64,000 nt of DNA from an uncultured Thermoleophilia bacterium. Its GTDB lineage: Bacteria > Actinomycetota > Thermoleophilia > UBA2241. A program made the translations under genes and the position numbers. Below are positions 1-64,000 of the stretch, piece by piece. The stretch covers positions 170,378 to 234,377 of the forward strand of contig CAVOWE010000018.1 in the NCBI GenBank assembly GCA_963700035.1. The letters are read 5' to 3'. Below the pieces are notes generated by a model that had not been told where the DNA came from, did no database searches, and was given only the letters and a program-made list of their open reading frames with translations. Each line of letters starts with the position of its first letter. The first letter of the stretch is position 1.

Positions 1-941
1 GTGGCCAGGCCGGCGGCCATGGCGAGCTCGTTCTCGCCGAACGTCGTGGTGTGCACCTGACACCGGTCCAGCCGTCCGTAGACTCTGTCGTGGATGCTGC
101 GCCGCATGATCGTCGCGCTCACCGGCATGAAGCCGCCGCCCAGCGATTTCGCCAGGGTGACGACGTCCGGCTCCAGGCCCCAGTGCTCGCTGCAGAGAAA
201 GCGGCCGCTGCGCCCCATGCCCACCTGCACCTCGTCGCAGACGAAGACCACCCCGTGCTCGCGGCACAGCCGCTGTGCCGCGGGCAGGTAGTCGTCATCG
301 GGCACGTACACTCCCTTGCCCTGGATCGGCTCGACGACGAACGCCGCGACGTCGCCTTCGCGGAGCTCTCGCTGCAGCGCGTCGGCGTCGTTCGCCGGGA
401 CGCGATCGAATCCCGGCATGAGCGTGCCGAAACCCTTGCGGAACTGGTCGCCGCCGTTGACCGACAACGTCCCCAGCATGCACCCGTGGAAGGCGTGCTC
501 CAGGTACAACACCCGGGGACGCCCGGTGGCCGCGCGCGCGAACTTGAGGGCGGTGTCGACGGCGTCCGCGCCGTCGTTGGCGAAGAACACCGTGTCGAGC
601 CCGGCAGGCATCCTGGCGACGAGAGCCTCGGCGAGGAGGCCGGCGAGCAGAGGGCAGTCCATCTCGACGAGGTTCGGGCGCTGCAGCTGCAGGGCCTCCT
701 CGAGAGCATGTCGTACTGTCGGATGGTCGCGGCCGAGGTTGTAGGTGCTGTAGCCGGCGATCAGGTCGAGGTAGCGCGCGCCGCCCGCGTCCCAGAGATA
801 GGCTCCTTCGCCCTTCACCCAGATCCTGTCGAAGCCGATGATGGCGAGGGCTCGGGCCAGCTCGGGATTGATGTGACGGCCGTACAGCGCGTACTGGTCC
901 GGCTGCCGCCGCCCGATGGTCTCCGCCAGTGAGAAGCTCAT
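1..941 (-). CDS. Class III PLP-dependent aminotransferase (acetylornithine/GABA aminotransferase family); C-terminal part lies beyond the window edge
   Basis: Minus-strand translation from the ATG whose reverse complement is at about 939-941 gives MSFSLAETIGRRQPDQYALYGRHINPELARALAIIGFDRIWVKGEGAYLWDAGGARYLDLIAGYSTYNLGRDHPTVRHALEEALQLQRPNLVEMD...HGVVFVCDEVQVGMGRSGRF...GENELAMAAGLAT. This is typical of class III aminotransferases. It is absent from the ORF track because it runs off the window. Confidence 0.8.
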   Translation of the reverse strand, partial: MSFSLAETIGRRQPDQYALYGRHINPELARALAIIGFDRIWVKGEGAYLWDAGGARYLDLIAGYSTYNLGRDHPTVRHALEEALQLQRPNLVEMDCPLLAGLLAEALVARMPAGLDTVFFANDGADAVDTALKFARAATGRPRVLYLEHAFHGCMLGTLSVNGGDQFRKGFGTLMPGFDRVPANDADALQRELREGDVAAFVVEPIQGKGVYVPDDDYLPAAQRLCREHGVVFVCDEVQVGMGRSGRFLCSEHWGLEPDVVTLAKSLGGGFMPVSATIMRRSIHDRVYGRLDRCQVHTTTFGENELAMAAGLA

Positions 942-966
942 GGCGCCCTCCGGTCGTCGCGAGACT

Positions 967-3207
967 TCACGCCATCATCCGTCCGATCTCGCGCAGCGTG
1001 GCCAGCACGTCCTTGGGCAAGGTCGGTGGTCTCTTGCCCACGGCGTGGCAGCTCCAGATGAGCTGGGACACGCGCTCGATGATCTCGGCCGCGTTCGCCG
1101 CCTGGCGCAGGCTGCTGGCCGCCACCACCAGGCCGTGGTTCTGCAGGAGGACGGCGGGGCCCGCGCCCAGTGCCTCCCGCACGGCCACCGCGAGCTCCCG
1201 GCTGCCGGGCATGATGAACGAGACGCGCGGGATGTCGCCGAAGAAGGCCGCCTCGGTGGTCACGGGAGTGAAGGGGATGCCGCTCATGCCGAGGACGGTG
1301 GCGTACGCGGCGTGCGCGTGGACGACGGCCTCCACGTCGGGACGCGCCCGGTAGATCTCACAGTGCAGCAGCCGCTCGCTGGAGGGAGCCGCGGCGTCGG
1401 CGTCGGCCGCGTTTCCCTCGAGGTCGATGCGCACCATCATGTCCGCCGTCAGCCTTCCTTTGAACAGCTGGCTGGGGGTGATCCAGGCTTCCTGCCCGCC
1501 GGGGATGCGGGCGCTGACGTTGCCGCCGGTCGCCGTGATGAGCTGCGCCGCGAACAGCTCTTCGGCGACGCGCGTGACCTCCTCGCGGAGGGTGATCGCC
1601 GCCGAACCGTCCGGCGGAGCGGGGGGCGGGGCGGCGCCCGCCGGCAGCGCCGGCGCCGCCTCATCGGGAGCGGGGGCGGCCGCGAAGTCGATGCCCCCCG
1701 CCTCCTCGCGCGCCGCGCTGTAGAGGCGCACGAGATCCTTCTGCACCCTCTGCATGCCCATCGCCAGCCTGACGTCGCCGCTGAACGAGAGCTTGCCGGT
1801 CATCGCGGCCTTGTTGCCGTTCAGGCGCCCGCTGAGGATGGCGTCGAGCGTCTCCCCCTTCGCCTTGAGCCGGACCTCGGCAGTCTCCGGTGGCGCGCCC
1901 ATGCCGGCGAGCACGCGCCCGTCGCGGAACCCGATGAAGAACTCCGGCCCGAGGTCGCTGACGACGTACTGGGACACCACGCTGCGGCGGGCGGCGAACG
2001 CGAGGAGCGCGGCGTCGTCGATCGCGCGCTCCAGGAACAGGCGCAGGACGCGCTCCATCTGGGACGCCGGGGACCCGCCGGCCTGCAGGGCGGATGTGTC
2101 GGGCGGCGGAGCCGCGGGCCGGTCCGCGGGCGTCGCCGCAGAGGCGGCCGGCTGCTCTTGGACGGCCGGCTGGAGGTCGGTGACCGCCGGTCCGGCGGAG
2201 GTGGCGAAGGCCGCCGGCGCGAGTGCGGCCTGCGGCGCTCGCGCCCGGTCCCACGTGAACGCCGCCAGCGTCTCGGGATTGAGCACGTGGCGCGGCCGCA
2301 GCCCGGCGACCATGCGCCGCAGGTCGGCGGCGACGAGGCGCCCCTGGTGCGCGCCGACTTCGCGCGTGTTGCCACCCACGTGCGGCGTGGCGATGACGTT
2401 CGGCAGCGCCAGCAGCGGATCATCGGCGGCGGGAGGCTCGGCGGCAAAGACGTCGAGCGCCGCGCCGCCGAGCCGGCCGCTGCGCAGCGCCGCGAGGAGG
2501 GCGTCTTCCTGCACCAGCGCTGCCCTGGCGGTGTTGACCAGAAAGGCGCCCGGCTTCATCTGGGCCAGGCGTTCCGCGCCCATCATGCCGCGCGTGTCGT
2601 CGGTCAGCGGCGCGTGCAGGCTCACGATGTCGCTGGCCGCGAGCAGCTCGTCCAGCGACGCCGCCTCGGCGTCCAGCAGAGGGGCTTCCTCGGCGGCCAG
2701 GAACGGGTCGTTCACGAGCACGCGTGCGCCGAAGGGGCGCAGGCGGCGGGCCACGGCGCGTCCGACCGCCCCGCAGCCGACGAGCCCCACCGTCTTGCCC
2801 CACAGCTCGTTGCCCAGCAGCTCGCCGTGCGCCTGGCCCATCCGTCCCATGTCGCCGGCTTCTCCGCCCGGCACGCGTAGAAAGGCGTTCGCCGCCACCA
2901 GCTTGCGTGCCAGCGCGAGCATGAACGCCAGCGTCAGGTCGGCCACGGCTTCGGCGTTCCGTCCGGGTGCGTGAAGCACCGGGACGCCGAGCGCGGTGCA
3001 GGCCGCGAGATCGACGTTGACCGCATGGCCCCTGCAGGCGGCGACGACGCGCAGGTCGGGCAGGCGCGCGAGCGCGTCGGCGTCGACGATGTCCACTTCC
3101 GTGATGAAGACGTCGCAGCCCGCGAGCGCCTCGACCAGGTCGTCGCCGGTGAGCAGGCGCAGGGCCTCCCTGTAGCTCGCGTGCGTCACGTCGCCGAGCT
3201 CACGCAA
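967..3207 (-). CDS. Three-domain fusion: N-terminal D-isomer-specific 2-hydroxyacid dehydrogenase (NAD-binding), central SCP2 sterol-carrier-like domain, C-terminal class II aldolase/adducin (FucA/AraD-like) domain
   Basis: 746-aa ORF. The N-terminal part has GLVGCGAVGRAVARRL and PNVIATPHVGGNT, the D-2-hydroxyacid dehydrogenase signatures. The middle has LNGNKAAMTGKLSFSGDVRLAMGMQRV (SCP2). The C-terminal part has ATGGNVSARIP...LLHCEIYRARPDVEAVVHAHAAYATVLGMSGIPFTP (class II aldolase). Confidence 0.8.
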   Translation of the reverse strand: MRELGDVTHASYREALRLLTGDDLVEALAGCDVFITEVDIVDADALARLPDLRVVAACRGHAVNVDLAACTALGVPVLHAPGRNAEAVADLTLAFMLALARKLVAANAFLRVPGGEAGDMGRMGQAHGELLGNELWGKTVGLVGCGAVGRAVARRLRPFGARVLVNDPFLAAEEAPLLDAEAASLDELLAASDIVSLHAPLTDDTRGMMGAERLAQMKPGAFLVNTARAALVQEDALLAALRSGRLGGAALDVFAAEPPAADDPLLALPNVIATPHVGGNTREVGAHQGRLVAADLRRMVAGLRPRHVLNPETLAAFTWDRARAPQAALAPAAFATSAGPAVTDLQPAVQEQPAASAATPADRPAAPPPDTSALQAGGSPASQMERVLRLFLERAIDDAALLAFAARRSVVSQYVVSDLGPEFFIGFRDGRVLAGMGAPPETAEVRLKAKGETLDAILSGRLNGNKAAMTGKLSFSGDVRLAMGMQRVQKDLVRLYSAAREEAGGIDFAAAPAPDEAAPALPAGAAPPPAPPDGSAAITLREEVTRVAEELFAAQLITATGGNVSARIPGGQEAWITPSQLFKGRLTADMMVRIDLEGNAADADAAAPSSERLLHCEIYRARPDVEAVVHAHAAYATVLGMSGIPFTPVTTEAAFFGDIPRVSFIMPGSRELAVAVREALGAGPAVLLQNHGLVVAASSLRQAANAAEIIERVSQLIWSCHAVGKRPPTLPKDVLATLREIGRMMA

Positions 3208-4928
3208 CTCGATGAGGGAGTCCTCGTCGAGGTCGGCGGTCGCCAGGACGCGCAGCCGCCGGCGCGCCGGAAGCGGCGTCGCGGTCGGCGAGCGCCGGCC
3301 GGCCGTCGTCCTGCGCCCGGCTCATCATCCCCCGCAGCGCCGCGCCCGACGGCCAGCCGGTCGGCCGGCGCGCGCGCCTCTCGCACCTGGGTCCAGTCCG
3401 CGTACAGCTCGCGGTAGAGGCGGGCGCTGGCCGCGTCGGGGGTGAGGCGCTGCACCTGCGCGAGTGCCGCGGCGCCGGTGGCCAGATCGGGGAAGACGCC
3501 GCCGCCGGCTCCGGCGCAGACGGCGGCGCCCAGCACACTCGCCTCGGGCAGGGTGGAGACCGTGAGCGGGGCGTCGAGGACGTCGCAGACGAGCTGCGTC
3601 CACAGGCCACCACGCGTCATGCCGCCGGCCAGGCGGATCTCCATAGGCTCCTCCGCGGCGCGCTCCCCCGACGCTGCCTCCAGCAGTTGCGCGGCGTTCG
3701 CCTTGAGGGCGAAGGCCATGCCCTCGAGGATGGCGCGCGCGAGATCGGCGCGTCGTTCGGCAGCGCGGCTTCGCGCGCCGTCGCTCGGCGGGCCGCCCGC
3801 CTCGCCCCGGGCATCTTCGCCTCCGGCGTCCAGGTGCGTCAGGGAGAGGGTGCCGATGGGCACCGACATCATCTCCCTCGCGTCCATCACCTGCGCGCCG
3901 AGTGACGAGAGCATGCCGCCGGCTCCCGGCGCCGCCCCCGCCGCCTCTGCGACGAAGCGGGCCACCGGATCCGGCGAGTCGGGGTACAGCACGCCGGAGA
4001 ACCATTCGAGCGTGTCGCCCATGGCGCCGGCGTTGCTCTCGACGACCCACCGGCCGGGCACGACGTGGCGACCCACCCACGTGCGCCCGTTCGGATCGGT
4101 GCGCGGCCGGTCTGTCACGAGCTGCAGCGGCGTGGTGCTGCCGGCGACCACCGCCAGCTGCCCGGCCTCGACGACGCCGGCTCCGAGGAGGCCGCACTGG
4201 GTGTCCGCTCCGCCCACGGCCACCGGCGTGCCCGGCCGCAGGCCGAGCGCCTCGGCGGCCGCGATCGTCAGCGCCCCCAGCGGCGTGCCGGCGGTCCGCA
4301 CCGCGGGGAAGAGGCGCCGCGGAAGCCCGAGCCGCTCGATGAGGTCCCACGCCCACTCGCCGGCGGAGAGGTCGAACAGCAGGGTCTCGCCGGCCTGCGA
4401 TGGGTCGGTGGCCGGCACACCGGTGAGCTTGAGAGCGACCCAGTCGCTCAGGCTGAGCGCAGAGACCGCGCGGGACAGGATGTCGGGGGCGTTCTCCGCC
4501 AGCCAGCAGAGCCGCGCGGCCAGGAAGATGGGCGCCGGCCAGTGGCCGGCGCGTTCGTTGAAGACCGCGCCCAGGTCGTCCGCCAGGCGGATGCCCTCTG
4601 CAGCGGCGCGAGCGTCGTGGTTGGGCACGGCGAAAAGGACCTCGTCGTCCTGGCCGACGACCACCGCGCTGAACCTCATGCCGGTGACGGCGATGCCGAG
4701 GATCTCGTCCGGGCGGGCACCGGCCTTCTGGACGGCATCGGCGACGCTCTCGCGCACCAGCCGCCAGCAGTGGTCCGTGTCGATATCGAAGGCGAAGAAC
4801 CCGGCGTCCGGCGCAGGGGTCGGTCTCCACGGCCGGGTCGCGACGATCACGCGGCCGCTGTGCGCGTCCACGAGCGCGCAGCGGACGCTGCGGCCTCCGC
4901 AATCCAAGCCCATCAAGAACGGACTCAT
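3186..4928 (-). CDS. FGGY-family carbohydrate kinase (xylulokinase/L-fuculokinase-like) with a low-complexity C-terminal tail
   Basis: N-terminal MSPFLMGLDCGGRSVRCALVD, GGADTQCGLLGAGVV and the conserved C-terminal region GGMTRGGLWTQLVCDVLDAPL. The last roughly 60 aa are Arg/Pro-rich and may be a frame artefact. Confidence 0.8.
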   Translation of the reverse strand: MSPFLMGLDCGGRSVRCALVDAHSGRVIVATRPWRPTPAPDAGFFAFDIDTDHCWRLVRESVADAVQKAGARPDEILGIAVTGMRFSAVVVGQDDEVLFAVPNHDARAAAEGIRLADDLGAVFNERAGHWPAPIFLAARLCWLAENAPDILSRAVSALSLSDWVALKLTGVPATDPSQAGETLLFDLSAGEWAWDLIERLGLPRRLFPAVRTAGTPLGALTIAAAEALGLRPGTPVAVGGADTQCGLLGAGVVEAGQLAVVAGSTTPLQLVTDRPRTDPNGRTWVGRHVVPGRWVVESNAGAMGDTLEWFSGVLYPDSPDPVARFVAEAAGAAPGAGGMLSSLGAQVMDAREMMSVPIGTLSLTHLDAGGEDARGEAGGPPSDGARSRAAERRADLARAILEGMAFALKANAAQLLEAASGERAAEEPMEIRLAGGMTRGGLWTQLVCDVLDAPLTVSTLPEASVLGAAVCAGAGGGVFPDLATGAAALAQVQRLTPDAASARLYRELYADWTQVREARAPADRLAVGRGAAGDDEPGAGRRPAGARRPRRRFRRAGGCASWRPPTSTRTPSSSCVSSAT

Positions 4929-5275
4929 CTCGGCCTCTCCTCATCTGCCGGACCGGCGGGGAACGAGGGTGCGGCCAGTATATCGTGCACGATCGCCAGG
5001 AGGATGCGCCCGCCGGCCCGAGAGCCCCCACAGGCCGGCGTTCTTCACGCACGAGATGACAGACATCCGCGCCCCGGGAAGCAGTACCATAGACGGACCG
5101 GCGCGCAGACCCGGCCGGGGCGGACCACGCGCTCCGCCGGGCGTGCGCGGACCGCGGCCGCGCCTTGCGGGCGCCCGTGGGCCCGGCAGTCTGGAGGCGA
5201 TGCCGAATGATGGCGTTCAGGGCGTCCACCATGGCGTTGTGCGCGTACCTCGCGAGGAAGGGCAGGTGACCTGAC

Positions 5276-6604
5276 GTGGCGCTCCCCGCCCTGGACGAGT
5301 TCTTCTCGCTTCCCGCGGCGCAGCGAGGCTCTCTGCTCGTCGAGGGCATCCGCGAGGCGCACCGCTACCACTTCGCGCGCAACGCCGCGTACCGGCGCAC
5401 CGTGAGCGCGCGGGGCGTCGGCGCGGAGGTCACCCCCGAGCGCTTCCAGCGCCTGCTGAGACCGGCGGCCCTCACCTTCAAGAGCTACGTGGAGACGATC
5501 GGGCCGTTCCCTCAGGACCATCCGCGCGCCTTTCTCGCCTGGCTCGGCGATCAGCTCTCGATCGCTCTGCCCGCGGATCGCGGGAGCGCGCTGCGGCGAC
5601 GGTACCTGACGATGGAGGGCCTGCTCGCCGACACCGAACGCATCTACGCCGATCTGGGTCTGGAGATGGTGACCTCCAGCGGGACCTCCGGTATCGCGAG
5701 CGTCGTCGCCCGCGACGCCGTCACCGTGGACCTCGCGGTGCGTTCGTTCTTCGCCGGCATCCACCGCGCCTGGGGCATCGCCCGCGACGCCGCCCTGGTG
5801 TTCGTGATGCCGGAGGACACCAGGGTGGCCATGGCCCGATCGGCGCGCCTCGGCGTCAAGCAGCTCGACTGGGCGGCGGGGACCAGCGTCTCCTACACCA
5901 TGCCGTTCTCCGCCACCCCCGACCTGATCCGCTTGCGGGCCGGGCGCACCTTCCACTCGGGCCCACGGGGGGTCGTGGAGAGTCGCGTGCTCCACCCGGT
6001 CCTGGCCTGGGCCGACAGGCGCTGGGTGGCGCGCACGTACGTGGACCGCACGCTGGCGCGCCTGCGCGCGCTCTCGGCCGCCGGCCGACCGCTGATGCTG
6101 CTGGGCGGACAGACGCAACTGCACGCCGTAGCCCTGAGGGCGCGGGTCGCGCTTCCCGCGGGCAGTCGCGTGGCCACCGGTGGAGGGAGCAAGGAGGAGT
6201 ACCCCTTCACGTCCGCCCAGATCCGCGCCGACCTCGAAGTCGCGTTCGGCGGCGTACCGGTCGCCGATGTCTACGGCATGGCCGAGGCCGACTGGGCCGC
6301 GTTCGAGTGTCCTCGCGGCAACTATCACATCCCGCCCTGGGTGTACGCGGTGGTGACCGACGACGCCGATCGCGTCGTCCCGGGACCGATGGCTGCGGGG
6401 ATGCTGGCCTTCTTCGACCCCGTGGCCGGCGGCGACCTCATCCCGCCCTTCTTCCAGAGCGCCGACCACGTGACCCTCGTGAACGGCGCCGACCAGTACG
6501 ACGCCGCGCTGGCCTGCGCGTGCGGCTACGACTCCGCGTACATCGCCGGCGGGATCCGGCGCGTGGACCTCATGGACGAAGCCGGCTGCGCGGCGCAACT
6601 GTGA
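5276..6604 (+). CDS. LuxE-like acyl-protein synthetase (adenylate-forming enzyme)
   Basis: 442 aa with a TSSGTSGIASVV adenylation P-loop-like motif. The overall layout resembles the LuxE family. Its stop overlaps the GTG of the next gene (GTGA). Confidence 0.55.
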   Translation: MALPALDEFFSLPAAQRGSLLVEGIREAHRYHFARNAAYRRTVSARGVGAEVTPERFQRLLRPAALTFKSYVETIGPFPQDHPRAFLAWLGDQLSIALPADRGSALRRRYLTMEGLLADTERIYADLGLEMVTSSGTSGIASVVARDAVTVDLAVRSFFAGIHRAWGIARDAALVFVMPEDTRVAMARSARLGVKQLDWAAGTSVSYTMPFSATPDLIRLRAGRTFHSGPRGVVESRVLHPVLAWADRRWVARTYVDRTLARLRALSAAGRPLMLLGGQTQLHAVALRARVALPAGSRVATGGGSKEEYPFTSAQIRADLEVAFGGVPVADVYGMAEADWAAFECPRGNYHIPPWVYAVVTDDADRVVPGPMAAGMLAFFDPVAGGDLIPPFFQSADHVTLVNGADQYDAALACACGYDSAYIAGGIRRVDLMDEAGCAAQL

Positions 6605-8218
6605 GCCCGGAGCGCGTGAACGGCGACGTGCGCGACGGCTTCTGGCTGCCGCGGAAAGTGCGCCAGGAGGTCCTGAGCCGGGCCACATGGCAGACCGCCC
6701 GCCTCTGCGGCGGCGCACTCGTGGAGGCGGGGGCCGCTCGAAGAGGCACGGCGGGCACCCAGGATGCCGCCGCCGTGCCGATCCGCTGGCCGCGGCTCTC
6801 GCCGCAGCAGTGGACCGCTCTGCTCGCCGCGCTGCAGGCAGCTCGCGGCGTGGCCGGCCCTGAGGCCGCCGGACGCTGGGAGGCCGCCCTTCTGAAGGCG
6901 CTCCCCGGCCTGGCCGGCGAGATGCCGGACATGCTCGCGCGGCTCTCGGCCTCCACGGGCTACAGCCCCGGAGATGCTGACCACGGCGCTGGCCGGCGGG
7001 GACCTGGTCGATCCTTCCTCGCTGGCCGCGGCGATGGACTTCCGGCCGACGTGGGCGGCGGCCTCGAGCTGGGTCACGCATCCGCGCCTCGGAGGCCGCA
7101 TCCGCTTCTTTCCGCACGGTCTCGCGGGGCGGGCCAGGGCCGTGCTGACTCCGGACGCGGCCCTCTTCCGCCCCGCCCCGCCGGTGGACCTCACGCTGGG
7201 CTTCGCGGCGGGGAACGTGCCGGGCACCGCGCTCATCATCGCTCTCCTCGGCGGTCTGGCCGGCCACGCAGCGTCCGGCGACGCGCGCGCGCCGGCCGTC
7301 CTGGTGCGCAACAGCCGCCACGAGCCGCTGTTCACCCCGTGGGTGTTGTCCGCCGTGGAAGCGGTGGACCCCGATCTGGTGGCCGGCACGGCCGTCATGA
7401 TCTGGGACTACGACGATCCTGGACTGCAGGCGCTCCTCCTGCGCTCGGCCGGACTGATGATGGCGGCCGCGGACGACGCCACCATCGCGGCTCTCGACGC
7501 CCGACGCGCGCGCTCCGCCCCCGGCCTGCGCTTTCACCGGCACGGCCACAAGGTCAGCTTCGCCACTCTCGGCGCGGGTTGGGCGACGCGGCCTCGTGCC
7601 CCTCGCCTGGCCGCACTCGACTCCAGCTTCTGGGACCAGAACGGCTGCCTGTCCGCCCGCGTGCACTTCGTGGAGGGGAACGCGTCCGCATACGCCGAGG
7701 CGCTCACCGGGGAGATGCGGGCTCTCAGCCGCGAACTGCCTCGCGGGACGACCCCGCGGCGCTACACTCGGCGCGCCTTCGACGCCTACGCGGCGCTCAC
7801 GGGCGCGGGCGGCGTGCGCCTGTTCTCAGACTACGACGACGAGTTCGCCGTCGTCGTCGACGGACGCTCCTGGGATGCCGGCACGCTGCGCAGGGCGGCC
7901 AACGCCTGTCAGGGGCGGGTGGTCGTGGTGCGGCCGGTCCGGGATGTGATGGATGTGCCCCGCCTGCTGCAGGCGCTGCCGGCGGGCAACCTGCAATCCA
8001 TGAGCCTGCTGCTGGACGACGAGCGCCTGGAGCCGTTCGCCCAGGCCGTGGGAGCCTGCGGCGTGACGGCACTCCGCAGTCTGGGGCGCGGCGCCTTCCC
8101 TCAACTGGCCTGGTCCTGGGACGGCCTGCTCCCACCGGACGTGGGATCCTTGCGCCCGCCCGGGCACTTCACTACCATCGAGCCCGATCCGCCAGTCACG
8201 TCCATTCTGGAGGTGTGA
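6601..8218 (+). CDS. LuxC-like acyl-CoA reductase, interrupted by an apparent frameshift near 6960-6975
   Basis: GTG at 6601 overlaps the LuxE-like stop (frame of track ORF 6307..9882, reading VSPERVNGDVRDGFWLPRKVRQEV...). The protein-like sequence then continues in the frame of track ORF 6974..8218 (LTLGFAAGNVPGTALI...SARVHFVEG). Judged LuxC-like by size and aldehyde-dehydrogenase-like architecture. Confidence 0.5.
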
Positions 8219-8221
8219 CCC

Positions 8222-8710
8222 ATGGGATGTCGGCGCGTGCCCCTGTCACTGATCTTGCTCGCGATCGCCCTGCTGGCGACCGCGGCGCTGGCCGCCTCCT
8301 GCGGCGGGACCAGCTCGTCCGCCGGGCAGGCCACGTCTCCCGCAACGCCCGCCTCCACTTCACCTGCGAGCACCACGCCGCTCGCCGCCGAGGACGCACA
8401 GGCGGTCCGCGACCTGGCTCTCGCCTACTGGGCGGCCTACAACGCCTACGATCCCGAGAAGGCCATCTCCTACCTCGACGAGAGCTACCGGCCCGCTCAG
8501 GAGAAGATCGTCCGCGACGATATCGGGCGCATCAAGACCTTCGGCGTGAAGCTCGGCGTCAGCGAGAAGAGCGCGCCCGTGCTCATCGGGCCGGACCAGG
8601 CCGAGATGTACCTCAACATGAAGACGCCGACGGGCACGCGGACGCTGTGGATGAAGTTCGCGCGACGCGGGGATGCCTGGACGATCACCTACGTGGAAGA
8701 AGTCAAGTAG
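8222..8710 (+). CDS. Lipoprotein with SnoaL/NTF2-like (DUF4440-type) fold
   Basis: Signal peptide plus lipobox LAASCGG, then an Ala/Ser/Thr/Pro linker, then DLALAYWAAYNAYDPEKAISYLDESY...GDAWTITYVEEVK. The start is 3 nt after the LuxC-like stop. Confidence 0.7.
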   Translation: MGCRRVPLSLILLAIALLATAALAASCGGTSSSAGQATSPATPASTSPASTTPLAAEDAQAVRDLALAYWAAYNAYDPEKAISYLDESYRPAQEKIVRDDIGRIKTFGVKLGVSEKSAPVLIGPDQAEMYLNMKTPTGTRTLWMKFARRGDAWTITYVEEVK

Positions 8711-8745
8711 GGCCGGGTCCCTCGGTCCGCCTCGAGAGGCGACCG

Positions 8746-9810
8746 TCAGAGGCGCCCTGCGCCACCCGGGGGCGGGGCCTCGCCGGGAAGATAGAGGTAG
8801 TCGGTGTAGCCCGGTCCCGGCTGCGGCGCGCCGCGGTCGCCGGGTCGGACGACCAGCAGCACGAGGATCGCGGCCACGGCTGCGGCGACGCCCACGACGA
8901 GGACGACCCATCCCCAGCGCCGCAGATCGCTCGTGATCGCGCCCCAGATCGCCGCCGAAGCGGCGTGGGGTATGCCGGCGTCGTCCGTGCGGCCCAGGTA
9001 GCTCATGCGGCCGATCGCAAGGCCTACCTCGAGCGCTACCATGGCAAGCGTCAGCCCTGCGCCGACCCACGCGGCGGCGCGCAGCCGCCGGGGAGCCACA
9101 AGGACCGAGCCGAGCAGAAGCCCGAGCGTCGCGATCGGCAGGAGCGGGTAGAGGCGGTCGAGCGTCAGGACGTACCTCCCGGCCTTGGCGAACGGGCGCG
9201 CATCGAACAGCATGACGTCGCCCGTCTTGAGGGTCTTGGGGAGCGGCTCCGGAAGCGAGACGCCGGACGAGGCCAGAAGGTCGGTGACGTCGGCAGTGAC
9301 CTTCTTCAGGTCCAGGCCGATCAGGTCGCTGGCGGTCACCTTGAGGTTGCCTTTGCTGTTGATGACGTCGACGAGGATGGGGTGCACCTTGCGGTTCGCG
9401 GTCGCCCAGAACTCACGGAAGGCGCTGCTCTTCACGGCCTGAAGGGTGAGCTCGGCGGTCAGGTCCTCCAACTGGGCGCTCAGCGGTCCGGTGAACTCCC
9501 CCAGCTCCGCCGGCAAGGGGCCGGGCAGCACCTGGTCCGCGTCGAGGGCGCCGCTCACCTGCTTCGCCAGGGCGTCGGCGACCGCCTCCTGCACGGCCGC
9601 ATCGTCGGCCACCGGAGTGACGGTGGCGACATAGCCGTCCACGTCCATGATGTCGCGGTGGACGTACACGCTGGCGAGGGCCGCCGGCGCCGTCAGGCAG
9701 CCGGCCACGACCAGCACGACGGCGAGCGTCCGGCGCCACCCGCCGGTGGCACGGGGCCGAGATGCGGCGGCGGCCTCTTCGATCCTGTAGTAGCTGACCG
9801 GCGGCTGCAC
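8746..9810 (-). CDS. Integral membrane protein of unknown function (N-terminal TM, soluble domain, C-terminal TM cluster)
   Basis: The protein-like part begins around VQPPVSYYRIEEAAAASRPRATGGWRRTLAVVLVVAGCL. Hydrophobic C-terminal helices ...LGLLLGSVLVAP...WVVLVVGVAAAVAAILVLLVV. The start codon is uncertain (track ORF 8746..9975). Confidence 0.45.
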   Translation of the reverse strand: MQPPVSYYRIEEAAAASRPRATGGWRRTLAVVLVVAGCLTAPAALASVYVHRDIMDVDGYVATVTPVADDAAVQEAVADALAKQVSGALDADQVLPGPLPAELGEFTGPLSAQLEDLTAELTLQAVKSSAFREFWATANRKVHPILVDVINSKGNLKVTASDLIGLDLKKVTADVTDLLASSGVSLPEPLPKTLKTGDVMLFDARPFAKAGRYVLTLDRLYPLLPIATLGLLLGSVLVAPRRLRAAAWVGAGLTLAMVALEVGLAIGRMSYLGRTDDAGIPHAASAAIWGAITSDLRRWGWVVLVVGVAAAVAAILVLLVVRPGDRGAPQPGPGYTDYLYLPGEAPPPGGAGRL

Positions 9811-10123
9811 GGCGTTTCCCCCTCGCTCTCGCAGGGATCCACATCCCCAGGACAGCGCTACCCCGCTCCGGTCCGGAGGTAACTCGTGGACCGTCGTTGG
9901 GCAGAGCCCCGACCCTTCCATCGACCCTACCATCCTGCTAGGGTTCGTGCAGGTCCTCCACGAGGAGAACACCATGCGCGGGGATGAGCAGCAGGGGGGT
10001 CCAGTGAGTCTCGTCGCCTATCTCAAGGGCTGCCTGGCGGCCGGGCGTCCACGTCACGTCGCCCACCCCGTTCGCGTCGCCGCCCCGACCCCGACGGCTT
10101 CCCTCGGCGAGGACTGACCTCTC

Positions 10124-12971
10124 GTGCTCGGGGCGTTCACCATCCGCAGCCGGGACAAGACCGAGGAGTTCCCGGTCACGCAGGCCATCGTGAACGTGGG
10201 CCGAGCCGCCGACAACGACCTGAGCCTGCCGTACGCCACCGTCTCTCTCCACCACGCGCGCGTCCTCGCCGACGCCTCGGGCTGTCGCGTCATGGACCTG
10301 GGCAGCTCCAACGGCACCCGCCTCAACGGCGTGGAGATCCCGGTCAAGGTGGCTCAGCCGCTTCGTGAGGGCGACCTCGTCGAGATCGGGCCGTTCCAGC
10401 TGCGTTTCCACGCCTCGCCGGGTCGCGTCGCTGCGCCCGGCCAGGCCGGGACTCCCGCCGCGGTGGCCGCGCAGGCGCGAGCGGGTCACACCGTCGTCCT
10501 GCCTCCGGACCTGCCCGCCCGTCTGATCGTGAGCACCCCCGAAGGGACCCGGGAGTTCCCCCTCAAGAAGGACTCCGTGACCCTGGGCCGCGAGTCGGAC
10601 AACGACATCGCCATCGAGGCCGAGGCGGTCTCCCGCCATCACGCCGTCATGAAGCGCCGCGGCCCCGCGTACCTCATCACGGACCTGGGGAGCACCAACG
10701 GCCTCAACGTGGCGGGGGAGCTGGTCAAGGAGAAGCTGCTGGCTCCGGGCGACTTCGTGTGCATCGGCCATAGCGTCACGCTGGAATACCGGGGGGCCGA
10801 GGCCCTCGCGGCGGACATGGCCGCGGCTGCTCTGGTCGGGGCGGGCGCCTACGGCCCGGGGCCCGCCGCCGGCGCGCCTGGCGAGCAGGCTCCGGCCGTC
10901 TTCGATATCCGCGACGGACACTCGCTCATTCTCGGCCGCGGCGACGAGACGAGCGTCCACATGGCCCACCCCCAGGTGTCCGCGCAGCACGCCGAGGTGC
11001 AGCGCCAGGCGGACCAGTACGTCATTCGCGACATGGGCAGCAGCGCCGGCACCTACGTCAACGGTCAGCTGGTGAGCCAGCAGCCTCTCCGCGAGAACGA
11101 CGTCATCCGCATCGGCCCGAACCGGCTGGTGTTCCAGGGCGGGCAGCTGCGGATGGTGAGCGAGGAAGGATGCCTGCGCCTGGACGCCTTCCACCTGAGC
11201 AAGGTCGTCGGCAAGGGTCAGCGCATCCTGCGGGACGTCTCGCTCTCCATCAAGCCGCAGGAGTTCGTCGCCGTGGTCGGAGGCAGTGGCGCCGGCAAGT
11301 CGACGCTCGTGAACGCCCTCTGCGGCTTCAAGCCGGCCACAGAGGGCGCCGTCCTGCTGAACGGCGTCGACCTCTACGGCAACTTCGACGCCTACCGCAA
11401 CGAGATGGGCTACGTCCCTCAGGACGACATCATCCATCTCGACCTCCCGGTGTCCAAGGCCCTGGACTACGCCGCCCGCCTGCGCATGCCCGCCGATACC
11501 AGCCGGTACGAGCGTGAGCAGCGTGTGCAGGAGGTCATCGACGAGCTGGACCTCAAGGCCTGCGCCGAGCGCACCGTCAGGCAGCTCAGCGGGGGGCAGC
11601 GCAAGCGCGTGTCCATCGGCGTCGAGCTGCTCACCCGGCCGAGCCTGTTCTTCCTCGACGAGGCGACCTCCGGGCTCGACCCGGCCACCGAATCGCAGAT
11701 GATGAAGCTCCTGCGCAAGCTGGCCGACCAGGGACGCACGATCATCCTCATCACGCACGCCACCAAGAACGTCATGGCGTGCGACAAGGTGGTCTTCCTG
11801 GTGCGTGGGGGTCAGCTCGCATTCTTCGGTCCTCCGGAGGACGCGCTCAAGTACTTCGGCGTCGAGGAGTTCGACGAGATCTACGAGAAGCTGGAGTCCG
11901 GGGCCTCGCCCGACGAATGGGCGCAGCGCTTCCTCGCCTCCCCCCAGCTTCAGGAGTACGTGGTGCGACCGCTGAGCGAGGTGGCCGGGGCGTCAGCGGG
12001 GCTCTACGGCGGCCGCCTCGACGGCGGCAACGGCGGCGGCGCCCGGGCGCGAGGCGGGCCGGCGGCTCCCGGAGCCCACATCAGGCGCTCCTCGTCCTGG
12101 AAGCAGTTCCTGATCCTCTCGGGCCGTTACCTCGACATCATCCGCCGCGACAAGAAGACGCTGGTGCTCCTTCTGGCCATCTCGCCGGTGCTCGGGGTAC
12201 TGGACTTCGTCACGTGGAAGCGCAATCTGTTCGACCCAGTGGACGGGAGCGCCACCAAGGTCGTGACGATGCTGTTCATGGCCTGCCTCATCGGCGTCCT
12301 GGTCGGCACCATCACCTCGGTGCGTGAGATCGTCAAGGAAGACCCCATCTACCGGCGCGAGCGCATGGTGTGCATCCAGGTGTTCCCCTACGTGGCCTCG
12401 AAGATCGCCGTGGGGTCGATCTTCGCCCTGTACAGCGCGCTCGTCCTCTTTCTGTTCAAGATCGGCGCCGTCGACTTCGGCCACCTGAGCGGCATCGGGT
12501 ATCTCGCAGCTCCTGATCACTTTCGTGCTCTGCACGTTCGCAGGGCTCATGTGGGGGCTTCTGGTATCGGCGGTCGCCCCCACCGAGGATCGCGCCATGC
12601 TGCTGGTGATCCTGGTGCTGGTGCCCCAGTTCATCTTCTCGGGGGGCATGATGCCCGTGTCCGATCTGGGGGTGGCGGGCAAGGTCTTCGGGACGCTGAC
12701 GTCCACGCGCTGGGGGCTGGGGGCGATGGCCACGGTCGCGGAGATCAAGACCGGTGCCGGCAAGGCGGCCGACATGTCGGACACCGTGCTGCCGGGGATC
12801 AAGGGGCTGGAGACTACCGCGGAGAAGGTGGCGCTGGTGCACTCGCTCGACAGCCAGTACGGAGCGATCTTCAACGTCAACATCGCCTTCTACTGGGCGA
12901 TGTCGCTCGTCCTGATCGCGGCACTGACGGTCATCATCTTCCTGCTGCAGAAGCGAAAGGACACGTTCTGA
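10124..12971 (+). CDS. Three FHA domains fused to an ABC transporter ATPase and an ABC-2 (ABCG/White-like) permease; apparent frameshift near 12500-12530
   Basis: Three FHA domains (MLGAFTIRS...GCRVMDLGSSNGTRLNG; LITDLGSTNGLNVAG; VIRDMGSSAGTYVNGQ). Walker A GGSGAGKST, signature LSGGQRKRVSIG, Walker B LFFLDEATSGLD. Permease TM helices. The C-terminal permease part continues in track ORF 12525..12971 (LVPQFIFSGGMMPV...FYWAMSLVLIAALTVIIFLLQ). Confidence 0.8.
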
Positions 12972-13254
12972 CCGGGCTGGCCGCGCCGGCGCCGTTCGGC
13001 CGCGGCCGCGGTGCCCCACGGCGCCGCCCGACACTTGTCTTTCCGCGCTGCTGCGAGAGAATGGGTGACAGGACGGCGCCTCGGGCAGCGACCAGAGGGG
13101 GGCAGGTGTCTGCTCATCCGGACAACGAACGCCGGGAGGCGATCGGGCCCCGCCCCGCTGCGCGGGTGGCTACGGGACGCGGCCGCGACGCCTTCATCCA
13201 TCTGTCGCCGAAGCGCGGCGAAAGCCCGGCGCCGAGAGGCGCGACGGGGGGGTC

Positions 13255-15634
13255 ATGGCAGACGAGCTGATCGGGCGCACGCTGGGGCGCTACAAGATCA
13301 CCGCCCTCGTGGGACGCGGTGGCATGGCCACGGTCTACCGGGCCACGCATCCCGGTCTGGAGCAGACCGTGGCCGTCAAGGTGCTGCACGCGCACATCGC
13401 GACCGACGCGGACCTGCTCGGCAGGTTCCAGCAGGAGGCGCGGGCGGTCGCGGCCCTTCGCCATCCCAACATCGTGCGCGTCGTGGACTTCGACTGCATC
13501 GACAACGTGTACTTCATGGTGATGGAGTACATCGACGGTCTCACCATGTCCGCGCACCTTCGCGATATGGCTGCCAAGGGGCGTCGCATGCCGGTCGCCG
13601 AAGTGCTGCGGGTCTTCGAGCCGCTCTGCTCCGCGGTGGACTACGCGCACGGGCAGGGCATGATCCACCGCGACATCAAACCGTCCAACGTCCTGCTCAC
13701 CGCGCAAGGCGAGCCGGTGCTCACCGACTACGGTATCGCCAAGATGATCGGGGTCACGCAGCATACGGCTGCCGGCACGGTCATGGGTTCTGCCTTCTAC
13801 ATGTCGCCGGAGCAGGCCCAGGGTGTCGCGGTGGACGGTCGCAGCGACATCTACTCTCTCGGCGTCATGCTGTTCGAGTCGCTGGCTGGGCAGGTGCCGT
13901 ACGAGGGCGACACCCTGGCGACCGTCCTCGTCAAGCACATCACGGCGCCGGTGCCGGCCGTGTGTCCGCTCAACGACGAGCTGCCGCCGCTGCTCGATGG
14001 CCTGATGCGCGTGGCCCTGGCCAAGGATCCGGACGAGCGCTTCCAGACGGGAAAGGCGCTGGCGGCCGCGTTGCGGCAGGGGCTCGCGCCGCTCGCCGCG
14101 CAGAGCAGCGCCGTGGCGGCGAATGCGACGCGGGTGGAGCGGCCGCCGAGCGGTGGCGCGGCGCCGCAGGGCTTCACGCGCGTGGAGACGCCGACGCCGG
14201 CGCCGGCGAAGCCGCCGCGCGAACGGGCGACCGCGCACGATGTGTTCATCAGCTACGCGGCGAGCGACAAGGCGGTTGCCGATGCTGTCTGCACGGCGCT
14301 CGAGAGCGAGAACATCCGCTGCTGGATCGCGCCGCGCGACGTACTGCCCGGCCAGAGCTTCGCGCGGGCTCTGGTCAACGCCATCCATGAGGCTCGCGTG
14401 TTCGTCCTCGTGTTCTCGTCGGCCACCAACAACTCCCAGCAAGTGGAACGCGAGCTCGACAGGGCCGCTTCCTCGCGACTGCCGATCCTCCCCCTGCGCG
14501 TGGAGGACGTGCTGCCGCGCGAGTCCATCGAGTACTACCTCGCCGGCCAGCACTGGCTCGACGCGCTCACGCCGCCGCTCGCCGACCATCTTGAACGCCT
14601 CACCGTGGCGATCGCGGCGCTGCTGCAGCGGTCGGCGCCGCCGCTCGCCGAAGGCCCGCCGGAAGCAACGGCTTCAGAGCCGGCCGTGTGGGCGACCGGC
14701 ACTCCAGCGGGAACAGCCTACGAGCCGGCGCCGGCGGCGACCACGTACGAGCCCGCGCCGGAGCCCGAAGCAGAGGCGCCGGTGGCTGAGGCCGAGCCCG
14801 CGCCGGAGCCCGAAGCAGAGGTGCCGGTGGCTGAGGCCGAGCCTGTGCCGGAGCCCGAAGCAGAGGCGCCCGTGGCTGAGGCTGAGCCCGCGCCGGCGGC
14901 GACCACGGATGAGCTCGCGCCGGCGACGCAGCTCAAACCGGAGGCGCCTGAGGCTGAAGCCGAGCCTGCGCTGGAGGTAGAGGCGCCCGAGCCCGTCGGC
15001 GCACCCGAGGCGGCAGTGGCGGTCGCGGGCCTGCAGGCGGCGACGACCTACGAGCCGGCGCCGGAGGCTGAGCCTGAGCCCGAGCCGGCAGCGGAGCCGC
15101 CAGAGCCCGAAGCCGAGCCTGAGGCCGTGCTCGAGCTCGAGCCTGAGGCGCTTGAGGCTGAGGCCGAGCCGCGAGCCGGAGGCAGAGGCTCCGGGGATCG
15201 TGCCCCTGCCGGAGCCTGAGGCCGTGATCGAGCCCGAGCCTGAGGCGGAGGCGCCTGAGGCCAGGGCCGAGCCCCCGTCGGACTTGACGACTCTCGAGCG
15301 GCCGGTGGAGGCGACCGAGCCGCAGGCCGCCACGACCTATGAGCCGGCGCCCGTGCCGGCAACGGGAACCTCCGAGCCGGCGTTCGCCGCCGAACCGACG
15401 GTGATGGCCGCGGCTGCGACGGCGGTGACACCCGGCGACGGTCCGACGCCCGTGGCTGCGACCGTGCTGGTGGCGGAGTCGCCGCCGGCCGGCGTGCCGG
15501 CCCTGGGCGAACGGGCCGGCGAAGCGTCAGAGCCTTCCCGGCAAGCGCTTCACAAGCCCACGCTGATCGCCGCGGCGGCTGTGGGAATCGCGTGGATCGT
15601 GATCCTCCTGGTCATCGACCAGGTGTTTCGCTAG
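13255..15634 (+). CDS. Hanks-type Ser/Thr protein kinase fused to a TIR domain, a Pro/Glu/Ala-rich repeat linker and a C-terminal transmembrane anchor; apparent frameshift in the repeat region near 15150-15220
   Basis: Kinase motifs LGRGGMATVYRA, VAVKVL, HRDIKPSNVLL, DYGIAK, SPEQ. TIR_2-like block HDVFISYAASDKAVADAVCTALESENIRCWIAPRDVLPGQSFARALVNAIHEARVFVLVFSSATNNSQQVERELD. Repeats EPAPEPEAEAPVAEA. The terminal helix PTLIAAAAVGIAWIVILLVIDQVFR is in track ORF 15152..15634. Confidence 0.8.
14749..14883 (+). repeat. Three tandem copies of a 45-bp coding repeat (gagcccgcgccggagcccgaagcagaggcgccggtggctgaggcc; encodes EPAPEPEAEAPVAEA), with degenerate copies further downstream
   Basis: Read directly from the sequence. 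Lies in the kinase linker. Confidence 0.8.
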
Positions 15635-15717
15635 CTCCTTCGACGGCGGACCGCCGAGCGCTCGCGCCGGTCCGCCCTCTTCGCCTCAGCGGGTGACGTA
15701 CGGCTGGGTCTGCGGCG

Positions 15718-16947
15718 CTACGCGGAGCGCGGCTGGCTGCGGGCGACGGGCGGCGTCCACCACGCCAGCGCGACGACGACCAGGTCGACGCCCAGCGCCA
15801 CCAGGACCCACAGCGGGGTGTCGGGCGGGTAGAAGAAGGCCCAGGCGAAGACGGCTGCCGTGGCGAGGCCCGCGACGATGCCGAGCGCGACTCTCGCCTG
15901 GCCGAGCGCGCCGCGCCGGCGGCTTGGAGTCGCAGCCCGCATGACGACGTAGAACTGGACGGCGAACAGCACCCCGCCGCCGAACACGACCAGCCACTTG
16001 AGCCACGAGGCGCCGCCGCCTGCCGTTTCGGCCATGCTCTTCACGCGGTCGAGGTTGACGCTCGCGGCTTTCGCGAGGCGTGGCGCTTCGGAGGACTGCT
16101 TGAGGTCGGTGAGCACGTCGATAGCAGCCGAGTCGTCGCCGTTCTCGGCGTCGATCAGCGCGAGTCCCATCTTGGCGTAGTCGTTGGTCGCCGTCTCGTT
16201 CGAGGCGGTGAAGTCGGCCTCGGCTCCGTCGAGGTCGCCCTTCTCGAGTCTCGTCATCCCGCGCTGGTAATACGCGGCCGCGAGGTTGGCGGCCGTCCTC
16301 GCCACGCCTTCATCAGGCTTCGACGCCACGATGTCCTTGAGCGAGGAGATGCCTTCGTCGTACTCACCCGCGGCGCACTGGGCCGTCGCCAGGGCCAAGT
16401 CGGTCTGCGGGCTGGCCGCGACGGCGGCGGACTTCTCGAAGTACGCCAGCGCGTCGGCGTACTGCCCGTCCCGTGCGGCGATGAGGCCGAGGTTGTACAG
16501 CGCCGCCGCCTTCACGCTGTCGCCGTTCTTCGTCGGCGGCGTGTCCTGCGCCTTGCGCGTGGGCGCCGCGGCCTTGTCCGTGTTGTCCTGGAAGAGGTAG
16601 TCGGCGCCGATATTGAGGTCGGCGCCTCGGTAGCGCTGGTTGAGGCGTAGCACCTTCTGCAGCAGCGGCAGCGCCTTGCCGTAGTCGCCGGTCTTCACGT
16701 AGCACACGGCCAGGTTGTTGAGGGCGTCGGTGTCTGAAGGATCCAGCTTGACGGCTTCCTTGAACAGCGCCGTCGCCCGGGCGACGTCGCCGGCGGCGAG
16801 AGCCTCGCAGCCGAGGTTGTACGGGTGCTTCGTGGCACCGGGCGCGGGCCCGGCCGTCACGGCCAAGCCCGCGAGGACCAGCAGGACGGCGACGCCCGCG
16901 AGGGCGCAGGCCCGCCGGCATCTGCTCAGAATGTGGTAGGTGGGCAT
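15718..16947 (-). CDS. TPR-repeat membrane protein (N-terminal signal/TM, TPR region, C-terminal multi-TM region)
   Basis: Real start MPTYHILSRCRRACALAGVAVLLVLAGLAV (ATG reverse complement at 16945-16947) lies inside the longer track ORF 15718..17541. TPR-like segments ALFKEAVKLDPSDTDALNNLAVCYVKTGDYGKALPLLQKVLRLN. Confidence 0.7.
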   Translation of the reverse strand: MPTYHILSRCRRACALAGVAVLLVLAGLAVTAGPAPGATKHPYNLGCEALAAGDVARATALFKEAVKLDPSDTDALNNLAVCYVKTGDYGKALPLLQKVLRLNQRYRGADLNIGADYLFQDNTDKAAAPTRKAQDTPPTKNGDSVKAAALYNLGLIAARDGQYADALAYFEKSAAVAASPQTDLALATAQCAAGEYDEGISSLKDIVASKPDEGVARTAANLAAAYYQRGMTRLEKGDLDGAEADFTASNETATNDYAKMGLALIDAENGDDSAAIDVLTDLKQSSEAPRLAKAASVNLDRVKSMAETAGGGASWLKWLVVFGGGVLFAVQFYVVMRAATPSRRRGALGQARVALGIVAGLATAAVFAWAFFYPPDTPLWVLVALGVDLVVVALAWWTPPVARSQPRSA

Positions 16948-16958
16948 GGTGGTTCGGC

Positions 16959-17357
16959 TCACGGCGTCATAGGCTGCGCCTGGCAGGAACAGGGCTGGTC
17001 CGACTGGCAGGTGCAGCTCGACACGCCCTCGCAGGTACAGACCGCGTCGCAGGTGCATGCTCCTCCTCCGCCTCCACCTCCCGAGTCCGCCACGCAGCTG
17101 CAGGCGGCCACGGACTCGCAGGTGCACACCAGGTTGCAGGTGCAGACGAGATCGCACGTGCAGAGGGCGCCGCCGAACGCGTCGCGCCCGGTGAGCTTGG
17201 TCTTGGTCGCGTGGGAGCGCGTCTCCTTGCCGGCCTTCTGGGTCTTCTTCGGTGTCTTCTTGGGCCCGGAGACCTTGCGCGAGGGATCCTCGGGCGCGAC
17301 GAAGACCTCGGGATCCGGATACTCGTAGTCGGGCTGCGGCGCGCTCCAGTGCAGCAC
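16959..17357 (-). CDS. Small Cys-rich CxC-repeat peptide (candidate RiPP precursor: K/P/T-rich leader plus a core with eight C-x-C motifs and a Gly7 spacer)
   Basis: Track ORF of 132 aa. The core reads CTCDLVCTCNLVCTCESVAACSCVADSGGGGGGGACTCDAVCTCEGVSSCTCQSDQPCSCQ. Codon third positions are strongly G/C, as in genuine genes here. It sits between the radical-SAM gene and the TPR gene in one orientation. Confidence 0.45.
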   Translation of the reverse strand: MLHWSAPQPDYEYPDPEVFVAPEDPSRKVSGPKKTPKKTQKAGKETRSHATKTKLTGRDAFGGALCTCDLVCTCNLVCTCESVAACSCVADSGGGGGGGACTCDAVCTCEGVSSCTCQSDQPCSCQAQPMTP

Positions 17358-17510
17358 CTCGGGCGACGCGCTCGACGTGGGCGCGGCCTTCAGGGTGTCG
17401 TCGGGCGCGCTCTCTCCGGCGCGGAGGGAAGCCCATTCGACCGGCGCCTCGCTCTCGTAGATCGAGAGCTTGGGCGACTCGTAGCCGCCGTCGCGCGAGG
17501 CCGCCGGCGT

Positions 17511-18914
17511 CTAGACCCTCGCTGCGCTGGTCGTCGGACACCGGATCACCTCCTCGAGCTGGTCCAGCGTGAGCCGCCGGTTGATCTCACAGCGCGCGAC
17601 CACGGCATCATCGGCGCCCGGATAGAGCCGCTTGGACGGGCAGTCGCCTGCACAGTGGTACTTGGCGAAGCAGCGCGCGCAGCGCGGCGCGTCGTTGACG
17701 GTGAGATGGCGCAAGTGCGTCGACCCGCGCGGCATCGAAGGCGAACGACCGGTGCGTGGGGTCGTAGGAGCCGTAGATGAACGTGTCGGCGCGGGAGTCG
17801 TCGCGGCCGGTGACCTCGTAGCAGGCGGTGACGTCGCCTTCGGTGGTGATATTGAAGCTGGGCCTGCTCGCCTGACAGAACGAACAGGCCAGCGACGATT
17901 GGTGCGCGCCGGAGTAGGCCACCTCGACGCCGTGACGCGCGGCGTACTCGCGGCACTCGCGAAACGCCTCGACGAAGCGCTCCGCGTTCGGCGGCTGCAG
18001 GCCATTGCTGATGGAGCGGCCGCAGGCGAAGAGCGGTTCGAGGTGGATGGTGTTGAGCCGGTAGGTGTCGACGAGGTGTCGTACCGTCTCCAGGGCGTGA
18101 TCGAGCGCGTGGGACGTGCACGTGAGCCTGGTGCCCAACGTGCAGTCGCTCTCTGAGAGGCGCGCGAGCGTACGCTCGACGGCGGCCGACGAGGCGCCGC
18201 CGCCGGCCCGCGGCCGCAGGCGGTCCTGCACGGCCGCCGGGCCGTCGATGGACACCATCACCGACGTCATGCTCTCCGCCAGGTACTCCCGCATGGCGTC
18301 GTCCACGACGCCGTTCGTCGCGGTGCCGGTGGAGAGCTCGAGGGCGTGCTTTTCGCAGCGACGCCGGGCGTGAGCCACGCAGTTCTTCAGGGCTCTCGCC
18401 CGCGAGCGTCGGCTCACCGCCGCCGTGGAAGGTGACGGTCACCTCTGGCTGGCCGCTCGGCGACGGCGTTGTCGACGACGAAGTCGATGGCATCGAACGC
18501 GACCTGCTCGTCGAGGTAGCGCGGCTGCTCGCCACCGGACGCATAGCAGTAGACGCAGCGCAGGTTGCAGGCCGTGGTGAGGAACAGCGTGACGGCGGTG
18601 GGCCGGAGTGCGGCCGGCGGCGGGTCGTCGGTCACTGGTCGGTCGGAGGCGACAGCCGACGTCAGGGCCGGCGCTGCGCCGCTCGCCCGGCGTCTCCCGT
18701 GCTCCTTGCCGATGAGCTGAAGCTCCACGAGAAGATCCAGCACCTCGCGCGTGCCGGCGTTGCGAGTCACGGCGCGCTCGGCGGAGATGTCGGCGAGCAG
18801 GTTGAGGGCAGCGTCGTTCACCACCACGCTGGTCTGGAGCAGAGGCGCGTACACGAGGTGGTCGCGTCCGCGCGGCAGCGAGAAGACCTCGGTGGCCAGC
18901 CGGTACCTGGTCAC
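17511..18914 (-). CDS. Radical SAM enzyme with C-terminal SPASM domain (peptide-maturase type), broken by about three apparent frameshifts
   Basis: Spliced across track ORFs 18414..19094, 17546..18544, 17608..18417 and 17511..18005. CxxxCxxC motif TTACNLRCVYCYAS. GGEPTL motif VTFHGGGEPTLAGE. LSTGTATNGV...MVSIDGPAAVQDR. SPASM cysteines CSFCQAS...GDVTACYEV...CARCFAKYHCAGDCP. The GTG at 18914 overlaps the stop of the upstream PqqD-like gene. Confidence 0.75.
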
Positions 18915-19344
18915 GCCCGTTCTCCCGGGATACCGTTGCCCGACCCGTAGACGCCGAACACGAGACCTGCCCCCGAAAGGGTCTGGAGGCAGTCCCTGGT
19001 GTCGGCGCGCGCCGCGGCCGCCGGGATGCCGTACGCGGCGCTGAGGAGGGCGGCGAGGTCGTCCACAGTACGCCGCCCGTCGACGCCGCGCCATACGAAC
19101 GCCGCCGACCGGTTCAGGCGGAAGACCGGTCCGTGCGGGTCGACGGGCGTGGCGCGGAGTTCCACGTCACGCCCGCGGGCTGTCTCGACGAGGTTCTCGG
19201 CGCGTCGCGGCCGGGCCGTCCCAGCCGACGCGGCAGGGCCGTTCCGCGCGCTCCAGAGGCGACCTGTGGCGAGCGCCACGGCGCCGCCGGCGACGGCCAC
19301 GAGGAACGTCTTTCTGGTCGTCGCCCAGCTTGGCCCGTCCACGC
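18911..19344 (-). CDS. PqqD-like peptide-chaperone (RiPP recognition element) protein with an N-terminal hydrophobic segment
   Basis: C-terminal part of track ORF 18911..19777: VDPHGPVFRLNRSAAFVWRGVDGRRTVDDLAALLSAAYGIPAAAARADTRDCLQTLSGAGLV. This matches the PqqD-family pattern (LN.sA..iW...DG.rTv.ei...L...Y.v....a..D...fl..L...GL). The start is assigned to a GTG near 19332-19344. Confidence 0.5.
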
Positions 19345-19513
19345 GTGCGGCCACCACACGACCCCCTTGGCCCCCATTCGCAGGGGGCTGATCGCCCTGC
19401 GCCTGAGCCCAATCGTGCCCCCTCACGAGTCTCGCGTCAAGGATTGCGGGCAAGAGACACCTTGACATGCGCGAGTCATGGCGTAGAACGGGTATGGAAG
19501 TGACTGTGGAAGG

Positions 19514-21003
19514 GTGAGCGGCGCGAGACCATCGCGCCTGGATCTGGGGGTGGTGCGAATGAGACCGCGATTTCGCAGCGCAAGCACGGACACGTCCTAC
19601 GATCGCCGCCGGGGATGGCGCTCCGTCGGCCGCGGTGCCGTGGCCACACTCCTCCTCGTCGGCATTCTGCTGGTCACGGTCTTCGCCGCGCAGGCCGCCT
19701 CGGCGGCCGCGCCGAAGATGGCGAAGCTCACGGCGTCCGGGCCTTTGGAGAAGCCTGACGGCGGCGTGCCGGTACAACGCGGGACGAGCCAGTCCGAGAG
19801 TCTGCCGCCGGTCGTGCCCGGCGTTACCGCGAGCCCGTCAGGAGGGCCCGGCGTTGGCGCTGCCGGCACGATCTTCTACGACGGGTTCGAGGGGAGCATC
19901 GCGTCCTGGACCACAGCGGGTGGTAACGATCCGACGTGGGCGTGGTTCACGTATCGGCCCTACGCGGGGTCGTGGTCGGCCTATTGCGCGGGGTGGACCG
20001 GGAGCGGGTTCAACTCTCCGCCCACTACCTACTACAACAACATGAACGCCTGGCTCGAGGCGGGGCCGTTCAATCTCTCGGGCGTCACCTCGGCGACCCT
20101 CGCCTTCAAGCTCTGGCTCAACAGCGAGATGAACTACGACTGGCTGTACTGCATGGTCTCGGTCGACGGCCAGCACTACTATGGACCGGGCGACTCGGGC
20201 AACAGCCAGGGCTGGGTCGATCGAAGCCTCGATCTCACGAACGTCCCGACCCTCGGCAACGTCTGCGGCCGCAGCCAGGTGTGGATCGCCTTCATCTTCA
20301 CCAGCGACGCGTCAGGTACCGCCGAAGGCGCCTACGTTGACGAGGTGAGCATCACCGGCAGCGGTGGGGCGGCGGCGAGGTGGGGCTGTCTTGGATGGCG
20401 ATCGCTCGATAGTGCCTTTCGCGGGAAGGGTGGATCTCACGGGAGTACTCCTGGACGACACCTCCGGGTCCCTGCTGCCCAACCGGCAAGTGGGGTTGTT
20501 CTGGTCCCAGGAAGACAAGATCGACGGGACTTGGAATCTGTTTGAACACGTTCACTTCGTCGACGGGCCAGTACTCCATGACGGCCACCAACGTCCAGCG
20601 GCTCACCTATTTTGCCATGGTCTTCGCCGGTGACGGCCAGTACTCGGAGGGCATGGAGCAACCTGGTCAAGGTGATGGCACGCGCCAAGCTCACGCCTCC
20701 GGCCGTTCCGTCTCGCGTCCCCGCCTACCTCAAGATCACGAGCTGGGGCACGCTCAAGCCGCTGCACACGGCCGCGCAGAACAGGTCCAGCCACACCAAG
20801 CTCTCCGTCGAGCACTACTGCGGCGGCAGGTGGCGGCTGCAGTACGAATCGTTGTACGCCAGTCGTACCGCAACACTCCTCCGCGACCGATGTACAGCGT
20901 GGGCCTGCGCTACGCACCCGGCAAGTGGCGGATCCGCGCGGTGCACCGGGACAGCGACCACGCCACGACGACCTCGTCCTGGAGGAACTTCACGGCGAAC
21001 TGA
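19514..21003 (+). CDS. Secreted protein with a MAM/galactose-binding-like domain; reading frame switches several times (20350-20850)
   Basis: Signal peptide LLLVGILLVTVFAAQAASAAA, then GTIFYDGFEGSIASWTTAGGNDPTWAWFTYRPYAGSWSAYCAGW...YNNMNAWLEAGPFNLSGVTSATLAFKLWLNSEMNYDWLYCMVSVDG. Protein-like continuation in the frames of track ORFs 20364.., 20542.. and 20612.., ending ...WRNFTAN. Confidence 0.5.
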
Positions 21004-21079
21004 CGCCGAGCGGCGGGATGTGCGAGGGCCGTAGAATCGGGAACGACCGCGCGCCGGCACGCGACCGCCGGCAGACGAC

Positions 21080-21487
21080 ATGGAGATAAGGCCCCGCGGC
21101 GCCCTGCTCGACGAAATGGGTCTGTTCGCAGGGGCGGCCTGGACCACGGCGCTGCTGGCGCTCGGGCTGCTCGTGGTGAACCAGGTCGCGAACGTCGGCT
21201 GCTACACGCTCTTCGCGCTCTCGGGGCGCGCCGACCGCTGGCGGACGTTCATCATCCTGCAGATCCTGGGCGGGTTCTTCGGCCTGCTCACGCAACTGAC
21301 CTTCGCCGGCCTGGTGCGCTACGCGTCGCTGCCCTTCGCCAATGCCACCGGCATCGGCCTGGCGTTCGTCTCGGCGCAGGTGTTCAGCGCCGCCCTGATC
21401 CTGCGTGAGCCGTTCACCCTGCTGCAGTGGCTGGGCACGGCGTTCGTCTTCGCGGGCGTGCTGCTCATCGCGGCCGGGCAGCAGTGA
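21080..21487 (+). CDS. Small four-TM membrane protein (EamA/SMR-like small transporter family)
   Basis: 135 aa, four hydrophobic helices, LQWLGTAFVFAGVLLIAAGQQ C-terminus. Confidence 0.55.
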   Translation: MEIRPRGALLDEMGLFAGAAWTTALLALGLLVVNQVANVGCYTLFALSGRADRWRTFIILQILGGFFGLLTQLTFAGLVRYASLPFANATGIGLAFVSAQVFSAALILREPFTLLQWLGTAFVFAGVLLIAAGQQ

Positions 21488-21574
21488 TGCTCAGCCTCGC
21501 TGCAGGCGGCTGGTGCGCGACCCTGTGAGGCTGCCGCGCGAGACGGTAGGGTAGAATCCCCGTAGTTCACTTCG

Positions 21575-21661
21575 TGCCGAAGTGGCGGAACCGGTAGACG
21601 CGCTGGACTCAAAACCCGGTGCCCGAGAGGGCGTGTGGGTTCAAATCCCACCTTCGGCACC
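21575..21661 (+). tRNA. tRNA-Leu (anticodon CAA), type II with long variable arm, CCA encoded
   Basis: GCCGAAGTGGCGGAACCGGTAGACGCGCTGGACTCAAAACCCGGTGCCCGAGAGGGCGTGTGGGTTCAAATCCCACCTTCGGCACCA. The acceptor stem GCCGAAG/CTTCGGC, the D-loop GAACCGGTAG and the anticodon loop CTCAAAA are near-identical in layout to E. coli tRNA-Leu(CAA). Confidence 0.85.
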
Positions 21662-21831
21662 ATCTCTCGCCGCGCCTCCGGATGCCGCCCTCGTGGGCAG
21701 GCACGACGCGGTCGCACCGCGCAGAGAAACCGCCGGCCCGGCATCTGGTACCATTACTGTCCTGAACACGACTGCGTGCGCGGTGGTCTGCCCGTCGTCC
21801 GGGCAGCCGCACGCGGGGAGGAGCTTGGCGC

Positions 21832-22515
21832 ATGACGGTGCGGCTCTTGGGACTCAACTGCAGCCCGCGCGACAAAAGCAACAGCAGCATCATGCTCGAA
21901 ACGTCCTTCGAGAAGCTCGACGCCACCTACCCCGGCGAGGCCGAGCACGAGATCGTCCACCTGCGCGACCTCCACCTCGAGCCCTGCAAGGCCTGCAACG
22001 TGTGCGGAAAGACGAAGGACGGCAGGTTCATCCCCTGCGTGCGCGTCGACGAGGACGACGTGCAGATGGTCCTCGACAAGATGGTGGCCGCCGACGGCCT
22101 CCTCGTGGCGACGCCCGTCTACTTCGGGCTGCCCACCGACCTCTTCTCCAAGTTCATCATGCGCACGCGGCCGCTGCGCCATCAGGACTTCAAGCTGGCC
22201 AACCGGCCGGTGGGCGTGATGGCCACGGCCGGCCGTCGTTCCGGCGGCGCCGAGACGGCCATCATCGCCACCTGGCTGCCGTTCGTGCGCAACGGCTGCC
22301 TCGTGGTCGGCAACGGCGACGGTACCTGTCAGTTCGGCGCCTACGGCTGGGCCGGCGCGCGCGGGCACATCCTCAGCGACGAGTGGGGTCTGGAGCAGGC
22401 CTGCCAGACCACCGAGCGCGTGTTCACGCTGGCCAAGGTGTTCAAGGCGGGCGTCGCGGCCACGGGCTTCGAGAACCCGATGAAGTTCTCGTACGGCGCG
22501 GGGACGCGGCCCTGA
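21832..22515 (+). CDS. NADPH-dependent FMN reductase / iron-sulfur flavoprotein-like (flavodoxin fold)
   Basis: MTVRLLGLNCSPRDKSNSS...LLVATPVYFGLPTDLFSKFIMRT...GVMATAGRRSGGAETA. Confidence 0.75.
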   Translation: MTVRLLGLNCSPRDKSNSSIMLETSFEKLDATYPGEAEHEIVHLRDLHLEPCKACNVCGKTKDGRFIPCVRVDEDDVQMVLDKMVAADGLLVATPVYFGLPTDLFSKFIMRTRPLRHQDFKLANRPVGVMATAGRRSGGAETAIIATWLPFVRNGCLVVGNGDGTCQFGAYGWAGARGHILSDEWGLEQACQTTERVFTLAKVFKAGVAATGFENPMKFSYGAGTRP

Positions 22516-22559
22516 GCGATGGCGACGGCCCGCCGCCCCAACGAAGTGAAGGACGCAGC

Positions 22560-22808
22560 ATGACCGACGCCGAGACCATCCTCGAGTTCATCCGCGACGA
22601 GGCCGACCTCGAAGAGGACGAGGTGAGCGCGGACACGTCGCTGTTCCGCGACCAGCTGCTCGACTCCATGAACCTGACGGCGCTCATCGCCTTTCTCGAG
22701 GAGACCTTCACCATCAAGGTGAAGCCCATGGACATCGTGTTCGAGAATCTCGACACGGTGAACCACATGCTGGCTTACGTGGCGCGCAAGAGGGCGGGCG
22801 ATGCCTGA
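22560..22808 (+). CDS. Acyl/peptidyl carrier protein (DltC-like)
   Basis: 83 aa; MTDAETILEFIRDEADLEEDEVSADTSLFRDQLLDSMNLTALIAFLEE with the phosphopantetheine-site DSM motif. Good SD GAAGGA upstream of the ATG at 22560. Confidence 0.8.
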   Translation: MTDAETILEFIRDEADLEEDEVSADTSLFRDQLLDSMNLTALIAFLEETFTIKVKPMDIVFENLDTVNHMLAYVARKRAGDA

Positions 22809-23022
22809 GGCCGGCTCCGGGCAGACCGACTCACGCGACGCCGTCCCGCCGCAGGACGCCGGCGAGCGGCCGCGACACGGTGGCTCTTCTACGGGCTCGG
22901 CCTGAGCCTGCAGACGCTGCTCTGGTTCCTCCTCTTCCTGGCGATCACCGTCGCCGTGCTGGTCGGGGGCCAGCTCACCGAGTTCCGCTACGTCGGCTTC
23001 TGACGGCAGCCGCCGGCTTCGC

Positions 23023-24594
23023 ATGACACCTCTCGACCTCATGACCGACGCCGTGGCGCGCCTGCGGCTGCTCGCCGGCGAGCAGCCGCAGGCGCTGCTG
23101 CTGCGCACGCGGGAGCGCTCGTATACATATGCCGCCGTACTGCGTCGCGCCGCGGCGGTCGCCGCCGCCCTGCAGGCGGCCGGCGGCGGCCGTGGCCGGC
23201 GCGTCGCCCTGTATCTGGAGGAGTACGACCAGTTCTTCGTCTGCATGCTGGGCGCCTGGCTGGCCGGCGCCGTCATCGTGCCGCTCAACACCAGCTTGCC
23301 GGCCGCCGACGCACGCTGGCTGATCGACAAGGCGGCGCCGGACGTGCTGGTGCTGCCCGCCGCCGACACGTGTCCCGCCGATGGCCCGCGCCGCCTTGTG
23401 GTGACCGCCGATGCGGAGGGTCTGGTGAGCGGTCTGATGGACGCCGCGGAGACCGCGGACGCCGGCGGCGTAGCCGGCCCGGCGGGTCCGCCGGTAGCCA
23501 CGGCCGAGGTCGACCCCGGCGCCTTCGAGCCGGTGCACGAAGACGAACCGGCGATGATCATGTTCACCTCGGGCACCACCGGCCTGCCCAAGGGCGTCTG
23601 CCAGACGCTGCGCGCCGTCTCGAGCAACGCCGGCCACGTGGCGCTCACCCTGGGCCTTCAGGCCGACGACCGGATCTTCATCAACACGCCGCCGTACTTC
23701 ACCAGCGGCATCTGCCACTTCCTGACGCTGCTGGCGAACGGCGGCGGCGTGGCCGGCCAATTGGGCTTCTTCTTCGGGGCCGGCCTCCTCGACGAGATGG
23801 AGGCGCAAGGCTGCACGGGCTTCGGTGGCGCCCCGGCGCACCTCGTGCGCGTGGTCGAGCCGCTCGACGAGCCGCGAGAGCACGCTCTTCGATTCTGGGT
23901 GAGCAGCGGGGACCATCTGCCGCTGCCGGTCATCACCAAGTTCCGCCGCGTGCTGCCCGGCGTCGGGTTGTTCAACATGTACGGCCTCACCGAGGTGAGC
24001 GGCCGGCTCTGCATCCTGCCGCCGGCCGAGCTCGACGTGCGCCTCGGCTCCGTGGGCCGGCCCATCGGCGACATGCGCGTCGCGGCGCGCCGCGACGACG
24101 GCGCCGAGGCGGCGGCCGGCGAGACCGGGGAACTCTACGTCACCGGCTCCCTGCTCATGCAGGGGTATCTGGACGAGCCCGAGACCACCGCCCGGACGCT
24201 CACCGCGCACGGTCTGCGCACGGGGGACTTCGGTCGCGTCGATGCCGAGGGCTTCGTCTGGATCGAGGGCCGCAAGGACGACATCATCAAACGCGGCGGC
24301 GAGAAGGTGAGCATCATCCACGTGCAGCAGGCACTGCAGGGGCTGGGCCGCTTCGCCGACGTGGCGGTGCTGGCGGCCCCCGACGACATCCTCGGGCACG
24401 TGCCGGTGGCCTTCGTGGTGCCGCACGATGCGGAGGGCTTCAAAGCCTCGCGGCTCTTGCGCGAGCTCCGTGGCGTGCTGCCGTCCGCCTCGCTGCCCAG
24501 TCGCGTCCTCGCTGTGGACGTCATCCCGCGCACCGGCTCGGGCAAGGCCATCCGCGCCGAGCTGCAGGCCCTGCTCGCAGAGGAGCTCGGGTGA
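23023..24594 (+). CDS. AMP-dependent synthetase/ligase (acyl/aminoacyl adenylating enzyme, DltA/FAAL-like)
   Basis: MIMFTSGTTGLPKGV, YGLTEVSG, GDFGRVDAEGFVWIEGRKDDIIKRGGEKV. Confidence 0.85.
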   Translation: MTPLDLMTDAVARLRLLAGEQPQALLLRTRERSYTYAAVLRRAAAVAAALQAAGGGRGRRVALYLEEYDQFFVCMLGAWLAGAVIVPLNTSLPAADARWLIDKAAPDVLVLPAADTCPADGPRRLVVTADAEGLVSGLMDAAETADAGGVAGPAGPPVATAEVDPGAFEPVHEDEPAMIMFTSGTTGLPKGVCQTLRAVSSNAGHVALTLGLQADDRIFINTPPYFTSGICHFLTLLANGGGVAGQLGFFFGAGLLDEMEAQGCTGFGGAPAHLVRVVEPLDEPREHALRFWVSSGDHLPLPVITKFRRVLPGVGLFNMYGLTEVSGRLCILPPAELDVRLGSVGRPIGDMRVAARRDDGAEAAAGETGELYVTGSLLMQGYLDEPETTARTLTAHGLRTGDFGRVDAEGFVWIEGRKDDIIKRGGEKVSIIHVQQALQGLGRFADVAVLAAPDDILGHVPVAFVVPHDAEGFKASRLLRELRGVLPSASLPSRVLAVDVIPRTGSGKAIRAELQALLAEELG

Positions 24595-24652
24595 AGGGCT
24601 TTGAGGCCGGCTTCGCAACCGGAACCCGCTGGTACTGGTCGCCGCCGCCGCG

Positions 24653-25663
24653 TTGCTGGCGCTGGTCCTCGTAGCAACGGAGAGCTTCTTCACCACCGGC
24701 GCCTGGTCACGCGTGCCTCTCAAGTTCTGGATGCGCAAGGCGAGCGACGACTACACGTACGTGTCGTGGACGGTGGGGACGAACATGCAGCATCCCCCGA
24801 AGACGCCCGCCGTCTACCTCCTCGGAGGCTCCACGGCGCGAGAGGCCATCACCAGCGGCGACTCGCTGGCCGCCGAGATCGAGGAGCTCGGCGGCCCCAA
24901 GGTGGCCGCCTGGGACCTGGCCTCGATGAACCAGAATTTCGCCCAGAGCCTGGCCATCGCCGACAACGTGCCCAACAGCCCGGCATGGATCCTCATCGGC
25001 CTGAACATGGGCCGCTTCACGCCCGATCGCGGCGCCAGCATGAAGCAGGTCGTCGGTCGCGAGCTCCTGCTCAAGAGCGCTTTTCTGCAGCAGTATGTGG
25101 CCCGGGAGTACGGCAAGTACGAACACAGCCGCACGATCCTGCCGGGCATCTTCTCCTACATGGTGAGCTGGGCGCGCGAACATCGCGTTGAGCTGCAGAA
25201 AGGCTCCCTCCGGACGCGGGAGTACGGCCAGCATCGCTACAACCTCAAGCACATCCACACCGTGGCGCAGAAGGAGGAGATGGTCGCCGTCTGGAACGAG
25301 CGGCGCTACCCCGCGTTCCGGCGCAATCTGGGGTTCAACCTCGACATGCTCGAGCAGCTCCTGATCCGCTGTCAGGAGCGTGGCCTGCACCCGGTCCTCG
25401 TGGAGCTGCCGAACAACCGCGACCTGATCGGGAAGCGCTTCGACTACGCCGAGGCTCAGTACCGGGCGCCGTCGCAGGCGTTGGCGGCCGAGTACGACGT
25501 GCCGTACCTCGACTTCAACCATGAGCTCGATCTGAAGAATGCCGACTTCCACGATCTCTCTCATCTGGTGGAGCCCGGCCGGGTCATCTGGCAGCGGCGG
25601 CTGGCTCAGGAGCTGGTGCGCCTGATGGGCGCCGACGGGAAAGGCGCGGGCACGCAGCCATGA
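24653..25663 (+). CDS. DltD/AlgX-like SGNH-fold protein (putative periplasmic O-acyl/alanyl transferase partner)
   Basis: Paralogous to 26939..28117 (shared YLLGGST/YLFGGSG, ADN[VL]P, NL..LE.LL..[CA].ERG, Y.VPYL, D..F.DL.HL..GR..WQ). The start is uncertain; it could begin at the GTG at 24591 overlapping the ligase stop if one indel is allowed. Confidence 0.55.
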   Translation: MLALVLVATESFFTTGAWSRVPLKFWMRKASDDYTYVSWTVGTNMQHPPKTPAVYLLGGSTAREAITSGDSLAAEIEELGGPKVAAWDLASMNQNFAQSLAIADNVPNSPAWILIGLNMGRFTPDRGASMKQVVGRELLLKSAFLQQYVAREYGKYEHSRTILPGIFSYMVSWAREHRVELQKGSLRTREYGQHRYNLKHIHTVAQKEEMVAVWNERRYPAFRRNLGFNLDMLEQLLIRCQERGLHPVLVELPNNRDLIGKRFDYAEAQYRAPSQALAAEYDVPYLDFNHELDLKNADFHDLSHLVEPGRVIWQRRLAQELVRLMGADGKGAGTQP

Positions 25664-26907
25664 GGATCTACTTCACGCTGTACCTGATTCCGGTGGTCAT
25701 CGCCGCGCTGCTGGTCTTCTGGCTGCTCTTGCGCAAGGAGCGCCTCAGGCTGATCTTCCTCGTCGTGCTCTCGGTGGCCGTCCTCGCCATCCTGCACCCG
25801 GCGTTCGCGGCCATCGCTGTGGGGCTCGTGGTCGTGACCCATCAGCTCGTCGACCTCAAGCGGCGCAAGAAGCTGAGCGGCGGCCGCGTCGTGCTCATCA
25901 TCGTCGCCATGGCCGTGATCACCCTCGGCGTCGGCAAGTACGGCCACCGCGGGGCGCTCGCGATCTGGGGCGAGGACGACTGGATCGTCTCGCATCTGCT
26001 GATGCCGCTGGGCATCAGCTACTTCGCGTTCCGCCTGCTGCAGTACGTCTTCGACTGCCTGCGCGGCGTGATCGAGGAGAACTCGCTGCTGCGGCTCGCC
26101 GCGTTCGTGATGTTCATCCCCACGTTCCCGGCGGGACCGCTCGAGACCTACCAGGGCTTCTACGAGAAGCGCAGCTACTCGTTCGACCGGCAGCTGTTCT
26201 ACAAGGGCCTGCGGCGCATCGCCGTGGGCTACTTCAAGAAGGTCTTCGTCGTCGACTTCGTGTTCGCCCTCTTCTTCACGAAGATCATCTCGACGGTCGG
26301 CAGCCCCGACTTCGAGGCCTCACAGCTCGGCCCCTGGTGGCCGCTCGCCTACTGCATCCTCGTCTTCGTGCGCGCCTACTTCGACCTGTCCGCCTACACC
26401 GACCTGGCCATCGGCTTCTCGGCGCTGTTCGGGTTCCGCATCATGGAGAACTTCCACCTGCCCTTCCTGGCGAAGAACCTCGGCGATTTCTGGCGCCGCT
26501 GGCACATCTCGCTGTCGACCTGGTGCCGCAACAACGTGTACTTCCCCGTGTTCGGCCTCACGCGCAAAGCCTGGCTCGGCTTGTACGCCAGCATGCTCAC
26601 CATGGGGTTGTGGCACTACGTCGACCTCAACTGGACCGCCTGGGGCCTGTACCACGGCACCGGGCTCGTGGTGGTCTCGCGCTGGGAGCGCTGGAAGAAG
26701 AAGCGCAGGAAGGCTCGCAAGAAGGCCGGCCTGCCGCCGGCGGCGCCCTACGAGAAGTACGTGCGCTGGCTCGGCTATCCGGCCACCTTCCTGTACGTGG
26801 CGCTGGGCTACGCGTTCGTCTCCACGCGTTCGCTGGAGCACGCGCTGACCATCATCTATCTCGCCTTCCGCCTGCCCCTGGCGTGGCTCACGGGCCATGT
26901 TCTGTGA
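25660..26907 (+). CDS. MBOAT-family membrane-bound O-acyltransferase (DltB/AlgI-like)
   Basis: Multi-TM protein with FWRRWHISLSTWCRNNVYFPV and LWHYVDLNWTAWGLYHG (MBOAT histidine motif). Confidence 0.85.
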   Translation: MRIYFTLYLIPVVIAALLVFWLLLRKERLRLIFLVVLSVAVLAILHPAFAAIAVGLVVVTHQLVDLKRRKKLSGGRVVLIIVAMAVITLGVGKYGHRGALAIWGEDDWIVSHLLMPLGISYFAFRLLQYVFDCLRGVIEENSLLRLAAFVMFIPTFPAGPLETYQGFYEKRSYSFDRQLFYKGLRRIAVGYFKKVFVVDFVFALFFTKIISTVGSPDFEASQLGPWWPLAYCILVFVRAYFDLSAYTDLAIGFSALFGFRIMENFHLPFLAKNLGDFWRRWHISLSTWCRNNVYFPVFGLTRKAWLGLYASMLTMGLWHYVDLNWTAWGLYHGTGLVVVSRWERWKKKRRKARKKAGLPPAAPYEKYVRWLGYPATFLYVALGYAFVSTRSLEHALTIIYLAFRLPLAWLTGHVL

Positions 26908-26938
26908 GAGCATGGGCGCGGCGGGGTAGGAGAGAGAC

Positions 26939-28117
26939 GTGCTGAGAAGATCGCCACAGCGCGGCACGCGGTGGAGCTCGTTGGGCCGCGGCTTTCGCCA
27001 GCGCAACCCACTGGTGCTGGTGGCGGCCGCTCTCCTCGCGGGGGGCGCGCTCCTCGTCTTCCAGAGCGCGCTCGTCAACGGCGGCCTCACGCTGATCTCG
27101 GAGGGCCGCCTTCTGCGCATCACCAACGACGACTACCTGCACGTCGCCTATCGCGTGGCGGAGCTCAAGAAGGAGCCGTCTCAGCAACGCACGATCTACC
27201 TCTTCGGCGGCTCGGGGACCATGGAGTGCTTCGTCGACCAGCAGTCGCTCGGCGCTGAGGTGTCTGCAGCGTCCGGCGAGGACGTGCGCGTCGTCAGCCT
27301 GGCCGCCCACCGGCAGAGCATGGCCATGTCGCTGGCGCTCGCCGACAACCTGCCGGACGGGCCCGCGCTTCTGGCCATCGGCCTCGCGCCCATCCGCATG
27401 ACGACCGACCCCAAGGACGACGCGCGTCTGCTCTCCGGCCGGCCGCTGCTCGTGCGCAGCGCGCGGCTCGAGTCTGCTGGCCGAGCGCTTCTACGGGCAG
27501 AGCCCGGCGGCTCTCGGGGTGATCCCGGGCTTCTTCGACTACCTCGGCTCGTACATGCAAGCGCGCGTGACGGAGAGGCCGGGCGCCCGGTCATCGGCGA
27601 GGCGCTGACCTACGCCGAGCACTACTATCCGCCGGGCGCCAAGGGGCACCTGCCCCTCGGCAAGCGGCGCAACGTGCTGCAGGTGCTCGAGAAGGACGTA
27701 AGGCTGTACCGCCTCTACTCGGCGTACAACCTCGCGATGCTCGAAGAGATTCTGAGACTGGCGCGCGAGCGTGGCTTCGCGGTGGCGCTGTACGACCAGC
27801 CGCTCAACGCCTCGGCGGCGGGGCCCGACTGGGCGGGCGTCGTGCCGGCCTACCGGGCGGCGTGTCGCCGACTCGCCCGCCAGTACGGCGTGGCCTACCT
27901 CCACATCGAGCGGGGCGTGGAGCTCGAGGACGCCGACTTCGCCGACCTGTTCCACCTTCTGGCGCCGGGGCGCGCCAAGTGGCAGCCTGAGATGGCGCGC
28001 CAGCTGGCCGCGGCGCTGCGGTCTCCGTCCGGGCCGGTGGCCCAGCGCTCCGGCGCGCAGTCGCCGGAGGCCCCACGGCTGTATCGCGGATTGACCTGCG
28101 CAGCCTGGTCAACGTGA
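26939..28117 (+). CDS. Second DltD/AlgX-like protein (paralog of 24653..25663); compensating double frameshift near 27470-27590
   Basis: Signal/TM LVLVAAALLAGGALLVF. In the alternative frame the segment SLLAERFYGQSPAALGVIPGFFDYLGSYMQARVTER aligns with the paralog segment YVAREYGKYEHSRTILPGIFSYMVSWAREHR, whereas the track frame reads low-complexity text. Confidence 0.55.
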   Translation: MLRRSPQRGTRWSSLGRGFRQRNPLVLVAAALLAGGALLVFQSALVNGGLTLISEGRLLRITNDDYLHVAYRVAELKKEPSQQRTIYLFGGSGTMECFVDQQSLGAEVSAASGEDVRVVSLAAHRQSMAMSLALADNLPDGPALLAIGLAPIRMTTDPKDDARLLSGRPLLVRSARLESAGRALLRAEPGGSRGDPGLLRLPRLVHASARDGEAGRPVIGEALTYAEHYYPPGAKGHLPLGKRRNVLQVLEKDVRLYRLYSAYNLAMLEEILRLARERGFAVALYDQPLNASAAGPDWAGVVPAYRAACRRLARQYGVAYLHIERGVELEDADFADLFHLLAPGRAKWQPEMARQLAAALRSPSGPVAQRSGAQSPEAPRLYRGLTCAAWST

Positions 28118-28192
28118 GGGCCTCCTCTCGATGAGCGAGGGGACCGCCTCGGACGACGGGGACCGGGCCCACCGCATGCCGGCGGGCTCCCG

Positions 28193-29122
28193 GTGGGCAG
28201 TGGCGAGGACGGCGTCACCAGGCGCCAGCTGCTGATCGGCGGCGGTGCGGCCGCCGCGCTCCTGGCTGTCGCCGGCCTCGTGGGCGGGCGCTCGTGGACC
28301 GCACGCAGCTACTGGTGGCGGCTGACCGGCGCCTACGGAGAGCCCGGCGCGTACCCGCCGCCGGGCGACGTCGTCTACCAGTACGCCTCCATGCCGTCGA
28401 GTCATGTGAGTGGCGGCGTGGAGTACGGCGTTGCCACGCCGGGGAAGATCGCGCGAATGAGGCAGGGTCCCGGTTGGAAGGCGCCCGTCTGCTACTGCCT
28501 GCCCGGCCGCGGGCGCGGGCCGCGCGAGGTGCTCCAGGGCGACCTGCGCCTCGGCGACTTCGCCGCGCAGGCGTTTGCGGAGCGCGGCGCACAGCCCTTC
28601 GTGCTGGTCGCGGTGCGCGGCGGCGACACCTACTGGCACCGGCGCGCCTCGGAGGAGGATGCCATGGCCATGCTCCTCGACGAGTTCATCCCCTACTGCC
28701 GCCGCGAGCTGCGGCTCGGCGGCCCGGCCGGCGAGGCGATCATGGGCTGGTCGATGGGCGGCTACGGCGCTCTGCTCGCCGCGGAGACGCGGCCGCAGGC
28801 CTTTCGCGGCGTGTGCGCCGTGAGCGCCGCGCTCTGGCGCTCCTACGACGACGGCGTGGGCGATGCCTTCGACAGTGCGGCCGACTATGCCGCCCACGAC
28901 GTCTACGCCGGCGCCGGCCGGCTTGGCGGTCTGCCGGTGCGGGTAGACTGCGGCCGACAGGACCCGTTCTACGAGGCCGACGTGGCCTTCGTGGAGGCTC
29001 TGCCGCAGAAGCCGCAGGGTGGCTTCGAGCCCGGCGGCCACAACGACGCATACTGGCGGCGCGTGGCGCCGCCGGAGATGGACTTCATCGCCGCGGCGCT
29101 TGCCGGCGCCCGCGCCGGCTGA
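28193..29122 (+). CDS. Secreted (Tat-like signal) esterase of the alpha/beta hydrolase 'putative esterase' family
   Basis: RRQLLIGGGAAAALLAVAG twin-arginine-like N-terminus; GWSMGGYGAL nucleophile elbow; GGHNDAYW. Confidence 0.7.
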   Translation: MGSGEDGVTRRQLLIGGGAAAALLAVAGLVGGRSWTARSYWWRLTGAYGEPGAYPPPGDVVYQYASMPSSHVSGGVEYGVATPGKIARMRQGPGWKAPVCYCLPGRGRGPREVLQGDLRLGDFAAQAFAERGAQPFVLVAVRGGDTYWHRRASEEDAMAMLLDEFIPYCRRELRLGGPAGEAIMGWSMGGYGALLAAETRPQAFRGVCAVSAALWRSYDDGVGDAFDSAADYAAHDVYAGAGRLGGLPVRVDCGRQDPFYEADVAFVEALPQKPQGGFEPGGHNDAYWRRVAPPEMDFIAAALAGARAG

Positions 29123-29137
29123 GCAGGAGGTCGCGTT

Positions 29138-29578
29138 ATGTCACGGACCGTCAAGACCTTTCTGTGGATCGTCGTGATCATGATCGTCGGGTTCGGCCTC
29201 ATCCAGCTTGTGCCCTACGGGCGCGACCACACGAACCCGCCGGTCACGAGCGAGCCGGCATGGGACAGCCCTCAGACGAAGGCTCTGGCGCAGAAGGCCT
29301 GTTTCGACTGTCACAGCAACGAAACGGTCTGGCCCTGGTACTCGAACATCGCTCCCGCCTCCTGGCTCATCTACCGCGATGTCGCCGAGGGACGTCAGAA
29401 CGTGAACTTCTCCGAGTGGCCGGCGACCGGCGGCGGGGGGCTCATGGCGGCGGCTGCTCAGAAGGTCGCCGAGGGCGAGATGCCGCCGCTGCAATACAAG
29501 CTCGCGCACAGCGGGGCGCGCCTCTCGGACGCCGAGAAGCAGCAGCTGATCGCCGGCTTCAAGGCGTCGGCCAAGTAG
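29138..29578 (+). CDS. Haem-binding-domain (Haem_bd) membrane-anchored protein
   Basis: N-terminal TM; CFDCHSNETVWPWYSNIAPASWLIYRDVAEGRQNVNFSEW...GEMPPLQYKLAHSGARLSDAEKQQL. Confidence 0.7.
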   Translation: MSRTVKTFLWIVVIMIVGFGLIQLVPYGRDHTNPPVTSEPAWDSPQTKALAQKACFDCHSNETVWPWYSNIAPASWLIYRDVAEGRQNVNFSEWPATGGGGLMAAAAQKVAEGEMPPLQYKLAHSGARLSDAEKQQLIAGFKASAK

Positions 29579-29629
29579 ACTCGGGCGGCACGCCGGCCGC
29601 GCCCCGAGGCTGCGCGCGCAGTGCGGCGC

Positions 29630-30697
29630 TCAGGCGCGCGGCACGAAGCTCTCTCGCGCCCAGCCCTCGGCCACGCGCCGGGTGACGGCGGCGGCCAGCA
29701 GCGCGCCGGCCTCGGCGTCGTCCGGCTGCATGACTTCGAACGGCGAGTGCATGTTGCGCAGGGGGATGCTGAAGGAGAGCGTGGCCGTCTGACCAGAGGC
29801 CATGAGCTCCTCGGCGTCGGTGGACGTGCGGCCGGGCAAGGCCTTGACCTGCACCGGGATGCCCTCGGCCGCGGCCACCTCTCGCGCCAGGGCGAGGAGG
29901 GCCTGGTTGCTGGCCGCGCCGCGGTGGAGGACCGGCCCGGCCCCCAGCTTGACCTCGCCGCCGAGCTTCTTGGCGCCCATGCCCGGGTCGTCGCTGGCGA
30001 AGTCCACGTCGACGACGATCACGACATCGGGCTGCCAGCGCATGGCCATGGCTTTCGAACCCATGAACGTGGTCTCTTCTTGCACCGTGGCGAGGGCGGT
30101 GAGCTTCGCCGCCGAGGGGGCCGACGCGTAGTGCTCGAGGGCGCGGGCGCAGACGTAGACGCCGGCCCGGTTGTCGAAGGCCGGCGAGGCGTAGCGCCCG
30201 TTGGCCAGCGGCAGGAAGGCGGCGGGGAACGTGATCGGGTCACCGATCTGCACGAGCCCGAGGGCCTCTTCGCGGCTCGCGGCGCCGAGGTCGAGCCACT
30301 GTTCGTGGAGTTCCGGCGCCTTGGTGCGCTCCTCGCGGGTCATCTTGTGAGACGGACGCCGGCCCACGACACCGTTGACCGGGCCGCCGGGGCCGTGCAC
30401 GACGAGGTTGCGGCCGGGAAGCAGCTGGGCATCGACGCCGCCGATCTTGTCGAACGAGACGTAGCCCTGCTCGTCGACAAAGGTGACGATGAGGCCGATC
30501 TGGTCGTTGTGGGCGGTGACGACCACGTGCGGCGCGCCGTCGGGGACGACGTCCGCCCAGACGTTGCCGAGCGGATCGCCCTCAGGGGCGGAGATGGCGG
30601 ACAGGCGCCGGCGGACGATCTCCTGGGCCGGCGCCTCGAAGCCGGTGGGCGCCGGCGCGGCGCACAGGTCACGCAAGAAGTCGAGGTCGGTGGCCAT
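29630..30697 (-). CDS. M42-family metallo-aminopeptidase (glutamyl aminopeptidase / FrvX-like)
   Basis: MATDLDFLRDLCAAPAPTGFE..., HNDQIGLIV, FDNRAGVYV, full-length 355 aa. Confidence 0.85.
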   Translation of the reverse strand: MATDLDFLRDLCAAPAPTGFEAPAQEIVRRRLSAISAPEGDPLGNVWADVVPDGAPHVVVTAHNDQIGLIVTFVDEQGYVSFDKIGGVDAQLLPGRNLVVHGPGGPVNGVVGRRPSHKMTREERTKAPELHEQWLDLGAASREEALGLVQIGDPITFPAAFLPLANGRYASPAFDNRAGVYVCARALEHYASAPSAAKLTALATVQEETTFMGSKAMAMRWQPDVVIVVDVDFASDDPGMGAKKLGGEVKLGAGPVLHRGAASNQALLALAREVAAAEGIPVQVKALPGRTSTDAEELMASGQTATLSFSIPLRNMHSPFEVMQPDDAEAGALLAAAVTRRVAEGWARESFVPRA

Positions 30698-30950
30698 GGA
30701 TCCCTCCGCGGTCGCGCCTGTGCTGGGTGTCTGGTCCGCCGGCGGGCCGCGCCGACGCCCCGCATCCTATCGGCAAAGGGACGCTGACGGCACCCGCGCC
30801 CCGGTCGGCGGGCTACGCAAGCCTCCGGCACCGTAGTATCGTGGTCCCATCGAGACGCCCGCCGGCATCCCCCGGCGCCCGCGGGGGCGCCGCTCCGCCG
30901 AACGCCGCCGTCAGCTGGCCCGGCGTCGCGGTATCGCGCTGCTCGTCGTT

Positions 30951-32514
30951 GTGGTCGTCGTCGCGGTGCTGACGTGGCGCGCGGTGGCTTGCGGCTGCGG
31001 CGGGGCCGGCGTCACGGCGGTGACCTACGGCTCCGTGCCGCCGGCCCCGCTGCCGTCCCTCGAGGGCGACGGCGTCAAGGTGGGCACGTTCCTCGGCAAC
31101 TACTCACGGCGGTTCTACGGACTGGGCCCCGTGCCCGAGCGCCTCGACGTACTCTGGAAGGCGCGCCTCGGCAGCGGCTGGACCTCGGGCAAGTACGACA
31201 CGGACCCACCGGCGAAGTGGGCCGGCAGTGGCTGGACCGGCATGCCCAGCATCGTCGTCGACGGCGGCAAGGCCTACGTCGTGGTCGGGGGCTACGACCA
31301 CCGCCTGCGCCGCCTGGACGCGGTGACCGGTGAGGTCGTCTGGGAGTACAAGTACGACGACATCATCAAGAGCAGCCCGTCGGTGTTCCAGAACCCCGAG
31401 CCCACCGGCGCCGACGACAGGTTCATCGTCTGCGCCGGCTCGCGCCGCGGCTACCCGCTCAAGCTCGCCGAACCCGGCGTCGCGCCGTACCGGGCCGTCA
31501 CGTTCGGCAGCGGCAAGGAGCTCTGGCGCCTGCCGGTGCCGCAGACCGCCTGCTACAGCCGCGACTGCGACGGGAGCGGCTTCTTCCTCGACGGCCGCCA
31601 GTACATCGGCGTGGAGAGCGGGTGGATGTATGCGCTCGATCCGCTGGAGACCGTGGACTGGAACGGGCAGAAGCGGCCCAAGATCGTCGCCCAGCGGCAG
31701 CTGCTCGGCGACGACCGGGCGGCGACCCACGACGGCAACCTCGTGCTCGAGTCGTCGGCGTCGGTCCTCGGCAGGCGGATCTACATCTCCTCCGGGGCGG
31801 GTCACGTGTACGGCATGCGGCGCGGCGACCTCGCCGATCGAATGGGACTTCTTCACCGGCTCCGACCTCGACGGGACCGCGGTGCCCACGCGTCGCGGCA
31901 AGCTCCTGGTGCCGGTCGAGAAGCAGTACATCAAGGGCCGTGGCGGCGTGTTGTGCCTCGACCCGTCGCGTCCGCCCGAGAAGTCCGTCGACTGGTTCTT
32001 CCCCACCGGCGACCGCAAGGTCGGGGAGTGGAAGGGCGGCCTGATCGGCTCCTGCGCGGTCAACGACGAGTACAACCGCGACGGCCGCCTGCCGGCGCTG
32101 ACGGCGTTCAACGCCATCGACGGCTACCTGCACGTGGTCTCGCAGGACACCGTCAGCGGCCAGCTGGTCAAAGGTCCCAACCTGGAACCAGGTCTGCAGA
32201 CGCCGGTGGAGATCGCGCGACTGTGGAACGGCGGCGCGATCTCCACGCCCCTGCTCTTCGCCGAGACGCTCATCGCCGCGTCGTACGACCAGCGCGTGCA
32301 CCTGTACCGCATCACGTACACACCCTCGGAAGAGGGCCTCTCGGGGGCGCTGCCCAGCGCCCGCGGCGACGGCAGGTACTGGCGCGTGAGTTTCAACGAG
32401 ACCGACCAGTTCTTCGCCGGCGGAGGCTTTGAGAGCACGCCGACGCTGTGGGACGGGCGCGTGTACGTGGGTTGTCGCGACGGCTGGTTCTACTGCCTCG
32501 GCGACAAGCCGTGA
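30951..32514 (+). CDS. PQQ-like beta-propeller repeat (BamB-like) lipoprotein; apparent frameshift near 31830-31850
   Basis: N-terminal part in track ORF 30951..32432 (AVACGCGG lipobox-like; GKAYVVVGGYDHRLRRLDAVTGEVVWEY). C-terminal part in track ORF 31330..32514 (DGRVYVGCRDGWFYCLGDKP). Confidence 0.65.
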
Positions 32515-32529
32515 GACACGGGTCGCCTG

Positions 32530-33738
32530 TCAGAACCGCACCATCAGCTTCCTGGTGGCCGCGGTCAGTCCGTCGACGGTGAGCTCGAACATGGGGAAGA
32601 CCTCGCGGATCTTGCCGATCGTGACGCTGCCGTAGGTATGGTCCCAGTTCGGCTCCGGGATGGTGTTGAGCCACACCGAGTGGTCGAAGTGGCGCCGCAG
32701 GCGCCGCAGCCACTCGATGCCCGGCTCGTCGTTGCCGAAGCCCCACCAGATGATGCCGTCACGGCTCAGCAACTCGCTGGGCGCCATGGCCGCGTCTCCG
32801 ACGACGATGAGCTTGGTGTCGCCGGGGAGCTCCTGGAGGACCCGGCGCGTCGAGATCGCGTTGCTCATGCTGCAGCTTGTGTCGAGGTAGAGCCAGTCGT
32901 AGACGCAGTTGTGGAAGTAGTAGAAGCGCAGGTCCTTGAAGTGCGAGCTGCGGTTGACGGCGCTGAAGAGCTGACCGCAGAGGCGGATGTAGGGGTGCAT
33001 GGAGCCGCCGACGTCCATCAGGAGGAGGACCTTGACGGCGTTCTTGCGGCTCTTGCGCCACACCAGGCTGAGGCGGCCGGCGTTACCGGCCGTCTCCTCG
33101 ATGGTCTCGTCGAGGTCGAGCTCGTCGGGGACGCCTTCGTTGCGCGAAGAGAGCTGTCGAAGGCGCCTGAGGGCGAGCTCGAACTGCCGCACGCCGACCT
33201 CCTGGTCGGTGCGATAGCCGCGGTAGCGGCGCTCGCCGGCCACCTTCACGGCGGATCTGTGGCGGCTCTCGCCGCCGACACGGATGCCGCCGGGGTGGAA
33301 GCCGGAGTGGCCGAAGGCGCTGGTGCCACCGGTGCCGACCCAGTGGCTGCCGCCGTGATGGGCCGCGTCCTGCTCGGCGAGGCGCTCCCTGAAGAGGCGC
33401 TCGAGCGCCTCGAGGTCGAGGTCTTCCAGCGCGGCGGCCAGCAGGCGTCGCTCCTCGTCGCTGAGCCCCGGCATGTCGAGCGGGTTCGCAAGCCAGTCCC
33501 AGACCTCGTCCGCGATCTGCGGCGGCGTGTCGATGCCCTCGAACATCGCCGCGAAGGCCTGGTCGTACTGGTCGAAGTAGGTCTCCGACTTGACCAGGAT
33601 GCTGCGCGCCACGGCGTAGAACTGGTCGAGGCTGGCGGGGGCGAGCCCCAGGGCCAGGGCTCGCATCAGCGCCAGCCACTCCGTGACCGTCACGGGCACG
33701 CCGTAGTAGCGCAGCAGGAAGAAGAAGTCGGTGAACAC
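32530..33738 (-). CDS. VWA-domain protein (CoxE-like), partner of the adjacent MoxR ATPase
   Basis: VLLLMDVGGSMHPYI..., DGIIWWGFGNDEPGIEWLRRLRRHF..., DUF58/CoxE-like architecture, 402 aa. Confidence 0.8.
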   Translation of the reverse strand: MFTDFFFLLRYYGVPVTVTEWLALMRALALGLAPASLDQFYAVARSILVKSETYFDQYDQAFAAMFEGIDTPPQIADEVWDWLANPLDMPGLSDEERRLLAAALEDLDLEALERLFRERLAEQDAAHHGGSHWVGTGGTSAFGHSGFHPGGIRVGGESRHRSAVKVAGERRYRGYRTDQEVGVRQFELALRRLRQLSSRNEGVPDELDLDETIEETAGNAGRLSLVWRKSRKNAVKVLLLMDVGGSMHPYIRLCGQLFSAVNRSSHFKDLRFYYFHNCVYDWLYLDTSCSMSNAISTRRVLQELPGDTKLIVVGDAAMAPSELLSRDGIIWWGFGNDEPGIEWLRRLRRHFDHSVWLNTIPEPNWDHTYGSVTIGKIREVFPMFELTVDGLTAATRKLMVRF

Positions 33739-33775
33739 GTCGCCTCGGGCGGGCAGGGCCGGGCGGCCGGGCTCG

Positions 33776-34609
33776 CTATCGCCGCCGGCCGCTCGAGAGC
33801 GCCCGCTGCGCGACGTCGACGTCGTGGTCCTTCTTGAGGAGCACGCCCATGAAGGGCAGACGCGCGGCGATCTCCTGCGGGTCCACTCCGCCGCGCGCCA
33901 GCGCCTGCACCCAGTCGATGAGCTCGCTGGTGCTGGGCTTCTTCTGCAGGCCGGGCACCTCTCGCAGCCAGTAGAAGGCCTGGATCGCGAGGTCGAGGAG
34001 ACGCGTGTCGAGCTGCGGCACGTGCACGCGCACGATGCGCTCCATCATCTCCTTGTCGGGGAACTCGATGTAGTGGAAGACGCAGCGCCGCAAGAAGGCG
34101 TCGGGCAGCTCCTTCTCGGCGTTCGACGTGATGAGCACGATCGGCCGGTGGACGGCGGCGACCGTCTCGTGCGTCTCCGGGATGTGGAACTCCATCTGGT
34201 CGAGCTCCCAGAGCAGGTCGTTGGGGAACTCGAGGTCGGCCTTGTCGATCTCGTCGATGAGCAGCACGACGCGTTCCTCGCTGGCGAACGATTCGCCCAG
34301 CTTGCCAGGCTTGATGTACTGGGCGATGTCGCTCACGTCGCGGTCGCCGAACTGGCCGTCGTAGAGGCGCTGCACGGTGTCGTAGAGGTAGAGGCCGTCC
34401 TGGGCCTTGGTCGTGCTCTTGATGTTCCAGACGATCAGCGGCATGTCGAGGCCGCGGGCGATGCTCTGCGCGAGCATCGTCTTGCCGGTACCGGGCTCGC
34501 CCTTGATGAGCAGGGGGCGGCTGAGCTGGACGGCGACGTTGACCGTCTGCATGAGGTCGGGCGCCGCGATGTAGTCGCTGGTGCCGGCGTAGGTGAAGGA
34601 CTGGCTCAT
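33776..34609 (-). CDS. MoxR-like AAA+ ATPase (AAA_5/CoxD-like)
   Basis: LLIKGEPGTGKTMLAQSIARGL (Walker A), VVLLIDEIDKADLEFPNDLLWELD (Walker B), LITSNAEKELPDAFLRRC. Confidence 0.85.
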   Translation of the reverse strand: MSQSFTYAGTSDYIAAPDLMQTVNVAVQLSRPLLIKGEPGTGKTMLAQSIARGLDMPLIVWNIKSTTKAQDGLYLYDTVQRLYDGQFGDRDVSDIAQYIKPGKLGESFASEERVVLLIDEIDKADLEFPNDLLWELDQMEFHIPETHETVAAVHRPIVLITSNAEKELPDAFLRRCVFHYIEFPDKEMMERIVRVHVPQLDTRLLDLAIQAFYWLREVPGLQKKPSTSELIDWVQALARGGVDPQEIAARLPFMGVLLKKDHDVDVAQRALSSGRRR

Positions 34610-34870
34610 GGCATGCGTCTTTCGGTCGTTGGCGCGAGCGGGGGGCGGCCGGGGGCTGCCCGGAGAAGCTTAGCAGAGGCCGGGCGCAGTCGTCAGCGCC
34701 GGCGCCGGGCACGGACGGGCCTGCGGAGGTCGCTTTCCTGGAGTCGCCCCAAGCCGTGCCGGATCGCGCAGCGTGAGGCTGAGGACTTGGACATCCTGGA
34801 CCTGCGTCTCGCCGTTGTACTGGGTCGATACTGAGCAGGGGAGACGCAGCATCGACAGGAGGGAGACGAC

Positions 34871-35344
34871 ATGAAGCCACCGACGGCAGACCTCTCCAAC
34901 GAGGGCACGTTGCGCCATTGCCATCTGCTTGAGCCGCTGAGCGACCAGCAGATCGCCGAGCTCGCCGGTCGGGCCGCAACGCGCTCTCTGGCTGAGGGCG
35001 AGTCGCTGTTCGATCAGAACGCTGAGGCTCGCGAGCTCTTCGTCGTCGCGAGCGGGCGTCTGGCCGTCCGCCTGGCCACGCCGACCGGGCACGTGATCGA
35101 GGTCTTCGACGCCGGGCAGTATCGCTTGTCGGGCTGGTCGGCTCTCGTCGCGCCTCACGTATACATCGCCGACGCGCAGGCGGTCGAGGACACCACCGTG
35201 CTCGTGATAACGGCAGCCGACGCGGAGGAGGTGTTTCTTCGCGAGCCTGCCGCCGCCTACGCCGTGATGAAGAACCTCGCCGGCACCATCTCAGTGCGTC
35301 TGCGCGACATCAAGGAAGAGCTCATCGAGCTGCTCGGCGCGTGA
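34871..35344 (+). CDS. Cyclic-nucleotide-binding (cNMP) domain protein
   Basis: 157 aa; GESLFDQNAEARELFVVASGRLAV...RLSGWSALVAPHVYIADAQAVEDTTVLVI, a CAP-family effector-domain pattern. Confidence 0.7.
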   Translation: MKPPTADLSNEGTLRHCHLLEPLSDQQIAELAGRAATRSLAEGESLFDQNAEARELFVVASGRLAVRLATPTGHVIEVFDAGQYRLSGWSALVAPHVYIADAQAVEDTTVLVITAADAEEVFLREPAAAYAVMKNLAGTISVRLRDIKEELIELLGA

Positions 35345-35400
35345 GCATCGGCGGCGGCCGAGCCGGCTCGGCCGCCGCCGTCAGACACGGCCGCGCGGTC

Positions 35401-37240
35401 TCAGATCCGCAGGCCGGACCCCCATGGGGACCGCTTCTGCGCCGCGGCGACCTCGCGCAGGGCCTCCTGGAGGGTCACGCGCGTCAGCGGCCGCAGGGTG
35501 TCGACGTCGATCTCGTTGTGTGGCGCGAGGCCGGCCTGCAGCAGCCGCGCGTGATGCCGGAGCTGCAGGTGGGACATGCTGATGAAGGCCTCGCGCAGCG
35601 AGCTGCTCGCACGTGGTCGTTCGTCGCCGCACGCCTCGCGCACCGCCTCGAGTCGCTCGAGGGTGGTCTGCGCCGTGATCCCACGGGAGAAGGCGTGGTA
35701 GCGGGCGAGATTATGGATCGGGATCAGCCCGTCCTTCTTGATGTCGAGGAACTCTTCGAGCCGCTGCCGGAAACCGAGCGGCGGACGGAACTTCGCGCCC
35801 AGCAGCTCGAGGCCCTTGAGGAAGCGAGGGTGACTGGGCGCCTCGCGCATGATGTCGGTGAGCGCCAGGTCCACGCTGAGCTCGCCGGCGACCTGGCGGT
35901 AGTCGAAGGCCACGCTCGCGCGAGCCATCCGGTCGAGGTCGCGCCCCCGAAGACAGTCGGTGAAGACGGCCTGCCACTGCGAGAGCGACATGCGCCACTG
36001 GGGCGTGCGTGCGAGGACCCCGTGGGGGTCGGCGGCGAAGCCGCAGCGCACGAGGCCGTCGTTCACGTCGTCGGCCACGAGCCGGAAGTAGTCGTCGACC
36101 GCGGGGTCGTCCGTGTCGGCATAGGCGAGCCCGTTGTCCTGGTCGGAGGCAAGGGTGAGCTCGCTGCGCGCGGCGCTGCCGAACGCCAGCCACGCGTACG
36201 GCACCGGCGGCTCTCCGTGCCGCTCGACGGCGAGCTCGAGGAGACGTGAGGTCATGGTGTCGCACAGCACCGTGAGCACGCGCGTCAGCGCCGGCGCGTC
36301 GAGGTGGGCGTCGAGCAGGTCGAGAAAGAGACTGGGCATGTCCGCCGCGGCGTCGTCCAGGTCTTTCTCGGTGCGTGCGGACATGGATCGAGCGGCGCAG
36401 CGCGAAGGGACTCCGCGCCTCGAGCGTCATCAGGTTGCTGGCCGACAGGATGCCCACCACCGTCCCGGCCTCGTCGAGCACAGGGAGGTGGTTCACGCCC
36501 GCGACCATCATGGCGATGCTGGCCTCTGGGGCAAGCACCTCGGAACCGATCGTGTGGATCGGCGTCGTCATTATCGTGCTCACCGGCGCGTCGCGCGAGA
36601 CGCCTCCGACGACGACCTTGTCGCGCAGGTCGACGTCGGTGACGATGCCGAGCCCGTCGCGAGCGCGCACGAGGATGGCGGAGCGCCCTTCGTCGATCAT
36701 CAGCCGGGCGGCGTCGCGGATCGTGGTGTCGGGGTCGCAGAAGACGGGCGCGCTGCGCACCACCTCCGTGACGGGGCGGGTGCGCACATCGGGGAGGGCG
36801 CTCATCGAGCGCGCCGCCTGGAGGAGCCGCTCGCGATGGTTGCCGCCAGCCACTTCACTCCTTCAGGGCGGCTGAGCAGCTCGACGGCGACGTCCTTGGG
36901 GATGCAGTAGACGCGTGCAGTCGGTCCGCGCCCGTGCCGTGAACTCGGGGGCCAGGCCGGTGAGCAGGGTCGGGTGGCCGAAGATCTCGCCGCTCGTGAG
37001 GTCGGCCACCAGGACCTGCTTGTGCAGCAGCTCCACGGTGCCTTCGCGCACGACGAAGAGATGCCTGCCCGGCAGCCCGCTCTCGATCAGCACCGCCGCG
37101 CCCGCCGCGACGAACCGCTCCTCGACGGAGGCGGCGACGCGCTCGAGCTCTGCGGGGTCCAACCCGGCGAAGGGCTCGAGATGCATGAGGAACCGGACGC
37201 GCTCGTCCGGGGGCTCGACGTCGAAGAGGCGCTCGCTCAT
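35401..37240 (-). CDS. Signal-transduction protein with cNMP-binding, tandem CBS and DUF294 nucleotidyltransferase domains; about two apparent frameshifts (near 36890 and 36390)
   Basis: Track ORFs 36863..37240 (cNMP: AGAAVLIESGLPGRHLFVVREGTVELL), 35711..36853 (CBS pair: VTEVVRSAPVFCDPDTTIRDAARLMIDEGRSAILV...GTVVGILSASNLM) and 35401..36384 (DUF294: PYAWLAFGSAARSELTLASDQDNGLAY...). At the first junction the other frame reads ...TARVYCIPKDVAVELLSRPEGVKWLAAGNHRERLL. Confidence 0.7.
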
Positions 37241-37249
37241 GACCGCCGC

Positions 37250-38031
37250 CTACCCTCGGTCCCGGACGAGGAGGCCACGGTCGCGGAGGTGGTCGAGACT
37301 CGCCAGGACCGACGTCTCGTCCTTGTGTTCGAGAACGATGCTCGCGCCGGCCGCACGTGCCGCCGCGAGGATGGGCTCGAAGTCGACGACGCCCGTGCCG
37401 AGCGCATCGTGGTGGTCGCCGCTCAGGTGGCCCTGGCTGTCGTGCAGGTGCACGTGCCTGAGGTCCACCAGCGACGTCGTTGAGCCAGTCGCCGAGCGTG
37501 CCCGTCATCGCGGCGTGACCGGTGTCGAGAACGAGACCGAGGCCCTTGAGGTCGAGATCCCCCGGGGCGATGAAGTGCGAGTGCTTCTGGAACGGCATGT
37601 TCTCGACCGCGATCGGCAGGCCGATCTCGTCCTGGAGCGCGCTCAGTTCCTCGAAGGCGCGCTCCAGAGAGGCCGCGACCTTCGGGTTCCACCCCCGTGC
37701 CCGACGCTGCATGTCGGGATGGACGACGTACAGCTGGGCGCCGAGCTCGGCGGCCACCCACATGTGCCGCCGGTGCAGTTCGATCGCCGCCGCGATGCTT
37801 CGCCGCCGAGCGGCTGCCGAACTCGAAGTGCGCGAACGGGCCGTGGACGGTGAACGGCAGGCCCGCGGTCTCGACGACGCGCACGTTGATCGGTTCGAGC
37901 AGGGAGTGACGTCCGAGCGAAAGGATCTCGGCCGACGGGGCGAGCTCCGCGATGCGCAGCAGCGCTGCGCCCGAGCGACAACTCGTAGTAGGCGCCCGTC
38001 GAGATACCGATGTCGTGGTCATGCACCACAC
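37250..38031 (-). CDS. Sugar-phosphate isomerase/epimerase (xylose-isomerase-like TIM barrel), paralog 1, fragmented over three frames
   Basis: Pieces: HDIGISTGAYYELSLG (track ORF 37643..38047 frame), LYVVHPDMQ...IAVENMP...LDTGHAAMTG (36855..37763 frame), RHVHLHDSQGHLSGDHHDALGTGVVDFEPILAAARAAGASIVLE (37250..37468). Each matches the intact paralog 38068..38835. Confidence 0.45.
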
Positions 38032-38067
38032 TCCGAGTATTGCACACTGGCCGCGTGACCAGACGCC

Positions 38068-38835
38068 TCAGGCGATGAGCCCTCGACTGCGCAGATAGGA
38101 GAGACTGGTGTCCACGTCTTCGGCGTCGTTCAGCTCCAGGACGATGGAGGCGCCGGCGGCGCGCGCCGCGGCCAGCACGGCCGCGGCGTCGACCACGCCG
38201 GCGCCGACCGGCAGGTGCGGGTCGTCAAGGTCGCCGACGCCGTGGTTGCTGTGCAGGTGCACGTGCCGCCACTCCGGGGGCGGGGCGGCGAGGAAGGCGT
38301 CGAGGGTCCCGCTGATCGAGGCGTGACCGACGTCGAGGGCGAAGCCGAGGCCGCGCAGGTCGAGGTCGCCGGGCGCCGTGAGGTGCGAGCAGCCGGCGCC
38401 CGGCATGTTCTCGACGACGATCGGCACGCCGGTCTCGGCCTGAAGCTCGCGCAAGGCGTCAAACGAACGTTCGAGGGCGCCGACCACCGCCGCGTCACGA
38501 GGGCCCGGATCCGGCCGCCAGTCAGGGTGCACGAGGTACATGGTGGCGCCGATCTCGGCGGCCGCCGCGAGATGACGGCGGTGTTCGTCGAGCGCCTCGA
38601 GCCGCACCGCCTCGGATACGTCGCCGAGGCCTTTGTAGCCGAAGGGGCCGTGCACGGAGCACGGCAGCCCGGCGGCCAGCGCCGCGCGCCGGTTGCGCGG
38701 GCTGAGGAGCGTGTGCAGGCCGAAGGACCGGACTTCGGCGGACGGTGCGACGGCGGCGATGCGCTCGAGCGCCGCGGGCAGGAACAGCTCCGAGTAGGCG
38801 CTGCTGGAGATGCCGATGTCGTGGGGTGGGGGCAC
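38068..38835 (-). CDS. Sugar-phosphate isomerase/epimerase (AP endonuclease 2 / xylose-isomerase-like TIM barrel), paralog 2
   Basis: HDIGISSSAYSELFLPAALERIA...MYLVHPDW...IVVENMPGAGCSHL...LDVGHASISG...HVHLHSNHG. The start is assigned to an internal GTG (VPPPHDIG); the track ORF extends to 38937. Confidence 0.6.
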   Translation of the reverse strand: MPPPHDIGISSSAYSELFLPAALERIAAVAPSAEVRSFGLHTLLSPRNRRAALAAGLPCSVHGPFGYKGLGDVSEAVRLEALDEHRRHLAAAAEIGATMYLVHPDWRPDPGPRDAAVVGALERSFDALRELQAETGVPIVVENMPGAGCSHLTAPGDLDLRGLGFALDVGHASISGTLDAFLAAPPPEWRHVHLHSNHGVGDLDDPHLPVGAGVVDAAAVLAAARAAGASIVLELNDAEDVDTSLSYLRSRGLIA

Positions 38836-38921
38836 GGGACCCAAGTATGGCAGACGGGCGCGGCCCGCGCCGCCGGCGGCCCGAGGGCTTGAGGGCCGGT
38901 GCCTGCGGGTAGGGTGGCGTC

Positions 38922-40080
38922 GTGGATAGTTCAGCACGCAAACAGTTTGGCAGCACCTACGGACTTCTCGCCGGTCTGCCGCTGCGCATCGACGGGTACC
39001 AGCTCGAGCGCAAAGAGCTGGACGTCTCGAGCGGCTTCCGCCGCGTCACGACGACCGTGGTGCTTCGCGGCGGCGGGCACGAAGGCCGCGGGGAAGATGT
39101 GACCTACGCGGCCGAGGACCACGACGACTACCCGGCGGGGCTGCCGCTGGCCGGGGAGCTGGACGTTCGACGAGCTCTCTCGGCATCTCGGCGGCCTGGA
39201 CCTGTTCCCCGACAGGCCGCCGCAGCTCGACTTCTTCCGTTTCTACCGGCGCTGGGCGTTCGAGAGCGCCGCGCTGGACCTGGCCCTGCGGCAGCGGGGC
39301 CAGTCACTGGGCGCGGCGCTCGGGCGCGAGTATCGGCCGCTGCGTTTCGCCGTCTCGACGCGCCTCGACATCTCGCCCTGGCTGGCGGTGAATCCGGGGC
39401 TCGAGTTCAAGCTCGACCCCACGCCCGAGTGGGACGCGGAGACGATGAGGCGCATCGCCGCCACCGGCCGCGTGCGCGTGCTCGACTTCAAGGCGTTCTA
39501 CGAGGGCTCGCCGGTCGACAACCCGCCCGACCCGGTGCAGTACCGGGCTGCGGCGGCCGCGTTTCCCGACGCCATCCTTGAAGACCCGACTCTGACGGGA
39601 CCCGCACGCGACGCGCTGGACGGGGAAGAGGGGCGCTTCAGCTTCGACGCGCCGATCCACTCGTGGGCCGACGTCGAGGCGGTCAGCGGGCGCGCCTTCG
39701 GCGGGCGTCCTCTGCGGCTGCGCTACCTCAACATCAAGCCGTCGCGGTTCGGCAGCGTGCGCGCGCTGCTGGACTGCGTCGAGCGCGCCCAGGCAGCCGG
39801 CATGGAGCTCTACGGCGGCGGCCAGTTCGAGCTGGGCGTGGGCCGCGACCAGATCCAGGCGCTGGCCAGCCTGCTGTACCCCGCGGGGCCCAACGACGTC
39901 GCCCCGCGTGACTTTCATGGCGACGCTCACGCCGGCGTTCCGCGAGCCCTCTGGAGCCCCTCCCGCAGGCGCCGGGCTTCGGCTTCGCCTTCCGGCGCTG
40001 AGGGCGGCCCGAAGCGCCTGCTAGACTCAGGCGCAATGAGTGCCTGCCGTAGATCGCCGCTCTTCGGGGCGTCGCTTTGA
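38922..40080 (+). CDS. Enolase-superfamily (mandelate racemase/muconate lactonizing enzyme-like) protein; apparent frameshift near 39150-39200, C-terminus uncertain
   Basis: N-terminal part in track ORF 38922..39581 (LRIDGYQLERKELDVSSGFRRVTTTVVLRGGGHEGRGEDV). Central and C-terminal part in 39388..40080 (VRVLDFKAFYEGSP...RLRYLNIKPSRFGSVRALLDCVERAQAAGMELYGGGQFELGVGRDQIQALASL). Confidence 0.5.
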
Positions 40081-40616
40081 TTCACGACGCCGCATCGCTG
40101 CGCGCCCGGGCGCTCGCCCTTGGGGCGAGCGACGCCGCGGTGATCAGCGCGGACCAGGTGGTGACCGCAGAATGGGTGCGCATGAAATGCCTCTACGGCG
40201 GCTGTCACGTGGGGCGCTGCCTCACCTGTCCGCCGCACTCGCCGACGCCTGCTCAGTCACGAGCCTTCTTCGACGAGTACGAGACGATCCTCCTGCTGCG
40301 CTTCGACGTGCGCCCCGAGCGCGTCGAGTGGCTACGCGCAAGTCGCCGGGTGGCGGACGTTGCGCTGGGGCTCGAACGCGAGCTCTTCCTGGCCGGCCAC
40401 TTCAAGGCCTTCGCCATCGCCGGAGGGCGTCCCTGCAGTCTCGACGAGCCGTGCGGTCGCCCCGAAGACTGTGACATCCGGGCACCGCTGCGCCCCGGCC
40501 CGGCCGGCTGCGGCATCGACGTCTTCAGCACAAGCCGCAACGCGGGATGGCCGCTCGCAGTGGTGCACGGCCCCGGCGACCCGTATCATCGCTTCGCGCT
40601 CGTGCTCGTAGAATAG
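40077..40616 (+). CDS. DUF2284 predicted metal-binding protein
   Basis: ALGASDAAVISADQVVTAEWVRMKCLYGGCHVGRCLTCPP...CGRPEDCDIRAPLRPGPAGCGIDVF; TTG start at 40077. Confidence 0.65.
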   Translation: MIHDAASLRARALALGASDAAVISADQVVTAEWVRMKCLYGGCHVGRCLTCPPHSPTPAQSRAFFDEYETILLLRFDVRPERVEWLRASRRVADVALGLERELFLAGHFKAFAIAGGRPCSLDEPCGRPEDCDIRAPLRPGPAGCGIDVFSTSRNAGWPLAVVHGPGDPYHRFALVLVE

Positions 40617-40658
40617 ACGCGCACCAGTGTGCACAGCCCCGATGCTGAGGACGGACCC

Positions 40659-41571
40659 ATGACCCCCATCCAGAAGATCCAGCGCGAGCACGGCATCGTC
40701 GGTCGCGAGGCCGAGCTGGCCATGGCTCTGGCGGTGCTCGGCGCCGGCCGCCACCTGCTGCTCGAAGGTCCCGTCGGCGTGGGCAAGACCACCGTGGCCC
40801 TGGCCGTGTGTTCTCACCTCGGCCGCGACACGGTGCGCGTCGACGGCGACGACCGCTACTCGGAGAGCAAGCTCACCGGGTGGTTCGACCCGCCGCTGGT
40901 TCTGCAGCAGGGCTACCGCGAGGAGTCGTTCTTCCCGGGGCCTTTGGTGGAGGCCATGCGCGAGGGACGCGTGCTGTTCATCAACGAGCTCAACCGTATG
41001 CCCGAATCGGTGCAGAACGTGCTCCTGCCGGCGCTCGATGAGCGCCTCCTGCAGGTGCCGCACATCGGCGAGGTGCACGCCGCCGACGGCTTCCAGGTGG
41101 TGGCCACGCAGAATCCCGTCGAGTACGTGGGCACGGGTCACCTTTCCGAGGCGCTGCGCGACCGCTTCGAGCATCTCGCGCTGGACTATCAGCCGGCCGC
41201 CGAGGAGGGCGCCATCGTGGTCGCCGAGACCGGCCAGCGACGACCTGGCCCTGGTGCGCACGGCCGTGCGCCTCACGCGCGCCACGCGCCTCCACGCGCG
41301 CTTTCGCAAGGGCGCCTCCGTGCGCGGCGCCATCGCCATCGTCGCCATCGCGGAGCAGTTGTGGAGAGGGGACCGGGACGCCTGCGGGTCGGTCGACCGC
41401 GAGACGCTGCATCGCGCGGCCGAAGCCGCGCTGACGACGCGCGTCGACTTGCGCGACGATATCGACGCCGACTTCGCCACGGCGCTCGACGAGCTGTTCG
41501 AACTCGTCGTCGACCGCGGCGAGGATCCGGACGTCGCGCTCGCTCCCGCCGCGGTCTCCCCAAAAGCCTGA
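40659..41571 (+). CDS. AAA+ ATPase of the CbbQ/NorQ/GvpN (AAA_5) type; apparent frameshift near 41225
   Basis: MTPIQKIQREHGIVGREAELAMALAVLGAGRHLLLEGPVGVGKTTVA, LFINELNRMPESVQNVLLPALDER. The lid domain continues in track ORF 41038..41571 (DDLALVRTAVRLTRATRLHARFRKGASVRGAIAIVA...). SD GAGGACGGA lies before the ATG at 40659. Confidence 0.65.
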
Positions 41572-41655
41572 GCGCCCCCGGCGGGGCGCGCCTGCGGCAC
41601 GGCGGGCGCGTGGAGGTTCGGGGCCTGCCGGACTGCAGGCTGGAGCCGCCCGCCG

Positions 41656-42497
41656 GCGACGCGCCCATGATCGCGCTCGCGGAGCGCTACAACGTGCCGG
41701 CCGAGGGCCTCGACGGCTGGACGGTGGCCGTCAACCTCACGCGCAGCGGCTGCCGCATCGCCGACCCGGGCTTGCGCTACTACGCGGAACGATTGGCGGC
41801 GCGCTCCGTGCTGGCCCGCGCCGCCGGACTCGTCGGCCCCCTGCGCGGCGCCACACAGATGGTGCGCGAGACACTGCGCGAGCCCTTCGCCGGCGAGCTC
41901 GACGTCGAGGCCACGCTCGAGAACGTGCTGGGCAAGGCGTACCCCGAGCCCGGCGACTGGGTCGTCCAGCACCGCGAGGAGCGCCGCCACCAGGTGGTGC
42001 TGATGGTCGACACCTCGCTCTCCATGTCGGGCGAGAACATGGCCATCGCCGCGGTGGCGGCCGCCGTGCTCGCGCTCAAGCTGAAGCCCGAGGACCTGGC
42101 CGTCGTGGTGTTCGAGGACAAGGCCGAGGCCGTCACCCAGCTCGAGGTCGCCGACCCGGCGGACGAGGTCGTGCGGCGCATGCTCGACCAGCCCGTGCGC
42201 GGCTATACCAACATCGCCGCCGCGCTGGAGCTCGGCGCCGCCGAGCTGGAACGCGGCCGCAACCCGCGGCGCAGCGGCCTGCTGATCACCGACGGGGTGG
42301 TGACTGCCGGTGGCGATCCGCTGCCCCTGGCGCACCGTTTCTCGCGGCTCTTCGTGCTGCTCACCGAGGACTACAAGATGAACCCCGAGCTCTGCCGCGC
42401 CCTCGCCGATGCGGGGCACGGCGACGTCTTCCCGGTGCGCGCCTTCCGCGACCTGCCGGCGCGCCTGCTCGATGTGGCGAACCGCGTGCTGCGATAG
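41656..42497 (+). CDS. VWA-domain protein (CbbO/NorD-like partner of the preceding ATPase)
   Basis: VVLMVDTSLSMSGENMAIAAVAAAVLALKLKPEDLAVVVFEDKAEAV...GYTNIAAALELGAAELERG...GLLITDG (MIDAS DxSxS). The start at ATG 41656 is approximate. Confidence 0.6.
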
Positions 42498-42548
42498 ACT
42501 GTGCTGCGGGCGCCGCTGGGGCGCCCCCTCACGTGCAAGGAGACCTCT

Positions 42549-43055
42549 GTGGCACTGCTCGGACCTCCCAACGTCGCCAAGCTCGAGGCCATGGGCAAGA
42601 TCGACGGTCTCGTGCGGGCGGCCAGGTACAAGAAGGACCCGGCCGTGGCCGCCGACGCCCGCCGTGCTCTCACCGGCTTCCTCGACAAGATCATCCAGCG
42701 GCTGCAGACCAAGAACATCGTGCAGCTCAACACCGCTCGCGACGCGCTGGTCATCATCGGTGAACCCGCCCGCGACCGGCTCATCTACATCCTCCAGCAG
42801 GGCCACCTGCACCGGCGCCAGGACGCGGCCTACGTCCTCGGCATGATGGGCGACCCGGTCGCCGTGAAGCCGCTCTGCGTCGCGATGCACAACCCAGATC
42901 CCCTGCTGCGCATGATCATCGTCGAGGCGCTGGGCAAGATCGGCGACCCGACCGCGTCGGACACGCTGCGCAAGGCCCTCGGCGACCCGGACCGCGCCGT
43001 CGCTCAGGCGGCCAGCAAGGCGCTCAAGAAGCTCAGCCCGGCGCCCGGCAGCTGA
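42549..43055 (+). CDS. HEAT/PBS-lyase-like repeat protein
   Basis: Repeats DPAVAADARRALTG..., RDRLIYILQQGHLHRRQDAAYVLGMMGDPVAVKPL, IIVEALGKIGDPTASDTLRKALGDPDRAVAQAASKAL. GTG start with AAGGAG SD. Confidence 0.6.
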   Translation: MALLGPPNVAKLEAMGKIDGLVRAARYKKDPAVAADARRALTGFLDKIIQRLQTKNIVQLNTARDALVIIGEPARDRLIYILQQGHLHRRQDAAYVLGMMGDPVAVKPLCVAMHNPDPLLRMIIVEALGKIGDPTASDTLRKALGDPDRAVAQAASKALKKLSPAPGS

Positions 43056-43168
43056 GGCGCCGCTTCCGGGCCCGCCTCGCGCACGACCAGCGCGCTCCTG
43101 CCCTGGATCCCGAAGAAGAGGTAAGCTTGCCGCGGCAAGGCTCCCGACACGGAGGGTGACGTCAGGCC

Positions 43169-44947
43169 ATGGTACGGACGCTGAACGGTCCTGTCTTCTC
43201 GCGCGTGCTCCGCGCCGGCGCGCTCGCCGTGGTGCGCGAGCAGGAGACCCTCAACCGTATCAACGTGTTCCCGGTGCGCGACGCCGACACGGGCGCCAAT
43301 CTGGCCGCGACCCTCAAGGCGGCGGCGTCGCGGCTCGGGAGCGTCTCGCCGGACGGCGTGGGCGCCGCCGCCCGCGCGGCCGCCGACGGCGCCCTCGACG
43401 GCGCCCGCGGCAACTCCGGCGCCATCTTCGCGCAGTTCCTGCACGGTCTGGCCGGCGCCATGGAGCGGCGCAGCCACGTGGACGGGCCGCAGTTCGCCGT
43501 CGCCGCCCGCATGGGTACCGAATCGGCCTACACGGCCCTGCAGGATCCGCGCGAGGGCACCATCCTCTCGGTGCTCAAGGCGTGGTCGCACGAGCTGGGC
43601 CGCCGTTCCGGCGAGGAGGACTTCACCGAGATGATGCACGGCGGCCTCGTCGCCGCCCGCGAGGCTCTCGCCCACACGCCGCGCCAGCTCGAGGTTCTGG
43701 CCCGCAGCCACGTGGTCGACGCGGGCGGGCAGGGCTTCGTCTACTTCCTCGAAGGTATCATCGAGTCGCTGCGCGGCCGCGAGACCGCCTGGGTGCCGAT
43801 CGAGGCCCCGCCGCGCGGGCTGCCGCCGTTCTCTCTCGAGCATGATGAGATCGACGAGCGCTTCCGCTTCTGCACCGAGGCGCTCCTCACGGCGCGCGAT
43901 GCGCCGCTCTCGCGCGACGCCGTGATGACCGCCGTGCTGGGGCTCGGAGAGTCGCTGGTCGTGGCCGGCGGCGAGCGGCGGCTGCGCGTGCACATCCACA
44001 CCAACGAGCCGCAGAAGTTCCTCGCCACGGTGGCCGCGCTGGGCGCCATCGAACACAGCAAGATCGACGACATGGTGCTCCAGCAACTCGAGGGCCGCGA
44101 GGCCGCCATCGCTCTGGTCACCGACTCCACTACCGATCTGCCCGAAGCCACCGCCTTCCGCCTGGGCGTCGTAGCCGTGCCGCTCACCCTGTCGCTCGGC
44201 GATGAGGACTACCTCGACGGCGTCGACATCACGCTCGACGGCTTCATCCACCGCGTCACCAGCGGCACGGGCGTGCCGCGCTCGTCGCAACCGGCGGTGG
44301 CCGACTTCGTGCAGACGTACCGCCGCCTGCTCCACTACCGTGAGGGCATCGTGTCGGTGCACATCGCCGCGGCGATGTCGGGGACGGTGCAGGCCGCGCA
44401 GGCGGCGGCTCGCGAGGTCGACCCCGAGCGCATCAAGGTGATCGATTCGTGCGCGGTCTCGGTAGGCGCCGGCCTCCTGCTCGAGGCCGCCGGCGAGGCG
44501 ATCGCCGCCGGCGCCGGCCTGGACGAGGTCGCGGCGCTGCTCGAGAAGACGAAGCGCGAGATCCGCATCTTCGGCACGGTCGCCTCGCTCGACTTCGCCG
44601 TGCGCGGCGGGCGCCTGAGCCCCAGCATGGCGCGCACGCTCACGAGACTCCACCTCGCGCCGATCATCGTCTTCGACGAGACGGGAAAGGCCGGCAAGGG
44701 CGGCGCGGCGCTCGGCTTCGACCGGGCTCTCAACGCCATCGTCAAGCGTGCCGCCACGTTCGCGGCCGGCGCCCCGGCCCGTGCCATGGTCGTCCACAGC
44801 GGCGACCAGGCGGGCGCCGACTTCGTCGCCGCCCGCCTGGCCGAGCGCCTGGGCGGCGAGGTCCCGGTGGTGCGCGCCGGCGCCGTCCTCACGACGCACG
44901 TGGGCGTAGGCTCGGTGTCGGTGGCCGTGCGCAGGCTGCCGGCCTGA
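43169..44947 (+). CDS. DAK2 (dihydroxyacetone kinase L-subunit-like) domain fused to a DegV fatty-acid-binding domain
   Basis: NVFPVRDADTGANL, DGARGNSGAIFAQFL (DAK2); C-terminal IALVTDSTTDLPEATAFRLGVVAVPLTLSLGDEDYLDGVDIT...PRSSQPAVADFVQTY (DegV). Confidence 0.8.
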   Translation: MVRTLNGPVFSRVLRAGALAVVREQETLNRINVFPVRDADTGANLAATLKAAASRLGSVSPDGVGAAARAAADGALDGARGNSGAIFAQFLHGLAGAMERRSHVDGPQFAVAARMGTESAYTALQDPREGTILSVLKAWSHELGRRSGEEDFTEMMHGGLVAAREALAHTPRQLEVLARSHVVDAGGQGFVYFLEGIIESLRGRETAWVPIEAPPRGLPPFSLEHDEIDERFRFCTEALLTARDAPLSRDAVMTAVLGLGESLVVAGGERRLRVHIHTNEPQKFLATVAALGAIEHSKIDDMVLQQLEGREAAIALVTDSTTDLPEATAFRLGVVAVPLTLSLGDEDYLDGVDITLDGFIHRVTSGTGVPRSSQPAVADFVQTYRRLLHYREGIVSVHIAAAMSGTVQAAQAAAREVDPERIKVIDSCAVSVGAGLLLEAAGEAIAAGAGLDEVAALLEKTKREIRIFGTVASLDFAVRGGRLSPSMARTLTRLHLAPIIVFDETGKAGKGGAALGFDRALNAIVKRAATFAAGAPARAMVVHSGDQAGADFVAARLAERLGGEVPVVRAGAVLTTHVGVGSVSVAVRRLPA

Positions 44948-45079
44948 CGACTGCCCCTGCGCGGCTCGTGCTGCGCGCGGCCCGGCCGTCTCTCAGGTCC
45001 GCAGCCCTCCTCGCGACTCCCCTTCTGCACTGGCCGCGCGAGGTTTTCGCCGCGTCCCGCGTGGGAACGGAATCGTGGT

Positions 45080-45100
45080 GCCCCTTTCGGGGCTCTTTCT
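45080..45100 (+). terminator. Candidate intrinsic terminator after the DAK2-DegV gene (GCCCC-TTTC-GGGGC followed by TCTTTCT)
   Basis: Stem-loop plus T-rich tract read directly from the sequence; about 15 nt upstream of the pntAA start. Confidence 0.4.
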
Positions 45101-45115
45101 GACGCTGGAGGAGCG

Positions 45116-46249
45116 ATGGCCGTTCGCATAGGCGTGCCCAAGGAGACCGCGACGGGCGAGACCCGGGTGGCGCTCGTGCCCGCCGTGGCCGAGAAGTACA
45201 AGGCCTTGGGGGCTGAGGTGTTGGTCGAGCGCCGCGCCGGCCAGCTCAGCCACATCCGCGACGAGGAGTACGCGGCGGCAACGTTGGTCGAGACCCCCGC
45301 CGAGGTCTTCGCCGCCGACGTCGTGCTCAAGGTGGACCCACCCTCGCCGGCCGAAGCCGAGCTGCTGCACGACGGTTCCGTCGTGGTCGGCCTCCTGCAG
45401 CCGTACAAGGCGTTCGACGCCATCAGGGAGCTGCGCGACCGCAAGGTCACGAGCTTCGCGCTGGAACTGCTTCCCCGCATCAGCCGTGCCCAGGCGATGG
45501 ACGCGCTCACCTCGCAGGCCTCCATCGCCGGCTACAAGGCCGTGCTGATGTCGGCGTGCATGGCCGGCCGCTACTTCCCGATGCTGACGACTCCCGCCGG
45601 AACGCTGCGACCGGCCAAGGTGCTGGTGCTCGGCGTAGGCGTCGCGGGGCTGCAGGCCATCGCCACGGCGCGCCGCCTCGGCGCGGTCGTCGAGGCCTAC
45701 GACGTGCGCGCCGTGACGCGTGAGCAGGTGCAGTCGCTGGGCGGGCGCTTCATCGACACGGGTATCGACGCCGAGGTCAAGGATGGCTACGCGCGGGAGC
45801 TGACCGACGAGGAGAAGGCAAAGGCGCAGGCGATCGTCGATCAGCACATCGTCGAGGCCGACGCGGTGATCACCACGGCGGCCATCCCGGGGCGGCCGTC
45901 GCCCCGGCTCATCAGCGCCGCCGTGGTCGAGAAGATGAAGCCGGGTGCGGTGATCATCGACATGGCCGCCGAAGGCGGCGGAAACTGCGAGCTCACGCGG
46001 CCCGGCGAGCAGTACAACCACCCCAACGGCGTGTTCATCTACGGGCCGCTCAACATCCCCGGCATGTTACCGGTGCACGCCAGCGACCAGTACGCGCGCA
46101 ACCTCATGCACTTCCTCACGCCGTTCATCAAGGACGGCGAGCTCGCGCTCGACTGGGATGACGAGATCCTCAGCGGCAGCGTACTCACGAGGGACGGCGC
46201 GATCGTCAACGAGGCCGTGCGCACGCTCGTCGAAGGAGGCGCGCCATGA
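45116..46249 (+). CDS. pntAA: NAD(P) transhydrogenase subunit alpha part 1
   Basis: MAVRIGVPKETATGETRVALVP...LVLGVGVAGLQAIATARRLGAVV, alanine-dehydrogenase-like NAD domain. Confidence 0.9.
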   Translation: MAVRIGVPKETATGETRVALVPAVAEKYKALGAEVLVERRAGQLSHIRDEEYAAATLVETPAEVFAADVVLKVDPPSPAEAELLHDGSVVVGLLQPYKAFDAIRELRDRKVTSFALELLPRISRAQAMDALTSQASIAGYKAVLMSACMAGRYFPMLTTPAGTLRPAKVLVLGVGVAGLQAIATARRLGAVVEAYDVRAVTREQVQSLGGRFIDTGIDAEVKDGYARELTDEEKAKAQAIVDQHIVEADAVITTAAIPGRPSPRLISAAVVEKMKPGAVIIDMAAEGGGNCELTRPGEQYNHPNGVFIYGPLNIPGMLPVHASDQYARNLMHFLTPFIKDGELALDWDDEILSGSVLTRDGAIVNEAVRTLVEGGAP

Positions 46250-46555
46250 TCACCGGCTTCGCCGCGGTCTACATCTTCCTGCTCGCGGCCTTCACCGGCT
46301 ACGAGATCATCTCCAAGGTGCCGGTGATCCTGCACACGCCGCTGATGAGCGGCTCCAACTTCGTGCACGGCATCGTGGTCGTGGGCGCCATGGTGGCGCT
46401 GGGCAGGGCCAACACCACGCCGGAGCGCATCATCGGCTTCCTCGCCGTGCTGCTCGGCACCGCCAACGCCGTCGGTGGCTACGCGGTCACCGAGCGCATG
46501 CTCGAGATGTTCAAGAGCACCAGGGAGAAGCAGACGCCGGCCAAGGCGGGCGGCG

Positions 46556-46566
<11 letters not shown>
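46246..46566 (+). CDS. pntAB: NAD(P) transhydrogenase subunit alpha part 2 (membrane)
   Basis: 106-aa membrane protein ...YEIISKVPVILHTPLMSGSNFVHGIVVVGAMVALG...; overlaps the pntAA stop (ATGA). Confidence 0.85.
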
Positions 46567-47944
<1,378 letters not shown>

Positions 47945-48069
47945 GCGGCCGGGCCGGGACCGATTCGGCCGAGGCGTTCGACAGACATCAGGGCGGCAGG
48001 CCCGGCATACGCCCGCCCGCCGCTCCTTCCGTGCGGGCCAGAGCGCACGCAGCCCGATCGACGCTCCGT

Positions 48070-48239
48070 GACGCGTCTTATGCGGACTGTGATCGCCGCC
48101 CGCCCGCGCTCCGGCATGGGAGAGATAAGACCGCAATGCAGGTTCTTCCCGCCGCCCACCGAGCTTCGTGCTATCGTCATATGCGGAAAGGGGCAGTCGA
48201 CATCTGGGTCTTACGCGGACTGCATAATCCTTGTTGGGT
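48070..48239 (+). promoter_or_regulatory. Candidate attI-like region: two direct repeats GTCTTATGCGGACTG (48074-48088) and GTCTTACGCGGACTG (48208-48222), followed by a GTTGGGT core-type site (48233-48239) immediately before the first cassette ORF
   Basis: Read from the sequence. The repeat pair is reminiscent of IntI-binding direct repeats and GTTRRRY is the integron core site, but no intI gene is adjacent. Confidence 0.35.
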
Positions 48240-48254
48240 GGACAGGAGGTAGAC

Positions 48255-48602
48255 ATGAAGCCCATCGCTCTGCTCCTCGCGGGGCTTGTCGCTGTCGTCC
48301 TTCTCGGAGCCTGCGGGGGCAACTCGCGCGACGTCGACTGGAGCGGCAGCTGGCGGGAGGTCGGTACCGCCGAGGCCTACATCCTCGAGCTCACGCCGCG
48401 GCTGCAGGGCGGCCGCTACACGGTCGAGTACCCGCGCTCGTTCAAGGTCCCGTTCAGTGCCCGAACCGAAGACGGCAAGTTTCTGATCATAGGCGAGAAC
48501 CGCGACGACATCGTCTGGACTCTCAGCTACGACCAGGGGTCCGATCAGCTGACCGCAGTCGGCGGGCTGGGCACCTTCCACTTCGAGCGCCTGCAGGAAT
48601 AG
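48255..48602 (+). CDS. Cassette 1: small lipoprotein
   Basis: MKPIALLLAGLVAVVLLGACGG (lipobox); perfect SD AGGAGG 8 nt upstream of the ATG. Confidence 0.7.
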   Translation: MKPIALLLAGLVAVVLLGACGGNSRDVDWSGSWREVGTAEAYILELTPRLQGGRYTVEYPRSFKVPFSARTEDGKFLIIGENRDDIVWTLSYDQGSDQLTAVGGLGTFHFERLQE

Positions 48603-48616
48603 GCGTTGGCGATGCC

Positions 48617-48706
48617 ACCCAACAAGCGCGTCAACCTGACGCGGTCAACGGTTTCTGTAGTAACTTGGAGCCGCAGCCCGCGCAGGTTACGCGCGGTGCG
48701 TTAGGC
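48617..48706 (+). repeat. attC 1 (ACCCAAC ... GTTAGGC)
   Basis: cccaacaagcgcgtcaacctgacgcgg...cgcgcaggttacgcgcggtgcGTTAGGC. Confidence 0.7.
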
Positions 48707-48751
48707 CGCACACACGCTTCACGGCCGCCGTCATTATCCTGGAGGAGCACC

Positions 48752-49093
48752 ATGGCCAAATACCTGATCTCTTTTCCAAGCGCGGCAATGGTTGTGCCCG
48801 ATAGCGAATGGGGAGCGGTAGGCCGCGACGCGCGCGCTGTGATTGATGAGGCGAAAGCCGCCGGTGTGTACGTCTTCGGCGGCGGAATCGACGAAGACGT
48901 ACCGCCCGTGCTCGTCTCGGCTGACGGCACGGTTGCAGTGGGTGGCTATCCTTGGGCGCCCACGCTCGACGGCGGCTTCACCGTGTTGGAACTGCCTTCG
49001 CGCGACGAGGCCATCGCGTGGGCGGCGCGTATCGCCAAGGCCTGTCGGTGCGACCAAGAACTGCGCGTCTTCGGGTTCGACCCACAATCCTAA
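48752..49093 (+). CDS. Cassette 2: YciI-like (Dabb/YCII superfamily) small protein
   Basis: MAKYLISFPSAAMVVPDSEWGAVGRDARAVIDEAKAAGVYVFGGGID...; SD GGAGGAG. Confidence 0.65.
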   Translation: MAKYLISFPSAAMVVPDSEWGAVGRDARAVIDEAKAAGVYVFGGGIDEDVPPVLVSADGTVAVGGYPWAPTLDGGFTVLELPSRDEAIAWAARIAKACRCDQELRVFGFDPQS

Positions 49094-49123
49094 GGGCGAC
49101 ACTGAAATGGCGCGGCAAGTGCG

Positions 49124-49193
49124 GCCTAACAATTCATTCAAGCCGAACCCGCTTCGCGGGTCGGCGTAATTCAGGCGTTAGCTTGAGTCTGTG
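49124..49193 (+). repeat. attC 2 (GCCTAAC ... GTTAGCT)
   Basis: gcctaacaattcattcaagccgaaccc...gggtcggcgtaattcaggcGTTAGCT. Confidence 0.6.
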
Positions 49194-49225
49194 ACCGCGA
49201 TCCGCTGAAAGGAGACTGATCTCTC

Positions 49226-49807
49226 ATGCGCAAGCTCATCGTCTGCAGCATAGTCTCCCTCGACGGGTTCTACTCTGGTGTGGGTGGGGACCTTTCGGCC
49301 ATGCCATTCGACGCCGGGTTCTCCGACTACAACTTGGAACGCCTGCGAGCAGCAGACACGCTGTTGCTCGGTCGTAGGACGTTCGAGGCATTCCGCGCCT
49401 ACTGGCCCGCGATCGCCGACGATGCGAGCCAGCCCGCAGTCGAGCGCGAGGTGTCACGCCTCAACACCGCTGCGGACAAGGTCGTGGTCTCTGACGGCCT
49501 GAAGCCTGACCAGCTCGAGGGCTGGGGCCCGGCCCGAGTCGTAAAGCGTGCGAACGCACACGCTGAGGTTGCCGCACTCAAGGAAGGACCCGGGCGAGAG
49601 ATCTTGGTCTTCGGCAGCCACGTCCTCTGGAACGATCTCCTCGCCGGCGGCCTGGTCGACGAGCTGCACCTCATGATCGGCGCCGGAATCATTGGCGACG
49701 GTGTCCGGGCATTTGAAGGTCGGCCGCCCGGTTCGCTCCGCCTGCTGGACGCGCGTGCGTTCGATGGGTCTAGCCTGGTGTTGGCGCGCTACTGTGTCGA
49801 AGGCTGA
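49226..49807 (+). CDS. Cassette 3: dihydrofolate-reductase-like (RibD C-terminal domain) protein
   Basis: MRKLIVCSIVSLDGFYSG...LLLGRRTFEAF...ILVFGSHVLWNDLLAGGLVDELHLMIGAGIIGDG. Confidence 0.7.
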   Translation: MRKLIVCSIVSLDGFYSGVGGDLSAMPFDAGFSDYNLERLRAADTLLLGRRTFEAFRAYWPAIADDASQPAVEREVSRLNTAADKVVVSDGLKPDQLEGWGPARVVKRANAHAEVAALKEGPGREILVFGSHVLWNDLLAGGLVDELHLMIGAGIIGDGVRAFEGRPPGSLRLLDARAFDGSSLVLARYCVEG

Positions 49808-49855
49808 TCAGCCGCGCACGACGAGGCGCGGACCTTCTCTTGCCGCCGGGGACCA

Positions 49856-49938
49856 AGCTAACAAACGCATCGAGCGGACGCCGCGAGCGCCCTCCTCATG
49901 CCAGCGCCGGAGCGCCGCTCATGCGCAACACGTTCGGC
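49856..49938 (+). repeat. attC 3 (AGCTAAC ... GTTCGGC)
   Basis: agctaacaaacgcatcgagcgg...gctcatgcgcaacacGTTCGGC. Confidence 0.6.
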
Positions 49939-49951
49939 AGAACGGAGCTAG

Positions 49952-50293
49952 ATGAAGCGACGCGGTCTTAGACTCCTGATCGCCCTCGGGGTCGGCGGGG
50001 GGCTCGTCGGCTTGGCGGCCGTGCTCGTCCGGGTCACCCGTCTCCACGACTTCTACGCCGCGTGTCTCGTGATCGGCCTGATCGCCATCGGCCTCGCGGT
50101 TGCGGCCCTGGTCTCTCCCAACGTGCTCATGCAACGCGCGACTGGAGACCCGTACTTCGGCGAGAGCTACACGCCCCCCGACGACGTCAGCTTCTCGGAG
50201 GCTGAGTATGGCTGGGTCGGCTGGTACTCCCTCTACCTGGTACTGGCGGCTGTGCCGTGCCTTCTCACGGCGCTGATCCACTACTGGACATAG
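49952..50293 (+). CDS. Cassette 4: small membrane protein (two or three TM helices)
   Basis: MKRRGLRLLIALGVGGGLVGLAAVLV...CLVIGLIAIGLAVAALV... Confidence 0.55.
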   Translation: MKRRGLRLLIALGVGGGLVGLAAVLVRVTRLHDFYAACLVIGLIAIGLAVAALVSPNVLMQRATGDPYFGESYTPPDDVSFSEAEYGWVGWYSLYLVLAAVPCLLTALIHYWT

Positions 50294-50311
50294 CGTCGGT
50301 ATGGCGGGTCT

Positions 50312-50401
50312 GCCGAACAAGCGCATCAAGCTGGCTCGCAGGCAGCTCTACGGTAGACTTCGTAGCGTGAGCACTCGCAGCTTATGCGCGGTGCGATGGG
50401 C
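50312..50401 (+). repeat. attC 4 (GCCGAAC ... GATGGGC)
   Basis: gccgaacaagcgcatcaagctggctcgc...cttatgcgcggtgcGATGGGC. Confidence 0.6.
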
Positions 50402-50503
50402 GAACCCTCGTCCCAGCGGGGTGTGATCGGAGGGTCCTCTTCACGGTCCTGTGCAGTGGTGCTATAGTCAGTACTGTTCACTGGGCTTCAGGCGGAGGTT
50501 CCA

Positions 50504-50779
50504 TTGCATAGCCCACCTAAGTTCTCACAGGACGTCGTGCCGCTCAGTGACCTCAAGGCCAACCCCGGTCGGGTCGTGCACCAGGTCGACGAGACCCATC
50601 GGCCGGTGCTCCTCACCAGCCGCGGTCGCGGCATCGCCGTCGTGCAGGCCCTCACGGAGTACGAGGCTGAGGCCGAGGAGCGTTCGTTCCTGCGCGCCGT
50701 GGTCGAGGGCATCTTCGACCTGGAGGCGGGGCGCGAGCTGGATCTCGCCGTCGTCAAGCAGCGGCTCGGCCTCGACTAG
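50504..50779 (+). CDS. phd: Cassette 5a: Phd/YefM-family antitoxin
   Basis: VVPLSDLKANPGRVVHQVDETHRPVLLTSRGRGIAVVQALTEYE; TTG start with GGAGGT SD. Confidence 0.75.
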   Translation: MHSPPKFSQDVVPLSDLKANPGRVVHQVDETHRPVLLTSRGRGIAVVQALTEYEAEAEERSFLRAVVEGIFDLEAGRELDLAVVKQRLGLD

Positions 50780-50780
50780 C

Positions 50781-51083
50781 GTGCCGGCGCGAGCGCGCAT
50801 CAGCTTCGCCGCCTCCGCCGTCGCGGACCTCGAGGCGATTCGCGCCTGGTACGCCGGCCAGCAGGCCCCCGAGGTGGGTGAGCGCCTGCTGCGCGAGCTC
50901 GTCTCGCACGTCGAGCAGCTCGCCGACTTCCCGGAGAGCGGCCGCATGGTGCCGGAGTTCGGGCTCGTCCAGCTGCGCGAGATCGTCCACCCGCCGTTCC
51001 GGATCGTCTATCGCCTCGCCGAGGACCGGATCCGTGTCGTCCGCGTCTGGCGCAGCGAACGATTGCTCGACCTGCCGACGTGA
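50781..51083 (+). CDS. parE: Cassette 5b: ParE/RelE-family toxin
   Basis: ISFAASAVADLEAIRAWYAGQ...FRIVYRLAEDRIRVVRVWRSERL; the GTG is 2 nt after the antitoxin stop. Confidence 0.75.
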   Translation: MPARARISFAASAVADLEAIRAWYAGQQAPEVGERLLRELVSHVEQLADFPESGRMVPEFGLVQLREIVHPPFRIVYRLAEDRIRVVRVWRSERLLDLPT

Positions 51084-51090
51084 GCGGGTC

Positions 51091-51177
51091 GCCCAACAAG
51101 CGCATCGAGCAGAACGCCAGAAGGTCCGCCGCACGGCGGCAGGTCAGCCGCGTCTGCTCATGCGCGGTGCGTTGGGC
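51091..51177 (+). repeat. attC 5 (GCCCAAC ... GTTGGGC)
   Basis: gcccaacaagcgcatcgagcagaacgccagaaggtcc...gtctgctcatgcgcggtgcGTTGGGC. Confidence 0.75.
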
Positions 51178-51199
51178 GGACGACAGGGCTGGGACATTG

Positions 51200-51613
51200 G
51201 TGATCGCTGGGCTGCTCTCACTACTACCGGCGTCGTTCCTGATCCTGTCCGGTGCACTCGGTGGAGAGTACTGGGGTGATATCTTCATGGTCTGGGGCGG
51301 GGTCTTCGCGCTGCTCTCCGTGCTGTTCGTCGTCCTGGGTGTCCGCAACACGAAAGGCGAAGGCAGGAGTCCCTCGTTCTGGTCCATCCTTCTGCCGCTT
51401 GCCGGCGCGTGGCTGGTCTCTGGTTTCGCACTGGCGGTGATCGACCTGACGCCGCTGTGTCTGGGCCAAGACAACGGCGACGGGCGAAACAGCCTTTCGA
51501 TATGCCTGTTGCTCACCGTTGTGTGGTTCGCATCGATGACCGTTCCCGTCGGTCTGATCTCAGTGGGGGTCTCGGCGCTGACGCCCAAGCTCATCTCTAG
51601 GCCGGGCGTCTGA
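51200..51613 (+). CDS. Cassette 6: membrane protein (four TM)
   Basis: VIAGLLSLLPASFLILSGALGGEYWGDIFMVWGGVFALLSVLFVVLGV...; start (TTG 51197 or GTG 51200) is uncertain. The longer track ORF starts inside attC 5. Confidence 0.5.
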   Translation: MIAGLLSLLPASFLILSGALGGEYWGDIFMVWGGVFALLSVLFVVLGVRNTKGEGRSPSFWSILLPLAGAWLVSGFALAVIDLTPLCLGQDNGDGRNSLSICLLLTVVWFASMTVPVGLISVGVSALTPKLISRPGV

Positions 51614-51647
51614 TGCGACGCTTGCACGGCGAACACTCATGACCGCC

Positions 51648-51732
51648 GCCCAACAAGGGCATCGAGCAGAACGCCAGAAGGTAGACTGACCTGAGAGGGC
51701 ATGCGCGTCTGCTCATGCCCAACACGTTAGGC
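51648..51732 (+). repeat. attC 6 (GCCCAAC ... GTTAGGC); near-identical to attC 11
   Basis: gcccaacaagggcatcgagcagaacgccagaaggtagactgacctgagagggcatgcgcgtctgctcatgcccaacacGTTAGGC. Confidence 0.75.
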
Positions 51733-51750
51733 CGAGCGTAGGGGGGTGCG

Positions 51751-52158
51751 GTGACAACCTACGTCATCGTTGCTGTCGTCAGTGGGATCCTGTTCGGGAT
51801 CCTGGACGCGCTCATCAACGCCAATCCCGTGGCTCAGCGGCTGTTCCAGGTCTACAAGCCGATCGCGCGCACTTCGCTCAATCCAGTGGCCGGCATCGCC
51901 ATCGACCTCGCGTTCGGTTTCGTGATGGCCGGCGCGTTCTTGCTGCTCTATGAGAGCCTTCCCGGCAGCAGCGGAGTGCTCAGGGGCGTGAGCTTCGCTC
52001 TGATCGTATGGTTCTTCCGAGTCGTCATGTCGGTGGCGTCGCAGTGGATGATCTTCCAGGTCCCCGCCCGAACGCTCTTGTACTCGCTCGCCGCCGGCCT
52101 GGCAGAGATGCTGGTGCTCGGCGTGCTGTACGGGCTGACCTTGAGCCCTTCAGGGTGA
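51751..52158 (+). CDS. Cassette 7: membrane protein (four TM)
   Basis: MTTYVIVAVVSGILFGILDALI...FALIVWFFRVVMSV... Confidence 0.6.
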   Translation: MTTYVIVAVVSGILFGILDALINANPVAQRLFQVYKPIARTSLNPVAGIAIDLAFGFVMAGAFLLLYESLPGSSGVLRGVSFALIVWFFRVVMSVASQWMIFQVPARTLLYSLAAGLAEMLVLGVLYGLTLSPSG

Positions 52159-52163
52159 TGCCG

Positions 52164-52249
52164 GCCTAACAAGCGCATGCAGCAGAACGCCGCGAGGTAG
52201 ACTGCGGAAGAGAGGCGCGCGGCGTCTGCTGATGCGCAACGCGTTCGGC
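52164..52249 (+). repeat. attC 7 (GCCTAAC ... GTTCGGC)
   Basis: gcctaacaagcgcatgcagcagaacgccgcgaggtagactg...gtctgctgatgcgcaacgcGTTCGGC. Confidence 0.7.
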
Positions 52250-52276
52250 AACACGCAGGATCTCGGTTTGGATCGC

Positions 52277-52705
52277 ATGGGGGGCCTCGAGCTGGCTCGG
52301 GTCATGACAAAACGCAACGTGGCCTTCGCTGTCATTGGGGCAGCCGCGCTGGTGCTCAAGGGATCCTACAGCGGCCCGCTGCAGGAGGTCGTTCACTCGT
52401 ACGGCGGCAACTTCTCGGTCTCTTTCGCGCTCTACTTCGCATGTGTCAACGCCACCCGCGACTACCGGCGCCCGCGTCTTGTTGCGTCGTTGATCACACT
52501 CGCGGCGGTCACATCTTTCGAGCTCACAAACGGGTTCGGCTTCATGGCGAACGTGTACGATCCGATTGATCTGGTCGCGAACGCCGCCGGAGTGGGGTTT
52601 GCGGTTCTGGTCGATCTGCTCTCCGGGCGGTTCATCAGGAGCAGACACGATGACTCGCCAGCGGTTACCGAACCAGCGCATCCAGCAGACGGCCAGGAGC
52701 GCTAG
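52277..52705 (+). CDS. Cassette 8: membrane protein; its 3' end runs into attC 8
   Basis: MGGLELARVMTKRNVAFAVIGAAALVL... Confidence 0.5.
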   Translation: MGGLELARVMTKRNVAFAVIGAAALVLKGSYSGPLQEVVHSYGGNFSVSFALYFACVNATRDYRRPRLVASLITLAAVTSFELTNGFGFMANVYDPIDLVANAAGVGFAVLVDLLSGRFIRSRHDDSPAVTEPAHPADGQER

Positions 52706-52751
52706 AGTGACGTAGGCGCCTCGGCCGCCGCTGATGCGCCCAACGTCAGAC
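52667..52751 (+). repeat. attC 8 (ACCGAAC ... GTCAGAC; degenerate core)
   Basis: accgaaccagcgcatccagcagacggccaggagcgctagagtgac...gccgctgatgcgcccaacGTCAGAC. Confidence 0.55.
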
Positions 52752-52767
52752 GGACGGGAACCGCTCG

Positions 52768-53307
52768 ATGAGCACCGACTATGTCGTCCGGCTGGCTGGC
52801 CCCGAGCACCTCGACCAGCTACCCGCCATAGAGCGCGCCGCAGCCACCCGGTTCGGCGATTCGCTGCCTCACTCCGTGCTTTCGCATGTCACTCCGGTAG
52901 ACACCCTTGAGGCGGCACAACTGGCTGGCCTGCTCTGGGTGGCGCTCGAACCGGCGGGCACCCCTGTCGGGTTCGCCGTCGCCAGCGTCCACGGGCGGCG
53001 CGTGCACCTCGACGAACTCGACGTGCTGCCCGAGCACGGCCGCAAGGGAGTGGGATCTGCTCTCGTCGAAGCTGTCGAGGACTACGCGCTGAACAGCGGC
53101 TGCATAGAGATCACGCTCACCACGTTCGGTGACGTCCCCTGGAATGCGCCGTTCTATGCGAGCGCCGGCTTCGAGGTCATTCCGGAGCAGGGACTTGACG
53201 CGGAGCTCCTTCGGAGGCTCTCAGATGAGACTGAGCTGGGGCTGGATCGTTCTAGACGGGTGGCGATGCGCAAGCCGCTGAGCCGTCTAACAAGCGCTTC
53301 AACCTGA
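52768..53307 (+). CDS. Cassette 9: GNAT-family N-acetyltransferase
   Basis: LDVLPEHGRKGVGSALVEAVEDYALNSGCIEITLTT (acetyl-CoA binding motif A). Confidence 0.75.
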   Translation: MSTDYVVRLAGPEHLDQLPAIERAAATRFGDSLPHSVLSHVTPVDTLEAAQLAGLLWVALEPAGTPVGFAVASVHGRRVHLDELDVLPEHGRKGVGSALVEAVEDYALNSGCIEITLTTFGDVPWNAPFYASAGFEVIPEQGLDAELLRRLSDETELGLDRSRRVAMRKPLSRLTSAST

Positions 53308-53371
53308 CGCGACGACTCCTCGGCTATCCTGAAAGCGCACGGCGCGCAGGTTAAGCGCATCAACGGTAGGT
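53285..53371 (+). repeat. attC 9 (GTCTAAC ... GGTAGGT; degenerate core)
   Basis: gtctaacaagcgcttcaacctgacgcg...cgcgcaggttaagcgcatcaacGGTAGGT. Confidence 0.55.
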
Positions 53372-53379
53372 TTGGTGGC

Positions 53380-53892
53380 ATGACTCGTCGAGGTCGTCGG
53401 ATCGCATATGTCATCGTCGCCTTCCTCGCCGTTGCGGCGAGCGGTCTGGCGTGTCTCGTCCTGCTCGGCAGGTGGCAGCCGGTGGAGTCCAGCGAAGCGG
53501 TACGGCTGGCCTCGCCGGACGCGCGCTGGGCGCTCACGGTGCGCGATGAGGTAGGCCCGCTCGCCTCGAACCCCGTCCATACGCGCGCCGTGCTCGCGCG
53601 AGCCGACGGCAGCGACGCGCGCACCGTCTACCTCGGCGAGTCCGCCGAGGCCAAGTGGAGCAGCCCGGCCAGCGTGCTCTTCGTCGAGACCGCCTCGGGC
53701 AGGCGCCACGTGGTCGCGGTCCCAGGGGGCTCCTACGACTACCGCTTCGATGAGCCCCGGAACCTCGCCGCGTTCGTCGCCTGGGTCGCGCTGCCTGGGG
53801 TCATGGTCGCACTGGTCGGAGTGCTGCTCATCCGGCGCAGGTCGCGGGTCGTGCGCGGCGCCGCCGGGAGCGAAGCCGGCGCGCTGCCGTAG
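53380..53892 (+). CDS. Cassette 10: membrane-anchored hypothetical protein
   Basis: MTRRGRRIAYVIVAFLAVAASGLACLVLLG...; C-terminal TM VAWVALPGVMVALVGVLLI. Confidence 0.5.
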   Translation: MTRRGRRIAYVIVAFLAVAASGLACLVLLGRWQPVESSEAVRLASPDARWALTVRDEVGPLASNPVHTRAVLARADGSDARTVYLGESAEAKWSSPASVLFVETASGRRHVVAVPGGSYDYRFDEPRNLAAFVAWVALPGVMVALVGVLLIRRRSRVVRGAAGSEAGALP

Positions 53893-53914
53893 GAACGGGC
53901 GCGGTGGCCGACAA

Positions 53915-53999
53915 ACCTAGCAAGCGCAAGAGCTGACGGCGGTATGCTTGGTGGGGAAGTGAGCGCACCGGCCGCAGCTGATGCGCAAACACGTTGGAC
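53915..53999 (+). repeat. attC 10 (ACCTAGC ... GTTGGAC)
   Basis: acctagcaagcgcaagagctgacgg...gccgcagctgatgcgcaaacacGTTGGAC. Confidence 0.6.
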
Positions 54000-54023
54000 C
54001 GACCACCACAGGAGGGCCGTCGG

Positions 54024-54524
54024 GTGGGGGAACTCCGCAGTGATCTGGATGAGCTGCGCGAACAGCTCGACAAGGGTTCGATCCAGCGGGCGTACGCGGC
54101 GATAGTCGGGTACATGTCACGACTGCGCGCCCACTACGCGAGCACCCAAGGCGAGCGAGCAGTCTCCGGCCTGTATCAGGGCTACTTCGACATGACGTAC
54201 TTCGCGCTGTTTCCGCCAGCGCTCAAGTCGCGTGACCTCAAGCTCGCGGTCGTCTTCGACTACGAGGCGTTTCGCTTCGAGGTGTGGCTCGCTGCCCGAA
54301 ATCGCAAGGTGCAGCGTCAGTACTGGGAACTCTTCACGAATAGCGGCTGGTCCACGTATCGCATCGTCGAACCCGCCGCCGGAATTGATGCAATCGTCGA
54401 GCACGACATCGTCGGCGAGTTCGACCTCGATGACCCTGATGGACTCACCAGCCAGATTGCGGATGCGGCGGCCACATTCCTAGCGGACATCGAGGGCTTC
54501 CTAGCAGCTCACGATGCGCGCTAG
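54024..54524 (+). CDS. Cassette 11: hypothetical cytoplasmic protein
   Basis: VGELRSDLDELREQLDKGSIQRAYAAIVGYMSRLRAHY...; GTG with AGGAGG SD. The track ORF starts at a TTG inside attC 10. Confidence 0.5.
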   Translation: MGELRSDLDELREQLDKGSIQRAYAAIVGYMSRLRAHYASTQGERAVSGLYQGYFDMTYFALFPPALKSRDLKLAVVFDYEAFRFEVWLAARNRKVQRQYWELFTNSGWSTYRIVEPAAGIDAIVEHDIVGEFDLDDPDGLTSQIADAAATFLADIEGFLAAHDAR

Positions 54525-54527
54525 GCG

Positions 54528-54612
54528 GTCCAACAAGGGCATCGAGCAGAACGCCAGCAGGTAGACTGACCTGAGAGGGCATGCGCGTCTGCTCATGCCC
54601 AACACGTTGGGC
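54528..54612 (+). repeat. attC 11 (GTCCAAC ... GTTGGGC); near-identical to attC 6
   Basis: gtccaacaagggcatcgagcagaacgccagcaggtagactgacctgagagggcatgcgcgtctgctcatgcccaacacGTTGGGC. Confidence 0.75.
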
Positions 54613-54778
54613 ACACCTGGGAGGCGACGTGGCCATCGGTGTCGTTCTGGAGGTGTCCGGAGTCCTCCGCGTAGTGAAGCCGGACATCTCGAAGCGCTGG
54701 TTCTGCAAGCCCGCCGGCAGAGCTGAGCGCCCCTGGGCCCTGAGCATGACCTGCTCTGCATGCGAGTCCTGAGCTAGG

Positions 54779-55363
54779 ATGACGGCGATGAACTGTCCCT
54801 CGAACGGCCCCGTATTCCCGCGGCTCACCACGGCACGGCTCGTCCTGCGAGAGCTGACGCTCGAAGACGCGGGCTGGTACCTGTCGCACTTCTCGCGTCC
54901 GGAGATAATCAGTGGGCAGGGGTATCCGGCCCCCGACGGCCTCGAGGGGGCGCGCGAAGAGCTGCAGCGCTTCGTCGTGGACCTCGCCGCGCAGGGGACG
55001 GGCGGGCGCTGGGGCATCGCCCTGAAGGACCATGAAGCCCTGGTCGGCAGCGCCGGCTTCTACGACTGGGACCACAAGGCCCGCTCGGCCGAGATCGGCT
55101 ACGACCTCGCCTCCGAGCACTGGGGCAAAGGCCTCATGAGCGAGGCCCTGACGGCGATCCTCGATCACTGCTTCGAACACCTCGACCTGAATCGTCTGCA
55201 GGCGCTCGTTTTGCCGCGCAACGAACGCTCGCAGCAGCTGCTGACCGGGCTCGGCTTCAACCGCGAGGGTCTCCTGCGTCAGCACGGGGTCGACGAGAAG
55301 GGACGCCTCTGCGACGACCTGGTCTTCGCCCTGCTGCGGAGCGAGCGGAGAGCGACGACCTGA
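54779..55363 (+). CDS. Cassette 12: GNAT acetyltransferase (RimJ/RimL-like)
   Basis: RLVLRELTLEDAGWYLSHFS...GYDLASEHWGKGLMSEALTAILDHCFEHLDLNRLQALVLPRNERSQQLLTGLGF. Confidence 0.8.
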   Translation: MTAMNCPSNGPVFPRLTTARLVLRELTLEDAGWYLSHFSRPEIISGQGYPAPDGLEGAREELQRFVVDLAAQGTGGRWGIALKDHEALVGSAGFYDWDHKARSAEIGYDLASEHWGKGLMSEALTAILDHCFEHLDLNRLQALVLPRNERSQQLLTGLGFNREGLLRQHGVDEKGRLCDDLVFALLRSERRATT

Positions 55364-55498
55364 CGGCCGCGCCACGGTGGCCGCCAGGATGTGGCAGTCG
55401 CAGGCGGATGTGTCGCTACACCTCGGGTCAACACACCCCAGGCAGTGTCTTCATCCTCGCCGGGACTGTGCTCGTGCATGGTAAGCGGTGAGCGAGCG

Positions 55499-55583
55499 GG
55501 CTAACAAAGGCATCAACCTGACGGCCAGAAGGTAGACTGACCAGAAGGCGCCTGCGCCGCAGGTCATGCCTAAGACGTTAGCT
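55499..55583 (+). repeat. attC 12 (GGCTAAC ... GTTAGCT)
   Basis: ggctaacaaaggcatcaacctgacggccagaaggtagactgacc...caggtcatgcctaagacGTTAGCT. Confidence 0.65.
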
Positions 55584-55637
55584 GCACAGGGCCACCCGTC
55601 GCTCCAGACCACCGTCTCCCCCGATCGTCACCCACTC

Positions 55638-55666
55638 TTGACGTATAACGCGACGCGTTATAGATT
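55638..55666 (+). promoter_or_regulatory. higBA promoter/operator: -35 TTGACG, 17-nt spacer formed by the perfect palindrome TATAACGCG-A-CGCGTTATA, -10 TAGATT
   Basis: Read directly; 7 nt upstream of the higB ATG. Confidence 0.55.
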
Positions 55667-55672
55667 GGCCAT

Positions 55673-55954
55673 ATGATCAAGTCGTTCCGAGACGCCGAGA
55701 CGGCCAGGGTCTTCGACCGTAGGTTCTCCCGGCGCTTGCCGGGCGACATCCAGTCAGTCGCGCTGCGCAAGCTGCGCATGCTGAACAACGCTGTCGACGT
55801 GAGCGACCTGCGTAGCCCGCCGGCGAACCGGCTGGAGAAGCTGTCCGGCGACCGCCGGGGCCAGCACAGCGTGCGCATCAACGATCAGTGGCGCATCTGT
55901 TTCGTCTGGCGCGCCGGCGATGCCTACGACGTCGAGATCTGCGACTACCACTGA
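55673..55954 (+). CDS. higB: Cassette 13a: HigB toxin (RelE/ParE superfamily)
   Basis: MIKSFRDAETARVFDRRFSRRLPGDIQSVALRKLRMLNNAVDVSDLRSPPANRLEKLSGDRRGQHSVRINDQWRICFVW. Confidence 0.8.
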   Translation: MIKSFRDAETARVFDRRFSRRLPGDIQSVALRKLRMLNNAVDVSDLRSPPANRLEKLSGDRRGQHSVRINDQWRICFVWRAGDAYDVEICDYH

Positions 55955-55963
55955 AGGCGAGGT

Positions 55964-56275
55964 GTGACGATGACCGAAGAGAGACTGCCGCCGGTCCACC
56001 CGGGCGAGGTGCTGCTTGAGGAGTTCCTCAAGCCGATGGGCCTCAGCCAGAACCGGCTGGGACTGAACATCGGCGTGCACCCGCGCCGCATCAACGAGAT
56101 CGTCCTGCACAAGCGCCGCGTGACTGCTGAGACTGCCCTGCGCCTGGCGCGCTACTTCGGCACTTCGCCGCAGTTCTGGCTCGGTCTCCAGTCGGACTAC
56201 GACCTCGACGTTGCCGCCGACGCGCTTGGCGAACGACTTGAGCGCGAGGTCCAGGTGCGGGCCAAAGCCAGCTAG
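55964..56275 (+). CDS. higA: Cassette 13b: HigA antitoxin (XRE-type HTH)
   Basis: VHPGEVLLEEFLKPMGLSQNRLGLNIGVHPRRINEIVLHKRRVTAETALRLARYFGTSPQFWLGLQSDYDL. Confidence 0.8.
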   Translation: MTMTEERLPPVHPGEVLLEEFLKPMGLSQNRLGLNIGVHPRRINEIVLHKRRVTAETALRLARYFGTSPQFWLGLQSDYDLDVAADALGERLEREVQVRAKAS

Positions 56276-56285
56276 CCGTGGTGGC

Positions 56286-56372
56286 AGCTAACAAGGCGTT
56301 CGAGCTGACTCGCAGAGGCTCAGCGCAAGGATGGGGCCTGAGCGCTCGCAGCTCAGCGCCCCGACGTTGGGC
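56286..56372 (+). repeat. attC 13 (AGCTAAC ... GTTGGGC)
   Basis: agctaacaaggcgttcgagctgactcgc...gctcgcagctcagcgccccgacGTTGGGC. Confidence 0.65.
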
Positions 56373-56426
56373 AGTTGCAGCGGAGCCGCATCTGTGGTCG
56401 GGGCGCGAGGAAGCTCGGGAGTCTGC

Positions 56427-56861
56427 ATGACGGTGACGGTTCGGCGGGGCCGAGAGGCGGACGCCGCGGCGCTCAAGGCGCTGGACACCATCGCGCCGGT
56501 CGACCCGCAGAGGGCCGTCTCGATCGACGGCTGGCTGGTGCAAGACGTGGTCTTCGTCGCTGTCGCCGACGATCAGCCCGTCGGCTACGCGGTCTTCAAC
56601 CATGACTTCTTCCGCCAGGGCAACGTCGCCATGCTCATGCTTGCCGTCGACTGGCGCGGCCGCGACATCGGTGAGCAGCTGCTGCAGGCTCTCGAGGACG
56701 CCTGCGATACGCCGAAGCTGTTCTGCACCACCAACGTCTCCAACCATCGCATGCAGCGCCTGCTCGCGCGTCGCGGCTTCCTCGCCTGCGGCTTCATCGA
56801 CGAGCTCGATCCCGGCGATCCCGAGCTGGTCTACGTCAAGAAGCTGGGGGAGAAGCGGTGA
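56427..56861 (+). CDS. Cassette 14: GNAT acetyltransferase
   Basis: MTVTVRRGREADAAALKALD...MLAVDWRGRDIGEQLLQALEDACDTPKLFCTTNVSNHRMQRLLARRGF. Confidence 0.75.
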   Translation: MTVTVRRGREADAAALKALDTIAPVDPQRAVSIDGWLVQDVVFVAVADDQPVGYAVFNHDFFRQGNVAMLMLAVDWRGRDIGEQLLQALEDACDTPKLFCTTNVSNHRMQRLLARRGFLACGFIDELDPGDPELVYVKKLGEKR

Positions 56862-56871
56862 TGTGCGCACT

Positions 56872-56961
56872 GCCCAACAAGCGGATCAAGCTGACTCGCC
56901 GCGGCGCCGGCGGCCTCACGAGAGGCCGGCGCGCTCGCAGCTTGTCCGCGGTGCGTTGGGC
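56872..56961 (+). repeat. attC 14 (GCCCAAC ... GTTGGGC)
   Basis: gcccaacaagcggatcaagctgactcgcc...gctcgcagcttgtccgcggtgcGTTGGGC. Confidence 0.7.
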
Positions 56962-56988
56962 GGAACGAGGCGATTCCGGGGGAGCTGC

Positions 56989-57606
56989 ATGCGGTCGGAC
57001 GGCCCACTGAACTCTCAAGAGAGCTTCCATCCGGTCACTGCGGAGCGATTGGGCGACTTGGATCGCTTCTCGAGGCAACATGGCAAGTTCCGGTACTGCT
57101 CGTGTATGCGATGGCGGCTGCCAAGCTCCGAGTTCCAGCGGTGCACGAAGGAACAGCGTGCGTCGCGGCTCGAGCAGCTCGTCGTCTCGGGCATCCCGGT
57201 CGGTGTGCTTGCCTACGTCGGCGGCGAGCCCGTCGGCTGGTGCTCGGTGGGACCGCGTGAGAGCTTCGCGGGTCTCGAACGCTCGCGTACGCTGTCGCGG
57301 ATCGATGACACGGCCGTGTGGTCGGTCACTTGCTTCTTCGTCGATGCGCAGCAGCGCCGTCGCGGGCTGCAGTCCAGACTCCTCGATGCCGCGATCGGGT
57401 ACGCCCGCGCGCAGGGCGCGGGCGTGATCGAGGCCTACCCCGTGGACCCATGTTCCCGCTCCTACCGGTTCATGGGCTTCCCGGGCCTGTTCGAGCGTGC
57501 GGGATTCGTTGACGTGACACCGCCCGGCCGCGCGAGGAACGTCATGCGCCTGGTGCTTGGAGCGTCCGAACAAGCGCATCGAGCAGAACGCCAGAAGGTA
57601 GACTGA
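56989..57606 (+). CDS. Cassette 15: GNAT-like acetyltransferase; its 3' end runs into attC 15
   Basis: MRSDGPLNSQESFHPVTAERLGDLDRFSRQHGKF...CFFVDAQQRRRGLQSRLLDAAIGYARAQGAGVIEAYPVD. Confidence 0.6.
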   Translation: MRSDGPLNSQESFHPVTAERLGDLDRFSRQHGKFRYCSCMRWRLPSSEFQRCTKEQRASRLEQLVVSGIPVGVLAYVGGEPVGWCSVGPRESFAGLERSRTLSRIDDTAVWSVTCFFVDAQQRRRGLQSRLLDAAIGYARAQGAGVIEAYPVDPCSRSYRFMGFPGLFERAGFVDVTPPGRARNVMRLVLGASEQAHRAERQKVD

Positions 57607-57649
57607 CCTGAGAGCGCATCGGCGTCTGCTCGTGCGCGGTGCGTTGGAC
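57565..57649 (+). repeat. attC 15 (TCCGAAC ... GTTGGAC)
   Basis: tccgaacaagcgcatcgagcagaacgccagaaggtagactgacctgagagcgcatcggcgtctgctcgtgcgcggtgcGTTGGAC. Confidence 0.75.
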
Positions 57650-57862
57650 GAGACCCGGCGCCGCCGCCTGGCTGGGCTTGAGTTCCGTAGCGCCTGTCTG
57701 GGACGATCAGGGCGACGGCAGGGTCTCGGGGGGATCCATGGAGGAATCGTCGACGATGTACGCTGTCGTTGCCGACGTGCGCGGCGAGGTCTTGCGCGAA
57801 GTGATGAAGGACTCCCGATAGCGGGGCGGGCGATGCGGGCTGGGCGAACAGCAGAGGGCATG

Positions 57863-59347
57863 GGTACGCGTCCGACGGTGATCCTGCGTGCTTGCCCCTC
57901 GTACGACGTCGCCAGAGTCAGGGCCATCGTCCGCGAGGGCCTCGAGGAGTTGGGGCTTCGCCCGCACGGCAGGACCCTGGTGAAGCCGAATCTCGTCTCC
58001 AGCGGCGCGCTGTTCGCCAACGCGTACACCCGCTCGGAGTTCATGGAGGGCGTCCTGCTGGCTCTCCGCGACCGTGACCATGGACGGATGACTGAACTGG
58101 CCGTGGGCGAGCGGAGCGGTATCACAATCCCGACGCGTTACGCCTACGCCAAGGCGGACTACAACCCGGTGCTCCGCAGAACCGGCGCGAAGCGCTACTG
58201 CTTCGAGGAAGAGCGCCAGGTGGAGGTCCCGCTGCGCCACGCAGACCGGCTGCGCGACTCGGTCTTCGTCCCACAGTCTGTGACCAGCACCGACTTCTTC
58301 GTCAACTGCCCGAAGTTCAAGGGGCATCCGTGGACGACGGTCACCTTCTCGATGAAGAACTTCATCGGCATCCAGGACGACCGTCACCGCATGATCGACC
58401 ATCATCACCGCTTGAACGCCAAGGTCGTGGACCTCCAGCACGTGATCCAGCCGGACTTCATCGCCCTCGACGGCATTGTCGCCGGGCAGGGCGCCATGCT
58501 CACGCCCATCCCCTTCGACCTGCAGCTCGTCGTGATGGGCGACAACCAGGTCGCGCTCGACGCGGTGTGCTGCACGATCATCAGGGTCGATCCGGGCACA
58601 GTGGAGCACATCCGGTCGGCGCACGAGCACGGTCTGGGTCCGATCGACCTGGCGGGGATCGACATCACCGGCGACGTGGACCTCGCCGAGGCGCGTCGCC
58701 GCGCGCGCGGGTTCAAGGTCGGTCTCGCCAGGGTCGAGGAGTACTTCGAGGGGACCACGATCTCGTGCTATGCCGGACCGCCGACGGAGGATGGGGTCCC
58801 GGACTACTGCTGGGGAGGCTGTCCGGGGGCGCTGATCGAAGCGATCCAGGTCCTGAGGCGGTTCGACTCGCAGACCGACCGGAAGATGCCGAGGATCCAT
58901 CTGGTGTTCGGGGCTTATGCGGGCAAGATCCCGGCCAAATCGGGCGAGCGGGTCATCTTCGTGGGCGACTGCGCGACCTGGAAGGGCGAGGTCGCGGGTC
59001 GCGAGGTGTCGATCGAGAGGCTGCCACTGTCCCCGACTCTCACCGATCCCCATCACGCCCGTCACGACGACATCTACGCGAAGATGGCGAAGGTGACGTG
59101 GCGCCTGATGAGGGCAAGGGGAGAGAACCACCTGCGGCTTCGCGGTTGCCCGATCAGCGTTGCCGAGATGGTGCTCGTGTTGTCCCACGTGAGCGGAGCG
59201 AAGAACCCGTACTTCGACCCGCGCATCGTGCTGGACTTCAACCGAGGGTATCTGGCATGGCGTCTCGCCGCGCTGCGGCGCGGCAGGTACCAGGAGCCAC
59301 CCGGCCGTGCAGAGGCATGGCACGCCGCGCCCCACGGCCGGCCGTAG
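57863..59347 (+). CDS. Cassette 16a: DUF362-domain protein (uncharacterised, often Fe-S associated)
   Basis: RPTVILRACPSYDVARVRAIVREGLEELGLRPHGRTLVKPNLVSSG...FIALDGIVAGQG...; start at ATG 57833 or 57863. Confidence 0.6.
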   Translation, partial: GTRPTVILRACPSYDVARVRAIVREGLEELGLRPHGRTLVKPNLVSSGALFANAYTRSEFMEGVLLALRDRDHGRMTELAVGERSGITIPTRYAYAKADYNPVLRRTGAKRYCFEEERQVEVPLRHADRLRDSVFVPQSVTSTDFFVNCPKFKGHPWTTVTFSMKNFIGIQDDRHRMIDHHHRLNAKVVDLQHVIQPDFIALDGIVAGQGAMLTPIPFDLQLVVMGDNQVALDAVCCTIIRVDPGTVEHIRSAHEHGLGPIDLAGIDITGDVDLAEARRRARGFKVGLARVEEYFEGTTISCYAGPPTEDGVPDYCWGGCPGALIEAIQVLRRFDSQTDRKMPRIHLVFGAYAGKIPAKSGERVIFVGDCATWKGEVAGREVSIERLPLSPTLTDPHHARHDDIYAKMAKVTWRLMRARGENHLRLRGCPISVAEMVLVLSHVSGAKNPYFDPRIVLDFNRGYLAWRLAALRRGRYQEPPGRAEAWHAAPHGRP

Positions 59348-59559
59348 CGTATGTGCGCACCACCATGCTCGGCACGCACGCGCTCAGCGGCAGCAGCCCC
59401 TGCGTTCGCAGTCCGCCGGCAGCCTCCAGCGCGCTGTGCACCGACCGCATATCACCATCGTCCGCCTCGGTCGGTGACGCCTTGCGCAAGAGGACGCAGG
59501 CTCCTTCGCGTCTGGCGGAGTCTGAGTACTTCTTGTTGGACACACCTCGAGGGGAGTCA

Positions 59560-60024
59560 TTGACCGAGATCGTCCAGGCGACGTCGCGCTCCGACGTGGA
59601 TGCGGCCCGGCGGCTGTTCGCAGAGTACGCTGCCTCACTCGACATCGACCTCAGCTTCCAAGACTTCGCATCTGAACTCGAGGGGCTCCCCGGCGAGTAT
59701 GTACCGCCCTCGGGCGCCCTGCTCCTCGCCATGGAGGGCGAGGAAGCCGTGGGCTGCGTGGCATTGCGCCCGTTCGAGGCTCTCATCGTCGCTGAGATCA
59801 AGCGCCTCTACGTCGTTCCCGCCGCACGCAATCGGGGTCACGGCATCCTCCTTGCCGAGGCGGCGATCGATGCGGCCCGCGCGGCGGGGTACGCCCTCGT
59901 CCGCCTCGACACCCTGTCATCGATGCAAGCCGCACAGCGCCTGTATGAAGGTCTCGGCTTCAGCGACATCGATGCGTATCGGCACAACCCGCACGAGGTG
60001 CGCTATCTTGAGCTGATGCTGTGA
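59560..60024 (+). CDS. Cassette 16b: GNAT acetyltransferase
   Basis: LTEIVQATSRSDVDAARRLFAEYAASLDIDLSFQDFASELEGLPGEYVPPSGALLLA...RNRGHGILLAEAAIDAARAAGYALVRLDT; TTG start with GAGGGGAG SD. Confidence 0.7.
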   Translation: MTEIVQATSRSDVDAARRLFAEYAASLDIDLSFQDFASELEGLPGEYVPPSGALLLAMEGEEAVGCVALRPFEALIVAEIKRLYVVPAARNRGHGILLAEAAIDAARAAGYALVRLDTLSSMQAAQRLYEGLGFSDIDAYRHNPHEVRYLELML

Positions 60025-60028
60025 GGCG

Positions 60029-60119
60029 GTCCAACAAGCGCATCAACCTTACGCGCTCACGCGCTGCGTCACACTCGACGCGCAGCTCGCGCAGGCCATG
60101 CACCAGACACTGGATGGGA
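60029..60119 (+). repeat. attC 16 (GTCCAAC ... GATGGGA; last recognisable attC)
   Basis: gtccaacaagcgcatcaaccttacgcgctcacgcg...cgcgcaggccatgcaccagacactgGATGGGA. Confidence 0.55.
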
Positions 60120-60604
60120 AGCTCGGAACGTTGAGCGACTCCTCTCGCAGCCCGATCGCCCAATCCACGCTCGAGACCGAGCGCCTTCTGCTGCGTCGGT
60201 TCGCGCACAGCGACGCCGCAGCGCTGCATGGCTGCACGATCGAGGCGCACTGGCAGCGCTGCGGCTTCGGCGACTTCACCGTCCTCGAACGCGAGCCCGA
60301 CGCGCTCGTCGGCTTCGCCGGCCTGCACCGCATCGCCGGCATGGCCGAGGTGAACGTCGGTCGCGCGCTCGTGCCCGTCTGCTGGGGGCGCGGCCTCGGC
60401 ACCGAGCTCTGCCATCCTCTGCTCGCTCACGGCTTCACGGACCTTGGTCTGCCCGAGATCGTCGCCGTCATCGACCCGCGCAACACGGCCTCCGTCGCAC
60501 CGGCGAACCGCTGCGGGCTCACCTTCCGTCGCGACCTCACCTGGCAGGGCCAAGCGCGGGTGCTCCACGCGATGATGCGGGCGGAGTTCGAGGCCGGGCC
60601 TTGA
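60098..60604 (+). CDS. GNAT acetyltransferase (RimJ/RimL-like) immediately after the last attC; start may be TTG 60131
   Basis: [21 protein letters not shown]...[58 protein letters not shown]. Confidence 0.7.
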
Positions 60605-60671
60605 AGGTAGGGTGGGTCTGCCCGACGGATCATTGGTGTCGCGGACGTTGAGACTTCATGAGGAGAGGGAG

Positions 60672-61340
60672 ATGCTGCCCTACGATTCCATCCCACACCC
60701 TTCCTACGCTGAGTACTCAGTCGAGGAGATGAAGCGCCGCGCGGCGGAGTTCAGCGCGGACATCAGCCGCCGCCGGACAGTGCGTGACTTCTCCGACCGG
60801 CCGGTGCCGCGCGAGATCATCGAAGACTGTCTGCGCGCGGCCGGCAGTGCACCGAGCGGCGCCAACCGTCAGCCCTGGCAGTTCGTCGTGGTCGGCGATG
60901 CAGCGCTCAAGCGCGAGATACGCCTTGGGGCGGAGAAGGCGGAGCGCGAGTTCTACCGGCACAGGGCGCCGCCGGAATGGCTTGAGGCCTTGGCCCCGCT
61001 GGGAACGGGCGAGCAGAAGCCGTTCCTCGAGTCCGCCCCGTACCTGATCGTGGTCTTCGCGCAGCAGTACGGCGTGCGGCCGGATGGGCGGAAGGTCAAG
61101 CACTACTACGTGCAGGAGTCGGTCGGTCTGGCGGCCGGCATCCTGATCGCGGCGGTCCACCACGCCGGGCTGGTGGCGCTCACGTACACGCCCAGCCCCA
61201 TGGCCTTCCTGAACGACATCCTGGATCGCCCCTCGAACGAGCGCCCCTTCCTGGTCCTGGTGGTGGGCTTTCCGGCGGCGGATGCGCAGGTGCCGGCGAT
61301 CACCAGGAAGCCGCCGGAGGAGATCGCGACGTTCCTGTAG
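60672..61340 (+). CDS. Nitroreductase-family (NADH/FMN-dependent) protein
   Basis: [41 protein letters not shown]...; SD GAGGAGAGGGA before the ATG at 60672. Confidence 0.75.
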
Positions 61341-61425
61341 AGGGACTTGTGGCGCCTGGGGTCGCGTTTGGCCCGAGAGGGTAGAGTCGCAGCAGGCACG
61401 GACGTGCGCGGCAGAGGAGTGAGGC

Positions 61426-61785
61426 ATGAGCGATGAGACAGTGGTGGGCAAGAAGTCCGACGTCGTCGCGGTGCCCATGGCCGGCGACGGCATCGAGGGC
61501 GTCGTGAAACGCGTGCTCGTCTCGCCCGTCGAGGGCTGGGAGGGCTGGGTGATGCGGCTCTTCGACGTCGACCCCGGCGGGCACACGCCGAAGCACGCGC
61601 ACGACTGGCCGCACATCAACTTCGTAGCCGGCGGGCGCGGCGTGCTGTATCTGGACGGCACGGAGCACGCCCTGGAGGCCGGCTCGTACGCCTTCGTGCC
61701 GGCCGGCCTCGAGCACCAGTTCCGCGCCGCGGCGGACGAGCCGCTGTCGTTCGTCTGCATCGTGCCGGAGGCCGGGGACTACTGA
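61426..61785 (+). CDS. Cupin-domain protein
   Basis: WVMRLFDVDPGGHTPKHAHDWPHINFVAGGRGVLYLDGTEHALEAGSYAFVPAGLEHQF. Confidence 0.7.
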   Translation: MSDETVVGKKSDVVAVPMAGDGIEGVVKRVLVSPVEGWEGWVMRLFDVDPGGHTPKHAHDWPHINFVAGGRGVLYLDGTEHALEAGSYAFVPAGLEHQFRAAADEPLSFVCIVPEAGDY

Positions 61786-62004
61786 ACCGGCGGCGGCCGG
61801 GTCCATCCTTGAAAAGCCGCCGCGAAGGGAATTGACTAGCCTGAGGCCGCGCGGAGGGCCGGCGCTCGGCGCCGGAAGCACAGCGCGGCCGTCGTGAGAC
61901 CGACACCGGCAAGGAAGGTGGCATGTCCCGCCCCCTTCTGACCCACTCGATCTCAGCGCAGACAACGACAACGCCAGGGCCATAGCCGCGCTGACGAGAG
62001 GAGA

Positions 62005-63165
62005 GTGAACGCCGTGCCGCTCGCTGAGAGCAGGATCGCCCAGCTCCACCGCTTCGGCCAGATCCCCTGGTTCGACTACATCAGTCGCGAGCTCGTGGCG
62101 CGCGGCGGTCTCAGACGGATGGTCGACCGTGACGGCCTCGGCGGCGTCACCAGCAACCCTTCCATCTTCCAGAAGGCCATCGGCGCCGGGACGGGCTACG
62201 ACGAGCAGATCCTTGAGCTCGCGCACGAGGGCCTGGACGCGGCGCAGATCTTCGACCGCCTGGCGGTCGAAGACGTGCGCGCCGCCTGCGACGTGCTCGC
62301 GCCCGTGTATCTGGGCAGTGGCGGCCAGGACGGCTTCGTCTCCATCGAGGTCGCGCCCGTGCACGCGTACGATACCGAGAAGACGATCTCCGAGGCCCAG
62401 CGCCTCTTTGCCGCCGTGGACCGCCCCAACGTGATGATCAAGATCCCCGGCACCCGCGAGGGCGTGCCGGCGATCCTCGAGACGCTGCGGCAGGGACTCA
62501 ACATCAACGTCACGCTGCTGTTCTCCATGAGTCACTACGAGGCCGTCGCCGGCGCCTACCTCGAGGCGCTCGAGTACCGGCTGCAGCACGATCTCACGAT
62601 CCGCGCCACGTCGTCGGTGGCGAGCTTGTTCGTCTCGCGCGTCGACACGCTGGTCGACGGGCTGCTGGAAGAAAGGATCGCGGCCGCCGCCGACGCGGCG
62701 GAGCGGCGGCGGCTCGAGGCGCTCAAGGGCACCGCGGCCGTGGCCAACGCCAAGGTCGTCTACGAGCGCTTTCGCAGCTACCTGAACGGCCGCGACTGGC
62801 AGCTCATCGCGGCCTCGGGCGCCAAGGTGCAGCGCATCCTGTGGGCGAGTACGGGCACCAAGAACCCGGCCTACTCCGATGTGCTGTACGTGGACGAGCT
62901 CATCGGCGACCACACCGTGAACACCCTGCCCGAAGTCACCTGGAAGGCCTTCAACGACCACGGCACGCTCGCGCGCACGGTCGACCGTCGTCTTGACGAC
63001 GCGCACCGCGTGCTTCGTGAGCTCGGTCAGCTGGGTATCGATATGGAGCGCCTGGGCGCGAAGCTCCAGATCGAAGGCGTGGAGCTCTTTGCGAAGGCGT
63101 TCGAGGGTGTCGTGGAGATCGTCGAGCAGAAGCGCGCCGACCTGCTCGCCGGCGAAGGAGGCTGA
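62005..63165 (+). CDS. tal: Transaldolase (actinobacterial-type, long form)
   Basis: IPWFDYISRELVARGGL...GVTSNPSIFQKAI...NVMIKIPGTREGVPAI...; GTG start with GAGAGGAGAG SD. Confidence 0.85.
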   Translation: MNAVPLAESRIAQLHRFGQIPWFDYISRELVARGGLRRMVDRDGLGGVTSNPSIFQKAIGAGTGYDEQILELAHEGLDAAQIFDRLAVEDVRAACDVLAPVYLGSGGQDGFVSIEVAPVHAYDTEKTISEAQRLFAAVDRPNVMIKIPGTREGVPAILETLRQGLNINVTLLFSMSHYEAVAGAYLEALEYRLQHDLTIRATSSVASLFVSRVDTLVDGLLEERIAAAADAAERRRLEALKGTAAVANAKVVYERFRSYLNGRDWQLIAASGAKVQRILWASTGTKNPAYSDVLYVDELIGDHTVNTLPEVTWKAFNDHGTLARTVDRRLDDAHRVLRELGQLGIDMERLGAKLQIEGVELFAKAFEGVVEIVEQKRADLLAGEGG

Positions 63166-63166
63166 C

Positions 63167-64000
63167 GTGGACAGCGAAGCACTCGAGGCCGCCGTGCAGG
63201 AGCGCCTTGCGGCGCTCGCCGCGGCCGACTTCTCGGAGCGTCTCTGGGCGGCCGACCCCACACTGTGGAAGGCCGACGACGACGCCCACCAGAAGATCGT
63301 CGCCGACGCTCTCGGCTGGCTCAGCGTCTTCGAGGGCGTGCGCGACGAGGTCCAGGCACTCGGCGAGTTCGTCGCTGAGCTGCGTGCCGAGGGGTTCCGC
63401 TCCGCGGTCCTGCTCGGCATGGGCGGCTCGAGCCTCGCGCCGGAGGTCATGCACGCGATCCTCGGGACGCGGCCGGGCTACCTCGACCTGCACGTGCTCG
63501 ATTCCACCGACCCGGCCGCCGTGGCCGCCGTCGAGGCGGCCGTCGACCTCGAGAGCACGCTGTTCGTGGTCGCCAGCAAGTCGGGCGGCACCACCGAGAC
63601 GGCCTGCTTCCACGCCTACTTCTACGAGCGCCTGCGCGAACACTGCGACGACCACGCCGGTCAGCACTTCGTGGCCATCACCGACGAGGGTACGTCGCTC
63701 GAACAACAGGCGCTCGACCAGGGCTTCCGCGCCGTCTTCGTGAACCCCGGCGACATCGGCGGCCGGTACTCGGCGCTCAGCTTCTTCGGCATCGTCCCGG
63801 CCGCTCTCATCGGCGTCGACCTCGAGCGGCTGCTCGACGGCGTGCGAGCCATGGCCGTGGCCTGCGGACCGGACGTGCCCATCGAGCGCAACCCGGCCCT
63901 GCGGCTCGGCGCCGCGATCGGCGAGCTGGCCCTGCGCGGCCGCGACAAGCTCACGCTCGTCTTCGCGCCGCCGCTGGCGCCTCTGGGCGCCTGGGTCGAG
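63167..64000 (+). CDS. pgi: Glucose-6-phosphate isomerase, N-terminal part (continues past the window end)
   Basis: GTG at 63167, 2 nt after the tal stop: VDSEALEAAVQERLAALAAADFSERLWAADPTLWKADDDAHQKIVADALGWL...SAVLLGMGGSSLAPEV...LFVVASKSGGTTET. Confidence 0.75.
   Translation, partial: MDSEALEAAVQERLAALAAADFSERLWAADPTLWKADDDAHQKIVADALGWLSVFEGVRDEVQALGEFVAELRAEGFRSAVLLGMGGSSLAPEVMHAILGTRPGYLDLHVLDSTDPAAVAAVEAAVDLESTLFVVASKSGGTTETACFHAYFYERLREHCDDHAGQHFVAITDEGTSLEQQALDQGFRAVFVNPGDIGGRYSALSFFGIVPAALIGVDLERLLDGVRAMAVACGPDVPIERNPALRLGAAIGELALRGRDKLTLVFAPPLAPLGAWVE

Follow-up and report, generated by a model that had tools for sequence, protein, structure and literature searches.

To our knowledge, Rv1747 of Mycobacterium tuberculosis, a virulence factor on which several M. 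tuberculosis kinases are able to act, is the only FHA-regulated ABC transporter to have been studied. [quoted passage not shown] A review describes Rv1747 as clustering in a phosphorylation-dependent manner (PMC11326607). The 64,000-nucleotide stretch of DNA analysed here (the window), from an uncultured Thermoleophilia bacterium, carries a transporter gene of related design beside a Ser/Thr kinase gene (Table 1), and the original prediction had taken the pair for a Rv1747/PknF-like module distinguished by an extra FHA domain. We conclude that the transporter is genuine but unremarkable, one of a large, unstudied bacterial family of Rv1747-related, phospho-regulated ABC exporters.

Table 1. 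Features of the transporter-kinase locus, in window coordinates.
Feature	Position	Strand	Basis or remarks
Predicted lipoprotein, 162 aa	8222..8710	+	In four-gene core conserved in clade
Membrane protein, ~353 aa	8752..9810	-	Same conserved core; divergent from transporter
FHAx3-ABC-ABC2 transporter gene	10124..12971	+	End-to-end alignment with homologues
FHA domain 1, residues 1-96	10124..10411	+	Pfam; G26-R27, S41-x-x-H44, S61-S-N63-G64-T65
Disordered linker 1, residues 97-131	10412..10516	+	pLDDT <50 at residues 102-120
FHA domain 2, residues 132-222	10517..10789	+	Pfam; G155-R156, S170-R-H-H173, S190-T-N192-G193
Disordered linker 2, residues 223-257	10790..10894	+	pLDDT <50 at residues 235-255
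FHA domain 3, residues 258-340	10895..11143	+	Pfam; G271-R272, S286-A-Q-H289, S306-S-A308-G309-T310
ABC ATPase domain	11156..11923	+	Pfam and motif positions
ABC-2/ABCG-type membrane domain	12083..12971	+	Pfam, AlphaFold, Foldseek, helix prediction
Extra base	12507..12507	+	Window CTCGCAGCTC, relatives CTCG-AGCTC
Out-of-frame read-through of original ORF	12508..13270	+	Non-coding in that frame
Spacer, transporter stop to kinase start	12972..13254	.	283 nt
Ser/Thr kinase gene	13255..15634	+	Pfam; joined product ~792 aa
Kinase domain	13291-14061	+	Pfam
TIR_2 domain	14233-14568	+	Pfam
C-terminal membrane anchor of kinase	~15563-15628	+	Predicted

Pfam matches to FHA, ABC_tran and ABC2_membrane on the frame-corrected product bear out the prediction that three FHA domains, an ABC ATPase and an ABC-2/ABCG permease are joined in one polypeptide. 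The FHA family (PF00498) matches in three stretches (E 2.4e-50; 169 bits in total over the three, with a gathering cut-off of 20.7), and a purpose-built HMM gives the same count. ABC_tran matches at residues 369-516 (E 7e-30), and by its sequence the ATPase has a complete motif set: Walker A (GGSGAGKST, 386-394), Q-loop (Q433), signature (LSGGQ, 488-492), Walker B with the catalytic Glu (LFFLDE, 508-513), D-loop (SGLD) and H-loop (H545). ABC2_membrane follows at residues 661-849 (E 1.8e-15), with six predicted helices (679-697, 713-731, 761-779, 796-814, 825-843 and 923-941) and a loop of ~70 residues separating helices 5 and 6. The AlphaFold model (pLDDT 84.9, pTM 0.74) is disordered at residues 102-120, 235-255 and 627-653, and all of its top 40 Foldseek matches are ABCG half-transporters, the best being ABCG16, ABCG2, ABCG25, ABCG1 and ABCG5/8, with target-normalised TM-scores of up to 0.85. 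As modelled, the protein is an ABCG-type half-transporter, in which a single chain of ABCG2-like fold has the nucleotide-binding domain first and a six-helix ABC-2 membrane domain after it. An importer-type ATPase with a separate permease gene, which would have told against the original prediction, does not describe this protein: ATPase and ABC-2 permease form one polypeptide, and the structural model resembles ABCG2, ABCG16 and ABCG25.

Each of the three FHA domains retains both phosphothreonine-contacting residues, Arg and Ser (R27/S41, R156/S170 and R272/S286). Across 115 sequences the G-R and S-x-x-H motifs are invariant or almost so in each domain, as are the motif columns of FHA1 as a whole; the Arg is retained in 112-115 of the 115 homologues, and the Ser in all 115 for the first two domains and in 99 for FHA3. 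In FHA domains the Asn of the N-G motif contacts the peptide backbone. This residue is present in FHA1 (N63) and FHA2 (N192) and is replaced by Ala in FHA3 (A308), at a column where Ala and Asn are equally common in the family, at 41 each; the expected Arg/Ser/Asn set is thus found whole in the first two domains and without its Asn in the third. FHA1 matches the structure of Rv1747 FHA-2 (6CAH, E 6.5e-10), FHA2 the FHA domains of GarA and EmbR (E ~1e-10), and FHA3 both of the solved Rv1747 FHA domains (E ~5e-5). The FHA domain nearest the ATPase is F3-type in almost all family members, and the AlphaFold model places no disordered linker at the junction between FHA3 and the ATPase.

The two linkers differ in their possible phospho-acceptors. 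Linker 1 holds two candidates, T110 and T123 (in 'GHTVVL', codon 10490-10492); at the position of T123, 74 of 115 homologues have Thr, followed by a hydrophobic residue at +3. A composition check of linker 2 (residues 223-257) found neither Ser nor Thr in the window protein; at least one Thr is present in 59% of homologues. The lack of Ser and Thr in linker 2 and of the canonical Asn in FHA3 were both counted against the mechanism proposed below.

The ORF list of the window gives this gene as 10124..13270, an end that is an artefact: a single extra base shifts the frame where helix 4 begins, and past it the original frame is read-through. Deletion of the base yields a product of 948 residues that aligns over its full length with a 949-residue homologue (P0001, 95% identical) and end to end with 113 other full-length homologues. 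The conserved frame continues as an ORF at 12525..12971, which matches P0001-P0003 and contains the true stop. The split of the permease that had been placed near 12500-12530 is thus a real frame break in the sequence, at 12506/12507, but not an intrinsic property of the gene. It counts among ~9-10 isolated, window-specific 1-nt insertions in 19 kb, eight of which lie in coding regions and disrupt five conserved genes (an FGGY-fusion gene, LuxC, the transporter, the kinase and a radical-SAM gene); an InhA-like peptidase, whose frame change is ambiguous, would be a sixth. A genuine pseudogene, in which a real insertion cuts the permease after three helices and the transporter is lost, is highly improbable. 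The insertion does stand in the window sequence as given, and in a related assembly one homologue (P0023, 799 aa) is cut short within the membrane domain, by a frame break other than this one. Against this, three relatives with 87-95% identity (L001, L002 and L086) lack the base, and pN/pS is equal on either side of the insertion (0.11-0.19 downstream, 0.13-0.21 upstream). So many insertions are irreconcilable with the strong purifying selection seen, and the same kind of fragmentation recurs in related long-contig assemblies (L083; P0244, P0245). A sequence error is the likeliest explanation of the frameshift at 12507, and the organism therefore probably makes the full-length protein.

This correction also disposes of the 16-nt overlap between transporter and kinase genes, and with it the translational coupling that the overlap had suggested. 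The apparent overlap arises because the sequence from 12508 to 13270 is out-of-frame read-through; since the conserved frame stops at 12971, the kinase ATG at 13255 sits 283 nt downstream. The two genes are arranged alike at the orthologous loci, 208 nt apart in L001 and 284 nt apart in L002. A scan of the spacer found no promoter-like or terminator-like site, and no Rfam family matched it. The pairing of the transporter with a TIR-bearing kinase is conserved at L001, L002, L083 and the P0242 locus, and persists within the clade down to 55% identity. Neither of the two upstream members of the conserved core, the lipoprotein and the membrane protein, had a match in a Pfam search. No PP2C phosphatase was found among the subset of window ORFs that was scanned, which was likewise set against the mechanism proposed below. 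The neighbours (LuxE/LuxC, an acyl-carrier/MBOAT set and the lipoprotein) give a faint hint that the substrate may be a lipid or polymer of the envelope.

Relatives of the transporter are encoded in at least 594 species genomes. Across 82 loci with 84 transporters, three FHA domains are the majority architecture (59/84), with two in 17, four in seven and five in one; the third FHA domain, presented originally as an extra, is therefore nothing special. Of the 82 loci, 34 have a Ser/Thr kinase gene no more than 1.5 kb away and 40 have one within the available flanks, on contigs that are often short. The incomplete pairing, with about half of the loci showing no kinase in the available flanks, and the downstream position of the window kinase at 283 nt were also counted against the proposed mechanism. 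A TIR domain and C-terminal membrane anchor on the neighbouring kinase are found only in the clade of the window.

The product of this kinase gene matches Pkinase (E 6.5e-44) and, as predicted, TIR_2 (E 1.7e-21). Its ORF is split by an extra base at 15172; the L001 orthologue is intact, at 738 residues. The tail is rich in Pro, Glu and Ala, with three 'AATTYEPAP' motifs, and contains six T-x-x-E sites, of which three are 'AATTYEP'. The pattern T-hydrophobic-hydrophobic-E/D occurs six times in the window kinase (0.59 expected) and 46 times in the tails of nearby kinases (3.2 expected). Kinases adjacent to a transporter gene account for 43 matches in 28 tails, compared with three in 14 for those that are merely nearby, counts that are biased because the motif was defined post hoc and many of the loci come from related Anaerolineae. 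The repeats of the adjacent kinases are candidate FHA docking sites.

The TIR domain raises the question of an anti-phage or conflict system, in which the TIR domain, switched by the kinase, would act as an NADase effector or generate a signal, and the FHA-ABC protein would be a sensor or an exporter of a TIR-derived nucleotide. The TIR_2 Glu in 'VERELD' aligns with the Glu of bacterial PdTIR ('QKELD'), the kinase domain matches the PADLOC PD-T4-6 models, and the nearest TIR relatives are small, uncharacterised tail-anchored proteins (P0121, P0122 and P0124). These last share with the window kinase the layout of TIR domain, Pro-rich linker and C-terminal membrane helix, and 71-74% identity in the TIR domain, but have neither the kinase domain nor the TTYE motifs. 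The PADLOC matches, however, are confined to the generic kinase and ABC ATPase domains, and the surroundings of the locus are metabolic genes in conserved chromosomal synteny rather than a defence island. Furthermore, the partner kinases of the wider family are ordinary receptor kinases without TIR, and the TIR-first kinase that is found among PIN toxin genes (P0290) does not adjoin an FHA-ABC gene. We regard a role in defence as very unlikely indeed.

What, then, might the three FHA domains do? By analogy with Rv1747, the protein is likely to be a phospho-regulated exporter, in which Thr residues phosphorylated by the neighbouring kinase are bound by the FHA domains and transport rises. Like other ABCG half-transporters it would work as a homodimeric exporter, a direction of transport that we infer from its fold class. 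The FHA domains, on their two disordered linkers, would form a cytoplasmic regulatory module ahead of the transporter. The membrane-anchored Hanks kinase would phosphorylate, as PknF does for Rv1747, Thr residues for which the T-x-x-E sites of its own cytoplasmic tail and T110 and T123 of linker 1 are candidates. Binding of the resulting phosphothreonines by the FHA domains could recruit the kinase, tie transporters both to one another and to it, and stimulate transport, with FHA3, rigidly attached to the ATPase, as the likely point at which the signal enters the motor.

It is less easy to be sure that the adjacent kinase is the functional partner. The FHA array could be governed mainly by other kinases, or be a phospho-independent scaffold, as the many loci with no kinase in view and the 283-nt gap with no sign of co-transcription might suggest; the phosphorylation-dependent clustering of Rv1747 and its several kinases, noted above, point the same way. 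We nevertheless consider this unlikely. The frequency of adjacency within 1.5 kb is far above chance for scattered kinase genes, the pairing is kept across the clade, the motif repeats favour adjacent over nearby kinases, and the Arg and Ser at the phosphothreonine contact vary little or not at all.

A more elaborate form of regulation by the neighbouring kinase is doubtful. Autophosphorylated T-x-x-E sites of the tail and three FHA domains might together build a multivalent membrane cluster, likened to the Rv1747 condensates, that gathers TIR domains. TIR domains are activated by oligomerisation, so that phospho-signalling, export and TIR activity, whether NAD-cleaving or signalling, would be coupled; if true, the coupling would sit in a single four-gene membrane module restricted to this clade of actinobacteria. 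The TIR-bearing, tail-anchored kinase is an unusual fusion that may merit study by itself. For the family as a whole, Rv1747 appears as the two-domain edge of a much larger group that spans several phyla, in which three FHA domains are usual and two to five occur. The matching T-x-x-E arrays that partner kinases often carry provide a concrete, testable model of how kinase-transporter coupling depends on valency.

How closely does the locus resemble the systems already described? With Rv1747 and PknF it shares an N-terminal FHA module with disordered linkers, an ABC ATPase and an ABC-2/ABCG permease in one polypeptide, and a Hanks Ser/Thr kinase gene alongside; the sequence comparison with Rv1747 extends to its two solved FHA domains. 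The likeness that was first proposed holds for an FHA-regulated ABCG-type half-transporter beside a Hanks kinase, with the gene order reversed. Three FHA domains and two linkers, the second without Thr, contrast with two domains and one linker in Rv1747; the window kinase lies downstream across a gap, whereas pknF is upstream and co-transcribed, and only the former has a TIR domain and C-terminal tail anchor. In its transport part the protein resembles the eukaryotic half-transporters ABCG2, ABCG1, ABCG5/G8 and the plant ABCG16 and ABCG25, with the same order of nucleotide-binding and membrane domains and with six helices, of which the fifth and sixth are separated by a long loop (target-normalised TM-score 0.72-0.85 over ~620 columns by Foldseek, at an identity of only 18-22%). 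We know of no ABCG protein that carries an FHA regulatory module. The FHA domains, in turn, are of the same sequence type as those of the actinobacterial proteins GarA/OdhI, EmbR and FhaA/Rv0020c (best PDB matches ~1e-10), which are read by Hanks kinases. Unlike the window protein, these are soluble, one-FHA regulators of enzymes or transcription, with no transporter fusion.

Pfam searches of the frame-corrected product show that the transporter carries three FHA domains in separate stretches (E 2.4e-50), an ABC ATPase (ABC_tran, residues 369-516, E 7e-30) and an ABC-2/ABCG-type permease (ABC2_membrane, residues 661-849, E 1.8e-15), all in one polypeptide as the original prediction held. The gene starting at 13255 encodes the partner kinase (Pkinase, 6.5e-44), which also bears the TIR domain ascribed to it (TIR_2, 1.7e-21). 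The predicted domain content is therefore real, far beyond chance. The extent of the transporter gene had to be revised. The reading frame from which it was predicted, 10124..13270 (+), does exist (1048 aa in the ORF listing of the window), but its translation reads as normal protein only as far as '...GAVDFGHLSGIGY' and is thereafter Arg/Gly/Ala-rich; typical membrane-domain sequence resumes one frame over, in a second ORF at 12525..12971. The break falls at the start of membrane helix 4. At 12507 the window has CTCGCAGCTC, where three relatives all have CTCG-AGCTC: L001 (an ENA contig of 285 kb, ~87-90% identical), L002 (a JGI contig, 92.5%) and L086 (a second JGI contig, 95%). Without the extra base the product is 948 aa long and can be aligned over its whole length with P0001, a full-length homologue (949 aa, 95% identical), and with 113 others. 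The true stop is at 12971, and that at 13270 is reached by out-of-frame read-through. The supposed 16-nt overlap with the kinase is an artefact of this read-through; the kinase ATG at 13255 follows a real spacer of 283 nt, where L001 has 208 nt and L002 has 284 nt. An Rfam search of the window found no family in this spacer, and a promoter and terminator scan of 9700-15800 gave nothing useful.

Is the extra base an error or a mutation? A frameshift had been proposed near 12500-12530, and there is indeed an inserted base in that interval, but the split permease is most likely an artefact. Isolated single-base insertions specific to the window were counted by direct comparison with the same three relatives; a GC3 frame plot of the full window had proved too noisy for counting frameshifts. 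They occur at 3279, 3352, 6964, 9829, 12507, 15172, 16972, 17713, 18395 and 18459, a density of ~1 per 2 kb across the comparable 19 kb. Of these, eight are coding, one is intergenic (9829) and one lies at a gene end (16972). The coding ones disrupt the transporter and the kinase as well as LuxC, the FGGY-fusion gene and the radical-SAM gene, all five of them conserved; in a sixth gene, that of an InhA-like peptidase, the frame change is ambiguous. The insertions look like a general indel-error problem of the sequence, and similar fragmentation is seen in other long-contig assemblies of the clade (P0023, L083, P0244, P0245). Downstream of 12507, pN/pS is 0.11 against L002 and 0.19 against L001, equal to the upstream values of 0.13 and 0.21. 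The base may be a very recent real mutation; given the many like insertions, the equal pN/pS on both sides and the fragmented clade assemblies, a sequence or assembly error is much the best reading. Programmed frameshifting was rejected: no relative has the base, so that the site is not conserved, and similar insertions occur in unrelated genes.

Conservation of the FHA motifs (GR, SxxH and NG, defined after PMC1262709) was read from an alignment of 115 sequences. The G-R pair is retained in 112-115 of the 115 in all three domains. The His of S-x-x-H is invariant, and its Ser is present in 115/115 sequences for FHA1 and FHA2 and in 99/115 for FHA3. FHA1 and FHA2 also retain the N-G motif; in FHA3 the Asn position is Ala308, in a column that holds 41 Ala and 41 Asn across the family. 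According to work on Rv1747, only Arg and Ser make the direct, essential phosphothreonine contacts (PMC3138270), and both residues are present in each of the three domains, in keeping with the prediction that they bind phosphothreonine. FHA1 matches the solved Rv1747 FHA-2 (6CAH, E 6.5e-10) with every motif residue aligned, FHA2 matches GarA and EmbR, and FHA3 matches Rv0020c, OdhI and GarA (~1e-8 to 1e-7) and both Rv1747 domains (~5e-5). Linker 1 contains T123 in 'GHTVVL', a position occupied by Thr in 74/115 homologues and followed by a hydrophobic +3 residue, and linker 2 of the window protein has no Ser/Thr at all. GarA-style intramolecular binding through T123 was considered; alignment with GarA places this residue outside the GarA phospho-sites, so that T123 stays a candidate only.

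The ATPase motifs are all intact. An AlphaFold model of P0001, made from a 98-sequence alignment (pLDDT 84.9, pTM 0.74), has three beta-sandwich domains and a six-helix membrane domain, with disorder at 102-120, 235-255 and 627-653; the junction between FHA3 and the ATPase has no disordered linker. The best 40 Foldseek matches in the PDB are all ABCG half-transporters (ABCG16, ABCG2, ABCG25, ABCG1, ABCG5/G8), with target-normalised TM-scores of 0.72-0.85 over ~620 columns, and sequence searches agree, with CDR1, ABCA and ABCG2 best. An importer-type ATPase with a separate permease gene, which would have contradicted the prediction, is not what is encoded here, since ATPase and permease form a single chain.

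When GTDB was scanned at one genome per species, relatives of the transporter turned up at no fewer than 594 loci. The nearest is from an 'Actinomycetes bacterium' MAG (88%), followed by Gaiellales (57%) and Thermoleophilia (52%). More distant relatives occur in Chloroflexota (Dehalococcoidia, Anaerolineae, Ktedonobacteria, Chloroflexia), cyanobacteria (Oscillatoria PCC 10802, Acaryochloris, Thermosynechococcus, Altericista), Vulcanimicrobiota and Bacillota. FHA domains were counted with a purpose-built HMM on 82 loci, comprising 84 transporters (two loci have two each): there are three in 59, two in 17, four in 7 and five in 1. Three is therefore the majority form in the family and the two of Rv1747 represent the low end, so that the third domain, originally regarded as 'extra', is not exceptional. 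The ATPase-proximal FHA domain is nearly always of the FHA3 type and the N-terminal copies are variable, which suggests that copies are gained and lost by N-terminal duplication. Two loci from Anaerolineae/Chloroflexota MAGs have tandem paralogous genes, with adjacent four-FHA and five-FHA copies in L082 and three FHA domains in each copy in L028; these paralogues could form heterodimers. A literature search covering three-FHA proteins, Chloroflexi and cyanobacteria found no multi-FHA ABC transporter described besides Rv1747.

In 34 of the 82 loci the transporter has a Ser/Thr kinase gene no more than 1.5 kb away, and in 40 there is one somewhere in the fetched flanks; both counts are lower bounds because many contigs end early. 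Extra FHA-only genes are found in 22. Outside the clade of the window, family members are partnered by classical receptor kinases, comprising kinase domain, juxtamembrane segment, membrane helix and an extracellular TPR or other domain. The clade kinase (738 aa in the L001 orthologue) comprises a kinase domain, TIR domain, Pro/Glu/Ala-rich tail and extreme C-terminal membrane helix, with no extracellular part. In the window it is split by the base at 15172 (~792 aa when joined), and its membrane anchor (HKPTLIAAAAVGIAWIVILLVIDQVFR) lies within ORF 15152..15634. Since this only anchor is C-terminal, both kinase and TIR domains should be cytoplasmic, with no extracellular sensor. The TIR domain is most closely related to those of the small stand-alone proteins P0121, P0122 and P0124 (71-74% identity in the TIR domain), which have in common with the 14233-15634 region the TIR, Pro-rich linker and C-terminal helix. 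From this shared layout the kinase domain looks like an addition onto a tail-anchored TIR protein. Such fusions are rare (~8 of the best 120 matches to a query spanning both domains), and no bacterial one is described in surveys of TIR proteins (PMC7075850) or kinase architectures (PMC1262709). Among those with genomic context, four adjoin an FHA-ABC gene, namely the ones in the window, in L001, in L083 (55% identity) and in the P0242 locus. The L002 contig ends within the kinase domain, ahead of the TIR region. A TIR-first kinase among PIN toxin genes has no FHA-ABC gene alongside. Assignment as a defence system from PADLOC matches was rejected, these being only to a generic kinase domain (PD-T4-6) and an ATPase (mad3).

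Known FHA ligands include phosphothreonines that have an acidic residue three positions on (+3), and Rad53 FHA1 prefers pT-x-x-D. Kinases adjacent to FHA-ABC genes have T-hydrophobic-hydrophobic-E/D repeats in the cytoplasmic segment after the kinase domain. The motif occurs 46 times against 3.2 expected from residue shuffles, with 43 occurrences in 28 tails of adjacent kinases and 3 in 14 tails of merely nearby ones; the window tail has 6 against 0.59 expected. These statistics are indicative only, because the motif was defined post hoc, after the sequences had been viewed, and many loci are related. The tails of the L001, P0244 and P0245 orthologues evolve fast in other respects but retain 'ATTYE'. 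Judged from sequence, the tail motifs are possible multivalent FHA docking sites.

The lipoprotein-like and divergent membrane protein genes lie directly upstream of the transporter in L001, L002, L003, L083 and the P0242 locus, and so form with transporter and kinase a four-gene core kept in the clade. Further upstream, L001 and L002 also keep the pair encoding a LuxE-like acyl-protein synthetase and a LuxC-like acyl-CoA reductase. The block after the kinase, in which the radical-SAM enzyme and PqqD-like protein are a peptide-maturation-like pair, is present in L001 and L086 and absent from the P0242 locus, where an FMN reductase gene directly follows the kinase. The genes after the kinase there, among them the AMP-ligase, MBOAT and esterase set, are syntenic with a more distal group in the window, a Dlt-like acyl or alanyl transfer set. 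The LuxE/LuxC pair, the lipoprotein and the AMP-ligase/MBOAT/esterase set give a weak hint that the substrate is an envelope lipid or polymer.

Features of the transporter locus, tandem paralogues in relatives and motifs in kinase tails
Feature	Location	Remark
LuxE-like/LuxC-like pair	5276-8218	
LuxC gene	6616-8218	broken by window insertion
Lipoprotein-like protein	8222-8710	162 aa; no Pfam match
Divergent membrane protein	8752-9810	~353 aa; no Pfam match
Transporter	10124-12971 (+)	
Kinase	13255-15634 (+)	
Downstream block	15718-21000	membrane-anchored TPR protein (-), 187-aa protein, radical-SAM enzyme, PqqD-like protein, InhA-like MAM-domain peptidase
Radical-SAM gene	17514-18914	broken by window insertions
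tRNA gene	21576-21659	sole Rfam match in window
Dlt-like set	21766-29119	FMN reductase, AMP-binding ligase, MBOAT acyltransferase, esterase, two unannotated proteins
Tandem FHA-ABC genes	L082, 1832-5776 and 5848-10575	
Tandem FHA-ABC genes	L028, 2706-5702 and 5911-9258	
'AATTYEP' x3, TAYE, TTLE, TALE	window kinase tail, 14600-15540	
'TVYE', 'TVVE'	L004 Gaiellales kinase tail	
'GATMVE'	L038 kinase tail	x4
'KGTVVE' and similar	L035, L037, L045, L046, L049, L057, L065, L075 kinase tails	three to five each

We conclude that transporter and kinase most likely work in the manner of Rv1747 and PknF. The proposal of such a module was right in kind, but it overstated the novelty, three FHA domains being common, the overlap an artefact and the split permease most likely one too. 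In Rv1747, two linker threonines are phosphorylated by PknF and bound by both FHA domains; function depends on FHA-1, and the effect of phosphorylation is to activate (PMC3138270). [quoted passage not shown] The present system has a higher valency: its FHA domains number three, and its membrane-tethered kinase carries several T-x-x-E sites. This would promote stable kinase-transporter and transporter-transporter assemblies. Rv1747, on whose two solved FHA domains the comparison was made, has only those two, whereas the transporter described here has three.

Follow-up and report, generated by a model that had tools for sequence, protein, structure and literature searches.

A tail-anchored protein joining a Hanks-type Ser/Thr kinase to a TIR domain, beside an FHA-ABC exporter, in an uncultured soil actinobacterium

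We describe a gene of an uncultured soil actinobacterium whose predicted product is a tail-anchored protein that faces the cytoplasm over its whole length, and in which a Hanks-type Ser/Thr kinase is followed by a disordered linker, a TIR domain, an acidic tether of about 300 residues and one C-terminal transmembrane (TM) helix. This architecture is shown by profile matches, a modelled fold and hydropathy. Bacterial TIR domains have been studied almost wholly as antiphage or virulence NADases. Here, the gene adjoins an ABC exporter equipped to read phospho-threonine, and this position points to the use of a TIR in ordinary signalling rather than in phage defence. We tentatively propose, with a little less than even confidence, that a kinase of the PknF/Rv1747 type was grafted onto a tail-anchored TIR and that phospho-threonines written by this kinase would dock the FHA exporter, in a role other than defence. 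The features of the gene in the window, i.e., the whole stretch of 64,000 nucleotides that was analysed, are the following.

13255-15634, + strand: whole kinase-TIR-tether-anchor gene, about 792 residues once the extra base at 15172 is removed
15172, + strand: spurious extra C, source of the apparent frameshift
13291-14061, + strand: Hanks-type Ser/Thr kinase domain, residues 13-269
13378-13380, + strand: kinase K42
13672-13674, + strand: Asp of the kinase HRD motif, D140
14062-14229, + strand: disordered kinase-TIR linker with two T-x-hydrophobic-E motifs (T292 in NATRVERP, T308 in GFTRVETP)
14242-14634, + strand: TIR domain (TIR_2 over residues 330-438; the modelled fold reaches about residue 460)
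14251-14253, + strand: TIR Box-1 Ser, S333
within the TIR, + strand: BB-loop R361-D362-V-L-P365-G366
14440-14442, + strand: TIR Q396
14452-14454, + strand: Glu at the catalytic position of the TIR, E400
14641-15553, + strand: acidic, Pro/Ala/Glu-rich disordered tether of 304 residues with five T-x-[YL]-E motifs (T487, T496, T597, T678, T693)
14748-14896, + strand: in-frame 45-bp tandem repeat, 3.3 copies, inside the tether
15560-15634, + strand: C-terminal TM anchor (residues 769-787, 15560-15616), DQVFR tail and stop

Reading frame and domains

In the window, the gene is split between two open reading frames (ORFs). The first (13255-15219, + strand) encodes the Pfam domains Pkinase and TIR_2, and the second (15152-15634), in a different frame, encodes the sole hydrophobic segment of the protein; deletion of one base at 15171/15172 merges them into a single frame of 792 residues. 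The orthologues P0002 and P0003 (91% identical) are unbroken ORFs with an identical C-terminal anchor, and an independent metagenome contig (L091), 96.7% identical over 15.6 kb, carries an intact ORF of 786 residues ending in the common anchor. In comparison with the L091 sequence, single bases are inserted in isolation in the window at 6966, 12507, 15172, 16972, 17713, 18395 and 18459; these seven one-base insertions within 15 kb each break a gene. Judged from the intact ORF of L091 and from these seven isolated insertions, the frameshift at 15172 is an assembly error and not biology. The source contig holds many one-base errors of this type, and the product deposited at NCBI/ENA (P0001) is shortened by the one at 15172 to 654 residues. 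Two separate genes, or a chimeric assembly, with the kinase-TIR part and the TM tail on different proteins, would agree with the broken frame and with the early stop of P0001. This reading is extremely improbable in view of the insertions and of 12 full-length unbroken orthologues from JGI and ENA assemblies, which, like the near-identical L091, form one ORF with the common anchor. Thus, the original prediction was right to place kinase, TIR and TM segment in one polypeptide and to see a sequencing problem in the repeat region, which comes down to a single extra base absent from L091, P0002 and P0003.

The kinase domain matched Pkinase (PF00069) with 150.7 bits against a cutoff of 31.7 (E 6.5e-44), residues 13-269 covering profile positions 1-258 of 263, and its nearest solved structures were StkP, PknA and PknB (E 1e-56 to 1e-51). 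The catalytic set is complete in the window protein: K42, E61, H138-R139-D140, N145, D158 (DYG) and S184-P185-E186. K42, E61, H138, N145, D158 and the SPE motif are invariant among 13 orthologues, and D140 is kept in 11 of the 13, being replaced by Gly in P0007 and P0010. Close paralogues, with kinase domains 73-86% identical, carry other modules after the kinase, such as a zinc ribbon with a TM segment and an ectodomain, or DUF1566.

The TIR domain scored above cutoff with both TIR_2 (PF13676, 77.4 bits against 28, E 1.7e-21) and TIR (PF01582, 33.4 against 21.3). Its AlphaFold model (pLDDT 88.7, pTM 0.82) was recognized by Foldseek as a flavodoxin-like TIR fold with a probability of 1.00 and TM-scores of 0.66-0.75 against the TIRs of TRR-2, RPP1, MAL, SPARTA, AbTir and SARM1. 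Box 1 (FISY) and Box 2 (RDVLPG) are like the corresponding boxes of signalling TIRs from metazoans, and Hydra TRR-2, MAL, MyD88 and TLRs are among the best matches by sequence and fold. E400 aligns with E208 of AbTir and with the corresponding Glu in three further TIRs that proved active in assays, as well as with that of PdTIR and of the oyster TIR-STING, and it does not vary among the 13 orthologues or among 54 TIR subfamily members, kinase-less ones included. The Box-1 Ser S333 (DVFISY) occupies the position of S567 in SARM1 (DVFISY), whose phosphorylation blocks NADase activity.

Four residues before the Glu, at the position of AbTir W204, stands a Gln (Q396) and not an aromatic residue; all the orthologues share this Gln, and in close members of the subfamily the position is taken by P, A or Q. 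An aromatic at this position is needed for cyclic ADPR products, and all known producers have W, Y or F (10.1101/2022.05.07.491051). It is therefore unlikely that this TIR makes cyclic ADPR signals. The TIR is 39% identical (E 6e-34) to AMN69_RS06490 of B. thetaiotaomicron, a member of the same subfamily and an active NADase giving cADPR (PMC9092222 Table S2), which has a Trp where the kinase-TIR protein has Q396. In a large screen of bacterial TIRs, only 28 of 152 were active NADases. On these two grounds, NADase catalysis by the present TIR is uncertain in both directions. Bacterial TIR domains in general had been presented as NAD(+)-consuming or signal-producing; the catalytic Glu of the present one is indeed in place, but a cyclic-ADPR signal is unlikely with a non-aromatic residue at 396.

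The tether (residues 463-766) contains 69 acidic and only 5 basic residues, 63 Pro and 77 Ala, and differs in length and sequence between orthologues. Outside the kinase domain, 0.9 T-x-hydrophobic-E motifs would be expected, but 8 occur, of which one lies in the TIR and seven in the linkers; this enrichment could stem from repeat duplication inside the tether. The post-kinase linkers of TIR-less paralogous kinases carry this motif too. The anchor TLIAAAAVGIAWIVILLVI (residues 769-787 of the reconstructed protein, mean Kyte-Doolittle value 2.82) is followed by DQVFR and the stop. It is the only hydrophobic window of the protein, with 5 residues beyond it and no N-terminal signal, as expected of a tail-anchored protein; it is kept in all full-length orthologues and is homologous to the anchor of kinase-less TIR relatives. 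Taken with the profile matches and the aligned Glu, composition and hydropathy thus bear out the first description of a complete Hanks-type kinase, a canonical bacterial TIR, an acidic Pro/Ala/Glu linker and a single C-terminal TM helix with 5 residues after it.

Neighbouring genes and relatives

The gene is flanked by an exporter gene and by a convergent cluster.

10124-12971, + strand: co-directional upstream gene for an ABCG-type exporter with three FHA domains (ABC_tran and ABC2_membrane), broken by the extra base at 12507
10169-10390, 10556-10789 and 10922-11116, + strand: FHA domains of the exporter
15718-19300, - strand: TPR membrane protein, Cys-rich (CTC-repeat) putative precursor of about 188 residues, radical SAM (rSAM)/SPASM maturase and PqqD-like protein

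In the exporter, the FHA match extends over three stretches (Pfam E 3.4e-50) and the transporter core is ABCG-like. By reading of the sequence, FHA1 and FHA2 keep the phospho-Thr-binding G-R, S-x-x-H and N-G, and FHA3 has Ala for Asn. These domains match FHA-1 and FHA-2 of Rv1747 (6cah, E 5e-9; 6ccd, E 5.7e-4) and GarA. An FHA-ABC transporter immediately upstream had been part of the original prediction; the gene is real, and it lies directly upstream on the same strand in 6 of the 8 loci with a visible upstream side, namely in the window and, intact and adjacent, in L091, L004, L002, L003 and L087. Gaps of 136-283 bp separate it from the kinase gene, and in L087 the two genes overlap by a single base, with which the ABC stop codon ends and the kinase start codon begins. 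These loci cover kinase-TIR orthologues down to about 55% overall identity.

The exporter is absent beside the gene in L001 and L086, which belong to a monophyletic, derived clade. In this clade, D140 changed to Gly twice and R139 to Cys twice, and activation-loop Thr residues were lost; S333, RDxxPG and E400 of the TIR are all unchanged. The T-x-hydrophobic-E motif occurs 2-3 times in this clade and 6-10 times in six orthologues whose FHA-ABC gene either is seen at the locus or is presumed on grounds of close relatedness; two relatives without a visible upstream side likewise have 6-10 (<1 expected from composition). The co-variation of exporter loss with kinase decay and motif loss gives indirect support to a kinase that phosphorylates the transporter or makes its FHA ligands, but it is anecdotal, as it comes from a single clade and thus from one evolutionary event. 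Also, P0004, from one of the two exporter-less loci, has an intact HRD, so that the kinase can persist without its FHA-ABC neighbour. That the motif would serve as phospho-acceptor and FHA ligand is our guess.

As had been recommended, the same fusion was looked for in related genomes, and orthologues carrying it form about 20 clusters. Pkinase is fused to this TIR subfamily in at least 14 further representatives at 50% identity, in other orders and together with WD40, MORN, BON or SBP_bac_5 or with two kinase domains. A search of the published literature found no description of such architectures, which are present in databases; the fusion is not unique. The closest kinase-less TIRs (L095, L096, L097 and L099; 71-74% identical) consist of a TIR, Pro-rich repeats and a homologous C-terminal anchor. 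They are the closest relatives of the TIR, sit at the orthologous locus of a sister lineage and adjoin the same TPR/Cys-rich/rSAM-SPASM/PqqD cluster; neither a kinase nor an FHA-ABC gene was found near them at these four loci. Judged from these relatives, TIR-tether-anchor is a module that occurs independently, and the kinase was probably joined to it. This independent module had been overlooked in the earlier description. The kinase-TIR gene looks like a fusion of such a tail-anchored TIR with an exporter-kinase gene pair of the PknF/Rv1747 type.

The convergent RiPP-like cluster carries several frameshifts in the window and is the most conserved neighbour. At least the TPR, precursor and rSAM genes adjoin the gene in the window, L091, L001-L003, L085-L087 and L095; in L096 the cluster is complete save for a detectable PqqD, and the incomplete contigs L097 and L099 show just the TPR gene of the cluster. 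The cluster is thus adjacent at every locus with a visible downstream side, the kinase-less lineage included, and the upstream side has been altered at least three times. Since the exporter is less conserved as a neighbour than this cluster, the TIR part may have its primary partner among the cluster genes.

Proposed mechanism and alternatives

In the mechanism that we favour, anchor and tether would tie both kinase and TIR to the cytoplasmic face of the membrane, where the kinase would autophosphorylate threonines of the repeated T-x-(V/Y/L/F)-E motifs in its two disordered linkers. The neighbouring ABC exporter would dock onto these phospho-threonines through its three FHA domains, and docking would control the activity or clustering of the exporter, as PknF does for Rv1747. 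The TIR would be the older, independently constrained part, most likely a membrane-proximal self-associating module that gathers kinase domains and possibly also a plain NAD+ hydrolase, cyclic ADPR signals being unlikely; the kinase may also silence it through phosphorylation of the Box-1 S333. A more far-reaching version, which we find quite improbable, makes of the protein a housekeeping, non-immune hub whose membrane-tethered TIR hydrolyses or senses NAD+ and is switched in cis by Box-1 Ser phosphorylation, while multivalent kinase-written phospho-Thr motifs of the tether recruit and gate the exporter, coupling cellular NAD+/redox state to export, possibly of an rSAM-modified Cys-rich peptide. 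If true, such a hub would be a prokaryotic forerunner of kinase-gated TIR enzymes (SARM1, plant TIRs) and of TIR-kinase signalling assemblies.

The TIR could instead be a scaffold only, which homo-oligomerises, stands in for the extracellular sensor of receptor Hanks kinases and drives dimerisation and trans-autophosphorylation of the kinase at the membrane; we regard this as unlikely, although several observations agree with it. The protein has no ectodomain, so that a cytoplasmic element must control association of the kinase, and the close paralogues hold other modules at the place of the TIR. The metazoan-like Box 1 and Box 2, the replacement of the active-site aromatic by Q396 and the lack of NADase activity in most bacterial TIRs assayed go the same way, and the scaffold may be likened to the animal TIR assemblies that recruit IRAK kinases. 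However, a pure scaffold would not need E400, which is invariant throughout the subfamily even in kinase-less members, and one subfamily member, AMN69_RS06490, is an active NADase. Moreover, the TIR is unchanged in the two orthologues that have lost the kinase catalytic Asp, hence its role is not only activation of kinase catalysis, and the TIR-tether-anchor module occurs without any kinase. The RiPP-like cluster suggests a different partner: the TIR would work with it, for example in sensing the modified peptide, in immunity to it or in controlling its export, and kinase and FHA-ABC would be a later regulatory and export add-on. This reading, compatible with the grafted-kinase mechanism and not exclusive of it, is distinctly unlikely in our opinion. 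It draws on the constant adjacency of the cluster and the repeated changes upstream, and RiPP clusters usually need an exporter, which most kinase-bearing loci have on the other flank. Against it, gene and cluster are convergent and therefore not co-transcribed, the loci all come from one fairly narrow lineage in which shared ancestry alone could explain the adjacency, and we know of nothing that ties TIR domains functionally to the maturation of peptides by rSAM enzymes.

Among defence effectors, TIR domains that carry a catalytic Glu are frequent, and the original prediction had framed the protein in antiphage terms. The kinase would then sense infection or guard a host process, and the TIR would deplete NAD+ or make a nucleotide signal, as in Thoeris, TIR-STING or Stk2/PD-T4-6. 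Phosphorylation of the Box-1 Ser, a known off-switch of TIR NADases, would fit a guard logic, and relatives of the TIR subfamily occur in tandem gene arrays (L107, L165). The kinase domain strongly matches the PADLOC models PD-T4-6 and mad6 (E 2e-94), but these matches span the generic kinase fold only, and no TIR model appears in the best 25 of the 42 PADLOC families matched. The TIR has weak NCBIfam matches to retron-TIR (25.8 bits, E 4e-6) and to ThcB4 of type III Thoeris (21.6 bits, E 8e-5), far below the cutoffs of 600 and 220, and ThsB_TIR (PF08937) also stays below threshold (18.4 against 21.2). The neighbours are FHA-ABC, LuxE/LuxC-like, TPR, rSAM/SPASM and PqqD genes; among them, PADLOC matched nothing save a generic ABC ATPase, and no ThsA/SLOG/STING-type receptor, partner effector or other defence gene was found. 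In orthologues 55% to 99% identical, the core-genome locus keeps its synteny with metabolic and housekeeping genes, unlike defence islands, which lack such conserved synteny. Independent kinase-TIR fusions also lie among housekeeping or STPK/PP2C/FHA genes, and the missing aromatic speaks against cyclic-ADPR signalling. The antiphage framing was thus not upheld, and we consider a role in defence or abortive infection very unlikely.

Comparison with known systems

The protein is unusual in that its TIR is embedded in a conserved core-genome Ser/Thr-kinase/FHA signalling module, keeps the catalytic Glu without the residue needed for cyclic signal production, and is tightly constrained also in orthologues whose kinase part has decayed. 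Provided that the proposed links are real, the protein would be a compact system, within one polypeptide, in which to test how a kinase controls a TIR, a control so far reported for plant and animal TIRs only, and a second, independent case of the PknF/Rv1747 logic, here with a multivalent docking tether as part of the protein. Tail-anchored TIR proteins would then be a family of their own with a membrane-proximal role.

With PD-T4-6/Stk2-like kinases, Mad6 of MADS and ThsB of Thoeris, the protein shares the two domain superfamilies and the strong generic PADLOC kinase matches; it differs from them by the absence of a defence island or partner effector, by its sub-cutoff ThsB_TIR score and by its conserved core-genome position. 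It has in common with the NADases AbTir, BtpA and AMN69_RS06490 the TIR_2 fold, the Box-1 F-I-S-Y and the Glu aligned with AbTir E208, and with AMN69_RS06490 also the motifs CW(I/M)APRD, (I/L)P(F/L)R and HWL(D/N)A. Unlike these bacterial NADases, it has Gln for the alpha-C aromatic (AbTir W204), and its TIR, only a putative NADase, is kinase-fused and membrane-tethered.

In eukaryotes, CPK3 acts on SNC1 and other plant TIRs, and CAMK2D and TBK1 act on SARM1 Ser567. As in these systems, the Box-1 Ser beside the active site is kept (S333) and a Ser/Thr kinase is physically coupled to a TIR; however, kinase and TIR are separate proteins there and one polypeptide here. By this analogy, we hypothesize that S333 could be phosphorylated. 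The TLR/IL-1R-MyD88-IRAK pathway likewise combines a membrane-proximal TIR, with the Box 2 of MyD88 (RDVLPG), and a Ser/Thr kinase, but animals use death domains on separate proteins and an extracellular receptor, whereas the present protein is a direct fusion with neither ectodomain nor death domain. This likeness is an analogy only.

A further comparison is with pknF and Rv1747 of Mycobacterium tuberculosis, which form an operon in which PknF phosphorylates linker threonines of the transporter and regulates it positively (PMC3138270, PMC3908365), phosphorylation driving the clustering of Rv1747 (PMC9312465). In both cases, a membrane-anchored Hanks kinase whose TM segment is C-terminal is encoded next to, and in the same direction as, an ABCG-like exporter that bears FHA domains at its N-terminus, and the FHA domains here resemble FHA-1 and FHA-2 of Rv1747, as compared with the solved Rv1747 FHA fragments only. 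In contrast to the mycobacterial pair, the transporter here precedes the kinase and has three FHA domains instead of two, essentially no segment is extracytoplasmic, and a TIR and a 300-residue acidic tether stand between the catalytic domain and the anchor.

Architecture of the gene and its frameshift

In the window, whose G+C content is about 70%, the coding sequence of the kinase-TIR protein is divided between two open reading frames (ORFs):

13255-15219 (+), first ORF, 654 aa, with Pkinase and TIR_2 domains
15152-15634, second ORF, in another frame, C-terminus ...HKPTLIAAAAVGIAWIVILLVIDQVFR*

Against Pfam, the 654-aa ORF matched Pkinase at residues 13-269 (E 6.5e-44) and TIR_2 at residues 330-438 (77.4 bits for a gathering score of 28), and a second TIR profile, PF01582 TIR, was likewise above threshold. 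Removal of one base at 15171/15172 (CCG-C-GAG) fused both ORFs into a protein of 792 aa and also restored the local EPEPEAEAPG repeat pattern. The sole hydrophobic segment of the joined protein lies at residues 769-787 (mean Kyte-Doolittle 2.82), followed by only 5 residues. The kinase is connected to the TIR domain by a disordered linker of about 50 aa, and the tether proper (residues 463-766) contains 69 Asp/Glu for 5 Lys/Arg, together with 63 Pro, 77 Ala and an in-frame 45-bp repeat in 3.3 copies. These data establish the kinase-TIR-tether-anchor architecture and its topology. All the elements of the original prediction (kinase, TIR, acidic tether, anchor with 5 residues beyond it, FHA-ABC neighbour) were found where it had placed them, and the domain scan it had called for gave both domains above threshold, with one C-terminal transmembrane (TM) segment by hydropathy.

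The original prediction had also suspected a sequence error in the repeat region, and the comparison with other assemblies bears this out. The NCBI/ENA record P0001, from a 332-kb contig, is the window's shortened 654-aa product, of which an exact look-up returned no record. No interruption is seen in the orthologues P0002 (720 aa) and P0003 (731 aa), both 91% identical, or in ten further orthologues, and all of these have the same anchor at their C-terminus. The JGI metagenome contig L091, which is 96.7% identical to the window across 15.6 kb, encodes an intact protein of 786 aa. Compared with L091, the window carries seven single extra bases, each isolated and gene-breaking, three of which were also seen against the related locus L004:

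Single extra bases in the window
6966, LuxC-like gene broken, against L091 and L004
12507, FHA-ABC gene broken, against L091 and L004
15172, kinase-TIR gene broken, against L091 and L004
16972, Cys-rich precursor/TPR region, against L091
17713, 18395 and 18459, radical SAM gene broken three times, against L091

A programmed frameshift or a pseudogene was considered and ruled out, as the gene is intact in L091, P0002 and P0003 and seven such insertions occur in the window. Such a density of one-base insertions, seven over 15 kb of coding sequence, is the mark of an error-prone assembly and not of pseudogenisation. Thus, the protein is mis-annotated in the window through an assembly error. The contig apparently contains an indel error about every 2 kb, and its other frameshifts and pseudogenes therefore deserve distrust. 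A promoter and terminator scan of 12800-15800 found none, which is uninformative because the genome has 70% GC, and the Rfam scan of the window gave a single match, a tRNA gene:

21576-21659 (+), tRNA

The LuxC-like acyl-CoA reductase gene forms a pair with a LuxE-like acyl-protein synthetase gene (window 5276-8218 (+) and upstream; L004 1-4956). In relatives, this pair adjoins a giant fusion of 1330-1840 aa with FGGY kinase, 2-hydroxyacid dehydrogenase, SCP2, and class II aldolase or aminotransferase domains.

Kinase and TIR domains, distribution and the defence question

The kinase residues K42, E61, H138, N145, D158 (in DYG) and S184-P185-E186 are invariant among 13 full-length orthologues, an alignment in which the catalytic motifs of the window's kinase are intact. 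Its closest solved structures are StkP, PknA, PknB and PknE (E 1e-56 to 1e-46). Six paralogues of the same lineage (P0020, P0021, P0024, P0025, P0030, P0039) have kinase domains 73-86% identical and different C-terminal parts, namely a zinc ribbon with a TM helix and an ectodomain, a TM helix with DUF1566, or soluble regions. These similar kinase domains with varied tails indicate that the post-kinase module was shuffled rapidly in this lineage, and the kinase-TIR protein is therefore one member of a lineage-specific kinase expansion whose post-kinase part is exchangeable. A genome scan with the full-length alignment, which matched on generic kinase motifs, gave unrelated kinases only (36-45% identity) among the matches listed.

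The TIR domain (residues 316-470) was modelled with AlphaFold on a 54-sequence alignment of its subfamily, with a pLDDT of 88.7 and the expected beta-alpha order. The TIR-only search of the 5.8-billion-protein set, used for the subfamily alignment, listed short TIR proteins and no orthologues. Foldseek matched the model to solved TIRs of all functional kinds in the PDB (TM 0.66-0.75), which confirms the fold and does not separate enzymatic from scaffold TIRs. As most TIR alignments from sequence and profile searches of the PDB end before or at the Glu, this residue was judged against assayed TIR sequences (PMC9092222, Table S2). The catalytic Glu that the original prediction wished to see checked is present: E400 (in SQQVERELD), invariant among orthologues and in the subfamily, aligns with E208 of the bacterial NADase AbTir and with the equivalent Glu of three other TIRs active in vitro. 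The subfamily includes one assayed protein, B. thetaiotaomicron 3731 AMN69_RS06490, which is 39% identical (E 6e-34), shares the CW(I/M)APRD, (I/L)P(F/L)R and HWL(D/N)A motifs with the window's TIR, and makes cADPR, in a screen where only 28 of 152 TIRs were active (PMC9092222). All TIRs making cyclic ADPR have W, Y or F at the position of AbTir W204, and mutation there lowers cyclisation (10.1101/2022.05.07.491051). In the window's TIR this position is an invariant Gln, Q396. The sequence and model show a TIR fold with the Glu present and the aromatic residue absent, and because of this Gln we would expect the domain, if it is an enzyme, to perform plain NAD+ hydrolysis and no cyclic signal production. 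Also, the Box-1 serine S333 (in DVFISY) is the counterpart of SARM1 S567. According to a 2025 preprint, the NADase activity of plant and animal TIRs is blocked when this serine is phosphorylated.

The search for the same fusion in related genomes was fruitful. About 20 clusters (90% identity) of the 5.8-billion-protein set are orthologues with both domains, giving 5 representatives in the library of 1.84 billion. When the best 150 hits from this library were screened by an HMM scan and Pfam, at least 14 further representatives were seen to join Pkinase to the same TIR subfamily in different arrangements (TIR-kinase, kinase-TIR-WD40, kinase-TIR-MORN, kinase-TIR-BON, kinase-TIR-3-keto-disaccharide hydrolase, kinase-kinase-TIR and TIR-kinase-kinase-SBP_bac_5). 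Only 3 of the 80 metagenome loci with the TIRs most similar to the window's have a kinase. The combination is therefore recurrent and modular, yet rare, and kinase-TIR proteins are a real family, conserved but rare. In the surveys found by our literature search, TIR and S/T kinase domains are listed as alternatives among effectors, and no description of a kinase-TIR fusion was found in the literature searched. Thus, the view that the architecture is undescribed stands with respect to the papers searched and not with respect to databases, where these orthologues and layouts are present. Two unrelated kinase-TIR fusions adjoin, respectively, ribonucleotide reductase with PspA, and RuvABC with an FHA-PrsW and PP2C pair. 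In locus L089, an FHA-PrsW-protease fusion (1072-2316 (-)) and a PP2C phosphatase (197-1063 (-)) lie near the unrelated kinase-TIR-BON fusion P0360; here too, the surroundings of a kinase-TIR protein are those of phospho-Thr signalling.

The original prediction had set the protein in the context of antiphage defence, a role for which we found no support and which we consider unlikely. The ThsB_TIR score of the TIR domain was under cutoff, the NCBIfam Thoeris and retron-TIR matches were far under theirs, and PADLOC gave nothing on the neighbours beyond one ABC ATPase. PADLOC matches of the whole protein were rejected as evidence, since they cover the generic kinase fold only. Moreover, the locus holds its position among metabolic genes throughout the clade, and the two unrelated fusions lie beside the ribonucleotide reductase/PspA and RuvABC genes. 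In some metagenome contigs, genes of the TIR subfamily also occur in tandem arrays, with six TIR matches within 10.5 kb of L107, five in L165 and three in L162, unlike the single-copy, syntenic kinase-TIR gene. Such arrays may be a distinct use of the same TIR type, possibly related to conflict.

Neighbouring genes and history of the locus

The FHA-gated ABC transporter announced by the original prediction is directly upstream:

10124-12971 (+), FHA-ABC gene, 3xFHA + ABC_tran + ABC2_membrane

This same-strand adjacency is conserved in type A loci (window, L091, L004, L002, L003, L087), with gaps to the kinase of 136-283 bp, except in L087, where the stop codon of the ABC gene and the start codon of the kinase overlap by one base. 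In type B loci (L001 with orthologue P0010, L086 with P0004), the upstream genes are unrelated housekeeping genes (ybeY, era, PMT, methyltransferase). A neighbour-joining tree from kinase and TIR columns placed P0004, P0009, P0007 and P0010 in one derived clade, and type A is therefore ancestral. In this clade, the catalytic Asp D140 is Gly in P0007 (L085) and P0010 (L001), giving HRG or HCG for HRD in independent assemblies, P0009 and P0010 carry Cys in place of R139, and activation-loop threonines are lost in P0010; S333, RDxxPG and E400 are unchanged throughout. P0007 and P0010, whose TIR is fully conserved, are probably pseudokinase-TIR proteins. As read from these substitutions, where FHA-ABC is gone the kinase decays and the TIR does not. 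The motif T-x-(V/Y/L/F/I/M)-E, expected less than once from composition, occurs outside the kinase domain 2-3 times in the derived clade versus 6-10 times in type A orthologues and close relatives. Its presence in 1-3 copies in the post-kinase linker of TIR-less paralogues is in keeping with a site of autophosphorylation or docking throughout the family.

Among kinase-less TIRs, those nearest to the window's TIR share 71-74% identity with it:

L095 374-1402, kinase-less tail-anchored TIR gene
L096 9929-11080, the same
L097 3426-4397, the same
L099 1267-2238, the same

They encode proteins of about 320-380 aa with a TIR, a Pro-rich repeat tether (PPV/PEAVKPP-type) and a C-terminal TM helix (ALIAAAVVGASWLVVLIAVELLVR) homologous to the window's anchor, a family of which we found no description in the literature searched. 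No kinase and no FHA-ABC lie nearby, and no upstream genes are shared with type A or type B loci. They represent the orthologous locus, as judged by a shared RiPP-like cluster downstream and convergent to the TIR gene:

Window 15718-19300 (-), RiPP-like cluster
L001 12123-15676, and also L095 and L096, the same cluster

The cluster consists of genes for a TPR protein bearing TM helices at its C-terminus (52-54% identical in the kinase-less loci), a Cys-rich protein of about 188 aa (about 60%) in which a long leader precedes a C-terminus rich in Cys (CTCDLVCTCNLVCTCESV...CTCDAVCTCEGV...CSCQ), a radical SAM/SPASM maturase (63-71%) whose best NCBIfam match, PapB/ranthipeptide-like, is under cutoff, and a PqqD-like protein. 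It is present at every locus whose downstream side is visible, the kinase-less lineage included, apart from PqqD, which went undetected in L096, and from the short contigs L097 and L099, which extend only as far as the TPR gene. Just past the PqqD gene, the window encodes a secreted-looking protein with an InhA-like MAM domain (19514-20545 (+), E 1.3e-9). At the level of sequence, these loci show that an independent and probably older TIR-tether-anchor module exists. In the simplest history, a pair of transporter and kinase genes would have arrived upstream of a gene for a tail-anchored TIR protein, to which the kinase gene then fused in frame.

A proposed mechanism and comparison with PknF/Rv1747

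Across the whole window, the only kinase domain, the only TIR and the only three FHA domains are encoded by the FHA-ABC and kinase-TIR genes. The FHA domains match Rv1747 FHA-1 and FHA-2, GarA and EmbR, the phospho-Thr-binding residues are kept in FHA1 and FHA2 as read from the sequence, and the transporter core is ABCG-like. We propose that the kinase would write phospho-Thr marks on the repeated linker motifs, and that the exporter's three FHA domains would be recruited by these marks in a multivalent, PknF/Rv1747-like manner. The TIR would self-associate at the membrane, thereby bringing kinase domains together; it may hydrolyse NAD+, and the kinase may silence it via S333. We hold this composite scheme tentatively, with doubt slightly outweighing expectation; the step from kinase to FHA-ABC is its best supported part and the TIR chemistry its least supported.

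The M. tuberculosis genes pknF and Rv1747 are organised as an operon; PknF phosphorylates threonines of the disordered linker of Rv1747 and regulates this transporter positively, and phosphorylation promotes the formation of condensates and nanoclusters (PMC3138270, PMC3908365, PMC9312465). The likeness to our locus lies in a Hanks kinase beside an FHA-bearing, ABCG-like exporter whose FHA domains match those of Rv1747. The kinase-TIR protein thus combines known kinds, the Hanks kinase/FHA-ABC module and the multidomain bacterial TIR, and is no new category. Above all, it offers a compact case in which the coupling of a kinase to a TIR, and possible non-immune functions of TIR domains in bacteria, can be tested.

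Follow-up and report, generated by a model that had tools for sequence, protein, structure and literature searches.

In the window, the whole 64-kb stretch of DNA analysed here, six genes follow a tRNA-Leu(CAA) gene on the same strand and encode an FMN_red flavoprotein, a carrier protein, a ligase, an SGNH protein (D1), an MBOAT protein and a second SGNH protein (D2). All of these features had been listed in a sequence-only reading and were found in place. A seventh gene, overlooked in that reading, sits between those of the carrier protein and the ligase and encodes a previously missed DltX-like microprotein (Table 1). In the letters of the Dlt system the gene order is flavoprotein-C-X-A-D-B-D, and start and stop codons overlap at three junctions: carrier protein-microprotein, where the ATG of the microprotein overlaps the carrier-protein stop, ligase-D1 and D1-MBOAT. 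The identical order was found again in ~90 independent loci, a recurrence far beyond chance, and in none of them was the carrier/ligase half separated from the MBOAT/SGNH half. The organisms that carry this conserved chromosomal operon are uncultured actinobacteria of soil and sediment.

Table 1. Features of the operon and its upstream region, with positions in the window.
Feature	Position	Strand	Evidence
tRNA-Leu(CAA)	21576-21662	+	ARAGORN; Rfam tRNA 55 bits
Extended -10-like element TCTGGTACCAT	21744-21754	+	alignment of tRNA-to-flavoprotein spacers
FMN_red-family flavoprotein	21832-22515	+	PF03358, 6e-21
Stand-alone carrier protein, 83 aa (DltC role)	22557-22808	+	PF00550, 2e-9
DltX-like membrane microprotein, ~67 aa	22801-23003	+	conserved ORF, C-terminus LTEFRYVGF*
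AMP-forming (ANL) ligase, DltA position	23023-24594	+	AMP-binding 2e-66 + AMP-binding_C
D1, membrane-anchored SGNH protein (DltD role)	24592-25663	+	AF2 model, DltD folds
DltB-like MBOAT	25660-26907	+	PF03062, 4e-17; DltB structure 6BUG, 1e-33
D2, second membrane-anchored SGNH paralogue	26939-28117	+	31% identical to D1, E 3e-38

The tRNA gene is part of this conserved arrangement. In 39 of the 44 related Thermoleophilia loci, anchored on D1 and covering D1 identities from 45% to 98%, a same-strand tRNA-Leu(CAA) lies 31-498 bp 5' of the first gene of the cluster. The spacers between the tRNA and the flavoprotein gene are divergent except for a -10-like element ~80 nt 5' of the flavoprotein ATG, whose core T..GGTA..AT is invariant among the 14 that were aligned. 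A simple sigma-70 scan detected no promoter; the conservation of the element makes it the probable operon promoter. Pfam scans of the window found no polymer-synthesis genes, for teichoic acid or otherwise, that would point to an acceptor.

With the microprotein, a gene for each of the five Dlt roles, X, A, B, C and D, is therefore found in a single co-oriented block. This strengthens the proposal of the sequence-only reading that the cluster follows the Dlt logic of carrier-dependent acylation of a surface polymer, as do the catalytic His that the MBOAT shares with DltB and the DltD-like fold of D1. The microprotein consists of a variable N-terminus, predicted to be cytoplasmic, one transmembrane helix and a C-terminal FxYxxF motif. 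It has the same architecture as DltX of Bacillus thuringiensis, in which a cytoplasmic N-terminus and one transmembrane helix precede an external FIYNEF C-terminus (PMC5541007), and FxYxxF is the experimentally defined acyl-Tyr shuttle motif of DltX and PatA (PMC12148441). The open reading frame is intact in all ~50 related loci, and the C-terminal nonamer is identical in all 51 copies compared. Variable sites are distributed 24/15/37 over the three codon positions, a pattern that indicates coding selection. The reading frame is called as a gene, of 73 aa, in locus L058, and 351 unnamed database clusters represent the microprotein. The DltX models of Pfam and NCBIfam did not match it, and beyond the motif we could detect no sequence homology to DltX.

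That the MBOAT protein is of the DltB type is supported by both profile and structure searches. It scored 172 bits against the LTA_dltB model TIGR04091 (cut-off 375) over model positions 7-377 of 380, and its only PDB matches are DltB (6BUG/8JEM, 1e-33). Its GLWH motif aligns with the catalytic His336 and its RWH motif with His289. The sequence IIYLAF near its C-terminus is not conserved, and no conserved terminal FxYxxF shuttle motif was found at that end.

D1 has no match in Pfam or NCBIfam. Its true start is the GTG at 24592, which overlaps the ligase stop, and its orthologues are 357 aa long, whereas the open reading frame in the window has 336 aa and begins at 24653. The AlphaFold2 model (pLDDT 92.8) shows residues 13-35 as an N-terminal helix, and its best Foldseek matches in the PDB are DltD structures (6O93 at 8e-6, then 3BMA, 6PFX and 7DXM, to 1e-3), with a TM-score to DltD of only ~0.4 and generic SGNH hydrolases ranking next. 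Judged from the model, D1 belongs with DltD, at fold level only. The 'AlgX-like' label that had also been given to D1 did not find specific support in these matches. The residues GGS81 and D322-x-x-H325 are invariant across 26 sequences, D2 included, and D2 also carries the N-terminal GFRxRNPLVLVAAALL motif of D1; the earlier observation of duplicated DltD-like genes holds. D2 lies 3' of the MBOAT gene in most loci, and the number of SGNH paralogues ranges from one to four per locus and varies even between near-identical strains.

The carrier protein, described earlier as an 83-aa ACP with a DSM site, is confirmed as such by its PF00550 score (37.8 bits; cut-off 20.8) and by the phosphopantetheine serine within LLDSMNL, a motif kept in all 49 orthologues. 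Its sequence is about equally far from fatty-acid-synthase (FAS) ACPs and DltC: the two DltC equivalog models gave 32 and 19.7 bits (cut-offs 68 and 52), and DltC chains rank under FAS ACPs among its PDB matches. Among the DltA, DltC, DltD and DltX profile models none reached its cut-off in the cluster, and those of DltX and DltD gave no match at all.

The ligase departs from DltA. Its best NCBIfam matches, PRK06187 (264 bits) and TIGR03098 (243 bits), are both under cut-off, and its closest PDB matches are FadD5 (7e-50) and FadD13 (4e-44), with DltA at 1.6e-26. With the two Mycobacterium tuberculosis FadD enzymes it shares the style of the A3, A5, A8 and A10 motifs. It differs from FadD ligases in having Phe where the FACS 'PLFH' motif has His (PPYFTSG), in reading SGR after A5 where they have SPV or CGG, in falling under every FadD family cut-off and in having a stand-alone carrier protein as its genomic partner. 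The specificity pocket was examined, as the sequence-only reading had proposed. Asp197 of DltA and of NRPS A domains binds the alpha-amino group; in the alignment to Bacillus subtilis DltA (3E7W) this residue is replaced by Thr, Cys269 by Ser and Val301/Ala302 by Gly/Arg. The local sequence is FTSG in place of FDLS, its Thr is invariant in the orthologues, and the A8 motif GRKDDIIKRGGEKV is of the acyl-CoA-synthetase type rather than the NRPS type. We therefore rejected the assignment of the ligase as a DltA.

Since the ligase is FadD-like, with Thr for the amino-binding Asp and this type of A8, neither D-alanine nor another alpha-amino acid is likely to be the acyl group; an organic acid of another kind, such as a fatty, hydroxy or oxo acid, would be more likely. 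That the cluster nevertheless performs genuine D-alanylation or another aminoacylation, through a FadD-like ligase that converged on an amino acid, and so makes cationic teichoic-acid-like esters as dltXABCD does, is unlikely, and of the alternatives it is the one that survives best. Parts resembling DltX, DltB, DltC and DltD are all present, the LLDSM of the carrier protein resembles the LLDSF of Bacillus subtilis DltC, and DltC models are among its weak matches. The exchanges at Asp197 and Cys269, the Gly-Arg after A5 and the A8 type speak against an amino acid, as does the ranking of DltA far under FadD enzymes, with no DltA model among the 25 best NCBIfam matches. As to whether the ligase loads the carrier protein at all, it does group with ligases of the fatty-acyl-CoA type, an outcome that had been named as contrary to carrier loading, and it could form an acyl-CoA instead. 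However, its conserved and translationally coupled position beside the carrier-protein gene argues for carrier loading.

The flavoprotein stands outside the five Dlt roles. Its four-Cys motif, CxxCxxC(x10-11)C, is kept in 45 of 46 orthologues. Among solved structures, the flavone ene-reductase FLR is nearest to it (7D38; E 1.8e-10, residues 4-114), and in FLR the region of the Cys motif is present too. The iron-sulfur flavoprotein Isf combines a flavodoxin-like FMN_red fold with a compact 4Fe-4S-binding Cys motif, and the motif found here may be of the same kind. In two loci (L037 and L050) the flavoprotein gene is missing and the remainder of the cluster is kept; the operon usually begins with this gene but can do without it.

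An ene-reductase for a small molecule as nearest solved relative, together with a generic carrier protein and a ligase of the acyl-CoA-synthetase type, would fit a division of the cluster into two unrelated neighbours. Flavoprotein, carrier protein and ligase would then belong to a cytoplasmic pathway for acyl activation or for a small molecule, and the MBOAT and SGNH proteins to an ordinary acyl-CoA-dependent system for polymer O-acylation. Against this division, the MBOAT protein lacks the C-terminal shuttle extension of acyl-CoA-dependent bacterial MBOATs (PMC12148441), and the shuttle has a gene to itself, which lies between carrier protein and ligase and overlaps the carrier stop. Moreover, the ligase stop overlaps the start of D1, and the two halves never occur apart in the ~90 loci. 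We consider such a split improbable.

In the window itself, two genes of the relay are interrupted. DNA alignment shows that, relative to all orthologues, the microprotein gene has a 1-nt deletion at 22874/22875 and D1 has another near 24610/24611, the latter within a junction of recombinant appearance. Taken at face value, these deletions would mean a decaying pseudo-operon, in which microprotein and D1 are truly frameshifted and the relay is inactive in the organism. Frameshifts relative to intact orthologues are also seen, however, in unrelated genes of the window: a beta-propeller gene shifts frame at ~31835, and a CxxxCxxC gene at 17520-19022 is broken into four frame segments. Many related loci from long-read MAGs give similarly split matches, and the remainder of both affected genes is intact, with GC3 of ~0.9. 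Because unrelated genes and long-read MAG loci are split alike, systematic assembly indels are the simpler explanation; the two frameshifts are probably assembly errors, and real decay is a little less probable still than the two-part division of the cluster.

The sequence-only reading had further raised the possibility that the cluster is an island integrated at the 3' end of the tRNA. The cluster indeed begins 170 bp 3' of the tRNA, a close relative (L069) is without the whole 8-kb segment, its homology stopping exactly at the tRNA 3' end, and near-identical strains do not all have the same number of SGNH copies. The marks of integration were sought in the window as had been proposed: the tRNA 3' end, searched for as 19 or 28 nt with up to 3 mismatches, does not recur in the 64 kb, no family of tRNA-end repeats was found, and Pfam scans of the 46 window ORFs in the 64 kb yielded no integrase, recombinase, transposase or phage genes. 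The GC3 (0.87-0.97) and Leu codon usage of the cluster match those of the flanking genes. In relatives, besides the 39 of 44 loci with the adjacent tRNA, the cluster is present in ~33 of the 36 flank-anchored loci that were informative, and MBOAT identity tracks that of the flanking M42 peptidase (r=0.92, n=53). The single clean absence is L069, where the remnant of an IS630-like transposase is present and a gene upstream is damaged; because the remnant is there, we read the empty site as a secondary loss by deletion. Conservation at the tRNA without tRNA-end repeats is also the outcome that the sequence-only reading had named as speaking against an island. An origin as an island is thus very improbable: the cluster is not a mobile island, and the tRNA is its conserved left neighbour, not an integration scar.

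Comparison with known systems places the cluster nearest to DltXABCD, the teichoic-acid D-alanylation pathway known from Firmicutes and also from the dlt operons of Dickeya and Pectobacterium. Both have an adenylating ligase and a small carrier whose serine lies in a DSx motif. Both also have an MBOAT of the DltB type that keeps the catalytic His but carries no shuttle motif itself, together with a separate single-TM microprotein that has FxYxxF at its end, and an N-terminally anchored SGNH protein, which in the cluster has DltD as its best fold match. The cluster differs in its FadD-like ligase, with Thr for Asp197 and the acyl-CoA-synthetase-type A8; in a carrier protein, SGNH proteins and a microprotein under every Dlt profile cut-off; in having between one and four SGNH paralogues where Dlt has a single DltD; in its gene order, which includes the flavoprotein; in the long and variable N-terminus of the microprotein; and in its host, a high-GC actinobacterial class.

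Two other kinds of system pair a ligase with a carrier protein. Loci of the exosortase-A-associated acyl-CoA ligase (TIGR03098) do so near exopolysaccharide genes. The ligase of the cluster reaches 243 bits against a cut-off of 592 for this family, exosortase and PEP-CTERM genes are absent from the cluster, and those loci are not known to have the MBOAT, DltX and SGNH relay that it has. In AlmEFG of Vibrio cholerae, the glycine modification of lipid A uses a carrier protein along with a ligase that is DltA-like. As in the cluster, the pair serves envelope modification outside Firmicutes; its transferase AlmG, however, is an LpxM-like lipid A acyltransferase and not an MBOAT, and the system is not known to involve a microprotein or an SGNH protein.

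The cluster resembles PatA/PatB, AlgI/AlgJ/AlgX and WssH/WssI in combining an MBOAT with an SGNH partner and with an FxYxxF shuttle that contains Tyr, for the acylation of an extracytoplasmic polymer. In systems of the PatA/PatB type, the MBOAT itself carries the shuttle, fused to its C-terminus on two additional transmembrane helices, and ligase, carrier protein and microprotein are absent (PMC12148441). The MBOAT of the cluster, in contrast, is of DltB length and without the terminal motif, the shuttle has its own gene, and carrier protein and ligase are present; we therefore rejected membership in the PatAB/AlgIJX type.

To describe how the cluster may work, we infer the following transfer steps and their membrane topology from its gene content, conserved residues and folds. 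The ANL ligase would adenylate a carboxylic acid in the cytoplasm and attach it as a thioester to the carrier protein's phosphopantetheine arm. In this loaded form the carrier would dock onto the DltB-like MBOAT at its cytoplasmic face. The conserved His of the MBOAT could then move the acyl group to the Tyr of the C-terminal FRYVGF of the microprotein, on the membrane's outer side. The SGNH paralogues, through Ser81/Asp322/His325, would take the acyl group from this Tyr and esterify hydroxyls of at least one extracytoplasmic polymer of the envelope. Because the number of SGNH paralogues varies, they may serve different acceptors. We argue that the cluster is probably a vertically inherited acyl relay of the Dlt type in Thermoleophilia (Actinomycetota).

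The gene content that the sequence-only reading had assigned to this region was borne out: a tRNA-Leu(CAA), called by ARAGORN and Rfam and placed there as a single copy, is followed by the six proposed cluster genes, co-oriented on the plus strand, with family matches as listed in the table and with the high third-position GC typical of real genes in the window (70% GC). The tRNA is the sole Rfam match between 20.5 and 29.5 kb, where no riboswitch or leader was found, and a scan for sigma-70 promoters and terminators was uninformative. Conservation of an extended -10-like element is seen across 14 divergent tRNA-to-flavoprotein spacers. The 5' UTR downstream of it, ∼80 nt long, contains a semi-conserved CCCG...CGGG segment and the ribosome-binding site GAGAGGAG. 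Since the -10-like element sits upstream of the flavoprotein gene, it suggests that the flavoprotein gene would be the first of the operon. The idea that the tRNA is linked to rare TTG codons was given up, since TTG makes up 11 of the 253 leucine codons of the cluster and other genes are similar. Upstream of the tRNA, the window encodes a small EamA-like protein with four transmembrane segments and, farther away, a kinase-TIR fusion next to a fused FHA-ABC transporter protein. In a more distant relative (L058, a 1.1-Mb Thermoleophilia contig), positions 1-5000, which lie upstream of the tRNA, encode envelope-related proteins: two of the LPG_synthase_TM type and a PMT/PMT_2 glycosyltransferase.

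Features of the window discussed in the text
Feature	Position	Strand	Evidence or remark
LuxE-like and LuxC-like adjacent pair	5276-8218		acyl-protein synthetase (weak); acyl-CoA reductase (1e-26)
Three FHA domains, ABC transporter ATPase and ABC-2 membrane domain, fused	10124-13270		just upstream of the kinase-TIR gene
Ser/Thr protein kinase-TIR fusion	13255-15219		Pkinase 6e-44, TIR_2 2e-21
CxxxCxxC gene, radical-SAM-like	17520-19022	-	no Pfam match
EamA-like protein	21080-21487		
tRNA-Leu(CAA)	21576-21662	+	ARAGORN, Rfam
Extended -10-like element, TCTGGTAnnAT	21744-21754		TCTGGTACCAT
FMN_red flavoprotein	21832-22515	+	family match
PP-binding carrier protein, 83 aa	22557-22808	+	family match
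DltX-like microprotein	22801-23003	+	
AMP-binding ligase	23023-24594	+	family match
D1, SGNH paralogue	24653-25663	+	no family match
MBOAT	25660-26907	+	family match
D2, SGNH paralogue	26939-28117	+	weak GDSL match only
Putative esterase	28193-29122		PF00756; twin-arginine-like N-terminus (TRRQLLIGG)
Haem_bd domain protein	29138-29578		
PQQ-like beta-propeller gene	30951-32511	+	
Direct repeats, 70-80% identical	37482-38824	-	constant spacing of 806-808 nt
Xylose-isomerase-like TIM barrel	38068-38937		AP_endonuc_2

In the window copy, two cluster genes are frameshifted: by comparison with every orthologue, one base is missing from the microprotein gene at 22874/22875 and one from D1 near 24610/24611. 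Unrelated genes of the window show the same defect: compared with intact orthologues, the frame of the beta-propeller gene changes near 31835 and the radical-SAM-like gene is broken up into four segments by frame. Split matches were also found in many related long-read MAG loci. For these reasons, the frameshifts in the microprotein gene and D1 are most likely assembly indels, and the assembly behind the window appears to be prone to indels.

The only solved relatives of the MBOAT protein are DltB structures (1e-33), and the NCBIfam DltB model aligns with it from end to end at a score under the cut-off. Against Streptococcus thermophilus DltB, its GLWH motif aligns to the catalytic His336 and its RWH motif to His289. 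In PatA and AlgI the acyl shuttle is fused to the MBOAT protein on two extra helices, for which the MBOAT of the cluster, being only 415 residues long, has no room. An IIYLAF sequence near its C-terminus is not conserved and was for this reason discarded as a candidate for a fused shuttle motif.

A separate shuttle is suggested by the 214 bp that lie between the genes for carrier protein and ligase. The length of this gap is conserved in relatives, and in the window it ends, when read in the frame of the carrier protein, in TEFRYVGF and a stop. In ∼50 related loci it is filled by an intact small ORF whose ATG overlaps the stop codon of the carrier protein gene. The encoded microprotein has a variable, acidic, proline-rich N-terminus, an RxRW motif, one hydrophobic helix and the C-terminus LTEFRYVGF; this terminal nonamer is identical in 51 of 51 copies. 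Among 48 distinct DNA versions of its last 41 codons, the variable sites number 24, 15 and 37 at codon positions 1, 2 and 3, a pattern that marks this frame as coding. The gene caller reports the ORF in L058 as a 73-residue protein. The microprotein has no match in Pfam or NCBIfam, and its 351 clusters in a large protein collection are all unnamed and lack a Pfam domain, showing that it systematically escapes annotation. Within its C-terminus, FRYVGF conforms to the acyl shuttle motif FxYxxF, in which the tyrosine bears the acyl group, D-alanine for DltX and acetate for PatA (PMC12148441). The architecture is the same as that of Bacillus thuringiensis DltX, which has its N-terminus inside, one transmembrane helix and an external C-terminus ending in FIYNEF (PMC5541007). 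Since DltX profile models fail to detect the microprotein, we take the likeness to be one of predicted architecture, motif and gene context rather than of detectable homology.

By its sequence, the ligase is not a DltA, and the families and structures that it matches best are ligases of the fatty-acyl-CoA type. Its best NCBIfam matches are PRK06187 (264 bits) and the exosortase-A-associated TIGR03098 (243 bits), both under cut-off; against the PDB it matches FadD5 (7e-50) and FadD13 (4e-44), and DltA at only 1.6e-26. We aligned the Bacillus subtilis DltA sequence, taken from the PDB, with the window ligase and its orthologues. DltA binds the alpha-amino group through Asp197 of its FDLS motif, in place of which an invariant FTSG stands here; Cys269 is replaced by serine; and the pocket residues Val301 and Ala302, which follow motif A5, are replaced by Gly-Arg within YGLTEVSGRLC. 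Motif A8 (GRKDDIIKRGGEKV) belongs to the acyl-CoA-synthetase type. As these pocket and motif residues differ from those of DltA, recognition of an alpha-amino acid in the manner of DltA is unlikely. The ligase also differs from FadD5 and FadD13, the histidine of their PLFH being phenylalanine and their SPV or CGG being SGR, and its FTSG and SGR pocket residues are shared by none of the characterised ANL enzymes aligned. The specificity pocket, from which the sequence-only reading had proposed to predict the adenylated substrate, allowed DltA-type amino-acid recognition to be set aside and gave no further prediction. The carrier protein is generic, being about equidistant from fatty-acid-synthase ACPs and DltC, and the serine of its DSM site is conserved in 49 of 49 orthologues. 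An acyl group other than D-alanine is probable. Another acyl-activation module, the LuxE-like and LuxC-like pair, is positionally unrelated to the cluster.

D1 is paralogous to D2, to which it is 31% identical (E 3e-38). D1 has no match in Pfam or NCBIfam, its hundreds of homologues are unnamed, and a sequence search of the PDB returned only noise, so that a structure model was required. For D2, the sole match in Pfam and NCBIfam is a sub-threshold GDSL-like lipase (18.4 bits against a cut-off of 32.9). In an alignment of 26 D1 homologues including D2, both the SGNH nucleophile (GGS81) and the acid/base pair (D322-x-x-H325) are invariant. The confident AlphaFold2 model of D1 built from this alignment (pLDDT 92.8) has an N-terminal helix at residues 13-35, and its best structural matches in the PDB are the DltD structures 6O93, 3BMA, 6PFX and 7DXM (E 8e-6 to 1e-3); esterases of the general SGNH type rank next. 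The earlier description of these proteins as DltD/AlgX-like therefore holds for DltD, with four structures ranking best, and not for AlgX, since AlgX and AlgJ are absent from the top matches. As the TM-scores to DltD are modest (∼0.4), we regard D1 and D2 as predicted membrane-anchored SGNH proteins with DltD as nearest relative, short of claiming orthology.

The number of SGNH paralogues varies from zero to three before the MBOAT gene and from zero to one after it. It differs even among strains that share more than 96% identity with the window: between the ligase gene and D1, both L063 and L004 have an additional copy, absent from the window (window 24560-24700; L063 6430-7530; L004 3300-4560). 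The first ∼45 nt of the window D1 are closer to the single-copy junction of another locus, L052, than to the D1 of L063, which suggests that recombination may have occurred at the conserved N-terminal motif GFRNRNPLVLV. The broader D1 superfamily comprises 2050 representatives at 50% clustering; none of ten clusters checked carries a functional name. Shorter, stand-alone paralogues of 310-332 residues, all unnamed, exist away from MBOAT genes and give no clue to function. In the related locus L059 such relatives occur (8001-8933 and 15259-16787), one of them followed ∼6 kb downstream by a further flavoprotein, carrier protein and microprotein start.

Taken by homology and gene context, from which all transfer steps are inferred, a Dlt-type relay is the best-supported model. 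The ligase would load an acyl group onto the carrier protein, the DltB-like MBOAT would hand it to the tyrosine of the microprotein, and the SGNH paralogues would deliver it to extracytoplasmic acceptors. The flavoprotein is a frequent companion rather than a core component, because two loci (L037 and L050) retain the whole relay without it. A member of the FMN_red family, it keeps the motif CxxCxxC(x10-11)C in 45 of 46 orthologues, and its closest solved structure is the gut-bacterial flavone ene-reductase FLR (7D38). That it tailors the acyl group is speculation.

The position at the tRNA 3' end had raised the possibility that the cluster arrived as an island. The window contains neither a repeat of the tRNA 3' end nor an integrase or transposase, and GC3 and leucine codon usage of the cluster do not deviate. 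Direct repeats elsewhere in the window indicate tandem paralogous genes on the minus strand, in which region a xylose-isomerase-like TIM barrel is encoded. We scanned one genome per species for D1 and obtained 57 loci (D1 identity 45%-83%), nearly all in uncultured Thermoleophilia or Actinomycetota MAGs. The recurrent order is flavoprotein, carrier protein, microprotein, ligase, a variable number of SGNH genes, MBOAT, SGNH, then an M42 peptidase and further syntenic genes. Among the 44 loci with enough flank, tRNA-Leu(CAA) lies on the same strand 31-498 bp upstream in 39 and at 2.6-3.2 kb in two more. This conservation beside the tRNA without a tRNA-end repeat is what the sequence-only reading itself had named as the mark of a core cluster, and on this ground the island reading fails. 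Against ascertainment bias, the M42 peptidase served as a second anchor in metagenome contigs, and the cluster was present in ∼33 of 36 informative loci. Identities of cluster proteins follow those of the flanks: the correlation between MBOAT and M42 peptidase is r=0.92 (n=53), and that between two flank genes r=0.84.

The one clean absence is in L069, a close relative with 91% DNA-level identity in the M42 peptidase gene; here 665 bp (L069 1049-1713) stand in place of window 21663-29623, and homology to the window breaks off precisely at the 3' end of the tRNA. An ancestral empty attachment site was rejected as the explanation, since what remains of an IS630-like transposase (E 3.5e-6) sits in the gap and the upstream gene is damaged; the absence is a deletion, in which the cluster was lost with the esterase and haem-binding genes. 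Both of the latter lie between D2 and the M42 peptidase gene and, as only some related loci carry them, are accessory neighbours outside the relay.

Since the ligase is not of the DltA type and no Dlt profile cut-off was reached, the cluster is not a dlt operon by membership, but by analogy it would work like one. Dlt is the only characterised bacterial MBOAT system with a carrier protein and a separate tyrosine-shuttle microprotein. These two components set it apart from all other bacterial MBOAT-SGNH systems, which are stated to have neither (PMC12148441). The cluster has both hallmarks but a non-DltA ligase. Our literature search found nothing relevant on Dlt-like systems in Actinobacteria or Streptomyces. 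We give an even chance to the proposal that Thermoleophilia attach a non-amino-acid acyl group to the envelope through a complete DltX-type relay, with FadD-like activation, possible tailoring by an Fe-S flavoprotein and an expandable SGNH set serving different acceptors. If true, the carrier-protein/DltX branch of MBOAT-SGNH acylation would not be limited to D-alanylation, contrary to the current statement in the literature. A relay working as proposed would carry a wider chemistry, point to a new ester modification of the envelope in this abundant, uncultured actinobacterial class, and offer a natural test of acceptor choice by SGNH paralogues.
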